Positions 1-60,024 of a stretch of 60,024 bases of DNA are shown here, one piece after another; position 1 is the stretch's first letter, and every line of letters starts with the position of its first letter. The stretch covers positions 1 through 60,024 of IMG/VR virus record IMGVR_UViG_3300042455_000193. One strand, 5' to 3'. The notes below the pieces were generated by a model. The model worked only from the letters and a program-made list of their open reading frames with translations. It had not been told where the DNA came from and searched no databases. This DNA comes from a virus (taxonomy: Duplodnaviria; Caudoviricetes). The translations under genes were made by a program, and so were the position numbers.

Positions 1-319
1 TTCTTTCCATCCGCTCGTTCGCTTGATGGGTTCTCCATACTTCAATCTCCAATTCAATTCGTTTGATTTCAAAGCGCTGGAGTTCTTCAGCCTCCACTGC
101 ATCCCTTAATACTTCCAGATGTTTGACGTACTCCGGTCGTGAGTAAGACTCACGCTCCTGCGCAGACACGCTAGTGAATCCCTTACGCTCTGCATCTTTC
201 AGAAGCAGACTTAACAAACTCTTTTTGTATTCTTCTAAGTACACGCGATGAGACTTAGCCTGACTGTAGGGAGCTCCCTTCATCCGGTATTCATACAGTA
301 ATTTTTCAATGTCATGCAT
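1..319 (-). CDS. Partial copy of conserved helical phage protein (full copy 58904-59239)
   Basis: Same frame as the 111-aa ORF in the second repeat copy; truncated by the window edge. Confidence 0.8.
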   Translation of the reverse strand, partial: MHDIEKLLYEYRMKGAPYSQAKSHRVYLEEYKKSLLSLLLKDAERKGFTSVSAQERESYSRPEYVKHLEVLRDAVEAEELQRFEIKRIELEIEVWRTHQANERMER

Positions 320-827
320 GTGTAGCTCCTTGTAAAACTGTTAACAAATCTTCAATAGAACCAAGGTGCTGTTGCAGCACACTGTGGCGTGGTCCGTAGC
401 CAAAGTCCTCTACTGTTTTGATCCGGCGAAACTTATCTTTAGAGATAGCGCCAGTTAACCTGACGCTTGCAGGTCCAGTCACTGCTGCACCAACAAGAAT
501 GTCAGCCCTGACATCATCAATGTCATCAACGTACAGTCTGTTATTGCTGCCGTAATCTTTTGATAGCGTCTTGACTTGAATCCTTTTGTCTGAATGCCTG
601 ATGTCTGAGCCATCATCACCATAAAAAAGCAAGTCAACATGAAATGGAATACCCAATACTTTGCATAAGCCTGACTCACCCATCAACCCAATCAGATGAA
701 GTGCATAGTCATCAATGTCCGTGGTGTACTTTTTGTTTCGCAATTGATTTAGTTTCTTGGTCTCATAGATCAATGATGCGTAATGCAAGATCGTGTGCAT
801 CTCTGGTGCTGTGAAAATAACTTTCAT
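312..827 (-). CDS. Hypothetical protein, possible PD-(D/E)xK nuclease fold
   Basis: GE...D-G-S-D...IQVK pattern; ATG at 827 overlaps the upstream TGA; all 9 differences from the second copy are synonymous. Confidence 0.6.
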   Translation of the reverse strand: MKVIFTAPEMHTILHYASLIYETKKLNQLRNKKYTTDIDDYALHLIGLMGESGLCKVLGIPFHVDLLFYGDDGSDIRHSDKRIQVKTLSKDYGSNNRLYVDDIDDVRADILVGAAVTGPASVRLTGAISKDKFRRIKTVEDFGYGPRHSVLQQHLGSIEDLLTVLQGATHA

Positions 828-1117
828 TTCAACCCCAGCAATCCCTGCTTCCACATCTCTATGTGTGTGCGGCAGATAGCAGTCAAGATGTAGTCACGCT
901 TTTCTTCTTTGTTCATGCGTGTACCAGTGTCATACTTGATATGACAGGAGTAGCACAGCCACGCTGTCATGCAGTCGTGAGCCTTGTGCCCCATGCCTTT
1001 GTCATGCTCTTGCAAATTGCTATGCGCTGCCACAACAGTGCCATCATCTGCAAAGCACATGACACAGCGCTGCCCCTTGGCAAGCTTGAGTAACTTGTCG
1101 CTTCTAATCGTGGTCAT
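824..1117 (-). CDS. DUF1364/YbcO-like Zn-binding putative nuclease
   Basis: CxxC...VVAAH...KGMGxKAHD...LCxxCH signature. Confidence 0.75.
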   Translation of the reverse strand: MTTIRSDKLLKLAKGQRCVMCFADDGTVVAAHSNLQEHDKGMGHKAHDCMTAWLCYSCHIKYDTGTRMNKEEKRDYILTAICRTHIEMWKQGLLGLK

Positions 1118-2816
1118 GCGTCCAACTCCCTGCCGTGAATGAGTCCGCCATATCTCTAAAGCGCCCACAATCTGATCTCCATTTCAGATTGGCTACACCT
1201 CTATTGCCTAACCAACGTGAACGAATCTTCTGTACATGTACCTCAGTCGATGCGTTTGGGTTGCTCACATCACGGTGTACTGCCACGATGTTGTCTGCCT
1301 TGTTGTAGAAGTGGGCTGACCCTGATACCGAGTAGCCATCTGGTACTGGGTAGGTTCCATCTTTGTCTTTGAACAGCTTGGCAGGGTGGGCAACCAACCA
1401 GATGTGGACTGACTGCTGACGGGCAAAGGTGCGAAGCTGAGTAAGGAATGAGGAGACATACTCTGTCTCGTTAATTCCTTCTTTGCGTCTTGTGTGATCA
1501 AGCTCGTTGTATGGATCAATGATCAACCCCTTCAATCCGTGTCGGCGTACCAGTACCTTGGCTTTATCCAAGACTGAGTCAAGGGTGGGTGTCTCTGGCA
1601 GGATGAAGTGAAAGTGTTCGTGCAACCACTGCTTGGCTTCTGAGAATTCTTTGTCGGTTACAGCGCCGGGTTTGATTCGCTTGCTCATGCGCTTCTCAAG
1701 TAACTTGGCAGAGTGCCAAGTGATAGGCTGATTCTCTGGAGAGCAGACACCAAAGACCCATCCGGCTTGCTCTGCAATGTTGATTGCCAAAGCGTCCAAC
1801 CACTCAGACTTACCCATTGATGGGATGCCAGTGACCAGTGTCCATTGACCCGGAGCGGGGGTGTATAACTTGTCTACGCCTTCCCATCCAGTGGGCTCGC
1901 CTTGGGGTAGCCCGTTGTCAAGCAAAGACTGAAGTTCATCTTCGATGTCCAGTACTGAGAACACACCCTCGACAGGGTAGATCTGCGCTGAGTTGATGCA
2001 CTCACGCAATATTTCCACGCCATGTTTGATGAGTACCTCATTGGCATCCTTGCAGTTGGCTACCCAAGTAACCTTTGCACACCTCTCACGCCCAAGTCTG
2101 CGGGATAACTCTTCTTCGAGGCGCTTGCCCGGCTCGTCTGCATCTACTGCGATGATGAACTTCTTGACTGCATCAAGGCGCTCGTCATTGAGGAAATCAA
2201 ACTTGGTGTCGAATGACTTGGCTGTGGGGGAGGGTGCGCCATCGGGTACGGAGATGGCGTTCTTGAATCCTGCTACCTCGAGCGACAGCGCATCCATCTC
2301 CCCCTCTGTGATGATCGTGCATTCGTCATCGATATCGTCGTACTTGTACAGGATCTTCTCAGCCCCTGCGACTTGGCGAAAGTTCTTACCGCCATCCCTG
2401 TACTTGACGTTGACAACCTCACCGCCACGAATGTAGGGAAATGCTACGCAATTAGCCTCATCCTCGATCTGCGGCATCCACACACGCTCGACAGCAATCC
2501 TGTTGCGAGCAATGACATCCACTGTGATCTTTCGATCATCAAAGAACTGCAAGGATTTGTCTGTCAGAGCAGATGGGCGGTGCTCGGGCCTGACGAACAG
2601 CTTCTTGTGGGCGATGGTTGGTGCGTTGTACTCACCTTGGATGAGACCGCCAGACCAACCGCAATGCCAACAGTGCCAGACTTGTTTGTCTGTGTTGACG
2701 TTGAGGCAGGGGTAGGTCTTTTTCTGGCGTAGATGTGAGCATTTGGGGCACTGAACCTTAACTTCTGTGCCGCTTTTGCCATCAAGAACGATACCAAAAT
2801 CTGCAAAAGATTTCAT
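1104..2816 (-). CDS. Bifunctional primase-helicase (T7 gp4/Twinkle type)
   Basis: N-terminal CPKC/CWHC zinc finger, TOPRIM (ITEGEMDAL, DAD), Walker A GIPSMGKS, IIDPYN, VAHP; AAGGAG RBS 8 nt upstream. Confidence 0.93.
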   Translation of the reverse strand: MKSFADFGIVLDGKSGTEVKVQCPKCSHLRQKKTYPCLNVNTDKQVWHCWHCGWSGGLIQGEYNAPTIAHKKLFVRPEHRPSALTDKSLQFFDDRKITVDVIARNRIAVERVWMPQIEDEANCVAFPYIRGGEVVNVKYRDGGKNFRQVAGAEKILYKYDDIDDECTIITEGEMDALSLEVAGFKNAISVPDGAPSPTAKSFDTKFDFLNDERLDAVKKFIIAVDADEPGKRLEEELSRRLGRERCAKVTWVANCKDANEVLIKHGVEILRECINSAQIYPVEGVFSVLDIEDELQSLLDNGLPQGEPTGWEGVDKLYTPAPGQWTLVTGIPSMGKSEWLDALAINIAEQAGWVFGVCSPENQPITWHSAKLLEKRMSKRIKPGAVTDKEFSEAKQWLHEHFHFILPETPTLDSVLDKAKVLVRRHGLKGLIIDPYNELDHTRRKEGINETEYVSSFLTQLRTFARQQSVHIWLVAHPAKLFKDKDGTYPVPDGYSVSGSAHFYNKADNIVAVHRDVSNPNASTEVHVQKIRSRWLGNRGVANLKWRSDCGRFRDMADSFTAGSWTHDHD

Positions 2817-2833
2817 ACCAAGCACTCCTTGGC

Positions 2834-2848
2834 ATGAGCTTTGCTAAT
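2834..2848. promoter_or_regulatory. Palindromic operator-like site upstream of primase-helicase
   Basis: ATGAGCTTTGCTAAT, 12/14 match to ATTAGCAnTGCTAAT. Confidence 0.6.
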
Positions 2849-2849
2849 A

Positions 2850-3110
2850 TTTATAAATATATATCTATAGTTTTCTAGAGTAAGATAGTTAACTATAGAA
2901 GAATAGTTAGCTATAGTTTTCTTTAATAATTTCTTAAAGAAATTATTATTAGTACACAAATGTATTAGATAACTATTTACAACTATCGAGATTTGTAATC
3001 GAACTTCACAAAAATTTACAAGATTAATCCCTATAATTTTTGCGAGATTCGTAACTGGTGTGTAACAATTGATGTATAACATTTTTAAATTGTGCTTTAG
3101 AAGAGTTATC
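2850..3110. other. AT-rich intergenic region, candidate replication origin / divergent promoters
   Basis: Very AT-rich; repeats CTATAGTTTTCT x2 and TAGTTA(A/G)CTATAG x2; adjacent to primase-helicase. Confidence 0.45.
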
Positions 3111-3115
3111 AATAC

Positions 3116-3130
3116 TTTAGCACAGCTAAT
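3116..3130. promoter_or_regulatory. Operator-like site upstream of the repressor
   Basis: TTTAGCACAGCTAAT, 12/14 match. Confidence 0.6.
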
Positions 3131-3178
3131 AATGCCAAACAATGCTTTGATGTTTGAATCAACATAGGAGAATCCCTG

Positions 3179-3769
3179 ATGGCATCAAGAAGAGAGTTAA
3201 CAGCCGAAGAAATGGCTGATACACAGCGACTGCAGCAGCTGTGGAAATCGCGTGCACACACCCTTGGACTGACCCAAGCCAAGGCAAGCCAGATGTTTGG
3301 CTTTGCCAATCAAAGCGCTATCAGTCAGTACCTCAATGGGCGTATCCCTTTGAACATGGAAACTACGACTCGCTTTGCTGCGCTGCTCAAAGTTCCACTC
3401 GGTGATATCTCCCCAAGTCACGCAAGCAGAACAACATCAACTTCCCCACTGATGAACGCTATGAGAAAAGCGTTTAAGACAGGGGACAACTGTGATCTGA
3501 TTGCTGTGACCAGCGGCATGCAAGACATCGTTGGCAACTCCGATTACCTTCTTGTTGACAAGAGCCAAAAGAAACCCGCTAAAGGCGTTTTCTTGGTGGG
3601 TGTAGGCGCTGATACCAGAACACTGCGTTTATCGCCCTACAAGTCTTCCTATCGAGTTACAGGGCTAGTGCCAGGAAGTGAAGTCTCTCTACCCAAAGAG
3701 GCACTGGAAGCTATGAACATTATCGGCAAGGTTGCTGGCGTGATGATGATGCTTCAAGAAGACTTTTAA
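3179..3769 (+). CDS. CI-like repressor (XRE HTH plus degenerate S24-like C-terminal domain)
   Basis: LTQAKASQMFGFANQSAISQYLNG helix-turn-helix; DYLLVD...IIGKV S24-like remnants. Confidence 0.85.
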   Translation: MASRRELTAEEMADTQRLQQLWKSRAHTLGLTQAKASQMFGFANQSAISQYLNGRIPLNMETTTRFAALLKVPLGDISPSHASRTTSTSPLMNAMRKAFKTGDNCDLIAVTSGMQDIVGNSDYLLVDKSQKKPAKGVFLVGVGADTRTLRLSPYKSSYRVTGLVPGSEVSLPKEALEAMNIIGKVAGVMMMLQEDF

Positions 3770-3792
3770 ATCTGCTGTTAGGGTTTGTCATT

Positions 3793-3834
3793 ATTAGCAT
3801 TGCTATTGTAATTTGATCAAAGTCAATATATGAT
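3793..3834 (+). promoter_or_regulatory. Operator overlapping a sigma70-like promoter of the recombination operon
   Basis: ATTAGCATTGCTATT (13/14) at 3793-3807; TTGTAA (3806)-17 bp-TATGAT (3829). Confidence 0.6.
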
Positions 3835-3881
3835 TGGCACTCCAACGCAAAGGTTGGTGTTACAAATCATAGGAGTTGACG

Positions 3882-4589
3882 ATGGTCAAAGAGGTGATGG
3901 GACACGTTGTCCCCCATGTGTATCAAGCAATTGCCGAGGTCATGTCTCGGTTAGCCAAAGACGGTATCGGTAAAGACCGTCGCAATGAACAGCAGGGATA
4001 CGCCTTTCGGGGTATCGATGATGTCTACAACGCACTAGCACCCATCCTTGCGGATGTCGGTCTGTGCATACTCCCACAAGTCAAGTCTCGTGAAGTCGTT
4101 GAGAGAACCTCCGGTAATGGGCGTACTCTTTTCTACGTCAACGTAGACGTAGACTTTTCTTTTGTCTCCACAAAGGATGGCTCTTGCCACGTTGTGTCCA
4201 TGCCCGGTGAGGCAATGGATTCGGGAGACAAAGCAACCAACAAAGCAATGTCAGCGGCGTACAAGTACGCATGCTTGCAAACGTTTTGTATTCCCACTGA
4301 GGGTGACAATGATGCGGATGCAACAACACACAATGTTAGCGCCGCTCCCGCAGTCAAAGTCGTAGCGCCCAAAGTATCAGCAGTAAAAAAACCTCAGTCG
4401 CAAGACAAGCTAATCGGTGAAGCTGAAGTTCAAACTATCACCAACCTAGCGCAACATGCAGGTATCACGCTTGAGCAAATCTGCTCCAAGCACAACATCC
4501 CATTCATCGAATTGCTACCCCTTGCTAAAGCCGGGGATGTGATCAAACGTCTACAAGAACTGTCAGTAACCACAGGAGAAACAGCATGA
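3882..4589 (+). CDS. erf: ERF-family single-strand annealing protein
   Basis: YAFRGIDDVYN and GEAMDSGDKATNKAMSAAYKYA motifs; AGGAG RBS. Confidence 0.88.
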   Translation: MVKEVMGHVVPHVYQAIAEVMSRLAKDGIGKDRRNEQQGYAFRGIDDVYNALAPILADVGLCILPQVKSREVVERTSGNGRTLFYVNVDVDFSFVSTKDGSCHVVSMPGEAMDSGDKATNKAMSAAYKYACLQTFCIPTEGDNDADATTHNVSAAPAVKVVAPKVSAVKKPQSQDKLIGEAEVQTITNLAQHAGITLEQICSKHNIPFIELLPLAKAGDVIKRLQELSVTTGETA

Positions 4590-4858
4590 GTTATCAACAA
4601 GCACCACAACAAATCTCTTTGATTGTGTTTAAAAACAAATACAAATCTAAACCTACACACCCTGACATGACGGGAACCATGACGTTGCCTGATGGCAAAC
4701 AGATGGAGATCTCTTTGTGGAACAAGGTAAGCGAGACTTCTGGCGAAGAATTCTACGCAGGTAACGCAAAAGAAAAGTGGGTCAAGCCTGAAGGCTATGT
4801 GTCCAAGGGACAGCCTCGCACCCAAGCCAATCAGAACCGAGTCAAGATCGATTTCTAA
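4586..4858 (+). CDS. Small putative ssDNA-binding protein
   Basis: FKNKYK...HPDMTG...ISLW pattern; lies between ERF and the exonuclease. Confidence 0.55.
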   Translation: MSYQQAPQQISLIVFKNKYKSKPTHPDMTGTMTLPDGKQMEISLWNKVSETSGEEFYAGNAKEKWVKPEGYVSKGQPRTQANQNRVKIDF

Positions 4859-5692
4859 ATGAACTTCACCAATCTACACGGGCTACCTCAAGCCTTGGTG
4901 GATGCGGTGATGAAAGATTCATACGTGGGCGGGGGAGATATCTCCGTCACACGCTTGATCGATACACCACAACGCCGAGTCTTGGAGCGTAAGCACAAGA
5001 ACGTCATCGTCGAAGATGTCATTGAGCGCATGTTCTCCATGTGGGGACAGGTTGCTCACGGCATCCTTGAGCGTAGTGACAAGGAAGCTATTGTTGAAGA
5101 GCGCCTGTACATGGAAGTCAATGGTTGGAAGTTGTCGGGTCAGCTCGACAGGCTACTTACTGCCAATGAATCCATTGAAGACTGGAAGACTCTCTCAGTC
5201 TTTAAGAAAGACTCGGACGCATGGGAGAAGCAGCTCAACATCTACCGCTTGCTTGCGCACAAGAATGGCTACAAGGTAAACCAACTCAAGGTCAACGCCA
5301 TCTACAGAGATTGGCGCAGGTTTGAAGCCAAGCGGGGAGGGGACTATCCGCCCATTCCCTTTGCTGTGATCGACATTCCTGTCTGGACATTGGAAGAAAC
5401 AGAGGAGTACGTTGCCACTCGGGTTGCCATGCATCAAGCAGCAGACCGTGGTGATGTTACGCCATGTACGGATGAGGAGCGGTGGGCAACACCAACAACC
5501 TACGCTCTCATGAAAGAAGGTGGCAAACGTGCCACTAAAGTAGCGCCAACAAAAGAGGAACTCGGAGACCCAGCCAAAGGATTCTTTATCGAAGAACGCC
5601 TTGGTGGATACCGACGATGTGAAGAATTTTGTTCTGTCGCTCCATTTTGTAAACAGTTCAATGGCGAACGCACACTGGAGAAACAAGAATGA
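4859..5692 (+). CDS. PD-(D/E)xK (Cas4/RecB-like) exonuclease
   Basis: G..AH, LSGQLD, EDWKT, QLNIY, C-terminal C..C...C. Confidence 0.82.
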   Translation: MNFTNLHGLPQALVDAVMKDSYVGGGDISVTRLIDTPQRRVLERKHKNVIVEDVIERMFSMWGQVAHGILERSDKEAIVEERLYMEVNGWKLSGQLDRLLTANESIEDWKTLSVFKKDSDAWEKQLNIYRLLAHKNGYKVNQLKVNAIYRDWRRFEAKRGGDYPPIPFAVIDIPVWTLEETEEYVATRVAMHQAADRGDVTPCTDEERWATPTTYALMKEGGKRATKVAPTKEELGDPAKGFFIEERLGGYRRCEEFCSVAPFCKQFNGERTLEKQE

Positions 5693-5898
5693 TCCTAGAT
5701 GTCAACGAAGCAGCTAATTTTTTAGGGGTCTCAACTGAGACCATTCGTATCCTTGCTCGAGGCAAGAAGATCCCAAGCGCCAAGATAGGTCGCCAATGGA
5801 GATTTCAGCAAGACGATTTAATAACTTTTTTGAGGAGCCAATATGAACCAACAAAAAATACAACTGGCTCAGATGCACAAACAGCAGTACCTGCATGA
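5689..5898 (+). CDS. xis: Excisionase-like HTH DNA-binding protein
   Basis: LDVNEAANFLGVS...IPSAKIGRQWRF. Confidence 0.8.
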   Translation: MILDVNEAANFLGVSTETIRILARGKKIPSAKIGRQWRFQQDDLITFLRSQYEPTKNTTGSDAQTAVPA

Positions 5899-6100
5899 GT
5901 GGATAGAAGAGTGGTGGGTTCAAGCGCATGAGGATCGTGAGTACATATCGTCTGCTGATTGGGCAAACGTTGCTGTCACCATGATTGCCATGCTGATCAA
6001 CGCCTCAAGCGACAAGCTTGAAGACAGAGAGAAGCTAGCGTTTGAGACAAGCAAGATGATCCACGATGCGCTGTCAGCGTACAACCATTTGGAGCAGTGA
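5843..6100 (+). CDS. Hypothetical protein
   Basis: GAGGAG RBS, coupled to the next ORF. Confidence 0.6.
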   Translation: MNQQKIQLAQMHKQQYLHEWIEEWWVQAHEDREYISSADWANVAVTMIAMLINASSDKLEDREKLAFETSKMIHDALSAYNHLEQ

Positions 6101-6321
6101 TGTTCTGCCCAGTTTGTGGGGAGCAGACAAAGATTCTGCAAACCCGCCTACTGGCAGATGGATCAAAGAAGAGAAGAAGAGAGTGCCTCGATTGTGAGGT
6201 GAGGTTTACTTCAGTCGAGAAGCTCTCTTCAATCCCAAAGCCCAAAGCAGTTCGCGGCATTAAACGGGAGAGTCAGGAGGTTGGTTCAGCACCTCCGGAT
6301 CTCTCAAAGTTATGGCGGTGA
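6097..6321 (+). CDS. NrdR-N-like zinc-ribbon protein
   Basis: CPVC...TR...RRRECxxCxxRFTSVE. Confidence 0.75.
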   Translation: MMFCPVCGEQTKILQTRLLADGSKKRRRECLDCEVRFTSVEKLSSIPKPKAVRGIKRESQEVGSAPPDLSKLWR

Positions 6322-6324
6322 GGC

Positions 6325-6636
6325 ATGGAGTCAAAGCTTCGCTTCACCCCAAGTCAAGCGAGTAGGGAGGATGAGTGGGCAATGCAGTTGTACGAGTGTC
6401 GCAAGAGGTTTTGTGAACACGTATCGATTGCTTTGCAGACTCGCTCTCCTACCCGCCGAAGAGAACTCTACGAAGGATGGCGTAAAGAGTTTGGAGATGC
6501 AGCCACAAGAGATTGGGCCAAGTATGCAGAAGGTGTGTATGCGGGGGGGGATACCAAGCTGCTCGAGAACCTACGCAAGATGACGCAAGAGTTACCCAAA
6601 TCAATTCCTAGTTACATGATTGTGAGGGAAACATGA
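6325..6636 (+). CDS. Hypothetical protein
   Basis: Tightly packed ORF in the operon. Confidence 0.6.
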   Translation: MESKLRFTPSQASREDEWAMQLYECRKRFCEHVSIALQTRSPTRRRELYEGWRKEFGDAATRDWAKYAEGVYAGGDTKLLENLRKMTQELPKSIPSYMIVRET

Positions 6637-6902
6637 ATACTGAAGATGATGAGTTCCGCCGAATTGAGCGGGAGAATAAATTAAAAAGTAGCGGCATGGA
6701 CTGCTGCACATACGACTGCATACAGGGTAGGGACTGCCCGGTGCGTAAAGCTAAGTGGTCTAACCTGAGTGAGAAGGAGATGTTATTGGCTTACGGCTGG
6801 GGTGAGCAGGAGGTTGCTAGCTGGCAAATCAGGTTTGCCAAGGAGAAGATTTTGGAAGGACTCAGAAGCGTTGAGTCTGCGATCAGGAGTAAGAACACAT
6901 GA
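6633..6902 (+). CDS. Hypothetical protein with Cys cluster
   Basis: CCTYDCIQGRDCPVR; ATGA coupling at both ends. Confidence 0.6.
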   Translation: MNTEDDEFRRIERENKLKSSGMDCCTYDCIQGRDCPVRKAKWSNLSEKEMLLAYGWGEQEVASWQIRFAKEKILEGLRSVESAIRSKNT

Positions 6903-7084
6903 GCCGCAAAGGACCTAGCTTTGAGTCGTGGAGCATTGAGAATTTAATTAAGTTCTCCAGCGAGGCATACGAAAAACTATGCCAACAAGATGACTACATC
7001 CAGCAACTTCAATGCGATTTGAAGACTGCCATAGAGGCTTACAGAAAACTCAATGAAAAAGTTGGTGACCATGACACAAGATGA
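6899..7084 (+). CDS. Hypothetical coiled-coil protein
   Basis: ATGA coupling. Confidence 0.55.
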   Translation: MSRKGPSFESWSIENLIKFSSEAYEKLCQQDDYIQQLQCDLKTAIEAYRKLNEKVGDHDTR

Positions 7085-7289
7085 AATCATTGAGATGGCT
7101 AAACAGGCTGGATTTAGGATTGGTTTAGATATTCCAAGCATTTATGAGGCACATGAACGCTTTGCCAAGCTAGTAGCACAGCATGAGCGTGAGGCGTGTG
7201 CTTATTGGGCAGGGATTGCACTACTTGGCGCTGATCAACGCCTCTCGAATCGAGTAGATCAAGCCATCCGAGCAAGGGGACAAGCATGA
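7071..7289 (+). CDS. Hypothetical protein (MTQDEIIEMA...EREACA...AIRARG type)
   Basis: Terminal motifs I recall from a common phage small-ORF family; coupled to the next ORF. Confidence 0.65.
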   Translation: MTQDEIIEMAKQAGFRIGLDIPSIYEAHERFAKLVAQHEREACAYWAGIALLGADQRLSNRVDQAIRARGQA

Positions 7290-7759
7290 CTAAAGACGAA
7301 GCATTACGCCTTGCATTGGAGGCGTTGGAAAAACTCTGGAACATCATTGACGACATAGACACTTATAGCGATATGGCAAAAGCGGATGAAAAGCTATATC
7401 GTTCATTGGTTGAACGCAGACAGCGCCAGCGGTTTGAAGAAACTGGAATATCAACTGATGGCTATGAATTGCATGGGGGAGCCATCACCGCCATTAAAGC
7501 CGCACTAGAAGCGAAGGATGAGCCTGTGGCTTGGGCGATGTTGCATGACAATGGACATTTCATTGATGCAATACACCCTAATGAACACGCAAGAGTAGAA
7601 GGCGAATACATCACACCTCTTTACACCACCCCACCACAGCGCATATGGGTAGATGTGCCGCTAGATGAAATTCCAGAAATCTATATTGGCGACCTCGCTT
7701 TTGTGCATGGCGTTCAGTGGGCCCAAGCCAAACTAAAAGAATTAAACACCACCAATTAA
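7286..7759 (+). CDS. Hypothetical protein (EALRLALEALE...EPVAW...PLYTTPPQR type)
   Basis: Modular motifs I recall from a common phage small-ORF family. Confidence 0.65.
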   Translation: MTKDEALRLALEALEKLWNIIDDIDTYSDMAKADEKLYRSLVERRQRQRFEETGISTDGYELHGGAITAIKAALEAKDEPVAWAMLHDNGHFIDAIHPNEHARVEGEYITPLYTTPPQRIWVDVPLDEIPEIYIGDLAFVHGVQWAQAKLKELNTTN

Positions 7760-7820
7760 CAGCTTTGCTATACTAATGTTCGCAAAGCTTTGTTGATTAG
7801 TGCCTACTAGAAGGATCTGT

Positions 7821-8903
7821 ATGGCAATCAAGCAAAGAGGCAGGGTCTGGTGGTACGAGTTTACGTTGAATGGGAAGTCCTACCGGGGCTCTTGTAAGAC
7901 GCAAGACGAGCATCAGGCACAGGAGTACCACGACAAGGTTAAGGCTGCTGCTTGGCGGCACTCGGTGGTGGGCGAGAAGGTCAGGCGTACATGGGGCGAG
8001 ACGCTCAAGCGCTGGCTGGGTGAGCACGAGAACAAGAAGTCGTATGTTGACGATACAAGGTACGCCGCTTTTTGGACTGAGGAGTTTGCTCGGGCGGGGG
8101 TTGTGTATCTGGATCAGATTACGCCAGACGCAGTGAGCAAGATTCGGGATGCCGAGGTTGGCAGAAAGCACAAGAGATCGGTGAATGTTGAGCGTGTGAT
8201 TTCAAAGAACACGGTTAACAGGAAGCTGGCTCTTCTTCGCAGTGTGATTAACGCCGCGCATGCCGAGTACTTGTGGTTGGAGACGAGACCGTTGTTCAGG
8301 GGGTTTACTGAGAACAATGAGATCGTGAGGTTTTTGGAGCCGCATGAGTTTGAGAGACTGCACAAGGCGTTGCCTAGTCCCTACAACCGGATGGCGCTCT
8401 TTGCGGTTAGCACGGGCTTGAGGTTCGGTAACGTTGGGGGCTTGAGGTGGGAGTATGTAAACCTTGCAAGGAGAACGGTGACGTTCCCTAGTACCTTGAT
8501 GAAGAATGGCAAGCCGTTTTCTGTGGCTTTAAATTCTTCGGCAACGGATGTGGTGAGAGCTCAGTTGGGTGCTAGTGATGAGTGGGTTTTTCCGAGCAGC
8601 ACGGGGGGAAGGATTCCATCCATTCCCTCCAAGATGTGGAAGAAGGCGCTGAAAGATTCTGGGATAGAGAACTTCAGGTGGCACGATCTTAGGCACACAT
8701 GGGCCTCGTGGTTGAGGCAAAGTGGGAAGGTAGGCTTGGATGTGATCCAAGAGATGGGGGGCTGGAAGTCAGCGGTGATGGTGCAGAGGTACGCACACAT
8801 GTCTGTTGAGCATTTGGCGCAGAGTGCGAGTGTGTTGGATGGGGTTTTAAACCCCTCACATTCTGCATTCGCACAAATCTCACACAACAGGGGTGTATTG
8901 TGA
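7821..8903 (+). CDS. int: Tyrosine integrase
   Basis: TGLRFG, K, HDLRHTW, GGW, RYAH catalytic set; N-terminal arm-binding-like strands; adjacent attP. Confidence 0.95.
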   Translation: MAIKQRGRVWWYEFTLNGKSYRGSCKTQDEHQAQEYHDKVKAAAWRHSVVGEKVRRTWGETLKRWLGEHENKKSYVDDTRYAAFWTEEFARAGVVYLDQITPDAVSKIRDAEVGRKHKRSVNVERVISKNTVNRKLALLRSVINAAHAEYLWLETRPLFRGFTENNEIVRFLEPHEFERLHKALPSPYNRMALFAVSTGLRFGNVGGLRWEYVNLARRTVTFPSTLMKNGKPFSVALNSSATDVVRAQLGASDEWVFPSSTGGRIPSIPSKMWKKALKDSGIENFRWHDLRHTWASWLRQSGKVGLDVIQEMGGWKSAVMVQRYAHMSVEHLAQSASVLDGVLNPSHSAFAQISHNRGVL

Positions 8904-8934
8904 GTAGCTCCTTACCTGCAAAGCTACTGGAATA

Positions 8935-8979
8935 TGGCTCCTCGAGCTGGGTTCGAACCAGCGACCTACGGATTAACAG
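8935..8979 (-). mobile_element. attP core: 3' half of tRNA-Asn(GTT)
   Basis: Minus strand CTGTTAA-TCCGTAGGTC-GCTGG-TTCGAAC-CCAGC-TCGAGGAG-CCA gives anticodon loop, T-arm, acceptor 3' strand and CCA; no 5' half; 31 bp downstream of int. Confidence 0.9.
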
Positions 8980-9121
8980 GGTGACAGTGGATACAAAGGT
9001 TTACTAATTAGTACCAGCATTTACTAGAATTGTTTAACTTACGCGCTAATCTAAACAAAGCTTTGCAAAGGTAAATGCAGTACCGTAAACACACAGAAGT
9101 CACACAGGGTTTATACCTACC

Positions 9122-9157
9122 AGACCTACGGAGTAAACATCCGTAGGTCTTTTTTTA
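9122..9157 (+). terminator. Intrinsic terminator between int/attP and the convergent virion operon
   Basis: AGACCTACGGA-7 nt-TCCGTAGGTCT, 11-bp stem plus T-run. Confidence 0.8.
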
Positions 9158-12100
9158 TTCATTCGATACAGCCACACCCTCAAACTTGGATCTGGTAAAT
9201 GCTTTGGTAGCTTGAGCATACAACCTACGCTCCGCTTCCTTCTCGATGTTCTGGTAGTTGATGACTTGCTTTCGCATCGCTTCAGCTTCCTTGGTTTTAC
9301 CAGCCCGAACCAAGACATCTACCTGCTCTTCAGCTTTGTAGCTGGGTCTTCGCATATTCTTGATGCTCTGCTCGACTGACTTCAGGATGGCAACTGTCTG
9401 CCCCAACTCAGGATGCTCCGCCATGATGGCTTTCCTGCGAGGGTCATCAATCTCGTACTTAATTGCATCGTTGTACAAAGCTGTTGCTTCTTTGAATACC
9501 CTTCGGAATGACTGAGCGTCAGCCGACTCAGACGGATAAGCCGAGAACCTGTCAGCCAAAGGCTCCTTCTCCCTTGGTACATCCATACCCCGAGCCTTCC
9601 TAGTCTCATTACCAAGGTATCTGTAGAGTTCGTTTGCCACACCGGGGGTATACCCTTGTATCAGATGATCAATCAAAGCGGGGCTAATGTCAGCACCCTT
9701 CTGGTTGAATCTATCGCCGCCGGTAACACGCTGAAGCCAGACAGTAAAGTCTTTCGATATAGGGTTAACGGAAGCAAAAGCTTTATTCACATCTGATCGA
9801 CCCTCTTGATCGGGACCTGTTAACTCTGGGTAAATGGGACCGCCAAAGCGGTTCTTGTTCACCTCATACTGATACGGTGTGACACCAATGGTAGGCATCA
9901 AAACAGCTAAAGCCTGTTTATAAGGCTCCGATGCAACCTTAGTTAAGTCAAAGCCTGATCCACCCACGGGTGAGAACGCTTCAAAGAACGCTTGCATGAT
10001 GCGCTTTGCTGTAGTGGTTAAAGGTACTGGTCCATTGACCGAGTCAGACATGAATACACCAGCAGCGTAGAACGCATTCCAGCCATAGGGTAGGGGGATA
10101 GCGCCCCATCTCTCATTTGGCGCAACTATGATCGATGTAGCCCGTTTGTAGATGGGTATATCGTCAACTACATTCTTGCCGTGCTTCTTCTTGTACTCGT
10201 CATCCTCATCATCACCCGCTGCTCGAGTCATCGTGCCTACTATGAAGCCCATTGCCGTCAAGCTTCCAGCCAAAGCGGCAAACCTACCCTTGTTGTTCCT
10301 TGCAAGCTCAACCATTTGAGCCGTACCCTGCACCGCAGGATTAAAGAACAAATACAAAGCTCGGACTGCTTCGTTATTTCCACGCATGTTGAAGTCAACC
10401 GTTACCCGGCCAGCATAATCCGCTGCCTGACGGGGAGTTGAGCCGTTCTTTGTCAAGGCTGAATAAGCCGCCAGTCTAGGAGCCATCTCCATTGGGATGG
10501 TCAGCAGCTCCATGAACTTGAGCATGCCGTGCATTTTGGACAGGGTACTCGTGCCGTGCAAAGCCTCATGAATCATTAGAGATTGCTGCTCAAGATCCTT
10601 GCGGTTAATGAACGAAGTCAAAGCGCCAGCAGATCTAGCTTCGTTGTAGATTGCCATACGATCACGATCAGCCTTGCCAGTCGTAGCCGTCGCAAGCAAG
10701 CGAGTGCCGCGAGAAATTGCAAGCAATGTTTTCTGGGCTGCTTTACCTGCTGCAGTAGAGGGTTGCATATCCATGATCGCCATGTGCAGTGCAACACCCA
10801 TAAAAGGCACAAGCTCCTTCATCATCTGCCCAGCAGTAGCAGTTTTAACTTCACCATTGACGGCTGAGTTAAAGAACAAAGTCTGAACGTCTCGAGCGAA
10901 GTTAACCGTAATCCACAATGGGTTATAGGTAGTGATCAGCTGCCCAGTAAACCGAGTGATCTGACCAATTGCATGTAGCAAACGATTTTGCGCAACTGGA
11001 TTCGTGCCGTATAACGATTCAACAATGGAACCGGCTCCAGTATCTTTAAACCTAATGGTTATTGGTATACCTCTTAGCCTTGCGACCATCACATCAGGCT
11101 GTCGAATGTATTGTTCGTTATCTATGATCTGAACAAAACCATCTTCACCAATCTTTTTAATCTTAGATTGCTCATTGATAGAGACAAAGTTCGGGTCATA
11201 GTTTGTTTCAAAGAATGCCAGAACTTTTAGTGAGACTAAATTCTTTTGACCACGAATAATGGATGCCTCGTAGCCAAGGATGGTTCTAGCCAGCACCTCT
11301 TGCGCAATGTCAGATCTACCAAGCGCTCTCTTATCACGAGCTTTATTCAAGAACTTGGTGCTCATGTTTAAGCTAGGGTCATCCATGAAGTCTTCGTCAA
11401 CTTCTTTATTGATGCCAGACAGATTCCGGTAATGCGCATAGGCAGAACGTCTTGCTTCACCATCCTTCTTTGTAATCAATCCAGTGGCAATCTCATTGTT
11501 AATCTTCTTGTCGCTCATTGCATCCAAGAGTTTGCCGATCTCATTGAACTGCTTGGCGTAAGACTGCTGGCTTACAAAGTCAAGGATCTCCCTTGCAATA
11601 AGGGTGTCCATACCAGAGCCTTTTAGGCTGGTTGGATTAATCCTATTGATCTGCAAGTTACGCTCTTCAGCTGTCTGGGCAACTAGGAAAAGATTCAACA
11701 TCTCATCAATAGTGGCGGCTTGGATTGTCCCATCCTCCGATGCGTACCCCTGCTTACCCTTTTGCTTTCTTGCTTCTTTCAGCAAGTTCATGATTGGAGT
11801 GACGAACTCTTTGTTTGCATCCTCAACCATGACAGCTGTCTGGCGCTCATACAAACGCAAGTCTTTGCGCAGATCAAGCTGATCGCTTACACGACCAATC
11901 TTCTCCATCTGCTCAACGATCCTAAATACCGGAGCGTACTGGTTCTGTAACTTGTTAACAGCAGCATTCCAGTAACCACGCAGTCTGCTAACTTCACGAG
12001 ACTTCTCGAACGCCACGTAGTCAGCAGGGATCTTGTTGTCTCTGAAGAATCCAGAACGCACACGCTGCTCAACAGTACCCAATCTCCTCATAAACTGCTG

Positions 12101-15100
12101 AAGCTGATCGTAGTTGTCGAACGTATTTACAAACGATCTTTGGCGGATGTCTCCGTTCTTATTGGAAAACAAATACCATGTGTCATTTAGTGGGTCATAA
12201 CGAGCATAGCCTGTGGTGTTACCACCTTTGGTAGCAAACAACTCATAAGGCAATTTGCCTTCAGCCAGTCGGATATCTCGAGGCGCACCCTTAAGTGGGC
12301 TGTATCCACCGCCATTGTCTACGTGCTGCTTTGCCATCTTTAGGCTGTAAGCCAATTCAGCACTGGTCATCTTGCCAAGGAAGTCAGCCAAGAAGTTAAA
12401 GCCAATGCTACGTAGACCAGCAATCGTCTTGCCAATCCACTCTGTTGCCGCTGATACCTCTACGCCATCAGCCGCCATGTCAGCCAAGACTTCATCGATG
12501 GCTTGCAGCTTGGTTACTCCGCCTTTAGCCACGGCAGCATCTACAGTACGGCGGACAACCTCGTTAGAGTTGTACATGTTCAGCAGGAACTGATCGAAGT
12601 CAGCGCCTTGGAACGCACGGTTGCCCAAGTGTCCGTAAATCTCATGGAAGAGGGTGAACTGCGTGTCCGCCTCGCCAGTCAAATAGTCAGCAAACAGGTA
12701 GGTTACGCCAGTAGCGCTATCGAACAAACCTTTAGCGCCCATACCTTCAGTCAGCATACCTGTGACTTGGTCACGCAAGGCTGCGGGCAATTGGAAGTGG
12801 CTGTTTAGCACCACGATCTGAGGAGCGTTCTTCCACTTGCTGGTAATCTTGGCTACATACGTATTGACCAACTCGTTGGTTAGAACGCCACTGAACATTC
12901 CTCGACGCAGCGGAGCATCATCCTCCCGGGTTGTCATGTCTTGAACATCAACTTCTTCGCCAATGTTATATAGCTCATCGGTAGAAAGATCATCTGTGTT
13001 CTCTTGTCTACCACTAGATCTCTCAAAATCTTCAATAGAAATTGTTGGGGATTCACCAGCAGCGTCTCTCTCTTCCGCTCTTGTGTCCCTAATCTGGTCA
13101 AGCGTGTCTTCCCTTGTCTCCCCAAAGCCCATGTCTTCGCGTAGCTTTGCACCATACTGAGACATGGTATTACCGGTTGATGTGTTCACCACATCTTCCA
13201 TTAATCCATTCATTACCAGACTGTCAATGTGATCAGAAAGAATCTGCTCGGCTTGAACAGTTCCTCGCTCAAAGATCTCGCCTGTGGTTGGATCAACTCC
13301 AGTCATTGCAATCTGATTGACTGCATTAGCAGCATCAGTAATATCCCGTAGATCACTCAACTGTGATCTGATAATCTGGTTTCGGAATTGCCCGAACGTG
13401 GCATCATCCATGAACCGCATACCAAGAAGTTCCTTAATGAATGGAACTCTTGCAGATAAGTTAACTTCGGTATTAACAGCTTTTCTCTTGTTATCGATCC
13501 AAGTTTCAAACTCCTTTTGCTCCGCCTCAGACAAGATATCAAGAACTTGTGTTCTTAAATCTGGTCTAAAGTGCATTGCATATGCAACGTCCCCAAAGTA
13601 AGCATCAACCAGATTCGGAATAGTCTTTGAAAGAATGATCTGCTCACGCTCTGGCATTGTTGATGGATTGCGCATCTCATTCAACGTATGGTCAAGGAAC
13701 AGGAGGTGAGGGAATGCATCCTCTAATGTGTTGGATTCCCTGTCTCCAATCTTGCGGCGTTTAGCTACGTTCTGTGTGGCTTCCTTCCATGCTTGGTAAC
13801 CAGCAACTTCTGAATCAGTGAACGTTCCGTTCTTTAGCAGACCGGGATTAAAGTTAATCACCGAATCCATTGAGCGCATCCATGCGTCACGATTAGCGTA
13901 GCCTGTACCTGCTTGAGCTAGATAGTCTGTAAACCTTTGGCGTAATGCAACGTGCGTATTCTGGGTAATTGCGAAAGGAATATCCACGCCTTGCATACTG
14001 AAAACATCAATGAAGTCATCAAAGCGAAGCAAGCCATCACGACTGGCTGCAGATGCCCAAGAGGTTATCTGGCTTAGTCGTCTGTCGTATTGAGTACCAA
14101 CAAGGTTTGGAAGATCGCCAACTAACCCAGCTAAGAATCGCTTAACAACATTAGCCTTGTTGGTAATGTCGCCTTCCTTGGCAGCTTGATCAATCGCTTG
14201 AGATGCGTCAGCAACAGAGATGGTATTACTACGTACATCCTGAATCAGCTTTCCTAATGCCTCTTCCTCTGTCATTGGAGGTGTTTGATTGGCGGCATCT
14301 TGAGCGGCATTTAACTGCTCTTGGATTTCATTTTGAATCTCAGCTTCAGTTGCAGTAGATTCTTTAAAACCTTCGCTATTGAACTTAGACCTAGCCAACC
14401 TGTTTTGTCTAGCCTCAGACTCTGTAACCGCCAAGGCAGTCAGCATCTGCATGTAGTTAGATAGAAGCTCATTTACTTCTTCGCGGTTGGACCCAGCAAT
14501 GATCGCCTCTTTGGACAGACCCATCATGGTGTCAGCCATGCGGGCAGCGCCACGCTTGAACAAAGCCGCCTTGCTTGCAGCGGACTTGCCTCGAATAAGC
14601 TCAAGCTCTTCGTTTAACTGGCGTAAGCGACCAAGAAGTTCTTGTTTGGTTGATGGTTTGTCGTAAACAAATCCATCAGCGCTGCGGTCATAAGCGTTTA
14701 GATCGCTGTATCCCCACATGCCAGCATTCTCGTCTGACTCATCTTGTAGCTTGAATACTGACTGAGTTCCGTCGCTGTTCTTTACAACCATCGTATTCAA
14801 AGCACTCAGCTTTCCGTACAAATCATTGATTTGTTTTTCCAAAAGCTTACGAGTGTTTGTGAAGTACGCAGTTTGCGTAGTCTGACCAATGATTCCATTG
14901 AACTTACGACGCAACTCCTCTACTGGCTCAGAGTACACAACACGCTTTTCTGCTGGTGCTGGCGCTTCTTTAACTGGCTTGTCTTTAGTAAGCTCGTCCA
15001 GTTGTTTACCTCTGCCTGTACCAATCATTGCCTTCTTAGGCGCTGCCTTGGCTTTCTTCATCAGACTTGAGAAGTCAATACCCCGAGTTTCAAACAACTT

Positions 15101-18100
15101 GTTTTCTCTGAAAACCTTAGATGCTTGACCAACGTTGCCTTGAGACAACAAAGATTCAACCTGAACCAATGGATCATTGGCTCTGAATGTTTCGTTATCG
15201 TTTTCTTCTTGGTCAATGTTGGCTTGACGTACCGTCTTAGCATCTGCCTCAATCTGTTGCTTTAACTTAGATGCCTGATCTGTCTTACCTTCTTTGCGAA
15301 GGCGATTAACTTCAGCCATTCGGTCTTCGACAATCTCTGCCTTATCCCATGTTCCATCGACAGTTTCGTTATAGCCGTTCTCAGAAAGGTACTTGGCAAC
15401 CTCACGCTCACCTACGTTGAAGTCACGGGATCTGTCGGATGCTTTATCTGTAACAATTGTTGCGCCAGCATCAATAGCTTTTTGTATTTCAACAAAGTCT
15501 GGAGCAACACGACCAGAACGATTGCCTTCCGCAGAAATAAAGACTGTATCGTTTGAACTATAAGATCCAACGTTAGCCTTGTTCCCAAATGCTTTGGCAT
15601 ACGCCGTAGTTGAGCTTCTATCGCTGCCCCTGCCTATGAATTTGGTAGCCTTGTCAGCTTTAAGTTGATCTTTAGCTGTGTATTGACTGGTGATGGGTAG
15701 CCTTATACCTGCTGGCTGTCCGCTGGATGCCTCAGAATCCTCCATGAAGCTGGCTGTCTGGTCTCCAGAGTTACCTTTCTGTTGCGCCAACTCAGCCGCC
15801 ACAGAAGACAGCAAATCTCTCACTGTCTCGACATCCGTGAGTTGTTTTTGCAAACCATCGGCTCTGCCAAACATCTCCTTCATCTTTGCAAGGATGCTGT
15901 CAATAGCAATACGAACTGCTTCGAGTAGGTTGGGATTCTTTTGTCCCACCATCTGCCAGAACCTACCATCATTGAACATCAAACCAAGGATGTCACCGGT
16001 AATCTCACTGTCTATATCATTTTTGGAATAACCAAGATCACTCAGCTTCTTGGCGTATCTTGCGTATGCATTCCCCTTGAGGTAACCAACAATACTTGCA
16101 GACAATTCATCCGCTAAAGCTTTGTTTCGATTCTCAAGCTGATGCCATACCTCATGACCTAAGATAAACATGCCATCAACCTTAGACAGTGCTGCCGTGT
16201 TGATGTAAATGTTGTTGCTGTTGTTGTCGCTGAATCCCTTGACTGTTGACTTCTCGGTTGTGTAGCCATTTAACTGAACGCCAAACGCATCAGCAATCTT
16301 CTGCAAGAACGGAGGGACTTCCGTCATCTGAATTTCTGCAGGAGCTACGCCTTCTTTACCCTTTCGAGTATTGGACTCTGTCAGGTGGAATGCGATGACA
16401 TCTTGCGGGGCAGTACCCACATTACCGGCACGATTCTCTGGAGCGTTAATTACCAGAGGCGTAGTCTGCTGCTCAAAACCTGTAGAAGTATTGGCTTGAC
16501 TGCCGGTTGGTGGCAGATTTTCAGGGGACCCTCCAACATTAGAAGCCGTCGCATCTGGAGTCGATTGCTGAAAGATTTGAGTGTTATCAATCTGTGGTGA
16601 TAAACCAATCTGAACACCACTAGATTGTGGTGTGCTTGCTTTATCTTGGTTTATATCGACTTGGGGTTGATCAAAACCTACATCGGCTAGGTCTTGCGCC
16701 GCATCAATCTGAGACTGATCAAAAGATGCGCTGGTTAAGTTTGGCTGCAATACCCCATCCGCTGTATCAGTTAAATCTGTTTGCGGACGTTCTGTTGTAG
16801 CCCCTTGCGCATCCCACATCGCCTCATTCTCAGCATCAATATCTTCTTGAGTACGTTGCGGCTTGGGTGGGAATTTAACTCTGCCCATAGGGGGGAGGGT
16901 ATTCCCGTAGACTTCTGCGCTAGTCAAGAAATCTTCGCCTAACTGAGGAGCATCACTTAAGATTGAGTAGCCTTCATTGATAGCTACCATGTTACCTTTG
17001 AGTGAGTTAAATGCTTCGCTTAAACCAACACGACTTGCTACCCGATCAAGAGATTGTTTGGTAGCTGTACCAGCCTCATCGTCTGATGCTTGGTCATACA
17101 GAGCAGTCATCATGTCCAACGTCTTACGTGTGCCTTGATCAGCATCCCGTTTGAAAGCTCCCTCGATATCAACCGTAGCTCTCAACAAGTTAGCGTCTTC
17201 CAATCGGGTTATGTCTTGATTGAGTTCTTCTTTGGTTGATTGGATATTGCCTCTAGGATCAAGTCCACGAAGTTCAGCCACATTTGTAGCCTGTGTTAGT
17301 TGACCGGGCTTCTCAAGCTTGGCTAATCCACCAAGCTCTGTAACGCTCATAGAAAGCCCTGCAAGCGCTTCCAGTACAGCCTCTGTGGGTGATGCCTCAC
17401 CAGTAGCAGCAAGCTCACCAAGGTACTCTCCAAGACCCTCGCCAACAGTTTCTAATCCAACAGCGGCAGTACCCCTGCCAGCTTTACGTGCAATGGTATT
17501 AACTCCTTCAAGCGCCGTAGTCTGAGCATTACGAATTGCTGATACCAACTTTGGATCTGTAACACCTTCACGAACCATCGCTTCAAACGTGGCTTTCTCC
17601 AAAGCCGCAGTGCTTGCTTCTCTGCCTTGATTGGCAGTAGCCTTTAGCGCCTCAACTTGAGATTGCTTGATTGAAGTTGCTAACTTTGTAGCGTCGTATC
17701 CCGCTGATTCAAGGGTACGCACAGTAGCCGCTTCGACGGCACGGTTGGCTGTACCCAAGATCCATTTGGATGCGCCAAGGGTAGCTACGTCCACTGCGGT
17801 AATGACACCGCCTTTAACAACACCTTGCTGGATCGCTTCATAACGCTCTGCGTCTGAAAAATTACCATCACTTGCAGCTTTCTGCGCCTTGCCGCCAATC
17901 TCCAATGCTGTATTGGCAGAGAACAAACCAGTAATAAAACCAGCAACAGCGCCAATTGGACCACCCAAAGCAAAACCTGCCGCTCCTCCAGCCGCGCCAG
18001 CACCTAAAGATACAGCGGTGTTAGGCAGCTGAGACACAACCATTTGGAATGCGCCTTCAGGATTGTCATACACAGCGCCAGCAACGTTCTTGATACCCGC

Positions 18101-18610
18101 CAGCAATCCAGAGTCATCTGCTGCTTGGCGCTTTTTAATGTCTTGGTTAAATTGCTGTAACGCTAATGCTTGATCTGGTGATCTAGCTGCCGCAGCTCTA
18201 GCAGAATCTACTACCGCACTCCTAGCATCAATCGCTGTAGCGCCAGCGGAGAACAAGCTACCAGCCGTGTCTTGAACACCACCTGCGATAGATTTTCCAA
18301 GACCAGTAAAGAAGCCTTCTTCTTTGGGTTTAACTGGCTGAACTGGCACTGGTTCTTTTGTGTAACTATCCATCCAAGAGAAATCTCTCTCAGGTCCCGG
18401 CTGAAATCCTTCCAGTAAATTTCTTGATCTTTGCTGGGTTGGAGGATTTTGCGGAGGAGGAGTTACATCTTGAGGCTGCGGAATGGCTTGTGCGTTCTCC
18501 CCCAAATTCGGCACAGCTGTCGCCATAAAGTCATCAATGTAATTGATCTTTTTGCCTCTTCGAATTGCAGTCTTTGCTGTGTCTGAATCGAGGTAAAACG
18601 GATTAGCCAT
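9155..18610 (-). CDS. Giant internal virion (ejection) polyvalent protein with LPD38-like C-terminus and zincin-like motifs
   Basis: 3151 aa; Gly/Ala hydrophobic N-terminal segments; GHEVWH and FHEIYGH; NFARD, VDFNMRG, LYLFFNPAVQG, IPLPYG; last gene of the virion operon. Confidence 0.8.
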   Translation of the reverse strand: MANPFYLDSDTAKTAIRRGKKINYIDDFMATAVPNLGENAQAIPQPQDVTPPPQNPPTQQRSRNLLEGFQPGPERDFSWMDSYTKEPVPVQPVKPKEEGFFTGLGKSIAGGVQDTAGSLFSAGATAIDARSAVVDSARAAAARSPDQALALQQFNQDIKKRQAADDSGLLAGIKNVAGAVYDNPEGAFQMVVSQLPNTAVSLGAGAAGGAAGFALGGPIGAVAGFITGLFSANTALEIGGKAQKAASDGNFSDAERYEAIQQGVVKGGVITAVDVATLGASKWILGTANRAVEAATVRTLESAGYDATKLATSIKQSQVEALKATANQGREASTAALEKATFEAMVREGVTDPKLVSAIRNAQTTALEGVNTIARKAGRGTAAVGLETVGEGLGEYLGELAATGEASPTEAVLEALAGLSMSVTELGGLAKLEKPGQLTQATNVAELRGLDPRGNIQSTKEELNQDITRLEDANLLRATVDIEGAFKRDADQGTRKTLDMMTALYDQASDDEAGTATKQSLDRVASRVGLSEAFNSLKGNMVAINEGYSILSDAPQLGEDFLTSAEVYGNTLPPMGRVKFPPKPQRTQEDIDAENEAMWDAQGATTERPQTDLTDTADGVLQPNLTSASFDQSQIDAAQDLADVGFDQPQVDINQDKASTPQSSGVQIGLSPQIDNTQIFQQSTPDATASNVGGSPENLPPTGSQANTSTGFEQQTTPLVINAPENRAGNVGTAPQDVIAFHLTESNTRKGKEGVAPAEIQMTEVPPFLQKIADAFGVQLNGYTTEKSTVKGFSDNNSNNIYINTAALSKVDGMFILGHEVWHQLENRNKALADELSASIVGYLKGNAYARYAKKLSDLGYSKNDIDSEITGDILGLMFNDGRFWQMVGQKNPNLLEAVRIAIDSILAKMKEMFGRADGLQKQLTDVETVRDLLSSVAAELAQQKGNSGDQTASFMEDSEASSGQPAGIRLPITSQYTAKDQLKADKATKFIGRGSDRSSTTAYAKAFGNKANVGSYSSNDTVFISAEGNRSGRVAPDFVEIQKAIDAGATIVTDKASDRSRDFNVGEREVAKYLSENGYNETVDGTWDKAEIVEDRMAEVNRLRKEGKTDQASKLKQQIEADAKTVRQANIDQEENDNETFRANDPLVQVESLLSQGNVGQASKVFRENKLFETRGIDFSSLMKKAKAAPKKAMIGTGRGKQLDELTKDKPVKEAPAPAEKRVVYSEPVEELRRKFNGIIGQTTQTAYFTNTRKLLEKQINDLYGKLSALNTMVVKNSDGTQSVFKLQDESDENAGMWGYSDLNAYDRSADGFVYDKPSTKQELLGRLRQLNEELELIRGKSAASKAALFKRGAARMADTMMGLSKEAIIAGSNREEVNELLSNYMQMLTALAVTESEARQNRLARSKFNSEGFKESTATEAEIQNEIQEQLNAAQDAANQTPPMTEEEALGKLIQDVRSNTISVADASQAIDQAAKEGDITNKANVVKRFLAGLVGDLPNLVGTQYDRRLSQITSWASAASRDGLLRFDDFIDVFSMQGVDIPFAITQNTHVALRQRFTDYLAQAGTGYANRDAWMRSMDSVINFNPGLLKNGTFTDSEVAGYQAWKEATQNVAKRRKIGDRESNTLEDAFPHLLFLDHTLNEMRNPSTMPEREQIILSKTIPNLVDAYFGDVAYAMHFRPDLRTQVLDILSEAEQKEFETWIDNKRKAVNTEVNLSARVPFIKELLGMRFMDDATFGQFRNQIIRSQLSDLRDITDAANAVNQIAMTGVDPTTGEIFERGTVQAEQILSDHIDSLVMNGLMEDVVNTSTGNTMSQYGAKLREDMGFGETREDTLDQIRDTRAEERDAAGESPTISIEDFERSSGRQENTDDLSTDELYNIGEEVDVQDMTTREDDAPLRRGMFSGVLTNELVNTYVAKITSKWKNAPQIVVLNSHFQLPAALRDQVTGMLTEGMGAKGLFDSATGVTYLFADYLTGEADTQFTLFHEIYGHLGNRAFQGADFDQFLLNMYNSNEVVRRTVDAAVAKGGVTKLQAIDEVLADMAADGVEVSAATEWIGKTIAGLRSIGFNFLADFLGKMTSAELAYSLKMAKQHVDNGGGYSPLKGAPRDIRLAEGKLPYELFATKGGNTTGYARYDPLNDTWYLFSNKNGDIRQRSFVNTFDNYDQLQQFMRRLGTVEQRVRSGFFRDNKIPADYVAFEKSREVSRLRGYWNAAVNKLQNQYAPVFRIVEQMEKIGRVSDQLDLRKDLRLYERQTAVMVEDANKEFVTPIMNLLKEARKQKGKQGYASEDGTIQAATIDEMLNLFLVAQTAEERNLQINRINPTSLKGSGMDTLIAREILDFVSQQSYAKQFNEIGKLLDAMSDKKINNEIATGLITKKDGEARRSAYAHYRNLSGINKEVDEDFMDDPSLNMSTKFLNKARDKRALGRSDIAQEVLARTILGYEASIIRGQKNLVSLKVLAFFETNYDPNFVSINEQSKIKKIGEDGFVQIIDNEQYIRQPDVMVARLRGIPITIRFKDTGAGSIVESLYGTNPVAQNRLLHAIGQITRFTGQLITTYNPLWITVNFARDVQTLFFNSAVNGEVKTATAGQMMKELVPFMGVALHMAIMDMQPSTAAGKAAQKTLLAISRGTRLLATATTGKADRDRMAIYNEARSAGALTSFINRKDLEQQSLMIHEALHGTSTLSKMHGMLKFMELLTIPMEMAPRLAAYSALTKNGSTPRQAADYAGRVTVDFNMRGNNEAVRALYLFFNPAVQGTAQMVELARNNKGRFAALAGSLTAMGFIVGTMTRAAGDDEDDEYKKKHGKNVVDDIPIYKRATSIIVAPNERWGAIPLPYGWNAFYAAGVFMSDSVNGPVPLTTTAKRIMQAFFEAFSPVGGSGFDLTKVASEPYKQALAVLMPTIGVTPYQYEVNKNRFGGPIYPELTGPDQEGRSDVNKAFASVNPISKDFTVWLQRVTGGDRFNQKGADISPALIDHLIQGYTPGVANELYRYLGNETRKARGMDVPREKEPLADRFSAYPSESADAQSFRRVFKEATALYNDAIKYEIDDPRRKAIMAEHPELGQTVAILKSVEQSIKNMRRPSYKAEEQVDVLVRAGKTKEAEAMRKQVINYQNIEKEAERRLYAQATKAFTRSKFEGVAVSNE

Positions 18611-20158
18611 TTATTGCACCTCTTGCCCGACTCCGCTAGTCGGTTTAGGAGTAATCGTAGATTTCTGGTTAATTGGTAAAGGCAGCATCACACCATCCTT
18701 TGTCATCACAAGAATTCCAGCGTTTGTTTGTTTTTCTAATCTATTACCTTTTGCATCAGTTCTGAAGTTATTGTTGTTGCTCCAGAAACTGCTTGCGCCG
18801 GGAGTAGATGGTTCAAGATAAGGCGAATATTTTTTAACTGTAAACGGATCAATATTGTTATTACCCAAACTGATATTTAGGTTTCCAATGTATTGATTGT
18901 TTGCGTAGGATGCCTCAATCTCGCTGTATCGCTTCTGCTTCAACTCTGGACTAATAGTTAAGTTAGCATCTTGACCCGACAACCAAGCGTTGTAATCACG
19001 ATTGATCATACTTTTTAATCCGTCTTGATACAGCGATCTATCTTTTTGTTCTGCCTTGTCACCCAACTGGTCAGAACGTATTTGCCTATCTAGCGCAGTT
19101 CTTGCATTAGCTGATTGGGTGCTGAAAACACTCGCATCATTTTGTCTAATACTATTACCAAAGCGATAGTCGTTATCTATAACTTCTTTAAGGCTTACGG
19201 TCTCAGCTAAAAGACGACGGGGATCCAGCGTCATCTTGCTACCATCTTTCAAAGTTACTTCTAGACCATCGTAAAAATCTTTAGTCTTTAATGCGGCTCC
19301 GGGAACAACGTTTTCAATTTTTATCTTCTTCATTGATTGCACATTGTCGCCAAACCGCTGGTCACCGCTTTCATCAAAAGCAGATTGCGCACCTTTAAAG
19401 TCTCCAGCCAATCCACGCTGAATAGCTACACCCACACCTTCGGCTTGCATCTTCCTGATCTTATCGACTTGATTCATCAAGTCTGAAGATGTTGCCTTGC
19501 CTCGAGCAAAGTCAATCATGCTAAAAGCACCAAGCATTTCTTGAAACTCTTTAGGTGTTGCGCCAAAGATATTTTGTGTGAGCGTTGTTGCTTTCTGTGG
19601 ATCATTCTCAGAAAGAACTTGCAGTGGGCTAATACGCTCTGGAGCCATAGCATCTGGTTGTTCTACGTTAGCAGAAGTACTAATTGCTTGAGTTCGCTTT
19701 GGAACTTTTAATCCACCGGGTGTGCCATTTGCAAAAGACTTAACAGCACCTCCATCAACATACCTGTCAAAATCTTCTGGATCTGCCGGATCAGCCAAGC
19801 TGTAATCAGCTTTGAATCCGTAGTCTGGTGAAGCGAAATTCTTTGGATTAAATGTAGGTCCGCTTTGAGCGCCGAGTTTATTGGTATTCCTATTCAACAG
19901 CTGTTGAATTCTTGGGATGTACGATCTAGTGAGATCGTTTGCTAAAGTAACACCCTCTGTTTCGGCTCCAATTTTCAGACCAGCTGCATCAGCCTGTCTT
20001 GCTAATGCGGCTTTGTATGGCGCATTGGCGGTGATCTCATCACGCTGAAGTTTAATAGCCTCTTCCCTATACTTCTTCGTCTCCTCCGCTTGCTTACGCT
20101 GTTCCGCCAATTGGCGTGATTGCATGTAACCACTTGTGAAATCATATGGATTAGCCAT
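18611..20158 (-). CDS. Internal virion/ejection protein
   Basis: Position, helical composition, MANPY start like its neighbour's MANPF. Confidence 0.6.
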   Translation of the reverse strand: MANPYDFTSGYMQSRQLAEQRKQAEETKKYREEAIKLQRDEITANAPYKAALARQADAAGLKIGAETEGVTLANDLTRSYIPRIQQLLNRNTNKLGAQSGPTFNPKNFASPDYGFKADYSLADPADPEDFDRYVDGGAVKSFANGTPGGLKVPKRTQAISTSANVEQPDAMAPERISPLQVLSENDPQKATTLTQNIFGATPKEFQEMLGAFSMIDFARGKATSSDLMNQVDKIRKMQAEGVGVAIQRGLAGDFKGAQSAFDESGDQRFGDNVQSMKKIKIENVVPGAALKTKDFYDGLEVTLKDGSKMTLDPRRLLAETVSLKEVIDNDYRFGNSIRQNDASVFSTQSANARTALDRQIRSDQLGDKAEQKDRSLYQDGLKSMINRDYNAWLSGQDANLTISPELKQKRYSEIEASYANNQYIGNLNISLGNNNIDPFTVKKYSPYLEPSTPGASSFWSNNNNFRTDAKGNRLEKQTNAGILVMTKDGVMLPLPINQKSTITPKPTSGVGQEVQ

Positions 20159-21189
20159 TACCGTCCCCCAATTCCGTATTTACGTTTCTGTTCTGCTGCT
20201 GGCATGTGATACTTATCTAACAACTTGTCAAAGAACTCAATGCCTTTGCGGTCAACCACATCTTTTGGTATCACATACTCGCCATTGGATAACATGGCAG
20301 GGATGGAGTCAGAGATTCCTGTGCCGGGTCCTCTTACAGCGCCGCCGGATCTGATATCGCCTCCGTCTGCCCGACCACCACCACCCATAAAAGCACCAGC
20401 AGCGTTCATGATTGCGGCAGTCTGCATTCCTTGTGTTTGGAAATTTGCAAACTGATTCTGGAAGCCCATGTTCAAGTTATTAGCCGCAGAGTTATTCGCA
20501 TTCATTGCGGTGCTGTAATACTGCCCCGGAATCATTGCGCCTTGATTGATCGTGCCCTGCGTTTGATTCATCGAGCTGTTAGCGCCAGCTAAGTTGCCGC
20601 CAGCCAGCTGACTGCTTCCTTGAGATGCGCCGGGGTATCCGCGCCCCACAGAAGCGGCATTGGTTAGCGCTCCACGCTTCATTTGATCTGCGGTTAGGTA
20701 GGCGTTAGTCTGAGCGTTTGCAAGCCCCAGAGCTTGATCTGTTGCGAGTCTTCCTACGGTTGCAGCAAATGCACCTGAGTCTGGTCTTACGCCCATACGG
20801 CTGAGAGATCGCATCCCCTGACCACGAGCGTTTTCAAAACCGTAATTAACGTCAGTGCCAGCTCTCGCTGCTAAGTCTCTGGCGTACTGACCGGTGTTGA
20901 AGTTCATCGCGTCTCTTGCGATAGCTTGCTCTACCGGACGGAACGTTTGCTTGGCGTAGTTAAAGTAATCATCTGAACGAGCTGACTCTTTTTCTGCCAA
21001 TCCTAACTGGCGGTTCATGATTCCTTCAGAGGAATCCAGTAGTCGCTTACGATCTGCATTGTTAATTGCCGCTTGCTCTCGCGCAAACGCCATGCTCTCT
21101 GCTGAAATTTCTTTATTTGCTTCAGCTATGGGCTTGTAGTCAGGAGTAGCTGGTGCTTTCCCGAACAGTAGGTCTCTTACGAAGCTCAT
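20158..21189 (-). CDS. Internal virion/DNA-transfer protein
   Basis: Ala/Gln/Asn-rich; C-terminal GPGTGISDSIPAMLSNGEYVI motif. Confidence 0.7.
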   Translation of the reverse strand: MSFVRDLLFGKAPATPDYKPIAEANKEISAESMAFAREQAAINNADRKRLLDSSEGIMNRQLGLAEKESARSDDYFNYAKQTFRPVEQAIARDAMNFNTGQYARDLAARAGTDVNYGFENARGQGMRSLSRMGVRPDSGAFAATVGRLATDQALGLANAQTNAYLTADQMKRGALTNAASVGRGYPGASQGSSQLAGGNLAGANSSMNQTQGTINQGAMIPGQYYSTAMNANNSAANNLNMGFQNQFANFQTQGMQTAAIMNAAGAFMGGGGRADGGDIRSGGAVRGPGTGISDSIPAMLSNGEYVIPKDVVDRKGIEFFDKLLDKYHMPAAEQKRKYGIGGR

Positions 21190-21590
21190 GTCAACTCCTT
21201 CGGTGATATCTCATAGGTATTCATACCGTCTTTACTTTCTACGAAACGGAAACTGGTTGCGTCTAACAGCCTTATGGCTGAGTAGTTATTGCTAGAAATG
21301 CAAACAATCAATGGGTTGTAGTGAGAAAACGCCCACGACAAAGTCGGCTTTAATAAAAAAGCCCACAATCCTTTGTGTTGTTTAGTTACGGCAAGGTGTA
21401 GCTTGTTGCCGATTAGTACAGCGCCCCCGATATCTTTGTCATCATGTTGGTAACCAACTGATGGAAGCTCGGTAAGTTTGCTTAAATAGGTCTGTCTTGA
21501 AAAAGTAGGGGAGACAAAGTATCCTGAGTCAACCCCATCCATTTCTGCCTGAAGATAGACTTCAGGGTTGAGTTGTTTTATCAACCTCAT
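21186..21590 (-). CDS. GNAT-like acetyltransferase
   Basis: LHLAV...GLW...NNYSAIRLLDATSFR; usual podophage position before ejection genes. Confidence 0.55.
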   Translation of the reverse strand: MRLIKQLNPEVYLQAEMDGVDSGYFVSPTFSRQTYLSKLTELPSVGYQHDDKDIGGAVLIGNKLHLAVTKQHKGLWAFLLKPTLSWAFSHYNPLIVCISSNNYSAIRLLDATSFRFVESKDGMNTYEISPKELT

Positions 21591-21618
21591 GCACCCTCAC
21601 AAGCGCAACTAAGCGTAA

Positions 21619-21640
21619 ATTAGCAATGCTAATATTATGA
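21619..21640 (-). promoter_or_regulatory. Perfect palindromic operator next to a CATAAT -10 element
   Basis: ATTAGCA-A-TGCTAAT at 21619-21633. Confidence 0.7.
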
Positions 21641-21641
21641 C

Positions 21642-22148
21642 TTATTGTGGCGGTGTGGGCCAGTTAATTTGAGTGGGATAACCTGCTTGTTCAGTGATGT
21701 CACGCAATGCTTGGCGGTACGTCGCCCATGAATCTTTTGTGGCTAAAGGTACGTCGGGTAACTGCGTCCAGTCAGAAGCAACAAGAAAGCGATTTCTTCG
21801 TTCCTTTGCTTTGGTTTCTAATGCGGGAATGTCGGGGATCCACTCCTTAGTTACATAGTCAAAGATGTAGTTGGCGGCAGGTGGAAAGCTAGTTGTAATA
21901 GCGCCATCAGCAACTTCAACCCAAGGAGATGTTCGCATATCGTCGGGCTGGTCTGAGACTTCATACTTTTTGGTGTCCGAGTTAAACCAAGTCGTACCAC
22001 GGTAGTCGGCAGTAAGTACCCATTCCGAGTCATTCCATTTGGGGCGCAGCTTACCTTGAGCTTCGGGAGGTTCTACCGAAACACCAGCAGAAGAATCAAC
22101 ATAGATTGTCCCGCTGTAGAAATTGTGATCGTCGTATGTGTATTTCAT
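21642..22148 (-). CDS. Tail fibre assembly chaperone
   Basis: DYRG; RNRFLVASDWTQLPD...WATYRQALRDITEQAGYP..INWP. Confidence 0.88.
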   Translation of the reverse strand: MKYTYDDHNFYSGTIYVDSSAGVSVEPPEAQGKLRPKWNDSEWVLTADYRGTTWFNSDTKKYEVSDQPDDMRTSPWVEVADGAITTSFPPAANYIFDYVTKEWIPDIPALETKAKERRNRFLVASDWTQLPDVPLATKDSWATYRQALRDITEQAGYPTQINWPTPPQ

Positions 22149-25100
22149 GCTCGGTTAAGTATCCATCGTACTTGCGTGGGAACTGTGATGTAGGTAAAAG
22201 TGCTTGATACATTTGTAATGATGTACTCCCGCAAATAAATAAAAACACGGTTATCGTCAGTGGTTGTAGTTCCACCGACTGAGTAACGTCTGTTTACAAT
22301 GACTTCTGCGACAACAGTAATATTGAATTGTCCATCCCCACCAGAATAGTTCGCTGAAGACAAAGGCTGCGCACTGCAAGAAAACGGCTGCCTAAGAACG
22401 ACGGCTAAAGGGAACGCCGAAAAATATTCATCAGTTATGCTTGTTGGTACTACACGGTTAATACTGACAATCTGAGTTGTTCCGACCGGAAGTGGAGTGT
22501 CGATGGTGTAGTTGCCCTCACCATCGTTCATGGTAGTACTGGTATACCCCAACAATGTCTTAGATGGCAGATCAATAACGCCACTTTCCAAAACACTACG
22601 GCGAGCAACGTTCATGCTGTCAGCAGTCAAAGAGGTTGCAGTTATTGTCCCCGAAAAAGATCCAGAAGTACCATATACAGTTCCTCTGAAGGTCGCGCCA
22701 CTAAATTCAGCAGATCCAGCTTTATCAATTTGCCATCCAGATACACCGGGTGAATAATTCGTCGACTGAATGAACTGACCAATGTATGCATTGGTAATTA
22801 CGCCAGTGTTAATATAAGTTCCAATATTTGTTGATGTAATTGGATTAGCACTTCTTAAAACTGTGCTGTCTAGTCCACTTATTGTGACAGTTCCTCCACC
22901 AGCGCCACTCAAGACACCTGCAGCACTAATTGAAATTTCACTGTTTGCAACCTTTGTATTTACTCCAGTACCAATTCCAGTTATTGCTCCGTTGGTAATA
23001 GTAATCTGTGAATTAGCTACAGCAGTCCCACTGCCAGTCGAAATTCCTTTGATAGTTCCATCTGCATCTAGGAAAGTATCATTCGCAGCTATAAACCAAG
23101 ATCCAGCCACCTTCTGGTAAAGCTGCTTAGTATCAGTTGCAAGAAACAAATCACCGTCTGAACCCGCCGGTCTATTTGCAAACAAACCTCTGCCGAAAAC
23201 ATTCTTTGTTGCATCCAGCGCGCCGCTATATCCAAGACCTGTAATAGTTACGGTTCCTCCACCAGCGCCACTTAGTGTGCCGTTTGAAGCAAGCGTAATT
23301 AAACCGTTAGCAACAGCAGTTCCATTTCCAGTTCCAATTCCATTAAGAACGCCGTTTGTAATGGTGATCGAGCTATTAGCTACAGCTGTACCAGCACCTG
23401 TCGAAACACCTTTAATAGTTCCATCGCTATCAACAAATGTTTTGTTTGCCGACAAAACCCAGCTACCAGCAATTTTTTGATACAGCTGATTTGTATCATT
23501 TGCAAAGTACACATCACCATCTAAACCACTTGGTATGCTGGCAATGGGTCCTTGTGTAAATACATTACGTGTTGCGTTTAATGCGCCGCTGTATCCAAGA
23601 CCACTGATAGTTACTTGACCACCGCCAGCTCCACTTAAGGTTCCGTTTGCAGCAAGACTTATCCTACTGTTTGCAACTACAGTTCCGCTACCTGCGGAAG
23701 TACCATTTATTGCGCCGTTGGCATCAACAGAAGTATTGTTTGCTGCCAGTACCCATGCGCCATCTACCTTTTGATAAAGTTGAAATGAGTCTGTTGAATA
23801 AAATAAATCACCATCACTGCCAACTGGTCTACTTGCAAAACCACCCTGACTAAATACATTCTTCGTTGCGTTATCTGCGGGTCTACCTGTTCCTGTAACT
23901 CCAGTCCACAGTGATGTTTGACCAAGAGACGCACCGTCAGTTAATTGATTGGTGTTTGTTGTGTAGTTAGCACCGGTATTCCATGCACCTGAAGTGCGAG
24001 CCTTGATGACATATGGATTAGCACTAGTATCTACCCAGATATCTCCATTTACTGGAGAGCTTGGCTCTGTTGCGCTGAAGGTGACTATGTTTCTTGTTGC
24101 ATCACTTGGTGGCTTTGTCCCATCCAAAGCTGAGTAACTAACAGAGTTCTGACCAGCAAGAGTACCAAGCCCACTGATTCTTGATGTGCTTAAAGATGTG
24201 CCAGCACTAAAGATTACATTACCCGCTGAATCTTTGATGCTCAAACCACGGGTATCAATTTGGTCTGCGGAAATTGAGCCAGACACCAATAGGTTTCCAT
24301 TGATGGAAACACCCATTGTTGCCCACGCTGAACCAGACCAATACTTTGTTTGTATGAATGCGGGAGGAGTTTGACCGGAAGTAATTGTGACAGTGTCACC
24401 AATTACCAAATGATTGTTTGTTGTGGCGCTATCGGCTTTTCCAAGCGCAGCCCATACAGCTTGTCTTGCGCTTGTATCACTCCACGCTGCAGCAGTAACT
24501 GCAAGGTTTAACGAACCTCGCAACCCATCTAAAATTACTTTTCCGCCAGCATCAATCTTTGTTGTCCCTTTGATATACACATTTGAGTTCATGTATATAC
24601 CATCCGTGTCTACGCCGAACGGGATGATGTTATTGTCTGGAGTGTTTGTCGCTCCACCAACATAGTTAGGAGAGACAATGGCAAACTTGTCTGCCGCAAT
24701 AATAAATGCTGAAGATGGAACACCATCAACTTCTGTGGCAGAAATTCCAAAACCAGCGATAGCTCCACCGGCTTTTACCTTGATAGAGTATTGCGCCCGG
24801 AGACCAGTTATTCGTTCAGCCTGTGTTGTTAAAGTCTGCTCTAGCTGCGCTCTGCCTGTACCGCCATCTTGGTAATAGTTTCCAAGGCTAGATACTAAAG
24901 TTGTTACCTTACCGGCTGATGCGGAATCTCTGTTAACACTTGCAAAAGATACCTCGCGGATTGCCGCCTGTGCATTGTCAATGCTTGCCGTCAAAGTCTG
25001 GGTGCTTATTGCCAGTGACCTGTCAACTTCTTGTATTCGCTGGTCAACACGCTGGATGTCAGCGCCTCGGTTTTTTGCCTCTTCCGCTAAGTCGCTGATC

Positions 25101-25516
25101 AAAATGTCAACAACCTCTTGTGGCACACCTTTGTAAGAAGAAGCTTTGCCTATTTCTGAGAATATGTCTTGATAGACTTGTGTGGCTTTGATCTTTTTGT
25201 CGAACTGATCAATCATCATAGTCGACAAGTTTGGCGACATCAATGTAACGCCAGTCACGCCGCTTGAGTCAATGCTTTTGATGTACGTTTGTCCACCAGA
25301 GTTAACAGCAATCAATCCGACGTTATACAAATCACGCCAAGTAACAACTTGATCGTATTTAGATCCTCGTCTACCTTCCCGAATCTCAACAATCTCTTTA
25401 ATTGTCTCAACTACATTTCGTAGCTGATTGACATCAGAAGTAGGTGCGGCAAGACCCGGAAGTTTGACACCGTCACCAACTGGTGGATTCTTTTCATTAT
25501 CAATTGGCGTACTCAT
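22145..25516 (-). CDS. Tail tip fibre with DUF1983-like domain and internal ~100-120-aa repeats
   Basis: AQYSIKV...IAGFGI...SAFIIAADKFAI; QSTNYSPGVSGWQIDKAGSAEF; three ATxNVF...DGD repeats. Confidence 0.8.
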   Translation of the reverse strand: MSTPIDNEKNPPVGDGVKLPGLAAPTSDVNQLRNVVETIKEIVEIREGRRGSKYDQVVTWRDLYNVGLIAVNSGGQTYIKSIDSSGVTGVTLMSPNLSTMMIDQFDKKIKATQVYQDIFSEIGKASSYKGVPQEVVDILISDLAEEAKNRGADIQRVDQRIQEVDRSLAISTQTLTASIDNAQAAIREVSFASVNRDSASAGKVTTLVSSLGNYYQDGGTGRAQLEQTLTTQAERITGLRAQYSIKVKAGGAIAGFGISATEVDGVPSSAFIIAADKFAIVSPNYVGGATNTPDNNIIPFGVDTDGIYMNSNVYIKGTTKIDAGGKVILDGLRGSLNLAVTAAAWSDTSARQAVWAALGKADSATTNNHLVIGDTVTITSGQTPPAFIQTKYWSGSAWATMGVSINGNLLVSGSISADQIDTRGLSIKDSAGNVIFSAGTSLSTSRISGLGTLAGQNSVSYSALDGTKPPSDATRNIVTFSATEPSSPVNGDIWVDTSANPYVIKARTSGAWNTGANYTTNTNQLTDGASLGQTSLWTGVTGTGRPADNATKNVFSQGGFASRPVGSDGDLFYSTDSFQLYQKVDGAWVLAANNTSVDANGAINGTSAGSGTVVANSRISLAANGTLSGAGGGQVTISGLGYSGALNATRNVFTQGPIASIPSGLDGDVYFANDTNQLYQKIAGSWVLSANKTFVDSDGTIKGVSTGAGTAVANSSITITNGVLNGIGTGNGTAVANGLITLASNGTLSGAGGGTVTITGLGYSGALDATKNVFGRGLFANRPAGSDGDLFLATDTKQLYQKVAGSWFIAANDTFLDADGTIKGISTGSGTAVANSQITITNGAITGIGTGVNTKVANSEISISAAGVLSGAGGGTVTISGLDSTVLRSANPITSTNIGTYINTGVITNAYIGQFIQSTNYSPGVSGWQIDKAGSAEFSGATFRGTVYGTSGSFSGTITATSLTADSMNVARRSVLESGVIDLPSKTLLGYTSTTMNDGEGNYTIDTPLPVGTTQIVSINRVVPTSITDEYFSAFPLAVVLRQPFSCSAQPLSSANYSGGDGQFNITVVAEVIVNRRYSVGGTTTTDDNRVFIYLREYIITNVSSTFTYITVPTQVRWILNRA

Positions 25517-27183
25517 GGAAGAGCCTTCAATTCATCTGTTGTTGATGTCAAGATAGCCCAGTTGATTTTGATATTTGATTCAATCCAAACTTGCCACTCA
25601 GACCCACGACCAGAAGGTAAACGTACAGGATCATTAGTAGTCATTGATTTCGTCAAAACCAATGATCCATCACGATAAATCTTCACCGTGGTTGTAGATG
25701 CTGATAGCTGAGTATCAGTATCAAAATACAACCATGAAAAAGATACAGGCTGCGGGAACCTGTAAACCCTGCTTTTATATGATCCAGTTAATGCTGTGCC
25801 CGACAGAGTAGAGGCATTCTTAATCGAAGTTCCCGTTAGGATGAACAACGTATCTGATGTTCTATCGGAGAATGCAGCATTTGCTGTTAAGTCTAATTTT
25901 GTGTAGCTGCCACTTGTCAAGTCAAACACTAAGCAACCAGAGGTATAGAAAGCGTAGTACCTATTTTCAAACTCAACTCCAATTATTGATGTTGGACTTA
26001 GAGCTTGCCAATCAGCCTTGCTGATGATCCCGGACGTATATACGTTTGCGCTACCGTTTTGATACAACACCAATCCATCTGGACTGGCATAGATTACTGA
26101 GCTACCAATAGTTCTCAATGATCTTTTGGATACGCACGACTGGTTAAGCTCAAGCTTGATAGCGGACATGCCCGCTGAATCAGCGCCATTAACCACATAG
26201 GGATTACCCTTTGTCCCAACAAAGATTGATTGACCAAAAGCAACCATGCCAACTACTTCATACTCAACAACGATTGCGTACTCAGGATTCCATGCGTAAG
26301 GAATGTTTGGTTCAGAGAAGTAAATCGTATTTCCAACGAACCCAGCCATGATTCCATTTGGAAGAGCTACTAATCCCTTAAGAGAAGAATGAGGCATCTC
26401 CCAATTAAAAGTTGGGCATGGCTCACCAAGCCTATCATCAGCAAAATTGTCCAGATAATTTGGATTGGTTTTGGCAGGGTCGTATTTAGTTGTAACTGGT
26501 ATATCAGCCAACGGATGTATCAACATGAATCCACTAGATGAATTTCCTGAAGAGTTCCGATAGATACGTACTCGATTTATATCCGTTCTGTTTACAGGAG
26601 GGGCAAGCCACTCAACCAATACGTTGTCGTTCTGATCGATCTTCAATGGTGTAGCCACAGCCGGGGAGGGCGCAGACTCTTCATCCCTATCAGTGACGTA
26701 TGTGTATATGTATGTTCTATACACATCTCTTAACTCAACACCGGTTGCTGGCGTGTTACCACCTGGAACTGTCAATGCTGCTTGGAATGCGTCATTGATC
26801 GTATTATCTTTATCTTTGAGAATTGACTCGTAGTAAGTTTGAATCTCTAAGTTAATCTTCTTTGCTTGCTGTTGAAGATCAATCAATGTCTTGCTTGTTG
26901 TTTCAACCGCTGTTGAATCCAAAGAGCCTTGAGGATAATTTGCCCATCCAACATAGTTTTCTTTGTCAACAACTTGAACTAATGAGTTGACTAATCTATC
27001 TACTTCTGGTGAGTTTGATAGCGCAGAAGTCTGGTCGTAATACGGCAGTTGAACAAGATTGCTGAGGATAAAGTTTTTTAAACCAGCTTGATCTACTTTC
27101 TTTGCCCCATTGTCATCAACAATGTACGTAGATATTAAGTTTGCTAATTGCGTTACAGATTGGCCGGTAAATTGACTTGGCAT
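25513..27183 (-). CDS. Tail nozzle/stabilisation protein, C-terminal part
   Basis: RTYIYTYVT..EESAPSPA, RIYR, LPNGIMAGF, FSEP..PYAW, QSCVSKRS, YASPDGLV, RLPSGR. Confidence 0.8.
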   Translation of the reverse strand: MPSQFTGQSVTQLANLISTYIVDDNGAKKVDQAGLKNFILSNLVQLPYYDQTSALSNSPEVDRLVNSLVQVVDKENYVGWANYPQGSLDSTAVETTSKTLIDLQQQAKKINLEIQTYYESILKDKDNTINDAFQAALTVPGGNTPATGVELRDVYRTYIYTYVTDRDEESAPSPAVATPLKIDQNDNVLVEWLAPPVNRTDINRVRIYRNSSGNSSSGFMLIHPLADIPVTTKYDPAKTNPNYLDNFADDRLGEPCPTFNWEMPHSSLKGLVALPNGIMAGFVGNTIYFSEPNIPYAWNPEYAIVVEYEVVGMVAFGQSIFVGTKGNPYVVNGADSAGMSAIKLELNQSCVSKRSLRTIGSSVIYASPDGLVLYQNGSANVYTSGIISKADWQALSPTSIIGVEFENRYYAFYTSGCLVFDLTSGSYTKLDLTANAAFSDRTSDTLFILTGTSIKNASTLSGTALTGSYKSRVYRFPQPVSFSWLYFDTDTQLSASTTTVKIYRDGSLVLTKSMTTNDPVRLPSGRGSEWQVWIESNIKINWAILTSTTDELKALP

Positions 27184-27184
27184 A

Positions 27185-28213
27185 TTAGGCTTCGTAATTG
27201 TATGTTGTTGGCGAAGACAGAGTGTTAGTCATGTTCAGCAGGTTCTGAGCCAAAGTATTCTTTCCTTTTGTAATCGCATCTGTTACTGCCGTTTGACTGT
27301 AAAAATTAACCCATGCTGCATTGATTGCGGAATTCAAGCCATCACCTCCACTGGCTGCTGCATAAAACTGATCAGCTAATGACTGAAGCTTTGCAGATCT
27401 GGTCTTTACGTAATCATTATTGACAGATACAAGATCAGAAATAAAGTCAACAAACTTTTGAGCTTGTGCGTCCGTGAAAAGCGTAGCGCCAGCTGCGTCT
27501 GTGTATGTCAGCAATATTGATTTGAGATTTGGGAATGCATAAGACGGTGCTCTGGCTCTCAGGATTGCTGCGTAGTTATCCGCATCCACCTCAACACCCG
27601 CTCCAAATAAAGACTTGTAGATCTCTTTGGTTGGAGTCTTAACACCGTTAACTGTTGAGCTTGGAATCGTAAACCTTACCTGATCTTCGTAACTTGTAGA
27701 AGGTGTTGGGATAGTTCCATTCCAAGGAGCTGTTCTTGCTGCGCCTATGTACGTGAGAGTTCTATTGGCGTTCATGTAAGCCAATACTTTTGCACTAAGT
27801 TGCTTGTAATAAGTTTCAGCTTCCTCAGTAGACAGCTCATCCACTACAACTCGCGTAATGGTGGGAGCCAAACTTGCTTTTGGTACGCCAAGTGGACGAA
27901 CCGCCAAAGTGATGTCAGTAACCTTGGGTGCACCATCGCCTGTGTAATACGTTCGCTCAGTTGTATCACTTGCTAGTGGACCGCGAGCGTAATCAACATC
28001 ATTGGTGTTTGTAATGAATGACGAATTGGTTGCAAACCTATACAAGGTTGCCCCTGCTGTAGCGCTTTGCACAGTCGCTGCAGCATAGAACGGACGAAAG
28101 TCGCCAAAGCGGGTATCTAAGTTCTTAACTTCCGTGCCAAATCCTTCTGGCAGTAGCTTGGGAGATATGCTTGGAGCCATCCCTGCAAACTTAGTAATCA
28201 ATATCTGAGGCAT
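27185..28213 (-). CDS. Tail nozzle/stabilisation protein, N-terminal part with helical extension
   Basis: FAGMAP...LLP, RTYYTGDGAPKVT, LGVP motifs. Confidence 0.75.
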   Translation of the reverse strand: MPQILITKFAGMAPSISPKLLPEGFGTEVKNLDTRFGDFRPFYAAATVQSATAGATLYRFATNSSFITNTNDVDYARGPLASDTTERTYYTGDGAPKVTDITLAVRPLGVPKASLAPTITRVVVDELSTEEAETYYKQLSAKVLAYMNANRTLTYIGAARTAPWNGTIPTPSTSYEDQVRFTIPSSTVNGVKTPTKEIYKSLFGAGVEVDADNYAAILRARAPSYAFPNLKSILLTYTDAAGATLFTDAQAQKFVDFISDLVSVNNDYVKTRSAKLQSLADQFYAAASGGDGLNSAINAAWVNFYSQTAVTDAITKGKNTLAQNLLNMTNTLSSPTTYNYEA

Positions 28214-28224
28214 CTCAATCCTTC

Positions 28225-28821
28225 TTAACTTAGAACAGCTATCGCCATTTCAATGTGTTTGATTCGATCATTTAAACCAATGGTTCCACCATTGATCTTC
28301 TTTGTCATCAAGACATAGTTCTGCGAATCAGCGTATTGATTTAATCTGTGTAAATCCCAAAACCATCCGGCAGTCATTGCCGCATACTGAGGTGTCGCTA
28401 CGAGATCAGGCTCCATGACAAAATCTTGTCCGCAAGCCTGACCGGCATGGAAGTAATTGGCATGCCCGGTAAGCTGGATACACCCACGACCACGGAAACG
28501 ATAGCCGTCACCACTAGCCTCATCACGATTACCCATACGATTAGAGTAGACCATGTTGGCAATCTTCTTAGGATTTCTTGCATATTGATTTGCAATCTCC
28601 AAAGTTGGAAATCTTTTTGACCAAAGCTTCATCAACGTCTCAGCCCGGTAGTTAAGGTTCTCTTCAAGAACTTTGAACTGCCCACACTCGTGACCACACT
28701 GACCAATGAATGAAGCTTTCTGAATTGGAGTCAGGATATTGAATCGCTCAAAGGTTGCGTTTAATGCGTCTACCCATTGCGGTCCGATATGGAGTTGTTT
28801 GAGTTGCTCACTACTGACCAT
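28225..28821 (-). CDS. GH19 (chitinase-like) endolysin
   Basis: FIGQCGHE, ENLNY, FRGRGCIQLTG..NY, AGWFW, TKKINGG..GLNDR. Confidence 0.93.
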   Translation of the reverse strand: MVSSEQLKQLHIGPQWVDALNATFERFNILTPIQKASFIGQCGHECGQFKVLEENLNYRAETLMKLWSKRFPTLEIANQYARNPKKIANMVYSNRMGNRDEASGDGYRFRGRGCIQLTGHANYFHAGQACGQDFVMEPDLVATPQYAAMTAGWFWDLHRLNQYADSQNYVLMTKKINGGTIGLNDRIKHIEMAIAVLS

Positions 28822-29287
28822 TGATCAAGCTCCTTACTTCGTTGTAGGCTGCGACACAGGCGTTGAGTTTGAGGGTGGCTTTATCCCCGTCGGCTGCGAT
28901 GTCGATAAGAGCTGATACAAGCGATTGCTCAGATTCGGTTGGAGGGGGTTCGCTGGGTTGTGTATCTCCAACGGGAGCGGGGGTACTTGCGCTGGCTTGT
29001 GGACAACTGGGGGCGGGGAGGCGCAACCTACCAGTGCGAGCAAGCTCATGCATAGCAGACTGTTTTTTAACAACATCATCTTGTGCCTTTCGTAGTTCAG
29101 TTTCTTTATCAGCTAATTTAGAAGTCATGGTTTGCTCTAACGCCCGAGCTTCCTCATTCTTTTTTGCGATTGCAATTTGCATTTCTTTATCACGATCTGT
29201 CCACCCAAAGTGATAGCCGCCTCTGTAAGTCCCAAAGACTACAAATAACAATCCAACAAGTACCCAAGGCAGTGGTATTCCAAACAT
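28811..29287 (-). CDS. Rz: Rz-like inner-membrane spanin
   Basis: N-terminal TM segment, coiled coil, GRLRL, C-terminal LNAC..AY. Confidence 0.82.
   Translation of the reverse strand: MFGIPLPWVLVGLLFVVFGTYRGGYHFGWTDRDKEMQIAIAKKNEEARALEQTMTSKLADKETELRKAQDDVVKKQSAMHELARTGRLRLPAPSCPQASASTPAPVGDTQPSEPPPTESEQSLVSALIDIAADGDKATLKLNACVAAYNEVRSLINGQ
28834..29079 (-). CDS. Rz1: Rz1-like outer-membrane spanin lipoprotein embedded in Rz
   Basis: Signal peptide with lipobox LVG-C, Pro-rich mature part, alternative frame entirely within Rz. Confidence 0.75.
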   Translation of the reverse strand: MMLLKNSLLCMSLLALVGCASPPPVVHKPAQVPPLPLEIHNPANPLQPNLSNRLYQLLSTSQPTGIKPPSNSTPVSQPTTK

Positions 29288-29787
29288 TAGTCAACCTCTT
29301 TTCTTGCTGCCGCCAAATGCTCCCTATCGTGGTCATCTTCAAGATGACTAGGAGGAGTTGTCGGAGGAGGAGGGGGAGTCCAAGATTCATCTAGATCAGC
29401 GTTTTTAAATCCCATCCAGTTGTAATTGGTAGATGCCACAGAAGCCGCTACAGGCGCTTGAACTGGTGCAGGGCTACTTGGAGTTGGACTAGGTGCTGAT
29501 GGAGTCGCTACAGCGTTCTGGATGGCGTTTACAGCTGTTCCTACGCCTTTCTTGCCTATGACGCCACCGATGCCACCAACAATCAACAGAACGATGTCGT
29601 TCAACATCTTGGTGTACGCCATGTCAATAGGAGCCATTGTCTTGATTGGTTGCGTTACAAACGTTACGGAGTAAAGCAAGGCAATAACAATAAAGCAAAG
29701 AATCAATGTGACCATAACGACCACAAAGCCCCAGACGTAAACTTCTACTTCTTCAATTGTTAGTCTTGGTTTCTGGTTGTACTTCAT
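29287..29787 (-). CDS. Two-TM membrane protein, putative holin
   Basis: Two hydrophobic segments and a Pro-rich tail; lysis cassette position. Confidence 0.55.
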   Translation of the reverse strand: MKYNQKPRLTIEEVEVYVWGFVVVMVTLILCFIVIALLYSVTFVTQPIKTMAPIDMAYTKMLNDIVLLIVGGIGGVIGKKGVGTAVNAIQNAVATPSAPSPTPSSPAPVQAPVAASVASTNYNWMGFKNADLDESWTPPPPPTTPPSHLEDDHDREHLAAARKEVD

Positions 29788-29956
29788 TGATTTTTTTCTC
29801 CAAGATTGGGGCAACTAAATACTCGGGACATGTTTGTGTAAATAAACACTTTGGTTTTTGACACTCCTCCAAGTGAAAAGACTCTGGGTTCTGACACTTG
29901 TATCGGTAGCGGTCTTCACAGCCAGCCAGCAGTAAAAGCAAAATTAAATATCTCAT
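29753..29956 (-). CDS. Small Cys-rich lipoprotein
   Basis: MRYLILLLLLAG-C lipobox plus four more Cys. Confidence 0.7.
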   Translation of the reverse strand: MRYLILLLLLAGCEDRYRYKCQNPESFHLEECQKPKCLFTQTCPEYLVAPILEKKINEVQPETKTNN

Positions 29957-30129
29957 GCCATGATGTCCACAGAGTTCGGTCTAGCCCATTGGTTTTTCAC
30001 TTGTTGGGCTTTGTGTGCTTGTTCGTTCTGATGGTTCAGGCGTTGCAGTTCCTGCAAGTTTTTCTGGTGGATAGCTCTTTGAGCTTCCTTGAGAATGTTG
30101 GCATTGATTTGGTATAGCGTGACTCTCAT
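29953..30129 (-). CDS. Hypothetical 58-aa protein
   Basis: Read manually (MRVTLYQ...DIMA); ATGA-coupled on both sides. Confidence 0.55.
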   Translation of the reverse strand: MRVTLYQINANILKEAQRAIHQKNLQELQRLNHQNEQAHKAQQVKNQWARPNSVDIMA

Positions 30130-30275
30130 AACCCAATCTTCCCCAGTAAAAGGTTAACAATCTTGTTTGATAAATCATCTGGTAGAAACTTTAAGAAACC
30201 GAGAAACCACCATGCAACGCAACCGTAGCAAAACACTTTGCAAAACAAATCGAACTGTTTTTGGTACTCGTTCAT
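30126..30275 (-). CDS. Hypothetical 49-aa membrane protein
   Basis: Read manually (MNEYQKQFDLF...KIGL). Confidence 0.55.
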   Translation of the reverse strand: MNEYQKQFDLFCKVFCYGCVAWWFLGFLKFLPDDLSNKIVNLLLGKIGL

Positions 30276-30278
30276 GAC

Positions 30279-30776
30279 TCATCTACCGCAGCGATTTGTA
30301 GTGCCGCAAAACTGCACCATTTCATAGATGCCGATGAATAATAAAAACAACAAGAACGCAATCGCACCAATGGCAATGGCCCACTCTTGCATCTCAGCGT
30401 CTTTTTCTTTTTGCTTCTTCTCAGCCGCTTTAAGCGAAGCTATCTCTTTGGCGTCATCTCTGTCCATCTCTGCTTGACGGGCTTTGATCTTGTTCCAAAC
30501 ATCTATCTTTCCTGTTTGCATGAACAACATCTTTAACTCTTCTTCAAATGCTCTGGCTTGCTCTAGCGCCATTTCAATCTGAAGAGCGGTTCCCATGTTG
30601 GAACCTTTCTTATCTCTCTTTGCTTGAAGCATTGCTTTGGTAGCAGTGCTTTTTGCATCAAACATCTTGCCGATCATCGGCGCGAGAGAGCCTAGGTCAT
30701 TAGCTACTTTCGCAGCCTTCTTGACCATGCTAATTGCAGACTGTATTCCCGCTAGTGCTGTTACTGGATCAATCAT
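30279..30776 (-). CDS. Conserved phage membrane-anchored protein
   Basis: MIDPVTALAG start, coiled coil, C-terminal TM. Confidence 0.7.
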   Translation of the reverse strand: MIDPVTALAGIQSAISMVKKAAKVANDLGSLAPMIGKMFDAKSTATKAMLQAKRDKKGSNMGTALQIEMALEQARAFEEELKMLFMQTGKIDVWNKIKARQAEMDRDDAKEIASLKAAEKKQKEKDAEMQEWAIAIGAIAFLLFLLFIGIYEMVQFCGTTNRCGR

Positions 30777-30928
30777 TTTTTCTCCACTCTTTTCCATTCA
30801 AGGCAAACAACTTTTCTGTTGTAAACATCACCTGTCCATGTCCAGCGGATACAACGATATTCATTATTTTTGTCTTGGCTAGAGGCTCCTGAAAGCGTGA
30901 TGAAAAACAGAAAGACAATAAATTTCAT
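30773..30928 (-). CDS. Small exported protein (51 aa)
   Basis: Read manually; signal-like N-terminus, YRCIRWTW...VVCLEW. Confidence 0.55.
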   Translation of the reverse strand: MKFIVFLFFITLSGASSQDKNNEYRCIRWTWTGDVYNRKVVCLEWKRVEKK

Positions 30929-30955
30929 CTTTCATCTGTGGTTTAACTAACGTAG

Positions 30956-31150
30956 TCAAAGACCAACTAATTTCTTAAAGAACTCCGCTGCAACGCCGGG
31001 TCCAAACAGAACTGCCAAGATAACGCCGTACAACAGATACTCGATCTTGGTCATTCGTTTGTCTCCAGCATTTAGAGAGTCAGATATCTTGCTGTATCGC
31101 TCGGCGCAGATGGCTTCATGAACTGCCAGCTTTGTTTCTACGTTTTCCAT
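30956..31150 (-). CDS. Small coiled-coil + TM protein (XhlA/holin-like)
   Basis: HEAICAERY...TM segment. Confidence 0.6.
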   Translation of the reverse strand: MENVETKLAVHEAICAERYSKISDSLNAGDKRMTKIEYLLYGVILAVLFGPGVAAEFFKKLVGL

Positions 31151-31166
31151 AAAATCTTTCGACAAC

Positions 31167-31195
31167 AAAAAACCCGCCGAAGCGGGTTTGTTTTA
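31167..31195. terminator. Intrinsic terminator, probably bidirectional
   Basis: AAAAAACCCGC-CGAA-GCGGGTTTGTTTT. Confidence 0.8.
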
Positions 31196-31208
31196 ATTCT
31201 GGGGTTGC

Positions 31209-31379
31209 TTAGTTAGGAAGCGGAGTTTCTTGAGGTTCTTGATCACCTTGCTTCATCTTCGCAATTTCTTGCTCAAGAGTCTTGGCTCGGGCTGCAACAG
31301 ATGCAAGTTGATTGAGAGCTGCATCACGCTGCGCAGCAACTTCACCTAATAGATTCTGGATATACGCTTCATCATTCAT
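31209..31379 (-). CDS. 56-aa coiled-coil protein
   Basis: Read manually; AGGAG RBS; upstream TATAAT and operator-like site. Confidence 0.65.
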   Translation of the reverse strand: MNDEAYIQNLLGEVAAQRDAALNQLASVAARAKTLEQEIAKMKQGDQEPQETPLPN

Positions 31380-31413
31380 TGATAGCTCCTAAGTTGTTGA
31401 ATTAGATGTTGAT

Positions 31414-31440
31414 GTTATCAACGCTAATATTCTATTATAA
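31414..31440 (-). promoter_or_regulatory. Operator-like site and TATAAT -10 element
   Basis: GTTATCAACGCTAAT (11/14) at 31414-31428. Confidence 0.5.
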
Positions 31441-31511
31441 ATGCTTACGTTTGCCAATACTTAGACACTTCAATTTTAAAGATTTGTTGGTTGTCCATGA
31501 TCGTATTTTAA

Positions 31512-32126
31512 TTAGAGGTAACCGTTAGATAGTTGAATAGTAATACCAGTTCGTGTAGTTAATACAGGTGAGCCTGAAGAACTCGAAGATATTTCCACAG
31601 TGTACTCAGCATATACTTGTCGAGCTATATCTTGGTAAATAACAATTTCTCTACCCGGGGAAGTTAATTGAAGCCAACCAGTAGAAGCAGTAGACGCAGC
31701 AGCTGCACCATTACCAACTGCTGCTGTTCGTGTAAACCGAATCCAGTAGTTTGAGCCTATTCCAGATGTAGTTGGGTTTCCCCAAGTTTGGCCAAGAGAT
31801 TGGTATCCAAAATCAAAGCCGTACTGATCCATAGTTCCATTAGCATTCCACCGAATACCTGCGCCAGCTGCTTCTCCGAAGCTATAAAACACATCATCAA
31901 TAAAATACCCATTACCAAAGCCGCTTGAGTACGCTACTGTGAATGCGGGGGTAGCACGTTTGCTATAAAACTCGCTCATCGAGATTGCGCCCGAAGAGAA
32001 CGTGCCAGAACCACCTGCGTCCGTGTACCAAGTGGTGCCTCGGTAGGCGTTTAGATTATTGCCGCGACCAAACTCAGCATTAATCTGCGATATTGAAATC
32101 GCTCCGGACGACTGCAGAGCTGGCAT
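31512..32126 (-). CDS. Fibre-tip/adhesin-like protein
   Basis: LQSSGAISISQINAEFG...GAISMSEFYSK N-terminal motif; follows the fibre gene. Confidence 0.65.
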   Translation of the reverse strand: MPALQSSGAISISQINAEFGRGNNLNAYRGTTWYTDAGGSGTFSSGAISMSEFYSKRATPAFTVAYSSGFGNGYFIDDVFYSFGEAAGAGIRWNANGTMDQYGFDFGYQSLGQTWGNPTTSGIGSNYWIRFTRTAAVGNGAAAASTASTGWLQLTSPGREIVIYQDIARQVYAEYTVEISSSSSGSPVLTTRTGITIQLSNGYL

Positions 32127-32129
32127 GGC

Positions 32130-32534
32130 TTAAGGTGTTGGTGTTGGCGCAGCAGGAGTCTCAACAACTGGAGCCCAAGGCATAGCTGTCGAAGCCAATG
32201 CAGACCTAGCAACTTCTCTGTCAAGAACAAATTGGATGTGAGCCTTGATACCGGGTAAGCGCGTTTCTGCTGATTCAATCCAAGCAACAACTGCAGCTTC
32301 AGTCAAATTAGATAATGGAACAAAACCTTCAGCGGCGGGGTCGCCTAGATTAGTTACTTGTGGCAACTCAAACTTCTGACCAGCTTCTTCGCCGATCAGT
32401 GTCCACTCCACTTGTTTGACAACACCTGTGTGTTGTCCAACGGTAGCAGTACGAATACCGTTTACCTTGATTGTGAAAGTCGCAGTGTATGTTGGCTCTA
32501 CAACTGCAGAAGGGTTAAGAACGGGTGTAGTCAT
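32130..32534 (-). CDS. Fibre-associated conserved protein
   Basis: VVKQVEW...FVPLSNLTEAAVVAWI...PW. Confidence 0.6.
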   Translation of the reverse strand: MTTPVLNPSAVVEPTYTATFTIKVNGIRTATVGQHTGVVKQVEWTLIGEEAGQKFELPQVTNLGDPAAEGFVPLSNLTEAAVVAWIESAETRLPGIKAHIQFVLDREVARSALASTAMPWAPVVETPAAPTPTP

Positions 32535-32536
32535 GG

Positions 32537-35500
32537 TTAATCTCCGATGAGTTGGTTGATAAGGAATTCAAGTTGAGATACGCGAGTGCGTAAATCAACA
32601 ACTTCTTTTGCTAGCTCCACGGAAGATGCAAGAGCTGCATTGCCATAAGAGACAGAGAGGGTTTGCATTTCGTCTTTAGTCGTCATGATTGCCTGTGGAA
32701 GCAATCTCTGAAGCGACTGAGCTGAAACACCGACCTGAGACATTTCTTTTTCGTCAATGCGGTCGTAGATACCTACTTTGACTTGAGCCAAGCGAGTGAC
32801 GTAATCCTCTGGCATTGGCTGCCAGTTAGTTTTAAGCCGCTCGTCAGAATAGGCTGTTACGTTACCTGCGTAAGTTCCATTACCGCTCATGTCTAATTGC
32901 CAACGGTTGGCTGCAGCAGACCAGCCGCCTATACGCATTACGTTGTCATCGTCAAGACCCATATTAGTGGCGTAGTGACCACCTTTATGAAACGACATAA
33001 ATGCGGAGTTATTTCCAGTGCTATAAGCCTGTAAAGCTGCCGAGTCTGTATTACCAGATCGTCCATTTCTATTTGTCTGAAAATAAATTATGCCGGTAAT
33101 CGTATCACCGCCGCGATTCATTGTGTAACTAGTGTAGTTGTTGCTGTTTAGGTAGTAAGTCCAGCCGCTAAAACCGCCGCCGCTAACGTTACGTTGAGCA
33201 AGTCGAAGAGAATTGTCTTCCCAACCCCATGCAACTGTTGTGCCCCACAAATTGCTGCCGTTACTGTGACGATAGTGATCGTAGAACCACCATGTGCCTC
33301 CGGGACTGTTTGATATATTGGCGTCATCACCTGCGTGACGCATTGTTCCAGCAGGGGTATTGCCGAAATCGGTATTAATATTTCCGCTTGATCCACTCCG
33401 AGCAAGGTAGTGACTTGAATCAAGACCGCGAGCAGTACCTGTAATACTAATACCCCAAGTACCAGAAGCATTGCCGCCGCCGCGTGTGGGTACATCAAGA
33501 AAATTACGTGCTCCACCGGCAGTAACTTTAACGCCTTGATTAGTAGTTGGGTAAATGGCTACAAGTGAAGATGGTGTGAAATCTTGAACACCAACAGTCA
33601 AAACAATTTCTCTAACGGCAATATCACCTGCGCCATCACGATAAGCAATAGTGTTTGCGGAAGCCGAAGTGGTAGGGTTGTTATACCCAGAGATTGATCC
33701 AGCTGTTCCAGTGACGTTGATGCCCCAAGTACCACTAGCGTTTCCACCGGTTAGGGTTGGTGAGTAAGAGTTGTAGTTTGCTGAAGTGAGAACCGTCTTA
33801 AACGGAGTCCAATTGGCACTGTCTGTTCGATTACGAAACTCCATCGAGCCGCCGTAATGAAACCTTTGTTGTACAGTGCTAGTAGAGCCACCTTGCCCAA
33901 ACACCAAAACAGTGTGACTATCACCAACATTATTTTGGCTCCATACGCCAAGCCCAGTGATCGAATCAACACTACCAGATGAATAACTGCCCCGACCAAC
34001 CATATAGTTAGATGTGTCGGAAAGGCTTCCGGACGAACCTGTAACACTTATTCCCCAAGTTCCTGAAGCACCAGAGCCGCCTAATGATGGAGCGTAACTT
34101 GTGTAGTTGCTAGCATCAAGAATAACTGCTTCAGTACCCCCGCCGGGATTACCTTTATGTACGTATCCAGTACCAGCCATCCATCGCAGCATCCACCCAT
34201 TACCAGCACGATGGAACCCAACCTCGTTGCTGTTCATCATCAAGTTTGCGCCAGAATCAAAATAAATCCCGTGCCAGCCAGCGCGTGATCCAGCAATACG
34301 CCATGAGCCGTATTCAGTATTGTTCGGGTAGAAATGAGCGCCGTTGAGTGGGCTGTACAAGCCGGAGTGATTGCCGAATTCAATCCACTCGTTTGAATAG
34401 TTTCGACCCGTTGTTGTCCAGCCCGGTGAAATTGTCAGGCGGCCAGACATTGATCCGCCGCTCAAAGGTAGTGCGTAAGAGCTGTAGTTACCTGCGTGAA
34501 GAACCTGATTCCCACCTTGCGTTAACGCGCCAACTGCGTTTAGTGTATTACCAAATTCAGCATTGTTGTTTTCTAAATTAATAGTCAGCGGCCAGTAACC
34601 GTTTGCTGTTGCCCATCCACTGCTATTAGTTCCGGCACCTCGCAGTACATAAAAAGTATTGCTGTTTACATGAATCATTGCTGATCGATGATCGGTATCT
34701 TGAAAAACAATAGTTGGATCGCCGAGGTTGAGGGTTAAATAACCAGTTAAAGTGCCACCCCCCAACGGCAATGCATAAGAACCAAAGTTTCCCGAATGCA
34801 AAATGTTTCTTAGGGGGTTCCATGATGTATTTACGCCACTGCGCAGATACCAATTTTCATGAGCACCGGTTGATGCGGGGCCAATAATTTGCCAAGCGGT
34901 ATAGCCGTCATGCCACCCCTGCATGGTCATGGCTGTATGCCAATCTCCACCGCCGACAATCTGATTCGTGAATTCGTAAGTAGTTCTATAGTCTTGATAG
35001 GCGTTTGGCGTGTATTGCCCTGCGCGAGTATCTAGGATTTGATTATAGGTAGAAAACCCTGCGCTACCAGAAGAACCAGTAACGTTGATACTCCATGTTC
35101 CAGATGCGTTTCCACCCGTTAATGTTGGACTGTAGCTGTTATAGTTACCTGCATTTAAGACGGTGTTACCGTTGACAGTAAAAGAACCATTGCGCCCAAC
35201 AGTTAAAATGTCGCCAATTCCATCAGCGTGAAGTGCAAAATTGGAGTTTGCATCGTGGGCAAGCCACCAACCGTAGCCAGAATTGACGCTGTTATTTGTA
35301 TTACGTACCTGCAAACCATAGCGCTGCGTGGAGATCAACTGCAACGGATATCCACTGGTACTGATATAGGTCTGCCCACTAATGGTTCCACCACTTAACG
35401 GCAGAGCGTAGGAGCTGTAGTTACCTGCGTGGAGAACAGTGTTGCCAGCAACTTTAAAACCGCCGCCAGACACATTTATGTTTCCGGCATCACCACTGGG

Positions 35501-36844
35501 AGCGAAGTCCATAATGGTAGATGCTGTTCGAATACGAAGACCGAAGTACCCAGCAAATTGGGGAACTTGCGCCGCGCCAAAGTTTAAGTCACTGAAGCCA
35601 AGTCCATACCATGGAGCACCGTTAACTTGGTCAGCCAAATTGGAAGAAGCAATACCAATTTTGGGGGCATAGATTCCGCTGTTGGCAGTCAAAATTCCAC
35701 TTAATGTACCGCCACTCAAAGGCAATGCATAAGAGTTGTAGTTACCTGCGTGAAGAATTACGTTACCGTTGTATGTAACGTTGTTGATAAACGGATTGCC
35801 GCCGTTGCGACTAAGAGTGTTAATCCAGCCGTTTTGAGCAGCATTGAGGATGTACTGATTGCCGTTATGGTAGAAGTCACCGTTCAGGCTAATGTAGTTG
35901 TTAAATACCGTGACGCCAGACAGCGATGTAGTGCCATTACCATCGACGGTTATTCTGCTCGAGCCATTGATGCCGATACGAAGACTGGACGACTCAAGCC
36001 ACAACGGGGTGTAGGCAGCTGATGTTCGGTTAAAACCTTGTACGACTGTTTGCGTTCCATCCCATCCGAGTTCCAAACCACCACCAGAAGTACCTGCAGC
36101 GAATGCGTTAAGAACTAAACCTCGCCCATATACCGTTCCAGTCAAAGTTCCGCCAGCTAAAGGCAAATAAGTACTAGCCGCAGACGCAGAAGTCAAATAG
36201 CCTGACAACGCAGAGCTTGTGATGTAGCCGCTTGGATTGCTGTTGTTGTACGGCGTGAAGCCCAGAGCAGTTGTCACCATACCGGATGTGATGCCGGTAA
36301 TGTAGCCCGATGGGTTGCTGCTGTTGTAAGGCGTATAACCCAAAGCAGTTGTGACGTTAGCCGACGTAATGCCAGATATATAACCGTTAGGATTAGTGGC
36401 GTTGTAGGGCGTAAAACCTAGTGCTGTGGTCACATTACCGGAAGTAATTCCAGTGATATAACCACTAGGATTGCTGGCATTGTATGGAGTAAATCCGAGT
36501 GCGTTTGTAACGTTGCTTGACGTAATACTTGTTGCAGTATCAGACTTAAATTGATCCAGTAAGCCGCCAGTAATTCTTAGCTCACAAATTACGCCGCTTA
36601 CAAAGGTAAGCGCAGTAGTGCCTTCTTGCGCTCGAACAACAGTCAATGTATCTGCTGTTCTGACGGTAACCTTAACAATCTCAAAGTTACCACCGCCATC
36701 AAGAATAGTCAGATAAAAGAAATCTGATCCAGTAACCGCAGGAAATTTAGCGCCGCCGCCACTTGCCAACACAATACTTGTAGCTGTTGTGTTAATGCCA
36801 GACGCCAATGTGGACGCTGCATTGTTTTTGTACAAGACTGCCAT
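32537..36844 (-). CDS. Long modular tail fibre with C-terminal S74-type intramolecular chaperone
   Basis: EIVKVT...RAQEGT N-terminus, 26-aa repeats, about 10 LPLxGG/ASGTW linkers, YSDERLK...GVSAQ...LSVSYG. Confidence 0.88.
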   Translation of the reverse strand: MAVLYKNNAASTLASGINTTATSIVLASGGGAKFPAVTGSDFFYLTILDGGGNFEIVKVTVRTADTLTVVRAQEGTTALTFVSGVICELRITGGLLDQFKSDTATSITSSNVTNALGFTPYNASNPSGYITGITSGNVTTALGFTPYNATNPNGYISGITSANVTTALGYTPYNSSNPSGYITGITSGMVTTALGFTPYNNSNPSGYITSSALSGYLTSASAASTYLPLAGGTLTGTVYGRGLVLNAFAAGTSGGGLELGWDGTQTVVQGFNRTSAAYTPLWLESSSLRIGINGSSRITVDGNGTTSLSGVTVFNNYISLNGDFYHNGNQYILNAAQNGWINTLSRNGGNPFINNVTYNGNVILHAGNYNSYALPLSGGTLSGILTANSGIYAPKIGIASSNLADQVNGAPWYGLGFSDLNFGAAQVPQFAGYFGLRIRTASTIMDFAPSGDAGNINVSGGGFKVAGNTVLHAGNYSSYALPLSGGTISGQTYISTSGYPLQLISTQRYGLQVRNTNNSVNSGYGWWLAHDANSNFALHADGIGDILTVGRNGSFTVNGNTVLNAGNYNSYSPTLTGGNASGTWSINVTGSSGSAGFSTYNQILDTRAGQYTPNAYQDYRTTYEFTNQIVGGGDWHTAMTMQGWHDGYTAWQIIGPASTGAHENWYLRSGVNTSWNPLRNILHSGNFGSYALPLGGGTLTGYLTLNLGDPTIVFQDTDHRSAMIHVNSNTFYVLRGAGTNSSGWATANGYWPLTINLENNNAEFGNTLNAVGALTQGGNQVLHAGNYSSYALPLSGGSMSGRLTISPGWTTTGRNYSNEWIEFGNHSGLYSPLNGAHFYPNNTEYGSWRIAGSRAGWHGIYFDSGANLMMNSNEVGFHRAGNGWMLRWMAGTGYVHKGNPGGGTEAVILDASNYTSYAPSLGGSGASGTWGISVTGSSGSLSDTSNYMVGRGSYSSGSVDSITGLGVWSQNNVGDSHTVLVFGQGGSTSTVQQRFHYGGSMEFRNRTDSANWTPFKTVLTSANYNSYSPTLTGGNASGTWGINVTGTAGSISGYNNPTTSASANTIAYRDGAGDIAVREIVLTVGVQDFTPSSLVAIYPTTNQGVKVTAGGARNFLDVPTRGGGNASGTWGISITGTARGLDSSHYLARSGSSGNINTDFGNTPAGTMRHAGDDANISNSPGGTWWFYDHYRHSNGSNLWGTTVAWGWEDNSLRLAQRNVSGGGFSGWTYYLNSNNYTSYTMNRGGDTITGIIYFQTNRNGRSGNTDSAALQAYSTGNNSAFMSFHKGGHYATNMGLDDDNVMRIGGWSAAANRWQLDMSGNGTYAGNVTAYSDERLKTNWQPMPEDYVTRLAQVKVGIYDRIDEKEMSQVGVSAQSLQRLLPQAIMTTKDEMQTLSVSYGNAALASSVELAKEVVDLRTRVSQLEFLINQLIGD

Positions 36845-38598
36845 TATGCTGCTATCCCGTAAATTTGTTGGATGTCGTAAACCATTTCAATATCTTCCAA
36901 AACTGCATCGACTTGAATGCTTGCAACACTTACACCGCAAACGATATCTGCCGTCACTGCGCTTGCAATGATGTAATTTGCGGAAACAGAGAACTGAACC
37001 TCAATCGTTGATGCCGACGCCTCGATGGTGGAGACACTAGTTGCAAGAGCAAGCTTGCTGAAAGTTGGGAAACTTACTAACCTTGCTCTTGTAATCTGGG
37101 CTGTGGCGGACTGAGCGCCGGAGAGATTCTTGCGAACCTGTGCATTTGCAAAGTCAATGGTCGCTATAGCATTTAGCTGTGCAGCAAAGTTCTTTGTAAT
37201 ATCAACAAAACCAGTTTCAACAGCAGAAGCTTCGCCATTCCCAACCAAAAGCTTAGTCAGAGAAAGCAAAGATTCTTGAGAAGCTGTTGCACTTATTGCC
37301 GCCGCCAAAAGCTTTCTTAACTCAAGAATGGCAGTCGTCGTTGCTATTGCAAAACCAGCTGCCTCTATGATCTTTGTCACAGAAGCACTAGCGTTTGTGT
37401 TAGCCGCCACACTGGCAACCAACGCAAGATTCTTTGTTATGTCTGCAACGGCTGATGTACTTGCGCTCGCGCTTGCAGCAACCGATAGAAGCTTTACAAG
37501 ATCAACTGGAGCCGCTTCAATAGTGGCTACGCCAGATGCTGTTATTTGTAGAATCTTTGTAATGCTTGCTTGCGCGTTTGTTGATGCGCTTGCACTTGCG
37601 ACCAAAAACAGAGACTTTGTAACGTCTGCAACAGCAGATGTACTTGCCGTCGCATTTGCCGCGAAGCTTAAAGACTTGACCAAATCAACTGGCGCTACAT
37701 TAATAGTAGCAACACCGGTTGCAGTGATATTCAAATTCTTTGTGAGACTGGCTTGTGCGCTTGTCAGTGCGCTTGCACTTGCAACCAGTGAAAAACTCTT
37801 CTCGATGCCAGCCGCAGCAGAGGTGTTTGCAATTGCGTTTGCACCAAACGACAAAGACTTAACTAGCGAAACCGGCGCAACGGCAACGACTGCCACACCG
37901 GAGGCTACTATCTGCAAGTTCTTTGTAAGACTTGCTGAAGCTGTGGTAGTTGCTGAACTAGATGCGGAAGCAGAAAGATCTATCTGTAATCTTGCAGTCG
38001 CAGTCGTTGATGCAGCAGCAAATGCTGTCAACGCTAAACTCTTAACCAACTCAACAGATTCAACAGCAACTGTTGAAACTGAGTTAACAGAGAGGTTTAA
38101 ATTCTTTGTGACATTAGCGTTCGATACCGCAACTGTTGTTGTTCCAAACGCCTGAATTCCACCTAGGGTTTTCTCTAGGTTGGCTTGAGCACTTGTTGTT
38201 ACAGATGCGGATGCTTGAGATTCAAAAATTAATAAGAAGGATGCGGTTCCGGTACATGTACCTGCCGCACTTCCAGAGCCTGAGACACTCTTTGTTAAAG
38301 ATGCTGTAGCTGTAGATGTTGTCGCAACCGCAGAAGCTAATGCCGCTAACGGTACGTTTAAACTTGCAATCGCACTGGTAGTTGCTGTTGTAGATGCTGA
38401 AGCCGCAAAAGTGTAATTGACTGTTGCGGAAGCAGTTACATTACAGACCCCGGTTATCGAACCAGAGAAGCCCTTTGTAAGACCAAGTGATCCAGTAACG
38501 GACGCTGTACTACTGACAGCATTTCCAGCTAACGATACAAGTAAACCAGCACTGCCGTTAAGCGTGGCTGCGTTTAATTGACCGCCATTGAAAATCAT
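36844..38598 (-). CDS. Ala/Ser/Thr-rich repeat structural (fibre/whisker-like) protein
   Basis: 20-21-aa units with a 61-aa (183-bp) super-repeat. Confidence 0.65.
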   Translation of the reverse strand: MIFNGGQLNAATLNGSAGLLVSLAGNAVSSTASVTGSLGLTKGFSGSITGVCNVTASATVNYTFAASASTTATTSAIASLNVPLAALASAVATTSTATASLTKSVSGSGSAAGTCTGTASFLLIFESQASASVTTSAQANLEKTLGGIQAFGTTTVAVSNANVTKNLNLSVNSVSTVAVESVELVKSLALTAFAAASTTATARLQIDLSASASSSATTTASASLTKNLQIVASGVAVVAVAPVSLVKSLSFGANAIANTSAAAGIEKSFSLVASASALTSAQASLTKNLNITATGVATINVAPVDLVKSLSFAANATASTSAVADVTKSLFLVASASASTNAQASITKILQITASGVATIEAAPVDLVKLLSVAASASASTSAVADITKNLALVASVAANTNASASVTKIIEAAGFAIATTTAILELRKLLAAAISATASQESLLSLTKLLVGNGEASAVETGFVDITKNFAAQLNAIATIDFANAQVRKNLSGAQSATAQITRARLVSFPTFSKLALATSVSTIEASASTIEVQFSVSANYIIASAVTADIVCGVSVASIQVDAVLEDIEMVYDIQQIYGIAA

Positions 38599-38614
38599 AA
38601 AAGTCTACATGCGA

Positions 38615-39052
38615 TTAAGCAAAAGTGATAGACAGTGAACCGGCAGGGAATGTAACTGTGTCAGACTGGTTGATAGTCTTGGCGATGGTCAAAGTGCCGT
38701 AGAACAACAAATTGCCGCCGCTGTCTGCATCATACAAACCAAAGTGAGTCACAGTACCCCAAGTTGCTGAAGGCGTTGGGAATGTCAATGCATTTGTGTT
38801 GGTTGTGTTGCCACCAGTACCTGTAGAAGCAACGCTGTCATTCTGCGTTGATTTCCAATCGGTCAGCGCTTGACTTGCACCAGCTGCAGCTTTAACTCGA
38901 GCGTAACTGCCAGCAGAAACCTCTGTGCCTCCACCAGCTTCACCGGGAGCGCCAGTAAGCAAACCAACATACAGCACAGGGTTGCTATATGTCTGACCAC
39001 GAAACACATGGTCAATTAGTTTGTTCTCCAAATAGTCGGACATTGCAGACAT
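38615..39052 (-). CDS. Virion structural protein (fibre-associated family)
   Basis: MSDYLENKLIDH...GTEVS..SYARV...WGTVTHFGLYDA..GGNLL. Confidence 0.75.
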   Translation of the reverse strand: MSAMSDYLENKLIDHVFRGQTYSNPVLYVGLLTGAPGEAGGGTEVSAGSYARVKAAAGASQALTDWKSTQNDSVASTGTGGNTTNTNALTFPTPSATWGTVTHFGLYDADSGGNLLFYGTLTIAKTINQSDTVTFPAGSLSITFA

Positions 39053-39063
39053 GTTGTTTTCCT

Positions 39064-39408
39064 TTAAGTTGTGGAAGAAATTTGTTCACGCACAGTGAAC
39101 TTGAGTAAATCGTATATCGTGTGGATAAATCCATCAAAGCTAATTTCAACTTCACCTTCATATGGTCCAGCCGGAACATTCAGAACACCTGAAGAAAAAT
39201 TAAAACGAACTTGACCTGTTGTTCCGTTATTTACTTTTTCGCAAGTAATTGTTGAAAGAACAGTTTTGCTACCTACAGCTCTAAAGTAAACACGAACAAC
39301 CGTAGCGGCATCTGATAAATTAATTGCCAACCCAGTTGTTGGGTCAGTCAGCGTCAACTTCACAAATGGAAGGTTGTCACCTTGAACAAGTTTTATTTTG
39401 TCGGCCAT
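39064..39408 (-). CDS. BppU-N-like Ig-fold structural protein
   Basis: VQGDNLP...INLS...GQVRF...YEGEVEI. Confidence 0.65.
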   Translation of the reverse strand: MADKIKLVQGDNLPFVKLTLTDPTTGLAINLSDAATVVRVYFRAVGSKTVLSTITCEKVNNGTTGQVRFNFSSGVLNVPAGPYEGEVEISFDGFIHTIYDLLKFTVREQISSTT

Positions 39409-40058
39409 TAGATTTTCCTCATGCGTACTTGCATACCGGACCGGACATGACCACGAGAAGCTCTTTGTCTGGCGTCGTTGATCCCAGTGTTAAATGCAGC
39501 GCCATGCATTCCAGCTGCAGCTACATTCATATATGCCTTGCCGGGTGAAACCAAAAGTCTTGCTAATGCGCCATGTGCAATGGTTTCTGCATAGTCTTCA
39601 AATATTGAATCTTCACAAGTTGTTGAAGACCGAGTTGGCTTTAAAGAAATACGCAGTGTTAATCCATTTGCAACCGTGTCTTTGGAGCTTGGGTAAATGG
39701 AAAATGTACGTTCATCTTTTTGCGTGAATGACAACGGCGTCGAAATGGATGGTGCGTTATCTGGAATACTGCTGTTATAGAACGCTGGACTATTTACAAA
39801 GTCTGGCGCAATTGGTGACAACTCAGTCATCTTGAACCAGCACTTTAAAATCTTTACCACAAGCTGACCTGCTGGTGGCTCTAGATCGTAATCGCTGATG
39901 CCTGTAACAACCGTAATTGGGTCGTGATCTCTTTGAATGAAATTGCTACGACTACAAAATTCTATGACCGCATCCCTAATAGCTTGAGTTGCCACAATCT
40001 CTGGGCAACCATAGGCATCAATTAAAACCCGTGGCAAGAATGCATCATAGGAAACCAT
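39408..40058 (-). CDS. Head-tail adaptor / tail tubular protein
   Basis: GCPE...AIRDAVIEFC...LKPT...IAHGALARL; position. Confidence 0.65.
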   Translation of the reverse strand: MVSYDAFLPRVLIDAYGCPEIVATQAIRDAVIEFCSRSNFIQRDHDPITVVTGISDYDLEPPAGQLVVKILKCWFKMTELSPIAPDFVNSPAFYNSSIPDNAPSISTPLSFTQKDERTFSIYPSSKDTVANGLTLRISLKPTRSSTTCEDSIFEDYAETIAHGALARLLVSPGKAYMNVAAAGMHGAAFNTGINDARQRASRGHVRSGMQVRMRKI

Positions 40059-40768
40059 TACACACCTCCAGCCGTCAAGCCCGGCGCAGGTGAAGATCCT
40101 TTAGAGTTCAAGTCAGGTGAGTAAGCCACATCCTTCTGAGTCTTGATGCCAAGCATAGTGTTGACAATACTCAAGTAGCTATTTGCCAATGCTGCATTAG
40201 ACGCATATTCAGCATCTTTAGAGTACGCTCTGTACATCACATAGTTCAGGATGACATCTAGATAAATGTCAGAGATAGACAAAGTATCACCAGCTGCAGC
40301 AACATCGGTGGGAGCTACAGAGTAAACAACTTCAAGCTTTGCAGCGGTTGTTGCTGGCGGGTATACGTAAAACAGGGTAGGGGATCTGTTGTCGTAGATG
40401 AAGTGTTTGATTTCAGCGGAACCAGTGGCTGTATGCCACATTGGATCTTGCGTGTCCAAAACTTCTCTGTCGACAATTCGAACAGATCTGCCGGGTACAG
40501 TGACAACTTGATTTGCTGCCGTGGTTCCGGTGACAGTCACGACATTTCGAACAACATCCAACAATCTAAAACCACCGGTTGGAATCGACTGCCTTGTACC
40601 TGCAATCAAAGGCATAACAAATGTAGCTACGCTTGCGTCTGGACGCATCATTGCTACAAGTTTTTGCGAGTCATTGATCCATTTGAATAGCTCAGTATCT
40701 AGCCAGCGTGTAGCATCAATATCGTTAAGAAGTATCCTTACTCTGGATGTTATGTCTGATGCAATCAT
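40058..40768 (-). CDS. Head-tail adaptor (DUF6682-like)
   Basis: RW..TEL..WIN...RPDA...GTRQSIP...FYVYPP...YRAYSKD. Confidence 0.7.
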   Translation of the reverse strand: MIASDITSRVRILLNDIDATRWLDTELFKWINDSQKLVAMMRPDASVATFVMPLIAGTRQSIPTGGFRLLDVVRNVVTVTGTTAANQVVTVPGRSVRIVDREVLDTQDPMWHTATGSAEIKHFIYDNRSPTLFYVYPPATTAAKLEVVYSVAPTDVAAAGDTLSISDIYLDVILNYVMYRAYSKDAEYASNAALANSYLSIVNTMLGIKTQKDVAYSPDLNSKGSSPAPGLTAGGV

Positions 40769-40822
40769 TTAAAGCCTCTTTAAGTTTTCAAGCAGCTCAC
40801 CGGCATACTTGTTAAATTTGAA

Positions 40823-41074
40823 TTACCACTTAACCTTATTAGCCCAATACGCCGCAGACATCTTTCCTTTGGAGATGTTCTGAGCATGGCGAGCTTTGAA
40901 TGATTCGTTCCTAGCACTTCCATCCGGAGAACCTGAGACGCCTTGCTGACCAAAACGAATCAGCTTTACTTCGTCTCCAGATTTCGCCAGTACAGCGTGA
41001 GATTTGCTTGGATGATTGGGAGTCTTCTTGGGTTTGTTGTACCCGCTAAACTCTTCAGAACCGCGCTTAATCAT
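40823..41074 (-). CDS. Small basic conserved phage protein
   Basis: GYNKPK.TP.H...LIRFGQQG...SFKARH...AAYWA.KVKW. Confidence 0.75.
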   Translation of the reverse strand: MIKRGSEEFSGYNKPKKTPNHPSKSHAVLAKSGDEVKLIRFGQQGVSGSPDGSARNESFKARHAQNISKGKMSAAYWANKVKW

Positions 41075-41226
41075 TTCTTTGCCGTCTTTGCTGACTGCTT
41101 AAAATCTTTATCAGTTGGAGCGCCTTTCTCTCCAACCTTTCTCATCTTTTCAGGGGTTTTACCTGCGGCTTTTTGCGCTTCGATCCGCTTTTTCTTTGCG
41201 TTAATATTTGCGTACAAGCCGTTCAT
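41071..41226 (-). CDS. Small Lys-rich protein (51 aa)
   Basis: Read manually: MNGLYANINAKKKRI...KGAPT..DFKQSAKTAKK. Confidence 0.7.
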   Translation of the reverse strand: MNGLYANINAKKKRIEAQKAAGKTPEKMRKVGEKGAPTDKDFKQSAKTAKK

Positions 41227-41228
41227 GT

Positions 41229-41510
41229 TCAAACCTCTTGATTGGTAGTTTCTTGCTCGGAAAGCTCTTGCGCTTTTTCAGCAATAGCCTCTTTCCAGTT
41301 TTTGCGCTTTGGTTTTTCTACGGAGTCTTCTTCAGACTCTGCAACTTCTGCTTCAGGCTCAACAGCCACTGCTTGCTGCGGGACAGTTGGGTCTGCAGGA
41401 ATTGGGTCACCTTCGTTGTATGGGACATACCAAGGTCTCTCCTCAATAATTCGCTCGTCAAAAACAGAAACCATTTCTGTCTTTGTGTTGATCATTAGTT
41501 TTACGGTCAT
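41229..41510 (-). CDS. Acidic hypothetical protein
   Basis: ORF downstream of the capsid terminator. Confidence 0.55.
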   Translation of the reverse strand: MTVKLMINTKTEMVSVFDERIIEERPWYVPYNEGDPIPADPTVPQQAVAVEPEAEVAESEEDSVEKPKRKNWKEAIAEKAQELSEQETTNQEV

Positions 41511-41511
41511 A

Positions 41512-41548
41512 TAAAAAGAAGGGAGGGGGTTATTCGCCCGCCTCCCTT
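41512..41548 (-). terminator. Terminator after major capsid gene
   Basis: AAGGGAGG...CCTCCCTT stem followed by CTTTTT on the minus strand. Confidence 0.65.
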
Positions 41549-41576
41549 TAAGTGGCAACTACAGGAGACCTGTTAA

Positions 41577-42512
41577 TTACTTGGTAACAACTGCGGTTAC
41601 CAATGCTTCTGGCTTAACTGTTTTAAAACCAAACACATTCAGACCACGCATGATGTTTCCGAATGTTGAGGTAGAGCGGAGTGTTTCCACGTTGGTGATC
41701 TGAGATGCAAAAGAGACCGCATCTTTTGTACCAGCGAGGAGAGTCCACTTGGAACTTGCGTTGTACAAGTTGTTGGATGTGTAGACCGTGAAGCGGTCGA
41801 TCATGCCAATCTTGCCGTTACGCAATGGTGATGTGTCGTCACCAGTTAAGTAGGCTTGTTTCAGATCAGAGCCTTTAATCATTGCGGACATCCACGCAGG
41901 GATAACAATGAAGCGGCCATCTTCTGGAACGTTTTGCTCATCAAGCGCCTGACCCATGTTCAAGATTGTGTCCAGAACAGTAGACTTAGACAAAGTGATA
42001 GGTGCAGCAGTAGTACCCAAGTTGATGCCACCGGAGATAGCTCCAGCAGTAGCGCCTTGGTTGGCAGCAGCAGCGGTCGATGTTGCGCCAGCAACAGCAG
42101 ACAGAACAGCGCTGTCAATGCCGATCTTCATCTGTTGAGCGGCGTCGCTGGTGAACATGTCCATCAGCTTAACGTCAGCCTGTGCAGCATCCACATCGTC
42201 AACAACTACTTGGAAGTACTTGCCGTAATCAACAGTCAATGTGATTGGCGTAGAGACGGGAACTTGACTGGTCAAGCTCATGCCTTTGGTGTAATCACTG
42301 ATGTTGATTGTTGGGATGGTACGGATGTAAACCTTGTCGCCAGAGTTCTTGATCTCGCCTTCCCAGTCGTTGTTCGTGATCTCACTGAGAACAGTGGATT
42401 TATAGAACTTAACTTGGAGCTTGCCAGACCAGATCTCTGGTACGAAGTTAGCGCCGTATGAGTTGGTCGTTTGACCGGATACGTAGTATCCCGAGGTAGT
42501 GCTAATAGCCAT
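41577..42512 (-). CDS. Major capsid protein (P22 coat-like)
   Basis: FVPEIWS, EGEIKNSGDKV.I, RNGKIG.IDRF.VYTSNN, RGLNVFG.K. Confidence 0.92.
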   Translation of the reverse strand: MAISTTSGYYVSGQTTNSYGANFVPEIWSGKLQVKFYKSTVLSEITNNDWEGEIKNSGDKVYIRTIPTINISDYTKGMSLTSQVPVSTPITLTVDYGKYFQVVVDDVDAAQADVKLMDMFTSDAAQQMKIGIDSAVLSAVAGATSTAAAANQGATAGAISGGINLGTTAAPITLSKSTVLDTILNMGQALDEQNVPEDGRFIVIPAWMSAMIKGSDLKQAYLTGDDTSPLRNGKIGMIDRFTVYTSNNLYNASSKWTLLAGTKDAVSFASQITNVETLRSTSTFGNIMRGLNVFGFKTVKPEALVTAVVTK

Positions 42513-42547
42513 TTTGAATTTCCTTCAAGATGACATCCGACTCACTT

Positions 42548-43480
42548 TTAGCGAATACGCTTTTCTACGTGAGCTGCATGGATGTCTGCTTCGATAGCAA
42601 CCATGTCTTTGTCTGAGATCTCACCTCGTCGGGCTTTTTCATAAAAGGTCTGGATCTCTCCTCGAGTCCAAATCTTTTTACCCGGCGGCGGTGTCGATAC
42701 TGTGGAAGTCGAAGGTACGACCTGTGACTCCATAGACTTAGATGCGGTTGCGGCTTGTTTTACCGACATCTCTTTCCACTTGTTGAAGAACCGTGCTGCG
42801 CGCATTGCGTCGTTATTTCTTACAGCATCGTCTAGAGAATCCTGCCTCTGGAACCCAGTCAATTCATCGTATTCACTAAGCCACTTTAAGAAACCTTCGT
42901 TCCTATTCAAGTCTTCCCAATCAGGGACTGAAGTTCTTAACCTCTCATAAAAGTCAATCTCTTGAGTCTTGGTAGAACTTGCTTCGAAACGTTCAAGCTT
43001 GGATTGCAACGCTTGGATCTCAGCATCCTTTGCAGATGCTTCTTCCCTAGCGGCACGGCGGATAAGATCCACCAGTGGCTCACCAAATTCTTGAATTTCT
43101 TCTGGCTTAACGAGCGACTCTTTGGGAGTTGCTTTGGCGGCTTTAACAGCCTCCATCTCTTTCTCGATACTTTGCAGCTTCGCGGTAAGCTCACGATTTC
43201 CAGCGTACAGTCTCGGTACCTCGGCGTTGAATTTGCCGATTAGCGCTTTGTACCTTTGTTCCCATGTGAGGTCTTCCTCTGCCGGAGGAGCATCAACTGG
43301 AGCTTGGGTTTGCGCGGGTTCCGCCGGAACAGCATCTAATTGGGCTTGTTCCTGATTGAGTGGGGGGTCGCTGGCAACGACTGCACTCTCTTCTTGTTGC
43401 TGTTGTGAAGCGCCGTTTAACTGTGCAAGTAGTTCATCAGCACGTTTTTCCGCCTCTAAGACGGCTCGTGGTAGGGACAT
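42548..43480 (-). CDS. Scaffolding protein
   Basis: Helical/acidic; WEQRYKAL.GK, VPDWE, C-terminal KRIR; directly upstream of MCP. Confidence 0.8.
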   Translation of the reverse strand: MSLPRAVLEAEKRADELLAQLNGASQQQQEESAVVASDPPLNQEQAQLDAVPAEPAQTQAPVDAPPAEEDLTWEQRYKALIGKFNAEVPRLYAGNRELTAKLQSIEKEMEAVKAAKATPKESLVKPEEIQEFGEPLVDLIRRAAREEASAKDAEIQALQSKLERFEASSTKTQEIDFYERLRTSVPDWEDLNRNEGFLKWLSEYDELTGFQRQDSLDDAVRNNDAMRAARFFNKWKEMSVKQAATASKSMESQVVPSTSTVSTPPPGKKIWTRGEIQTFYEKARRGEISDKDMVAIEADIHAAHVEKRIR

Positions 43481-43605
43481 CGTTTCTCCATATGCGTGTC
43501 GTTCGGCTATGTCTATGCCTGTCAGGTATATAGACACTTCCTTGCGGCGCGTTTGGTTTTGCCACACTGAAAGCCGTGTGGCTGGCTAAACCCCCTACGG
43601 GGGAA

Positions 43606-43830
43606 TTACTTCAGGCGGGTAGGTTGTCGAAGCGTTGCGAGTATTTCCGCAAGCGCCTGACTTCCGCCTTGATTCCAACGAGTAAGAGTTTCATCTTTCG
43701 TCAGAGTTGTTGCGATCATTAATTCAGCATATGACTCTTTGAGCCAATCATGGAATGTTTCGAATTGTGGGTTGCCTTGCAACGAGGCAATAGCTGACAA
43801 TACTTTATCGTCAGCGCGGTTCATCATCAC
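43606..43830 (-). CDS. Small head-module protein
   Basis: RWNQG.SQAL motif, between portal and scaffold. Confidence 0.65.
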   Translation of the reverse strand: MMMNRADDKVLSAIASLQGNPQFETFHDWLKESYAELMIATTLTKDETLTRWNQGGSQALAEILATLRQPTRLK

Positions 43831-44015
43831 TTACCGAAATCTTGTTGTGAGCGATAGCCGCAAACAGAGCCACCATCTTTGTAGCCTTGAGGCATCATTC
43901 CTTTAGAAGGCATTGATTTCTTAGCGGCAGATTTAACCTTGCCGCCATTCATGTAGCCTTGGGGCATCATGGGTGTTGCAGACTTTTTACCAGCCATTGG
44001 TTTTTTGTTCATCAT
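43827..44015 (-). CDS. Small basic protein with tandem GYxxGGxV repeats
   Basis: MMPQGYMNGGKV / MMPQGYKDGGSV; ATGA coupling. Confidence 0.65.
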   Translation of the reverse strand: MMNKKPMAGKKSATPMMPQGYMNGGKVKSAAKKSMPSKGMMPQGYKDGGSVCGYRSQQDFGK

Positions 44016-46042
44016 TGCATTGCTCCATTCATGGTGTTTGCATCTACGCCGCCAGCAGGATTGCCAGCTTCGTCAACTGTCATTTCATTTCCGGGCGCGG
44101 GAAGTTGCTCTTGCTGCATCTGCATAGCCATCTGCTGTGCCGCTTGCATGGCTTGCATCTTCTCCGCCTCAAACTTAATGCGCTCTGGCTCTTTAACAAT
44201 CTTGCTGGTGTCAAGCTGAAGGGAACTTGCCAACTCACGCAGCAAGTAAGCTCTGCCTTCCATTCCAACAATCTGCATATCCACAGGATTTGCTGTCGCT
44301 TGTAAGAATTCATTGCGCCGAAGCGTGATCTGCTCTTTGTGAACCAGACCCATAGCGCCTTTGGCAACCACAGAGAAGTCGCCTTTGATATAGATATCGT
44401 CGTCGTACATCATGTTATGGATATACATTCGGTGTACACAACCACTGACCACCTTATCAATCGAAGCAATCGAAGACTTGATACCCTTGGCTGCGTTGTC
44501 CATCAACATGGACAAGCCAGAGGCTGTACGACCAGCGCCAGATACGCCAGAGCTGCCATAAACATAGTTAGGTATCCCTGTAACTTCATCTGCTTGCTTT
44601 GCAAAGGCTGAATAAACGCCAAGTAAAACGTCGGCATTCATGTTGGGTTGAAAGAATTTCACGGCTGGCTGACCACCGCCCGTGCGATCTGAGGTAACTT
44701 GCCAGATCTTCCAAGGATAGATAGACGTTACGTCTTCACCGTCCGGCAAACGGTCTACAGTGACTTCAGCTTGTGGTCCACTGGCAATGCCCATGTTGTT
44801 TGCCAAAGCTCTTGCAGAGGCGTTACACATGCTCTGTACGTCACGCATTTGCTCTGGCATTGCGCCGCCCCAGAAGGAGCCGGGGATCTCGTTCCACTGA
44901 GCAATTTCGTATGGGCGCTTACCCAGCGGATCTGGATTAATTACCGCCTTGATAACGTATGGACCAATCATCCATGCGTTGATCTCGTATTCTTTATTCT
45001 CATCAATCTCTTTTTTGGGCATGCCCCAACCGATGAGTGTGTGTCCAGATACAGCGCCCCAGAACTCAATGCCCTCAATCACTGCGTCGTTGTACAGCAG
45101 ACTATGGGGTTTACCCTCAAGGTTATCCCTCTCTTGGTCGCCCATAAGCCAGCTTCTCAAACCCTTGTCACCAAATCTCTCTAAGACTTGGTCGATGTTC
45201 TCATCGCTGTAACCCATCACGCCTTTCATTGATTGGATCTCGCCACGGTTCATTCGGTGACGCTCAATCAACCAACCATCGTTTGGACCTGATGAGTTGG
45301 GGGAAGGGTAGATGTCGAAGGGTGAAACCCGTGCGAACTCTCTGACCAGATCAGTCACCACGACAGGTGTAAAGTCTGGACCCCAAGTCATCGACTTACG
45401 TCGGCGAACAATGGGACCCTTTAAAATCGCACAAGGATAAGTAATGTAGTCATCAATGAAGTCATTGAAGGCTTCGTCAAACTTACCCACACTCATCTGA
45501 TCATCGATCTTGTCTCGCATACGGCGAGCATTGTCTTTAGCCTCGTCACGAAGCTTGACGATGATCTCATCGTGCACTTCTTCCATCCGGGTACGAAACG
45601 CCTCTGGGTGAATGGCAGCGCCAGACTCAACATACTCCATTGCCTCAGTTCTAACCAAGTCAATGATGGACGCTTTGATCTCTGGTGGAATGTTTGGCTC
45701 GTTCTTAGGAACCAAATCAAATGGACGGTCGCCATTGACGGTCATCACATCTTTGATCCACGCAGAAGCTGCACGGCACTTAATGTCCGTTAAGCGCATG
45801 TAGATGTCTGATCCGCCAGTCTTGTTGATCTCAATTGCTTTGTCTGGGTCGTAGACACCACGGCGCTGACGCTCGCATTGAAGAAGTCGCTCTGTGATAG
45901 TTTGCTTTGCAAACTTGGCTCTGTCCCAGCACTGATGGATGTAAGCAGCTAGTTCGCTTTCGACAAACTCAAAGCCTTCACCACCGGGGGTTTGCGCTGA
46001 TACGTCAACCTCCACTGGAGGTCTAGCAATGACTATGCTCAT
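44012..46042 (-). CDS. Portal protein
   Basis: Follows TerL; VSPFDIYP, FWG, NM..ASGP, TASGLSML, Gln-rich tail. Confidence 0.9.
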   Translation of the reverse strand: MSIVIARPPVEVDVSAQTPGGEGFEFVESELAAYIHQCWDRAKFAKQTITERLLQCERQRRGVYDPDKAIEINKTGGSDIYMRLTDIKCRAASAWIKDVMTVNGDRPFDLVPKNEPNIPPEIKASIIDLVRTEAMEYVESGAAIHPEAFRTRMEEVHDEIIVKLRDEAKDNARRMRDKIDDQMSVGKFDEAFNDFIDDYITYPCAILKGPIVRRRKSMTWGPDFTPVVVTDLVREFARVSPFDIYPSPNSSGPNDGWLIERHRMNRGEIQSMKGVMGYSDENIDQVLERFGDKGLRSWLMGDQERDNLEGKPHSLLYNDAVIEGIEFWGAVSGHTLIGWGMPKKEIDENKEYEINAWMIGPYVIKAVINPDPLGKRPYEIAQWNEIPGSFWGGAMPEQMRDVQSMCNASARALANNMGIASGPQAEVTVDRLPDGEDVTSIYPWKIWQVTSDRTGGGQPAVKFFQPNMNADVLLGVYSAFAKQADEVTGIPNYVYGSSGVSGAGRTASGLSMLMDNAAKGIKSSIASIDKVVSGCVHRMYIHNMMYDDDIYIKGDFSVVAKGAMGLVHKEQITLRRNEFLQATANPVDMQIVGMEGRAYLLRELASSLQLDTSKIVKEPERIKFEAEKMQAMQAAQQMAMQMQQEQLPAPGNEMTVDEAGNPAGGVDANTMNGAMQ

Positions 46043-47490
46043 GTCCAACCTTTATTGTTAGCCGTCTTGATTGCTCTGGCTCGTTGTGGGTTTAAGCCCG
46101 ACCTCATCTTTAGACACGCATACTGAAGCGCATCTTGTATGTGAGAGCTATCATCTTTAATCGGGCGATCCCTGAACCTTGCAGGTCCACTTGTCTTGAT
46201 CCGCTCATAGCGGTAACGCCCATTGAAACCACGGCGAAGCTCTCGGCAGCTGGGGTCTAACAAGAATCCCGGCATACCGTCCGCCATGCGAGTGAGGAAG
46301 TACGCCACCGATTCACGGCGCGGTATCCAATCATTTGTGTTCGCTGGCTCCGAAGGAATACCAGCTTCAAGCAACTCCATAAAGCAAGTACGCTCGTCCG
46401 TCTGCGCTCTGATTGAGCCAGCAGGATCGCCAACAGAAAACCTCTGAAAGCCACTGAACTCATTCATCAGTACAGGCTTGACGATGTCGTTGGCAAACTG
46501 CCTGATACCCATGTCTTGTGACACAAGCTCACGCAAAATAACGAACTGCCCCCGTGGGGTCATCTGACAGATAACACATGCTGGGGTTAACCCGAAGTCC
46601 CAACCAAGAATGATTGGCAGTCCCCGTATGGGTTCTATCTTTTCTTTGGCTACATGGATCTTGTCGTTGAACTCCGGATACACATGCTTGCCGTCTGATG
46701 TTGTGCCGTAGTTCCCAAGCAGGAAAACATTTACCCAGTCTTCGGTTTTCGCGCCGATCTGGTTGAGGTAGTACTGGTGACCACCGGGGAGGTTGTCGAT
46801 GTTTTCTGCGTCCGGGTTCGGCTTGTACTCTTCGCCTTCTTTGTAGAGTCCACCGGCTTGGCGGAAGAACTTCCAACCCTTGGGGGTCTCTTCCTCGGCA
46901 ATTTTGTACCACCAGCTGTCGTCGTCTGGGGGGTTTGTATCAAGGATGACGCCACTCCAGCTAGGACCTCCCTTGATTTTGGAGGGGTAGCGTCCGACAC
47001 GCTGGGTGACCATGTCAAAAATTTCTTTAGGAATCTCAGAAGCCTCATTGATCCACGCTCCGGTTAACTCAAGTGATCTGAGCTTTCCCGTCTCTGACGC
47101 TTTATCTAGCGCCAAGAACAATACTTCAAGCTCAAGCGATGTCCCATCCCCCAAATCATCAATGATCATTGTTGATGTAATGGGCGTATCCCACTTCACG
47201 GGAGCTACGTTAGATGGAAACCATGTCTCCCAAGTCTTAATAGTCGTGGACTTAAGCTCTGGATATGTGTTCCTGATGACTGCCCAGCGGCTGCGGCGCA
47301 CTCCGTCGTACCAAGGCTCTTGCCTTAAGGCTCTTGCGACGATCTCAACACAGCAAGAAGAAGACTTACCGGAGCCAACTGGCCCCATCAAACCCCGTAC
47401 AAAGCCGTTATGGGCGTGAAAAAGCCCAGCTTGAGGTCCAGGTGGGTCATACGAGATTAACTCGCCAGAGGTCTCGACCGCTTCAGTCAC
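46039..47490 (-). CDS. terL: Terminase large subunit
   Basis: Walker A GPVGSGKS, WINEASE, DTNPP, GWDFG, HIQDALQY. Confidence 0.95.
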   Translation of the reverse strand: MTEAVETSGELISYDPPGPQAGLFHAHNGFVRGLMGPVGSGKSSSCCVEIVARALRQEPWYDGVRRSRWAVIRNTYPELKSTTIKTWETWFPSNVAPVKWDTPITSTMIIDDLGDGTSLELEVLFLALDKASETGKLRSLELTGAWINEASEIPKEIFDMVTQRVGRYPSKIKGGPSWSGVILDTNPPDDDSWWYKIAEEETPKGWKFFRQAGGLYKEGEEYKPNPDAENIDNLPGGHQYYLNQIGAKTEDWVNVFLLGNYGTTSDGKHVYPEFNDKIHVAKEKIEPIRGLPIILGWDFGLTPACVICQMTPRGQFVILRELVSQDMGIRQFANDIVKPVLMNEFSGFQRFSVGDPAGSIRAQTDERTCFMELLEAGIPSEPANTNDWIPRRESVAYFLTRMADGMPGFLLDPSCRELRRGFNGRYRYERIKTSGPARFRDRPIKDDSSHIQDALQYACLKMRSGLNPQRARAIKTANNKGWT

Positions 47491-47722
47491 TTGTTTTAGG
47501 TACGTTGAGGTTAAAAGTAATACCCTGTGCGCCCGTATCCAACTTCAAATCACTCAGATTAGGCAAAGACTTGTCTAAAAGTATCTTTGCAGCAGAGATC
47601 TGCGTTGGTGACAACGTCAATTTCCCATCAATGTGACCAGAAAGCTTGTTGATCAAGTGAGCAACTTGGATTTTCTTCCTCGTATCCTCATCATGTCGGA
47701 TCTTTCGAATACGTGCAGCCAT
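47483..47722 (-). CDS. terS: Terminase small subunit
   Basis: Overlaps terL start; QISAAKILLDKSLPNL motif. Confidence 0.75.
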   Translation of the reverse strand: MAARIRKIRHDEDTRKKIQVAHLINKLSGHIDGKLTLSPTQISAAKILLDKSLPNLSDLKLDTGAQGITFNLNVPKTSD

Positions 47723-47780
47723 GTATTTACCCCTGTTTAACCCCTTTTCAGTAGCGCAGCTACAAAGAGCGAGCGCAAAT

Positions 47781-47810
47781 AAAAAAAGCCAACTCGTAAG
47801 TCAGCTTTTT
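47781..47810 (-). terminator. Intrinsic terminator just upstream of terS (tR'-like)
   Basis: Minus strand GCUGACU-UACG-AGUUGGC-U7. Confidence 0.75.
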
Positions 47811-48256
47811 CTTGGGAATATTTGTTCAATTTAGCGAAAATGTACCAATACTGTTTGATTTATGCTAGTACTATCCCTAGTATATAAACTATAAGCACCA
47901 CTATTGTGCATTCTCGGTACTCTATTAGAGATAGATAGCTATCTTGCAAGCGGAACAAGGTCCGCTTGCTAGTAAACCCCACAAAAAAATTAAAAACTAG
48001 GCTGGTTAACACCCGGGGGGTAGATCACAAGGGTCCATAGGGAGAAGTGCGTTCGTAGAAGTAATACGTTGTTGCTTGACTCCCCGGTAGTTGACTGCCG
48101 TGGTCCATATGGGGGTGCCCACATTGATCGCCCACTACTGTATCCCCCTGCCTACACATCACTAATCCGTGAACCCGCCTGTATCTACGTGTGTTTGTAG
48201 GTATATGTGCGAATTTATTGCGATCTTTAGCTTCTATCTACGGAGTAACAGGGATC

Positions 48257-48291
48257 TTCCCTCCCTAACGAGGAGGGAATTCACCCTTCTT
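48257..48291 (+). promoter_or_regulatory. Bulged hairpin + pyrimidine box, copy 1
   Basis: TTCCCTC-C-CT-AACG-AG-GAGGGAA-TTCACCCTTCTT. Confidence 0.5.
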
Positions 48292-48360
48292 GGCAAGTTA
48301 ACACCCGTCTGTGTTGTGTTGTCTCAACCCTTGATTTATATACCTTTTTAGGAGCTGACT

Positions 48361-48588
48361 ATGTCAACAAACCGCATACCTTTCGTGTTCAGAACAATGT
48401 TCTTCGTAGCCGATGTACTAAGCATATCGGTGATTGCTATAGCTCTGTACTCATACGTCTTTCAAGTTGTAGATGAGTATGGATACGCAATGGATGGTGT
48501 TGCAACTATTGCGGTAATTCTTGCAGGAATCTTTGGTTTAGTTGCCAACAGGTTTAACCGCAAGGAAGCCATGCACATGCATAGGTAA
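48361..48588 (+). CDS. Early two-TM membrane protein
   Basis: AGGAG RBS, two hydrophobic helices. Confidence 0.7.
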   Translation: MSTNRIPFVFRTMFFVADVLSISVIAIALYSYVFQVVDEYGYAMDGVATIAVILAGIFGLVANRFNRKEAMHMHR

Positions 48589-48614
48589 GGCTTCCTCTCT
48601 CGCTCGCTAGTCTC

Positions 48615-48650
48615 CTGCCCCCCTCGATGAGGGGGCAGTCGCCTTCTCTC
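48615..48650 (+). promoter_or_regulatory. Bulged hairpin + pyrimidine box, copy 2
   Basis: CTGCCCCCCTC-GAT-GAGGGGGCAG-TCGCCTTCTCTC. Confidence 0.6.
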
Positions 48651-48693
48651 GTGTATTTATTTAACTTTAATCATTTCCTCTAAGGAGTTAGTC

Positions 48694-49131
48694 ATGTCTC
48701 TCACAGTAGATTTCAAACCAGCATCGCAAGCCACTTTACGTCTCATGGAGACGCTTGGCATCACAGAAGTACCTCAGTCACAGACTGAAGCATCTCAGAT
48801 GATTTACAACAAGCAAGTACAGCTTGCTACTCGCATACCTACAAAAGCACAGACAGCAGCTGTCTATGCGATAGGTACTAATCCAGAAACTAAGGAACGT
48901 ATGACTAGCTGGGTAGGTCGTGATCTACCCGGCATTCGTCATCGTGAGATTAGTTTCCAGATCGAGTTGCTGAACCATCTTGCAAAGATGGAGTTGGCAA
49001 CTACACAGGCAGAAGTTAACAGCCATGCTGTGGCATTGATTAGCTGTGTCAAGACACGACTGACTAAGTCAGTCAAGGGTGCAGAGCCTGTGAAGTTCTC
49101 TACACCAGAAGCGGAAGACGCTCCTATCTAA
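48694..49131 (+). CDS. Early hypothetical protein, C-terminus EAEDAPI
   Basis: TAAGGAG RBS. Confidence 0.75.
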   Translation: MSLTVDFKPASQATLRLMETLGITEVPQSQTEASQMIYNKQVQLATRIPTKAQTAAVYAIGTNPETKERMTSWVGRDLPGIRHREISFQIELLNHLAKMELATTQAEVNSHAVALISCVKTRLTKSVKGAEPVKFSTPEAEDAPI

Positions 49132-49170
49132 GACCTTAATTTGCTACCAGTAGTGCGGTAGCTAACCCAT

Positions 49171-49216
49171 ACCTTGGTATGCCAGTAGATGCTGGTGTAC
49201 CAAGGTTTTTTCTTTT
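49171..49216 (+). terminator. Long-stem intrinsic terminator
   Basis: ACCTTGGTATGCCAG-6 nt-CTGGTGTACCAAGGT followed by a T-run. Confidence 0.8.
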
Positions 49217-49222
49217 GTTAAC

Positions 49223-49547
49223 TCACTCTCGAATCATTATTTACACGCAAGGATTTAACTATGACTGAAGCAAGATCAAAATTTCTCGCAGATGAAAACA
49301 AGTTCTTGAGAACTTGGGTTAGGGAACTAATACAAGAGAGAGACTCATTACGCCAAGAACTATTTGATATCAAAGACGATCTCATGTTTCCTGTTAAGCG
49401 TACATCTAGGGCTGTATCTATTCCTTATGAGATAGAAGACATACCTTTCTAAGGGGGAAAGCGTGGTGCTTGATTGGTTTCGGGCTTTTACCACGCTAAC
49501 CAATACCTATTTGCATTTAGTTTCACTCTCGTATCACTATTTACACG
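49223..49547 (+). repeat. 25-bp direct repeat at 49223-49247 and 49523-49547, each just before an RBS
   Basis: TCACTCTCG(A/T)ATCA(T/C)TATTTACACG, 23/25 identical; partial third copy at ~57608-57622. Confidence 0.85.
49261..49452 (+). CDS. 63-aa coiled-coil protein ending EIEDIPF
   Basis: AAGGA RBS; SSB-like C-terminal tip. Confidence 0.7.
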   Translation: MTEARSKFLADENKFLRTWVRELIQERDSLRQELFDIKDDLMFPVKRTSRAVSIPYEIEDIPF

Positions 49548-49558
49548 AAGGAATATGT

Positions 49559-49942
49559 ATGGACTCAAGCATTAAGCAACGCTGGGTCAGAGCATTACGC
49601 TCTGGCAAATACAAACAAGTAAGTGGTCAACTTAGAACCGAAGATGGCTTCTGCTGTCTAGGCGTTCTCTGCGATGTTTACAACAAAAACAATTGGACTA
49701 TCGCTGCTGATGAATATCTTGGCGATGAACACCAAGAGTGGCACTACATAGGCAACAAGGGAATGTATCAATCCATCATGAAGGATGTCTTGCCTTATGA
49801 AGTTGTTGAAGCTACTGGTTTAGATAAACAAAATCCAGAAGTGCCTTACGGCATAGATGGAGGCATGTCTTCTCTTGCCGTCATCAACGACAGTGGCGCT
49901 AGCTTTGCACAGATAGCTGACCTCATCGAGACACACCTTTAA
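49559..49942 (+). CDS. Conserved phage hypothetical protein
   Basis: WVRALRSGKYKQ...L...FCCLGVLCD...ND.G.SF.QIAD.IE. Confidence 0.8.
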   Translation: MDSSIKQRWVRALRSGKYKQVSGQLRTEDGFCCLGVLCDVYNKNNWTIAADEYLGDEHQEWHYIGNKGMYQSIMKDVLPYEVVEATGLDKQNPEVPYGIDGGMSSLAVINDSGASFAQIADLIETHL

Positions 49943-49986
49943 CAAAGTATCAGGGTTTATTCCAATATAAACTTAACTTTTAAATT

Positions 49987-50001
49987 ATTAGTATTGCTAT
50001 T
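49987..50001. promoter_or_regulatory. Operator-like site abutting ATG 50002
   Basis: ATTAGTATTGCTATT, 12/14. Confidence 0.6.
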
Positions 50002-50331
50002 ATGTCAACACCAACGCAACAATTAAACACCATGCAAGCACTAGATCTGCACCTCATGTCCCTGATCCAGCACCTCAGTCGCAGCCAGTTGGTTCGACTC
50101 GGTGACCTGATCAACAAAGCAACAGGCACTCATGAAGTTATCACCATCAACGAGATGGATGTCAAGGAATACCTTGCCGAACAGAACGTTGCTATGCCTA
50201 GCAAAGAGTCCATTCAACAAGCATGTGAGTACATCAGCCAGCGTAGTTCTTACCAAGATACGCAATGGTATGCGCACATACAAGACGCAGCTGAACACGC
50301 ATTAGGTTTAGAGGAGGTTCACCATGACTAA
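50002..50331 (+). CDS. Hypothetical protein
   Basis: ORF coupled to downstream genes; start uncertain. Confidence 0.6.
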   Translation: MSTPTQQLNTMQALDLHLMSLIQHLSRSQLVRLGDLINKATGTHEVITINEMDVKEYLAEQNVAMPSKESIQQACEYISQRSSYQDTQWYAHIQDAAEHALGLEEVHHD

Positions 50332-50518
50332 TCAGCAGTTGATAGATGTCATGCGGATTGCGAAACATCACCTTGATCACGAGTACCTACATCTTGGAAT
50401 GTTAACCCTAGGCGAACTGCTTAAACAAGACTTGAGCTTTACTGACGAGCAACTTGATGAGCTTAAGCAAAAGATCAATCGAAATCTCTCCAATGCAGAG
50501 GTAACACAACATGACTAA
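50324..50518 (+). CDS. Hypothetical protein
   Basis: GAGGAGG RBS. Confidence 0.65.
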   Translation: MTNQQLIDVMRIAKHHLDHEYLHLGMLTLGELLKQDLSFTDEQLDELKQKINRNLSNAEVTQHD

Positions 50519-50696
50519 TCAAGAGATGTACTTCGAGTACTTAGACGATCTCCGCGAAAGCGGAGTGACCAACATGTGGGGAGCAGGGGCGTACCTTGAA
50601 GACGCCTTCAGCCTACCCCGCAGAGTAGCAAGAGACGTTCTCCTTAACTGGATGAACACATACAACCAACGGCACCCACAAGGAGAAACACAATGA
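50511..50696 (+). CDS. Conserved phage hypothetical protein
   Basis: YLDDLRESGVTNMWGA..YL motif. Confidence 0.75.
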   Translation: MTNQEMYFEYLDDLRESGVTNMWGAGAYLEDAFSLPRRVARDVLLNWMNTYNQRHPQGETQ

Positions 50697-51037
50697 AAGC
50701 ATTCTTCATAGACCCATTCAACCGGACAGTCAAAGAGATTGACTACAACGGTGACTTCCGTGAGATCAGCAGACTGCTGGCATGCGACATGTTCACATGC
50801 GCAACCTTCAACAACAAACAAGATACCTTTTACGTTGATGACGAGGGTTTGTTCAGAGCAAACAGGATGTTCTTTGAACATCACGGTTATCCACAACCCT
50901 TATGTGGATTCGGGTTAGTACTAGGTAATACGCCATCAGGTGATTCATGTGAACCCACGGTAACGCTCGAAGAACTAGAGCGTGATCTCAAGTGGTACTC
51001 AGAGTTCACGGTCGGTCTGTCCGGCGCGGTCTATTAA
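50693..51037 (+). CDS. DUF3846-like protein
   Basis: IDPF...YVDDEGL...PL.G.GLV.G. Confidence 0.7.
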   Translation: MKAFFIDPFNRTVKEIDYNGDFREISRLLACDMFTCATFNNKQDTFYVDDEGLFRANRMFFEHHGYPQPLCGFGLVLGNTPSGDSCEPTVTLEELERDLKWYSEFTVGLSGAVY

Positions 51038-51046
51038 TAAAGAAGG

Positions 51047-51487
51047 GTGGGAGTAATTATGTTGAAAGATGCACAAAAACCATATGCTCGTTTGCTTATT
51101 CAAAAGCTAAAAGAGTGTGGAATCAAAGAAGTTGTTGTTACCTTTGATGGAAGCGGAGACTCCGGGCAAATCGAAGAGGTTAGCTATGGATCAATGGACA
51201 AGCCGGACGCTTTTGTTGAATGGGTTGAAATTGATTCAACTTGGATAGATGGAAGTTGGGTTGAAAAAAACGAAGTTAAAAAGATTGATATACACAGCGC
51301 CTTAGAAAACTTCTGTTACGAAGCCTTGGAAGATGCTGGCATCGATTGGTACAACAACGATGGCGGATACGGGGAACTTCGAATCAACCTAGATCCAATC
51401 GAGATTAACTTAGAAGTTAGTACAAGATACACAGAAACTTTTACAAGTTCTTTGGGATTTGACGAGAACTTAGAAGAGGTTGAATGA
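51047..51487 (+). CDS. DUF6878-like acidic protein
   Basis: V.FDGSGDSGQIE...WYNNDGGYG. Confidence 0.75.
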   Translation: MGVIMLKDAQKPYARLLIQKLKECGIKEVVVTFDGSGDSGQIEEVSYGSMDKPDAFVEWVEIDSTWIDGSWVEKNEVKKIDIHSALENFCYEALEDAGIDWYNNDGGYGELRINLDPIEINLEVSTRYTETFTSSLGFDENLEEVE

Positions 51488-51831
51488 TGCACCCACACCA
51501 TCACTCAATGACTACTGTCAAACAGTACGGCGGCAAACCTGAAGACTACGCCGCTATTCATGATTGGTTTGACGCAACCAAAGAACAGTTTGCTGATGCA
51601 AGACATCGTGCATTACGCCATCACTCTCAGGGAATCTTTGAATGCGAACGAATCTTCGGTCGTGTGATTGTCAATTCAGATGGCAAAGAAGTACCAGTCA
51701 GATACATCGGTGAGCAGCATGTCAAAGAAGACTGTGGTGGTCGCATACCAACCGTTGCTGATTGGTTCCGCAACATCAAGTTGGAAACATGGATGAACCG
51801 TGGCTACAGGATTAATGCATCAGGTGAATAA
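51484..51831 (+). CDS. DUF6915-like His-rich protein
   Basis: HP.HH...GG...DY..IHDWFD..K...RHRALRHH...EQHVKED..GRIP...DW. Confidence 0.8.
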   Translation: MMHPHHHSMTTVKQYGGKPEDYAAIHDWFDATKEQFADARHRALRHHSQGIFECERIFGRVIVNSDGKEVPVRYIGEQHVKEDCGGRIPTVADWFRNIKLETWMNRGYRINASGE

Positions 51832-51929
51832 GTCTGGCACATGCGTGAAATGAAACCAACTGAAACGGCAACGGGAATGTGCCTAGTCGTGACAGCCGGG
51901 AGAGACCGGCGCTTAACTTAAGGATCAAT

Positions 51930-52265
51930 ATGAAATACCAAACACATAACGAGACAGAAGTAGACACCAACATGTCTCATCTCCAAGGTTATATCACCGC
52001 AGATTACGAAGAACTTGTTGATGCATTCGGTCCGCCAATGCGATACGGCTTCGATGACTACAAGGTAGATGCCGAGTGGCACATCTCATTTGCAGATGGC
52101 AGCGTAGCTTCTATCTATAACTGGAAGAACGGCAGGAACTACATGGGTACACAAGGTATGGATGTACAAGACATACGTGAGTGGCATGTCGGTGGCTTCT
52201 CAAAGATCACCTTGTTTCGGTTGGCTGAAGTATTAAACAAGCAGACTGTTCAAGCAGCAGCTTAA
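51930..52265 (+). CDS. Conserved phage hypothetical protein
   Basis: LQGYI...Y..LV..FG.P...KVDAEW...IYNWK...WHVGG. Confidence 0.75.
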   Translation: MKYQTHNETEVDTNMSHLQGYITADYEELVDAFGPPMRYGFDDYKVDAEWHISFADGSVASIYNWKNGRNYMGTQGMDVQDIREWHVGGFSKITLFRLAEVLNKQTVQAAA

Positions 52266-52267
52266 TC

Positions 52268-52480
52268 ATGTTAGATCTATTCACTTGGTTCAAAGACATC
52301 TTCCGCACACCATCAGCTATTGAACTTGCATGTAAAGAATTAGATGAGGCTGAGAAGCAGCATCTGTCTCTCAATAACACCCGTGAATACGTTGCAGGAA
52401 TGTTGTCTTACCGAGAAGCTCAGATCAAAAGGCTTCGTATCTACATAGCAAACCACAGGAGTGAAGATGTACAGCTATGA
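52268..52480 (+). CDS. Hypothetical coiled-coil protein
   Basis: Packed ORF. Confidence 0.6.
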   Translation: MLDLFTWFKDIFRTPSAIELACKELDEAEKQHLSLNNTREYVAGMLSYREAQIKRLRIYIANHRSEDVQL

Positions 52481-52694
52481 ATTTCGTGGACGTAAACCCA
52501 GTGCATCACAGGTTTACAAGATGGTCATGCATGCAGCCAAGTCTGGGCATGAAAAGATCGAGATCATGTGGGGTGAAAACGCCATTGATCTTGAGTATGC
52601 ACATGGCAAATGGCATGGCTTTGGCTGGATCAAAGACATATCAGGTAACGACATGGCGCTATCAGTAGAAGCAACTCTTAGAGAGTTTGCTTAG
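52461..52694 (+). CDS. Hypothetical protein
   Basis: AGGAG RBS (likely start ATG 52467); W.GFGWI..ISG. Confidence 0.6.
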   Translation: MKMYSYEFRGRKPSASQVYKMVMHAAKSGHEKIEIMWGENAIDLEYAHGKWHGFGWIKDISGNDMALSVEATLREFA

Positions 52695-52704
52695 AAGTTC
52701 TCTC

Positions 52705-52738
52705 TCTGCCCCCTCGATGAGGGGCAGATCGTTCTCTC
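52705..52738 (+). promoter_or_regulatory. Bulged hairpin + pyrimidine box, copy 3
   Basis: TCTGCCCCCTC-GAT-GAGGGGCAGA-TCGTTCTCTC. Confidence 0.6.
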
Positions 52739-52757
52739 ATTTACTTAAGGAGGTTAC

Positions 52758-52925
52758 GTGGATAGATGGCAGGAACATGTTCGCTCAGAGATTAACTTAG
52801 CTGATGCAGACCCATACAGATTACTAGACATCATGCATAGCCTGACATCAATGGACTCACATGAGCTTATCCCTATGGATATCTCTGTTGATTTATTTGA
52901 TCTTATTGCTTTACGAAACGAATGA
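52758..52925 (+). CDS. 55-aa hypothetical protein (GTG start)
   Basis: TAAGGAGG RBS; ATGA-coupled to the next gene. Confidence 0.6.
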   Translation: MDRWQEHVRSEINLADADPYRLLDIMHSLTSMDSHELIPMDISVDLFDLIALRNE

Positions 52926-53716
52926 AACTTTTAACTCGGGCTAACACAAAGATTATCAAAGGTAAACGCAGAGGGTTCTCAACAAACATTCTGCACCTTG
53001 CGCCAGCAAAACTATCAGGGTACGAGACATGCGGTGGTCGCTCAGAACAATGCACCATCTACTGTCTCAACAAGGCTGGTCGCGGTAAGTTTGACCGCAC
53101 ACAACAAGCTCGCATCAGGAAGACTAAGTGGTTCTTTGAATCACGACTCACATTCATGGCTCAGTTAGTTAAGGATATTACGTCAGCTATCAGGTACGCC
53201 AATGCGCATGACCTTGTAGTTGCCATCAGACTTAACGGCACATCAGATATCCCGTGGGAATCAATCAAGAGCGGTGCATTTAAAAACATCATGGCACGGT
53301 TCCCTAACGTGCAGTTCTATGACTACACAAAGGTAGCTGGCAGGAAAAACATTCCGTCTAACTATCACCTTACCTTTAGCGCATCGGAATCAAATCAATC
53401 TCAGGTAACACAAGCAATTGCTAACGGTATGAACGTAGCTGTTGTCTTCGATCAGATTCCAGATAGCTATATGGGATTACCCGTCATTGATGGCGATGAG
53501 GATGATCTCAGATTCCTTGACCCAAAGGGTCACATCGTCGGACTCAAAGCAAAAGGTCCAGCAATCAAGTCAACGTCAACATTCATTGTAAGGAACAACA
53601 ATGCAATCAGAAGCATTAGAGACTTTGGTCAACAACCATTACAAAGGTTTGATCGCAGCCATAGCCTCGCACATTCAAGACAAGGTGGAAACCAACATCA
53701 GGGACTGGCTGTCTAA
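52922..53716 (+). CDS. Gp88-like (radical-SAM-related Cys triad) protein
   Basis: C..R...C...CL..AG.G, IRLNGTSDI.W, FYDYTK, NYHLTFS, D..DLRFLD. Confidence 0.8.
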   Translation: MKLLTRANTKIIKGKRRGFSTNILHLAPAKLSGYETCGGRSEQCTIYCLNKAGRGKFDRTQQARIRKTKWFFESRLTFMAQLVKDITSAIRYANAHDLVVAIRLNGTSDIPWESIKSGAFKNIMARFPNVQFYDYTKVAGRKNIPSNYHLTFSASESNQSQVTQAIANGMNVAVVFDQIPDSYMGLPVIDGDEDDLRFLDPKGHIVGLKAKGPAIKSTSTFIVRNNNAIRSIRDFGQQPLQRFDRSHSLAHSRQGGNQHQGLAV

Positions 53717-54008
53717 CGAGTTCAAGAACCAGCTTGAGCATCATCAAGTGTTAACTGCTGATAAATATGACAGTAAATCAGATGCGGAAATTTCAGATTA
53801 CTTAGATCGCAACGATTACATCAATGAGAACAACATTGATAGATACATCGAATCATACATCGAGAGCAGCGAAATAGTTACACAAGACAGCCTCAATGAT
53901 TCTATTAATGAATGGATGAGTAACAACTTTGACATCAAAGATTACGACATCGATGACACCATCACAGACGCAGTTAGGTCTTTAAGTTTCACAGTAGAAG
54001 TTAATTAA
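53601..54008 (+). CDS. Highly acidic helical protein
   Basis: AAGGA RBS; Asp/Glu-dense C-terminal half. Confidence 0.7.
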   Translation: MQSEALETLVNNHYKGLIAAIASHIQDKVETNIRDWLSNEFKNQLEHHQVLTADKYDSKSDAEISDYLDRNDYINENNIDRYIESYIESSEIVTQDSLNDSINEWMSNNFDIKDYDIDDTITDAVRSLSFTVEVN

Positions 54009-54021
54009 TAAAGGAATAAAT

Positions 54022-55203
54022 ATGAACGCCGTTACCCAACTTGAACAAGCTGCGGTAACGTCCGCCTATAAGGTAGACGTTAGCCAAGGTTCCCGCGATG
54101 GTCGTGTCTCATCACAGTGGTTCAACCGCCCAGATGATCAGCGATTCCTTAACCTCGATGACTTGGCAGCACATGTCAAGGCTCGCTCAGATGCCGCAGT
54201 GCAAACCATTGTGGATGTAGATCACATCCGTGTTCATGCCAGCATGAATGATCCAGAGAAACTCAGCCTTGAGTACCACGGTATGGAGGTGGAGCCTACA
54301 CACTGGGCTTTCGGTCAGCTGTCTAGCCTAGCCGGAGCGCCAGCTGGTTACTTGCGTAAGCTTCCCGCTACTGTAGCCGGTATCAACTTGCAGTATGGGT
54401 TGCAGAACCTGCGCAGTGAGAACGCCAAGCTTTACTACAACGAGAACCAATTACTTGCTGCCACTGGCACTGAGTATGGTCGTGTCCATGACTATGAGTT
54501 AGTCGAAGCTGTTCAGCGTATCGCTGGCAATGGGGTAGGGGATACCCGCTGGAAAGTACCGGGCGTCATCGACTGGAACACCAGCATGTACAACCCGTTC
54601 GTTAACCCAACCAAAGATACAACCACACTGTATGCCTCAGACCGTGATGTCTTCATGTTCTTGGTGGATGACACACACCCCATCGAGATTGGCAAACTCA
54701 AGAATGGTGAGCCTGACTTGATGTTCCGTGGATTCTATGTCTGGAACTCTGAGGTAGGTAGCAAGACGCTTGGCATCAGTACGTTCATGTTGCGTGGCGT
54801 ATGTGCAAACCGCAACATCTGGGGTCAGCAAGACAAGCAGAGCATGACTATTCGTCACAGCAAGAATGCACCACAGCGTTTTGCTTCGGAGGTTGGACCT
54901 GCATTGATTGAGTACTCCAATCAATCTACCCTTGGCGTAATCACCAGTATCAACCAAGCCAAGTCAACCATCGTTGCAACCAATGACGATGAACGCTTCC
55001 AATGGCTGGGCAAACAAGGCTTCAATGCCAAGCAAGCCAAGCGAATCATTGACACAGTGATTCAAGAGGAAGACACCAAGCCTCGCTCAGTCTGGGACTT
55101 TGTCCAAGGCGTGACTGCTGTTGCTCGCAACATCAAGCATACAGATGACCGCCTCGACATGGAGAAGTTGGGCGGCAAGTTAATGGACAAGGCTATTCAC
55201 TAA
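54022..55203 (+). CDS. DUF932-family protein
   Basis: SSQWF.RPDDQRF, LYASDRDVF.FLVD, RGFYVWNSEVGS, C.NRNIWG. Confidence 0.85.
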   Translation: MNAVTQLEQAAVTSAYKVDVSQGSRDGRVSSQWFNRPDDQRFLNLDDLAAHVKARSDAAVQTIVDVDHIRVHASMNDPEKLSLEYHGMEVEPTHWAFGQLSSLAGAPAGYLRKLPATVAGINLQYGLQNLRSENAKLYYNENQLLAATGTEYGRVHDYELVEAVQRIAGNGVGDTRWKVPGVIDWNTSMYNPFVNPTKDTTTLYASDRDVFMFLVDDTHPIEIGKLKNGEPDLMFRGFYVWNSEVGSKTLGISTFMLRGVCANRNIWGQQDKQSMTIRHSKNAPQRFASEVGPALIEYSNQSTLGVITSINQAKSTIVATNDDERFQWLGKQGFNAKQAKRIIDTVIQEEDTKPRSVWDFVQGVTAVARNIKHTDDRLDMEKLGGKLMDKAIH

Positions 55204-55241
55204 ACCAAAGGGGAGCTTCGGCTCCCCGCAAAGGGGGATAT

Positions 55242-55415
55242 ATGAAACGTAAACGTTGGAAGTACAAAGTTTACTTCAGGGGTTCTGTTATTAAAACATT
55301 TACCTCTCGCAAAGCTGCTCGTCATTTCATGGAACATGCAAATGAATTTGATTTGCCACTTGCTATGCCTTGGGAAACAAGATCAGAGTTATTAATGATT
55401 GGAGAATTGAAATGA
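55242..55415 (+). CDS. 57-aa basic protein
   Basis: Read manually: MKRKRWKYKVYF...; ATGA-coupled to the next gene. Confidence 0.55.
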   Translation: MKRKRWKYKVYFRGSVIKTFTSRKAARHFMEHANEFDLPLAMPWETRSELLMIGELK

Positions 55416-55849
55416 GTAATGCACAGGTTAAGTTTGCTCCAAAGACAGGCGTGTATTGGTTTGACTTTGCGACTTGGACTTTAAAGCAAGGCGATAAGTA
55501 CAAAGAGTCAACAACAAATCATGTCGTGTATCAAGCAGCAGAAAAAGAATACAAAGCATATCTGAAATTGCAGAAGAAGATCAGCAAACTTCTTGAAGAT
55601 AACTCAGTGCATGAGATACCAACAATCCTAAAGATGGATGACACTAAAGTATTTCAAATGGTTCATGAGATCTACAAGGATGGAGGGTTACATACCCCCG
55701 AAGAATTAGAAGTTGAGGGTGTTGGCGATGGGTTTGCAATTTACTTTAAGAATGTTGCCGGTGAATATATAGATGCAGAGGGTAACTTTCTGTGGTTCGA
55801 AACTGAACTCGAAGCTGAACAATATATCAAGGAGATTGGTAATGTATGA
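55412..55849 (+). CDS. Hypothetical protein
   Basis: GGAG RBS. Confidence 0.65.
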   Translation: MSNAQVKFAPKTGVYWFDFATWTLKQGDKYKESTTNHVVYQAAEKEYKAYLKLQKKISKLLEDNSVHEIPTILKMDDTKVFQMVHEIYKDGGLHTPEELEVEGVGDGFAIYFKNVAGEYIDAEGNFLWFETELEAEQYIKEIGNV

Positions 55850-56132
55850 ACAATTAATTGAAGCATCAACCGCTTTTTATGAATGGGAAGAACTTAGGTA
55901 CAGCGGGAACTCACCACTTAGTGATGATGACAAACAGATATGGATGCAGGGTTATGTGTATGCATCTGAATTATTGAAACATAAGAACAGTCTTGCAGAC
56001 ACGAGAACACCTGATGAACTGTATAACTTTCTTGATGACAATGGTATTGAATACGAATTTGTTGAACAGTTTGAAGGCGTCAGAATATTAAGCATAGAGG
56101 TAGCTGAAATTGAGGAGGAGCAAGATGATTGA
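55842..56132 (+). CDS. Acidic hypothetical protein
   Basis: AGGAG RBS. Confidence 0.65.
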   Translation: MYEQLIEASTAFYEWEELRYSGNSPLSDDDKQIWMQGYVYASELLKHKNSLADTRTPDELYNFLDDNGIEYEFVEQFEGVRILSIEVAEIEEEQDD

Positions 56133-56361
56133 AGAAACAATTGAGTGGGAAGACATGGTCCAAGCGCATAAGTGGAATGCTTTACACAATGCTGCATCAG
56201 ACATGGTGAAGCTTGGTGGTGGCTTTGCTTCTGCTTTAGCTAGCGCTTGGTATAAGGCTGACAAAGCTAACAAGAGAAAGATCGAAAACGAATTCTCTGA
56301 TCTGTTCTTTCAGTACATGGATGTTGGTGACAGAGCTTGGTTCGGTAGCTCAATACATTAA
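56125..56361 (+). CDS. Conserved phage hypothetical protein
   Basis: GGGFA.AL..AW..AD..N motif. Confidence 0.7.
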   Translation: MIEETIEWEDMVQAHKWNALHNAASDMVKLGGGFASALASAWYKADKANKRKIENEFSDLFFQYMDVGDRAWFGSSIH

Positions 56362-56373
56362 GGAAAAACCAAA

Positions 56374-56565
56374 ATGAAATTGTTTGTGATTTTTGGTGAT
56401 ATCTTTTTCACCGATGACGAGGCGTTGGTCCGCTCGGTGAGTAAGGCAGGTTTCTTCGAGGAAGATGACATCGAAGACATAGCAGATGGTGGAGACTGGA
56501 TAACACCGCACTACTACAACGGCAAGATTATTTTTGCTAAATATCAAGAGGAGAAATGGAGATGA
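56374..56565 (+). CDS. Acidic hypothetical protein
   Basis: AAGGA RBS. Confidence 0.6.
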   Translation: MKLFVIFGDIFFTDDEALVRSVSKAGFFEEDDIEDIADGGDWITPHYYNGKIIFAKYQEEKWR

Positions 56566-56732
56566 CACCCGAAGATATTAAAAAAAAGTACGGCGAGGAG
56601 GCACTTAATATGTTGTATGACGATCTACTAGATTATCCAGTACATGAACTAGCCAACGCCATACTTGGATACAAAACAGAAAAACAAATAAGCAGGTGGA
56701 TTGCAGAATTAAGAGCTGAGATGGAGGAATAA
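56562..56732 (+). CDS. 56-aa hypothetical protein
   Basis: Read manually; ATGA coupling. Confidence 0.5.
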   Translation: MTPEDIKKKYGEEALNMLYDDLLDYPVHELANAILGYKTEKQISRWIAELRAEMEE

Positions 56733-56736
56733 CAGC

Positions 56737-57099
56737 ATGAAATACAAAGCATCAGTTAGATATATGACTTACTGCAACGTAGAAGTTGAAGCAGACAACG
56801 AAAGCGATGCATATGAAAAAGCTTTTCGAGCAAGGATGGAAGAAAATACTAATCATCGACATGAGGGATTCGAAGTAACAAACGTTGAATTAACAGATGA
56901 TAACTTTACCGAAGATCAGCGTGTATTTATGACAGCTTTTCAGAGCTGCGTAGGTAACGTCCCTTCTGATGTACTTAAACAATTCGTACTTCTTGAAGAT
57001 GACAATGACTTTAAAGATATGGAATATTACGGAAGCCTTGCTGATGCAAGAAGCTTATGGGAATCAGCAAGAATACATTTTCAAAAGGAAACAACATGA
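56737..57099 (+). CDS. Hypothetical protein with DpnD/PcfM-like N-terminus
   Basis: MKY...VEVEADNE.DA..KA. Confidence 0.6.
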   Translation: MKYKASVRYMTYCNVEVEADNESDAYEKAFRARMEENTNHRHEGFEVTNVELTDDNFTEDQRVFMTAFQSCVGNVPSDVLKQFVLLEDDNDFKDMEYYGSLADARSLWESARIHFQKETT

Positions 57100-57386
57100 A
57101 AAACTTACAGAAATTTTTAGAGAGAGAGAACTCATGGATCAAAACTACACAGGGTATCTGGAAGAAAACAGGTCCAGCCTTGTACGAAATTGAAACAGCA
57201 GAGGGTAGACAGCGTGTTGCCGATTCAATTGATAGCCAGTTAAGCCCAGAGAATCTTACTTGTGATGGCGAGTTGCCAGTTCGGGAGATCAATGCAAGGT
57301 ACAAGTACCTGACTGCTGCTGCTGCTGATCTGCGCAAGCTAGATCCAACTGTCAAGTTCTGGGAGTACAGCGATGAAACTTACTAA
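57096..57386 (+). CDS. Conserved phage hypothetical protein
   Basis: LSPENLTCDGE motif. Confidence 0.7.
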   Translation: MKNLQKFLERENSWIKTTQGIWKKTGPALYEIETAEGRQRVADSIDSQLSPENLTCDGELPVREINARYKYLTAAAADLRKLDPTVKFWEYSDETY

Positions 57387-57543
57387 GGCACAGCAACAGG
57401 CTCTTAAGCGGGTCTGGTTACGTGGGAGTGAGAAGACATACCTCCAGTTCCGTCGCGGCGTGGCGATGGGATCAGGCTGTATCATGGTTCACTGGTGCAA
57501 CATGTGGCTTGGCATCGAGCCAGATGGGTATACCCATTCTTAA
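57373..57543 (+). CDS. 56-aa hypothetical protein
   Basis: Read manually: ...YLQFRR...MWLGIEPDGYTHS. Confidence 0.65.
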   Translation: MKLTKAQQQALKRVWLRGSEKTYLQFRRGVAMGSGCIMVHWCNMWLGIEPDGYTHS

Positions 57544-57552
57544 ATCATGAAT

Positions 57553-57585
57553 ATACAGGGATAGCCTTCGGGCTATCTCCTGTAT
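57553..57585. terminator. Hairpin at the convergence of early and replication operons
   Basis: ATACAGGGATAGCC-TTCG-GGCTATCTCCTGTAT. Confidence 0.75.
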
Positions 57586-57627
57586 TAAAAATTCCTGAAC
57601 GGGCGACTCATTATTTACACGCGCCAA

Positions 57628-57888
57628 TTACAAAATATCTTTGAGCATGGTCATGTAGACTGGAGTCTTATCCCCCATGTATGCGCCTTCAATGTTGTAC
57701 TCGTAATACTCTGCCGCCTCTTGATAACTCATCTCTTTGTTTAAGATTTCAATAATCTTGTAGCTATCGTAGACGGCAACCAGTCCAGTGTTTTTGTAGA
57801 CAAGCCCAACAATTGCTTCGTCAAACTTCTCTTCATCTAGTAGCAAGATCTCTGGATTCTCATCAGCCAACTGATCTCTTATCGTCAT
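57628..57888 (-). CDS. Conserved phage hypothetical protein
   Basis: FDEAIVG...VAVYD...EA.EYYEYNI.GAYMG..TP. Confidence 0.75.
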   Translation of the reverse strand: MTIRDQLADENPEILLLDEEKFDEAIVGLVYKNTGLVAVYDSYKIIEILNKEMSYQEAAEYYEYNIEGAYMGDKTPVYMTMLKDIL

Positions 57889-58373
57889 GCCTTTACCCTC
57901 CCTGACTCTAGCCATTCCCACAAATCATCAAGCGCACGAAGCATCTGCCTCTCCATCGAGTGAGCAAACGATGACCTTAACTTAAATGCCTTGTAGTTAG
58001 TTAACCCAACCTCGGCTGCACATTTACGCACACTGGCTGCAGTCAAGATCTTTTGCACATCCTGCTTTGTCAAGTTGTTCTTTACAGCATCAGGGTTACG
58101 CACTAGTTGTTCAGCTAGTTGTTGAGCGCATACCTTCCGCTCATTCTTGTCGCCGTAAGTTAAGTAGATCCATAACTGTTGATCCATTGGCATCCTATCT
58201 ATCTTGCCAAAGATCATTCCAGCCTGTGCATGAAAGTCGTATGCAGATAAACTGTTTTCATTACGAACTTTCATCTTATCTTTCGACATGAATACACCTG
58301 ATGGTGTAGAGATGATTGGTTTGTTTCGCATACGGAATGCAAATCGGAGTGCTGCTTCTGGTGAGGAGAACAT
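57885..58373 (-). CDS. Putative late regulator / Q-like antiterminator
   Basis: Follows rusA; C-terminal HTH-like SVRKCAAEVGLT. Confidence 0.45.
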   Translation of the reverse strand: MFSSPEAALRFAFRMRNKPIISTPSGVFMSKDKMKVRNENSLSAYDFHAQAGMIFGKIDRMPMDQQLWIYLTYGDKNERKVCAQQLAEQLVRNPDAVKNNLTKQDVQKILTAASVRKCAAEVGLTNYKAFKLRSSFAHSMERQMLRALDDLWEWLESGRVKA

Positions 58374-58879
58374 TACATTTCCTCCATGCAAACATACAAA
58401 CTATCTTCCTCAGACCAGAGCTTCACAATGTGACAGTCGCATACCTGTGTATCGTCAAGGTAAAGCCAACGATTGAGTGAGTCCAAGACAATCTTGACAA
58501 CGTTATCAACGTCCGGTTTCTTTGGTGGGATCTGCTGGTGAATAGCAAGATCTTTATCTTTCTTGGACCATGACTTTGGAATCTTGTAGTAAGCCACGAT
58601 ACGGGCTCTAACGCAGCCTTCCCAAGGCTTTTGCCCAGCCATGAGGGGTAACACTACATCCCTTATCAATGACTCGTATGAGCGTGTTAGCTGTGGGGTA
58701 ATTGCAACCCCTGTCTTCTTTACAAAGTGGGGTCTACCTTTACCAATTACTTTCCCCGGAATAACAAATTCAATCTTCCGTGGTGCGGCGAGGTGGGCGG
58801 TAGTCGTAGCACCGCTCGATAGGAGCCGCTCGGTAGAGCTCACAGCGGCGGACAATTTTAAGTTGGTCGTATCGTTCAT
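58373..58879 (-). CDS. rusA: RusA-like Holliday junction resolvase
   Basis: F.IPG...GKGRP, KPDVDNVVK..LDSLN...DDTQV. Confidence 0.9.
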   Translation of the reverse strand: MNDTTNLKLSAAVSSTERLLSSGATTTAHLAAPRKIEFVIPGKVIGKGRPHFVKKTGVAITPQLTRSYESLIRDVVLPLMAGQKPWEGCVRARIVAYYKIPKSWSKKDKDLAIHQQIPPKKPDVDNVVKIVLDSLNRWLYLDDTQVCDCHIVKLWSEEDSLYVCMEEM

Positions 58880-58903
58880 AGTAATGTCTGCATCCTTCGC
58901 AAG

Positions 58904-59239
58904 TTAAGCCCCGTATGCTTTTCTTTCCATCCGCTCGTTCGCTTGATGGGTTCTCCATACTTCAATCTCCAATTCAATTCGTTTGATTTCAAAGCGCTGG
59001 AGTTCTTCAGCCTCCACTGCATCCCTTAATACTTCCAGATGTTTGATGTACTCCGGTCGTGAGTAAGACTCACGCTCCTGCGCAGACACGCTAGTGAATC
59101 CCTTGCGCTCTGCATCTTTCAGAAGCAGACTTAACAAACTCTTTTTGTATTCTTCTAAGTACACGCGATGAGACTTAGCTTGACTGTAGGGAGCTCCCTT
59201 CATCCGGTATTCGTACAGTAATTTTTCAATGTCATGCAT
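58904..59239 (-). CDS. Conserved helical phage protein (possibly UvsY-like)
   Basis: YLEEYKKS...AQERE.Y...Y...IEVWRT..AN.R. Confidence 0.65.
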   Translation of the reverse strand: MHDIEKLLYEYRMKGAPYSQAKSHRVYLEEYKKSLLSLLLKDAERKGFTSVSAQERESYSRPEYIKHLEVLRDAVEAEELQRFEIKRIELEIEVWRTHQANERMERKAYGA

Positions 59240-59747
59240 GTGTAGCTCCTTGTAAAACTGTTAACAAATCTTCAATAGAACCAAGGTGCTGTTGCAGCAC
59301 ACTGTGGCGTGGTCCGTAACCAAAGTCCTCTACTGTTTTGATCCGGCGAAACTTATCTTTAGAGATAGCGCCAGTTAACCTGACACTTGCAGGTCCAGTC
59401 ACTGCTGCACCAACAAGAATGTCAGCCCTGACATCATCAATGTCATCAACGTACAGTCTGTTGTTGCTGCCGTAATCTTTTGATAGCGTCTTGACTTGAA
59501 TCCTTTTGTCTGAATGCCTGATGTCTGAGCCATCGTCACCATAGAAAAGCAAGTCAACATGAAATGGAATACCTAATACTTTGCACAAGCCTGACTCACC
59601 CATCAACCCAATCAGATGAAGTGCATAGTCATCAATGTCTGTGGTGTACTTTTTGTTTCGCAGTTGATTTAGTTTCTTGGTCTCATAGATCAATGATGCG
59701 TAATGCAAGATCGTGTGCATCTCTGGTGCTGTGAAAATAACTTTCAT
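59232..59747 (-). CDS. Second copy of the PD-(D/E)xK-like protein
   Basis: Protein identical to 312-827. Confidence 0.6.
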   Translation of the reverse strand: MKVIFTAPEMHTILHYASLIYETKKLNQLRNKKYTTDIDDYALHLIGLMGESGLCKVLGIPFHVDLLFYGDDGSDIRHSDKRIQVKTLSKDYGSNNRLYVDDIDDVRADILVGAAVTGPASVRLTGAISKDKFRRIKTVEDFGYGPRHSVLQQHLGSIEDLLTVLQGATHA

Positions 59748-60024
59748 TTCAACCCCAGCAATCCCTGCTTCCACATCTCTATCTGTGTGCGGCAGATAGC
59801 AGTCAAGATGTAGTCACGCTTTTCTTCTTTGTTCATGCGTGTACCAGTGTCATACTTGGTATGACAGGAGTAGCACAGCCACGCTGTCATACAGTCATGA
59901 GCCTTGTGCCCCATGCCTTTGTCATGCTCTTGCAAATTGCTATGCGCTGCCACAACAGTGCCATCATCTGCAAAGCACATGACACAGCGCTGCCCCTTGG
60001 CAAGCTTGAGTAACTTGTCGCTTC
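59744..60024 (-). CDS. Second, 5'-truncated copy of the DUF1364-like protein
   Basis: Two amino-acid differences from copy 1 (I/T, H/Q). Confidence 0.7.
   Translation of the reverse strand, partial: SDKLLKLAKGQRCVMCFADDGTVVAAHSNLQEHDKGMGHKAHDCMTAWLCYSCHTKYDTGTRMNKEEKRDYILTAICRTQIEMWKQGLLGLK

Follow-up and report, generated by a model that had tools for sequence, protein, structure and literature searches.

Bulged stem-loops, possibly derived from intrinsic terminators, in the accessory operon of a temperate lake phage

Introduction

What might three small GC-rich hairpins, each with one extra base in its 5′ arm, be doing in the leader and between the genes of a phage operon? The window—the whole stretch of 60,024 nucleotides analyzed here—is a complete temperate lake phage of ~59 kb that encodes an integrase and a repressor. 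The hairpins lie in its rightward early-type accessory operon, which carries DUF3846, DUF6878, DUF6915, GP88, and DUF932 genes. A preliminary description, made from the sequence alone, had proposed them as protein-binding RNA sites for antitermination or as hairpin promoters active on incoming DNA.

The hairpins and their surroundings

The features of the locus are as follows.

48257 to 48279, plus strand: hairpin HP1 in the leader, 9 bp with one extra C in the 5′ arm and a 4-nt loop
48280 to 48295, plus strand: C/U box after HP1, 12 of 16 pyrimidines, longest T run 2
48361 to 49131, plus strand: genes 1 and 2, lying between HP1 and the terminator at 49171, with HP2 separating the two
48591 to 48614, plus strand: pyrimidine-rich C/U flank on the 5′ side of HP2
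48615 to 48638, plus strand: hairpin HP2 between genes 1 and 2
48639 to 48654, plus strand: C/U box after HP2, 13 of 16 pyrimidines, without a T-tract
49171 to 49216, plus strand: canonical intrinsic terminator after gene 2, a 16-bp stem followed by a T-run, given for context only
52705 to 52728 (core 52706 to 52727), plus strand: hairpin HP3, almost a copy of HP2 but shorter by one C-G pair
52729 to 52744, plus strand: C/U box after HP3, 13 of 16 pyrimidines, longest T run 3

In all three hairpins, the 5′ arm exceeds the 3′ arm by one base: CCC faces GG in HP1, a C-run of 6 faces a G-run of 5 in HP2, and a C-run of 5 faces a G-run of 4 in HP3. The outer stem of HP1 differs from that of HP2 and HP3, with pairing kept. 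Both observations confirm the preliminary description, as do the pyrimidine stretches without a U-tract after each hairpin—12 to 13 pyrimidines per 16 positions and a longest T run of 2 to 3—and the strong terminator at 49171, whose hairpin (49171–49206) is canonical, is followed by a T-run, and stands outside the bulged class. The distances to the next gene, given there as 30 to 80 nt, measure 81 nt for HP1, which precedes gene 1 of the operon, 55 nt for HP2, and 29 nt for HP3. The latter starts 10 nt past a stop codon and is followed by a 55-aa ORF and then by GP88. Neither gene 1 nor gene 2 matches a family in PHROGs or Pfam; the product of gene 1 has 75 aa and two hydrophobic stretches.

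HP1 alone folds at −12.5 kcal/mol. For HP2, the comparative structure consists of an 8-bp lower stem, the bulged C, an upper stem of U-A and C-G, and a 3-nt loop. The ViennaRNA minimum-energy folds of HP2 and HP3 bear an unpaired A on the 3′ side and a 5-nt loop (−16.7 and −13.4 kcal/mol), compared with −16.1 and −12.8 kcal/mol for the folds with the 5′-bulged C. Judged by sequence comparison, the 5′ bulge in HP2 and HP3 is the structure backed by relatives and not the energy minimum. The core motif of the preliminary description is distinctive in its tight form only: CCCTC, 3 to 6 nt, GAGGG is found twice against 0.09 matches expected, with 0 of 100 shuffles reaching 2, whereas the loose form (CCCT, 3 to 6 nt, AGGR) occurs about as often as chance predicts (8 matches, with 7.39 expected). 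A consensus scan for terminators flags none of HP1 to HP3.

The C/U boxes have pairing options of their own. The box after HP1 is complementary to the HP1 3′ arm (z = −2.95 against shuffled tails), this alternative pairing reaching −13.6 kcal/mol; the box after HP2 can pair with the HP2 3′ arm (−13.6 kcal/mol, z = −1.73), and four bases of the box after HP3 can form a weak duplex with the ribosome-binding site downstream. On the other side of the hairpins, no 25-nt stretch of the operon holds more pyrimidines than the 5′ flank of HP2 (21 of 25, C minus G = 9), which shares first place with the T-run downstream of the terminator at 49171; the flank of HP3 is among the first five. Flanks of UC repeats on either side of a hairpin occur in the window and in the related phages L135, L136, and L121, with short UC direct repeats flanking the hairpins in L135 and L136.

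The suspicion that the bulge is a homopolymer read error does not hold. Contigs of an independent DNA run from another study and another habitat (X10) span HP1, HP2, and HP3 with 0 gaps and with no indel listed at any of them, so that the bulge is not a read or assembly artifact. Contigs from two RNA libraries cross HP3 (52679–52941 and 52612–52910); this evidence is weak, since DNA may be present in such libraries and the contigs show no transcript ends. One 151-nt contig from an RNA library begins with the last base of HP2 (48638); a single contig, it is not evidence of an RNA end. Loose ends are found at 55229 in two DNA runs.

Conservation and covariation in related phages

Hairpins of this kind are found at all three sites in L121, at the HP1 and HP2 sites in L133, L135 to L137, L194, L197, and L204, once before the GP88 block in L122, and four times in L123. 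HP2 is unchanged in L120/L131 and L132 and differs by one loop base in L134. At the HP1 site, the close relatives L132 and L134 carry a perfect 9-bp stem without the bulge. The L121 orthologue of HP3 sits in a block of 87% identity. Two of its stem pairs differ in both partners, and the bulge persists in the 5′ arm, there as an A; a double change likewise separates the upper stems of L135 and L136.

Across 15 model-aligned hairpins, 99.3% of the pairing cells pair compared with 86.4% in shuffles, and the covariation score is 0.340 compared with 0.086 in shuffles and at most 0.067 with the partner slid; 0 of 500 shuffles reach either value. At the apex, the U-A and C-G pairs are constant throughout, as are four C-G pairs; covariation is seen in three outer pairs. 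A covariance model built from hairpins of the HP2/HP3 type scores HP2 with 35.6 bits (E 2e-5) on the plus strand versus 19.7 on the minus strand, and HP3 with 35.0 versus 14.2. HP1 reaches only 16.2 bits (E 1.4), and this on the wrong strand: it is a looser member of the family. The hairpins have no match in Rfam. The broader claim of a conserved, structured cis element with compensatory changes is supported in related phages, and the element is strand-specific. The extra 5′ base is fixed as well; in an objective scan of 22 distinct hairpins of the family, the C-run exceeds the G-run by one base in 18 and is shorter in none.

Hairpins of the same genome are often more alike than their positional counterparts in other genomes, as would be expected from a shared trans factor or from repeated cassette exchange. 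Their loops are less uniform: HP1 and HP2 loops differ in L135 and L136, and the two hairpins also differ within L197 and within L204. Homology breaks lie beside the hairpins, between the window and L132 at 48581/48606, L121 at 49171, and L120 at 55245; the nucleotide homology with L121 resumes exactly at the 49171 terminator.

Terminator ancestry and a possible role

A T-tract, defined as at least 6 T in 8 positions, is present in 14 of 15 elements from relatives with TerL identity ≤85% together with L122 and L123, which were fetched by GP88, versus 0 of 10 elements from the window and relatives at ≥90% TerL identity. The 14 elements with a T-tract look like the plain terminators that the preliminary description had set against its own proposal. 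The proposed "pyrimidine box" occupies the position of the U-tract in the window phage and its closest relatives. At least 121 exact copies of the 15-nt core were counted in the viral collection, frequently flanked by an A-run and a T-run; in unrelated viruses the core is symmetric in 97 of 121 among the matches listed and belongs to ordinary terminators. For several elements, the gap to the following start codon is only 23 to 29 nt. A sigma-70-type promoter would not fit into it, which places the elements within transcripts.

We tentatively prefer to regard the hairpins as terminator-derived leader and intercistronic stem-loops, now leaky, which might well serve as attenuators or stabilizers of RNA ends. 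They would act in RNA, as sense-strand stem-loops of the operon, and would form a clade-specific family descended from ordinary intrinsic terminators, a look that the more distant relatives retain. Their apex—C-run, UC, short loop, GA, G-run—is that of a terminator hairpin common in unrelated viruses, and a mixed C/U box stands in for the U-tract at every site in the window phage and its closest relatives. With the U-tract replaced, host RNA polymerase is expected to read through mostly. The hairpins could then function as leaky attenuators or pause sites, terminating weakly, and as fold-back guards stabilizing the ends of the mRNA segments that they separate. If this is true, they would tune the expression of the downstream gene blocks.

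Several observations sit uneasily with this preferred reading. A plain or decayed terminator gives no reason to keep an extra 5′ base, HP1 stands upstream of the first gene, a place where the presence of a terminator calls for an explanation, and the operon-end terminators of the same genome (49171, 9120, and 57554) lack the bulged apex. That one sub-clade lost the T-tract at all of its sites together suggests that the mechanism changed rather than merely decayed. The fixed extra C, which sits directly beneath the U-A and C-G pairs of the apex and is unexplained by terminator ancestry, may be a handle for a factor.

Alternative explanations

It is possible, if on the unlikely side, that a candidate phage or host protein binds the bulged-C apex, alone or together with the C/U box, and the conserved apex leaves that much room for a trans factor. 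Such a factor would decide on read-through (nut-like antitermination) or translation (Aca-like 5′-UTR repression) of accessory or anti-defence blocks. The asymmetry fixed at +1 and never −1, versus the symmetric cores of unrelated viruses, the invariance of the apex and four C-G pairs while the outer pairs covary, the likeness of hairpins within one genome, and the strong terminator downstream at 49171 all fit, and so does the shape: a lower stem, 1 to 2 unpaired bases, and a short covarying upper stem 20 to 30 nt before a start codon resemble the Aca1 RNA motif (PMC13551039). However, no HTH, RHH, N-like, or Q-like family was found among the operon ORFs, no matching DNA operator was seen, and a protein reading the loop is unlikely because loop bases differ within genomes (L135, L136, L197, and L204). 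The basic 57-aa ORF at 55242–55415, formerly suggested as a partner, is not supported; L121 has a homologue of it, but L120, which is 99% identical and carries the same hairpins, has none. Processing or stability alone is a less probable role. Once endonucleases had cut in the C/U flanks, the hairpins would close off the mRNA segments, or they would be located at 5′ ends, half-lives thereby differing between gene blocks with transcription unaffected. This agrees with their position between or before genes, the single-stranded pyrimidine flanks on both sides, the clade without a U-tract, the RNA-library contigs across HP3, and the start at 48638 of the contig mentioned above, with the caveat given there; but the full T-tracts of the relatives indicate that termination belonged to the design originally or does so still, and the fixed bulge is unaccounted for.

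We are quite doubtful that the sites load Rho, as rut-like polarity sites in which a clamp hairpin joins two C/U tracts in the manner of rutA-boxB-rutB in lambda tR1 and a Rho-dependent stop of the sub-clade, active when the downstream gene is untranslated, replaced the intrinsic stop. The pyrimidine ranks of the HP2 and HP3 flanks, the UC-repeat flanks on both sides in the window, L135, L136, and L121, and the simultaneous replacement of the T-tract by a C/U box at every site are in line with this, yet the C-rich stretches are short (~13 to 25 nt each), the 78-nt windows of high C/G ratio do not coincide with the hairpins, and the downstream genes are only 29 to 81 nt away. Single-stranded DNA hairpin promoters of the N4 type, read by a polymerase delivered with the DNA, are very improbable. 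There are three hairpins before early-type genes, with stem bases both conserved and covarying, and 23 to 81 nt to the start codons suit short leaders; sigma-70-like matches are scarce in 47400–58000 (5 versus 19.6 ± 4.2 in shuffles), and ~2200 residues of a 3151-aa virion-type protein have no assigned function. In relatives, a T-run follows the hairpin on the non-template strand, and N4 promoters have four A's in the template strand between hairpin and start site (PMC4496689). Against this, the phage carries an integrase and a repressor, and a PDB search that includes the N4, T7, and crAss-like phage polymerases found no polymerase for the 3151-aa protein, whether as a single sequence (one match at 0.084, to an ATP synthase subunit) or as an 8-sequence profile (0 matches at E up to 1). 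That protein resembles large polyvalent and DarB-like proteins and lacks both the DxDGD and the R-x3-K-x6-8-YG motif; the remaining ORFs have no match to RNA polymerase either. The earlier suggestion of hairpin promoters is not supported. We give equally little credence to recombination linkers or small selfish palindromes, PeSL-like cassettes spread by exchange with little regulatory role, PeSLs being composite terminator–promoter repeats of T4-type phages (PMC2839356, PMC4122927). The likeness within genomes, the UC direct repeats in L135 and L136, the homology breaks, and the loose ends at 55229 in two DNA runs would suit such cassettes, but no sigma-70-like promoter is attached, there are just 2 to 4 copies per genome, the orthologous HP3 changed in place by compensatory substitutions within the 87% block, and the fixed bulge is again unaccounted for.

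Comparison with known systems

A lambda-type nut site consists of boxA and boxB, and lambda tR1 has a rutA-boxB-rutB arrangement. The hairpins share with these an early-leader position, pyrimidine-rich flanking boxes, a strong terminator downstream, and sequences common within a phage but different between phages. However, the boxB shape is absent; there are 8–10-bp bulged stems with variable loops of 3 to 5 nt, the box follows the hairpin and has only a CUCUU-like core in common with boxA, and no N-like protein was found, the gene 1 product with its hydrophobic stretches not being N-like. A lambda-type nut site is hence not supported by stem and loop shape, box order, and gene 1 product.

The early hairpins of N4 have 5 to 7 bp, a 3-nt loop with a central purine, and no bulge (PMC4496689). 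The set of three before early genes, the mixture of conserved and merely pairing stem bases, and the homopolymer spacer in relatives recall it; the longer bulged stems with variable loop centers do not, nor does the phage have a detectable virion RNA polymerase, which that system needs. The PeSL (promoter-early stem-loop) cassettes of T4-type phages are terminators or attenuators at mosaic junctions that come with a near-consensus sigma-70 promoter and in dozens of copies (PMC2839356, PMC4122927). They are likewise genome-specific repeated stem-loops before small accessory or early genes, but no such promoter was found with the present hairpins, which are few and marked by a fixed stem bulge. 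The Aca1/Aca2 5′-UTR motifs of anti-CRISPR operons have a conserved stem, 1 to 2 unpaired bases, and a short covarying stem ending ~20 nt before the start codon (PMC13551039). The present elements are similar in being small inverted repeats in an anti-defence-type operon leader, and HP3 ends 29 nt before a start codon; their stems, however, have greater length and are rich in GC, a T-tract is added in relatives, the start codons after HP1 and HP2 are 81 and 55 nt away, and the phage has no detectable Aca-like HTH/RHH gene or matching operator.

Intrinsic terminators used as attenuators are also GC-rich sense-strand hairpins between genes, and the same 15-nt apex lies in A-run/hairpin/T-run terminators of many unrelated viruses; the more distant relatives have T-tracts as well. 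The window phage departs from them by its missing U-tract, by a copy that precedes the first gene, by operon-end terminators of a different apex, and by the extra 5′ base that most hairpins of the family share.

Phage genome and setting of the hairpins

The window, with a G+C content of 46%, is an entire IMG/VR virus record, 60,024 bases long. Bases 1–1104 recur at 58921–60024 with 17 mismatches in 1104 nt. The ends thus overlap, giving a genome of about 58.9 kb, and the repeat resembles an imperfect overlap left by assembly of a circular or permuted genome from a mixed population. Encoded are an integrase, a repressor-type HTH protein, Erf recombinase, an exonuclease, a primase–helicase and a RusA-type resolvase. 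A long structural operon is oriented leftward, with terS/terL (47722) at its start and a 3151-aa ORF (9155–18610) at its end; the hairpins sit in a rightward operon, 48361 to about 57543, which combines many small ORFs with DUF3846, DUF6878, DUF6915, GP88 and DUF932. Public runs containing the window sequence are mostly lake-water metagenomes. A search for prophage relatives that might reveal the host gave two distant matches only, a Steroidobacteraceae MAG and Novosphingobium. Among cultured phages, megablast with the hairpin region returned no match; Mae-JY30, S-ESS1 and ZS04 are distant relatives at the protein level, and the literature on cultured relatives yielded nothing useful.

Several observations concern the same genome beyond the hairpins. 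The 3151-aa ORF, which closes the structural operon on the − strand, has an LPD38 domain and two HExxH-like motifs at residues ~820 and 1989, and its orthologues in related phages span 2900–3250 aa. In the divergent intergenic region 47723–48256, three blocks are identical in 7/7 relatives—a 19-mer at 48061–48079, a 12-mer at 48164–48175 and an 11-mer near 47866—and GGTCC(N)GGG-type motifs are repeated; packaging, an origin or a switch are possibilities for the conserved blocks. The GTG start listed at 49463 (ORF 49463–49942, +) is probably wrong: the ATG at 49556 is preceded by a hairpin, a repeated motif and a ribosome site, and the shorter protein covers the whole of phrog_18067. A UUCG-type hairpin at 55204–55245, 3′ of the DUF932 gene, marks a mosaic junction, where a 99% identical relative (L120) diverges from 55245 and the contigs of two DNA runs switch to other sequence from 55229.

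Three hairpins with an unequal stem

The preliminary description had reported three bulged hairpins upstream of early genes, and they lie exactly where it placed them:

48257–48279 (+), HP1, bulged hairpin, next start codon 81 nt downstream
48615–48638 (+), HP2, bulged hairpin, next start codon 55 nt downstream
52705–52728 (+), HP3, bulged hairpin, next start codon 29 nt downstream

Its structural details hold as well: the 5′ arm exceeds the 3′ arm by one base in all three, the outer stem of HP1 differs in sequence from those of HP2 and HP3 with pairing kept, and a C/U-rich stretch without a T-run—the C/U box—follows each hairpin on its 3′ side. The hairpins are GC-rich and stable on the transcribed strand (−12.5 to −17.7 kcal/mol), as are those of intrinsic terminators. 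In the minimum-energy folds of HP2 and HP3, the unpaired base falls on the 3′ side (−16.7 and −13.4 kcal/mol, versus −16.1 and −12.8 kcal/mol for the form with a 5′-bulged C); comparison with relatives favors the 5′ bulge, whereas energy does not. The loose core motif of the preliminary description is present, but at chance level (8 versus 7.39 expected); a tighter motif, CCCTC, 3–6 nt, GAGGG, is rarer, with two found versus 0.09 expected. A homopolymer error in the reads, feared as the source of the bulge, is ruled out: contigs of an independent metagenome DNA run (X10) span all three hairpins with 0 gaps and no indel listed, and near-identical relatives have identical run lengths. The comparison with known families covered Rfam and the cited papers; the Rfam scan of 47000–60024 gave no relevant family and a single chance-level miRNA match (E 0.74, 48070–48108).

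Conservation in related phages

Relatives were retrieved via GP88 (11 loci), TerL (80 of 167 loci kept) and the product of gene 2 in the early operon (3 loci). Conservation across related phages, which the preliminary description had wanted checked, is indeed seen, with hairpins at corresponding places.

Hairpins in related phage loci (L-numbers)
L121: hairpins at the HP1, HP2 and HP3 places
L133, L135–L137, L194, L197, L204: hairpins at the HP1 and HP2 places
L122: one hairpin, before the GP88 block
L123: four hairpins

Despite differing sequences, these hairpins share a common build: a lower stem of 6–9 bp or more, then an extra 5′ base or a 2-by-1 internal loop, and an upper stem of 2–4 bp that opens with U-A and then C-G and closes on a loop of 3–5 nt. 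Between L135 and L136, the extended upper stems differ by one double change. HP3 and its L121 orthologue differ by two double stem changes inside an 87.2%-identical block, and both retain a 5′ bulge, which is C in HP3 and A in the orthologue.

Because the MAFFT alignments A1 and A2, which covered all hairpins, were out of register and yielded no structure in RNAalifold, a covariance model was built from seven equal-length seeds instead and searched against the window and 94 loci (748,688 bases). Its matches in the window are HP2 (35.6 bits) and HP3 (35.0 bits) with no others, and the structure is strand-specific, the opposite strand of these sites reaching 19.7 and 14.2 bits; HP1 scores 16.2 bits only, on the wrong strand. 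Over 15 model-aligned hairpins, pairing is kept in 99.3% of cells versus 86.4% after shuffling (0/500 shuffles reach this value) and the covariation score is 0.340 versus 0.086 shuffled and at most 0.067 with slid partners—counts that lean toward structure, as the alignment was fitted to the model and includes one antisense row. Double changes fall at three outer pairs, and neither the two pairs of the apex nor four C-G pairs vary. The more diverged hairpins escaped a second covariance model, R2, so HP1 and the L121/L133-type hairpins owe their place in the family to position and architecture only; diverged members were assigned by position and visual inspection, and many of the relatives are close to one another. 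In the Mae-JY30 locus and two distant prophage loci, the hairpin model found nothing.

The extra 5′ base

A generic count of 5′-bulged, perfect and 3′-bulged stems was confounded by the palindromic core and its multiple homopolymer registers, and was replaced by a bulge-blind run-length descriptor: C-run, TC, 3–8 nt, GA, G-run and three complementary flanking pairs. It gave 22 distinct hairpins on the early-region sense strand, with a C-run minus G-run difference of +1 in 18—part of them from close relatives and not independent—and of 0 in 4; it is never negative. Loci from the viral collection, which served as an external control, contain the exact 15-nt HP2/HP3 apex at least 121 times, and among the matches listed the difference is 0 in 97, +1 in 11 (at least three of them the window phage's own relatives), −1 in 10 and −2 in 3. 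Many of the symmetric copies among these matches sit between an A-run and a T-run, and are therefore ordinary terminators. Judged by this comparison, the one-base 5′ asymmetry of the family hairpins is selected. Exceptions within the family are HP1 of L132 and L134 with a perfect 9-bp stem, both hairpins of L200 without a net bulge, and one L140 element with the reverse asymmetry.

C/U box and T-tract

For 25 elements, the 3′ tail was scored for a T-tract, defined as at least six T in eight. The tails of HP1–3 have a longest T run of 2–3 and no more than 4–5 T per 8 nt, lacking the U-tract of intrinsic terminators, and a consensus terminator scan leaves all three unflagged. A T-tract is present in 0/10 elements of the window and its relatives with TerL identity ≥90%, and in 14/15 elements of relatives at ≤85% TerL identity together with the GP88-fetched L122 and L123; L121 was counted in the first of these sets along with L133, whose hairpins and blast pattern it shares. 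The lone exception in the more distant set is HP1 of L194. The tail exchange is clade-wide, its direction between T-tract and C/U box being unrooted, and the C/U box occupies the U-tract position of the relatives. In several T-tract relatives, judged by eye, upstream purines pair with the bases that separate stem and T-run, bringing an extended stem up against the T-run.

Complementarity of the box to the purine-rich 3′ arm has a mean z of −1.21 versus shuffled tails, with 6/23 elements below −1.64. Two-state refolding between the 3′ arm and the C/U box was considered as a mechanism and set aside: the alternative helix is as stable as the hairpin in HP1 only (−13.6 versus −12.6 kcal/mol). Both flanks of the hairpins are rich in C and U; within the operon, no 25-mer has more pyrimidines than the 5′ flank of HP2.

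Transcription signals nearby

The distance from element end to start codon is 23–29 nt for HP3, for two elements of L123 and for those of L122 and L200, so the downstream genes must be transcribed through these elements. HP3 is crossed by contigs from two RNA (metatranscriptome) libraries; these are short and of low depth, and constitute weak evidence because DNA can be present in such libraries and transcript ends are not visible in contigs. Neither the uncovered parts nor the one RNA contig that starts at 48638 was counted as evidence.

A bulged apex is absent from the other terminators of the window: the canonical one at 49171, the two-way hairpins at 9120 and 57554, and the leftward hairpin by terS. 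The latter, at about 47790–47815 (−), combines a hairpin with a seven-T run just upstream of terS and is kept in 7/7 aligned relatives; such a terminator in the late-operon leader suggests read-through control of the late genes in the manner of Q. At 41518–41549 (−), 3′ of the major head (capsid) gene, a hairpin is followed by C and T5; this terminator has one extra 5′ base too, but its 5′ arm is purine-rich and its polarity thus opposite.

Matches to sigma-70-type promoters are few in 47400–58000 (5 versus 19.6 ± 4.2 shuffled). A 32-nt motif occurs three times on the + strand:

49223–49254 (+), first copy, exact 14-mer at 49234
49523–49554 (+), second copy, exact 14-mer at 49534
57597–57628 (+), third copy, exact 14-mer at 57608

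The shared 14-mer, TCAYTATTTACACG, has four matches with up to two mismatches versus 0.87 expected. Each copy lies 3′ of a hairpin, two of them 10–15 nt before a ribosome site and ATG. L123 has repeats of a related motif, one of them immediately 5′ of a bulged hairpin. We take the motif to resemble a T7-type promoter core; a phage RNA polymerase to go with it was not found in the window. The 32-nt motif is a candidate promoter or operator.

What the hairpins might do

All activity of the hairpins we infer. As the best fit to the evidence, and quite possibly, if short of probably, they are terminator-derived stem-loops that punctuate the operon and whose U-tract was lost in this sub-clade: without it they would act as leaky attenuators or pauses, and would also protect RNA ends. 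This terminator origin leaves three features unexplained: the retention of the extra base, an apex that does not vary, and the resemblance among hairpins of one genome. The same three features keep alive a less likely reading, in which bulged-C hairpin and C/U box form a clade-specific switch. A putative phage or host protein—less likely a DNA-delivered polymerase—would then read the extra C below the U-A/C-G apex and decide transcription or translation of the anti-defense-type blocks behind each hairpin. By analogy, such a switch would work like a nut site or an Aca leader with another RNA shape, and the swap from U-tract to C/U box in the sub-clade would mark its rewiring.

A role in RNA processing or stability alone strikes us as unlikely. 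The C/U-rich flanks bring to mind a Rho-loading site, a quite unlikely one in our estimate. Recombination linkers are highly improbable, even with homology breaks nearby, and so to the same degree are the hairpin promoters that the preliminary description had offered as one option: no virion-delivered T7-like polymerase was recognized by sequence.

Whichever applies, the phages provide a natural series, in which one hairpin type with a fixed one-base asymmetry carries either U-tract or C/U box according to clade. This opens two questions for reporter assays—what does a terminator hairpin do without its U-tract, and does a single bulged base recruit a factor? DUF932, GP88 and DUF3846 are domains typical of anti-defense or first-expressed genes, and as these lie behind the hairpins, the elements may set their dose or timing across a lake-phage group that is widespread. 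Merely decayed terminators, on the other hand, would be an ordinary result.

Comparison with known systems

Lambda boxB has a stem of about 5 bp and a purine-rich pentaloop, and a boxA consensus adjoins the hairpin. In contrast, the stems here have 8–10 bp and a bulge, with loops of 3–5 nt that vary between and within genomes; the C/U box has only a CUCUU-like core in common with boxA, and the order is reversed relative to lambda. The nut-like antitermination site of the preliminary description is not supported: the boxB shape is missing, a properly placed boxA is not evident beyond the CUCUU-like core, and no N-, Q- or Aca-like family was found among the small ORFs. The early ORFs have no family matches and include no cognate N-type protein; the gene 1 product has 75 aa with two hydrophobic stretches. 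Nor does the basic 57-aa ORF once suggested as a partner fit, with a homologue in L121 and none in L120, which keeps all three hairpins.

As described in PMC4496689, N4 early promoters are template-strand hairpins centered at −11, followed by four A's and read by the virion polymerase, with a 5–7-bp stem and a 3-nt loop that has a central purine on the template strand. Viewed on the non-template strand, a promoter so described would resemble a hairpin with T-run; in contrast to that account, the stems here have 8–10 bp and a bulge, and HP2 and HP3 have T at the template-strand loop center, a position that varies in relatives. An N4-like phage had been suspected from the 3151-aa ORF, and was dropped. 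The protein of that ORF gave no match against PDB as a single sequence or an 8-sequence profile, no polymerase motifs were found in it, its matches are LPD38 and giant-protein PHROGs only, at the C-terminus, and its look-alikes are large polyvalent and DarB-like proteins. ORFs of 264 and 393 aa, considered as N4 RNAPII subunits, are instead GP88 and DUF932.

Similar in shape is the Aca1 leader motif, in which, according to PMC13551039, the lower stem is conserved, the upper stem covaries and no more than two unpaired bases lie between them; it ends ~20 nt before the start codon. The partner gene and operator of such a motif are missing here. Aca-type hairpins directly follow the transcription start and end ~20 nt before the start codon; HP3, HP2 and HP1 end 29, 55 and 81 nt before theirs. 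Among 29 and 28 small ORFs scanned with Pfam and PHROGs, no Aca-type HTH or RHH regulator was found, and the sole HTH protein (3179–3769) belongs to another transcription unit.

The PeSL of T4-type phages are, according to PMC2839356 and PMC4122927, repeated terminator-plus-promoter modules at mosaic junctions. HP1–3 differ in having no sigma-70-like promoter next to any of them, and resemble PeSL in that homology breaks adjoin the hairpins here too.
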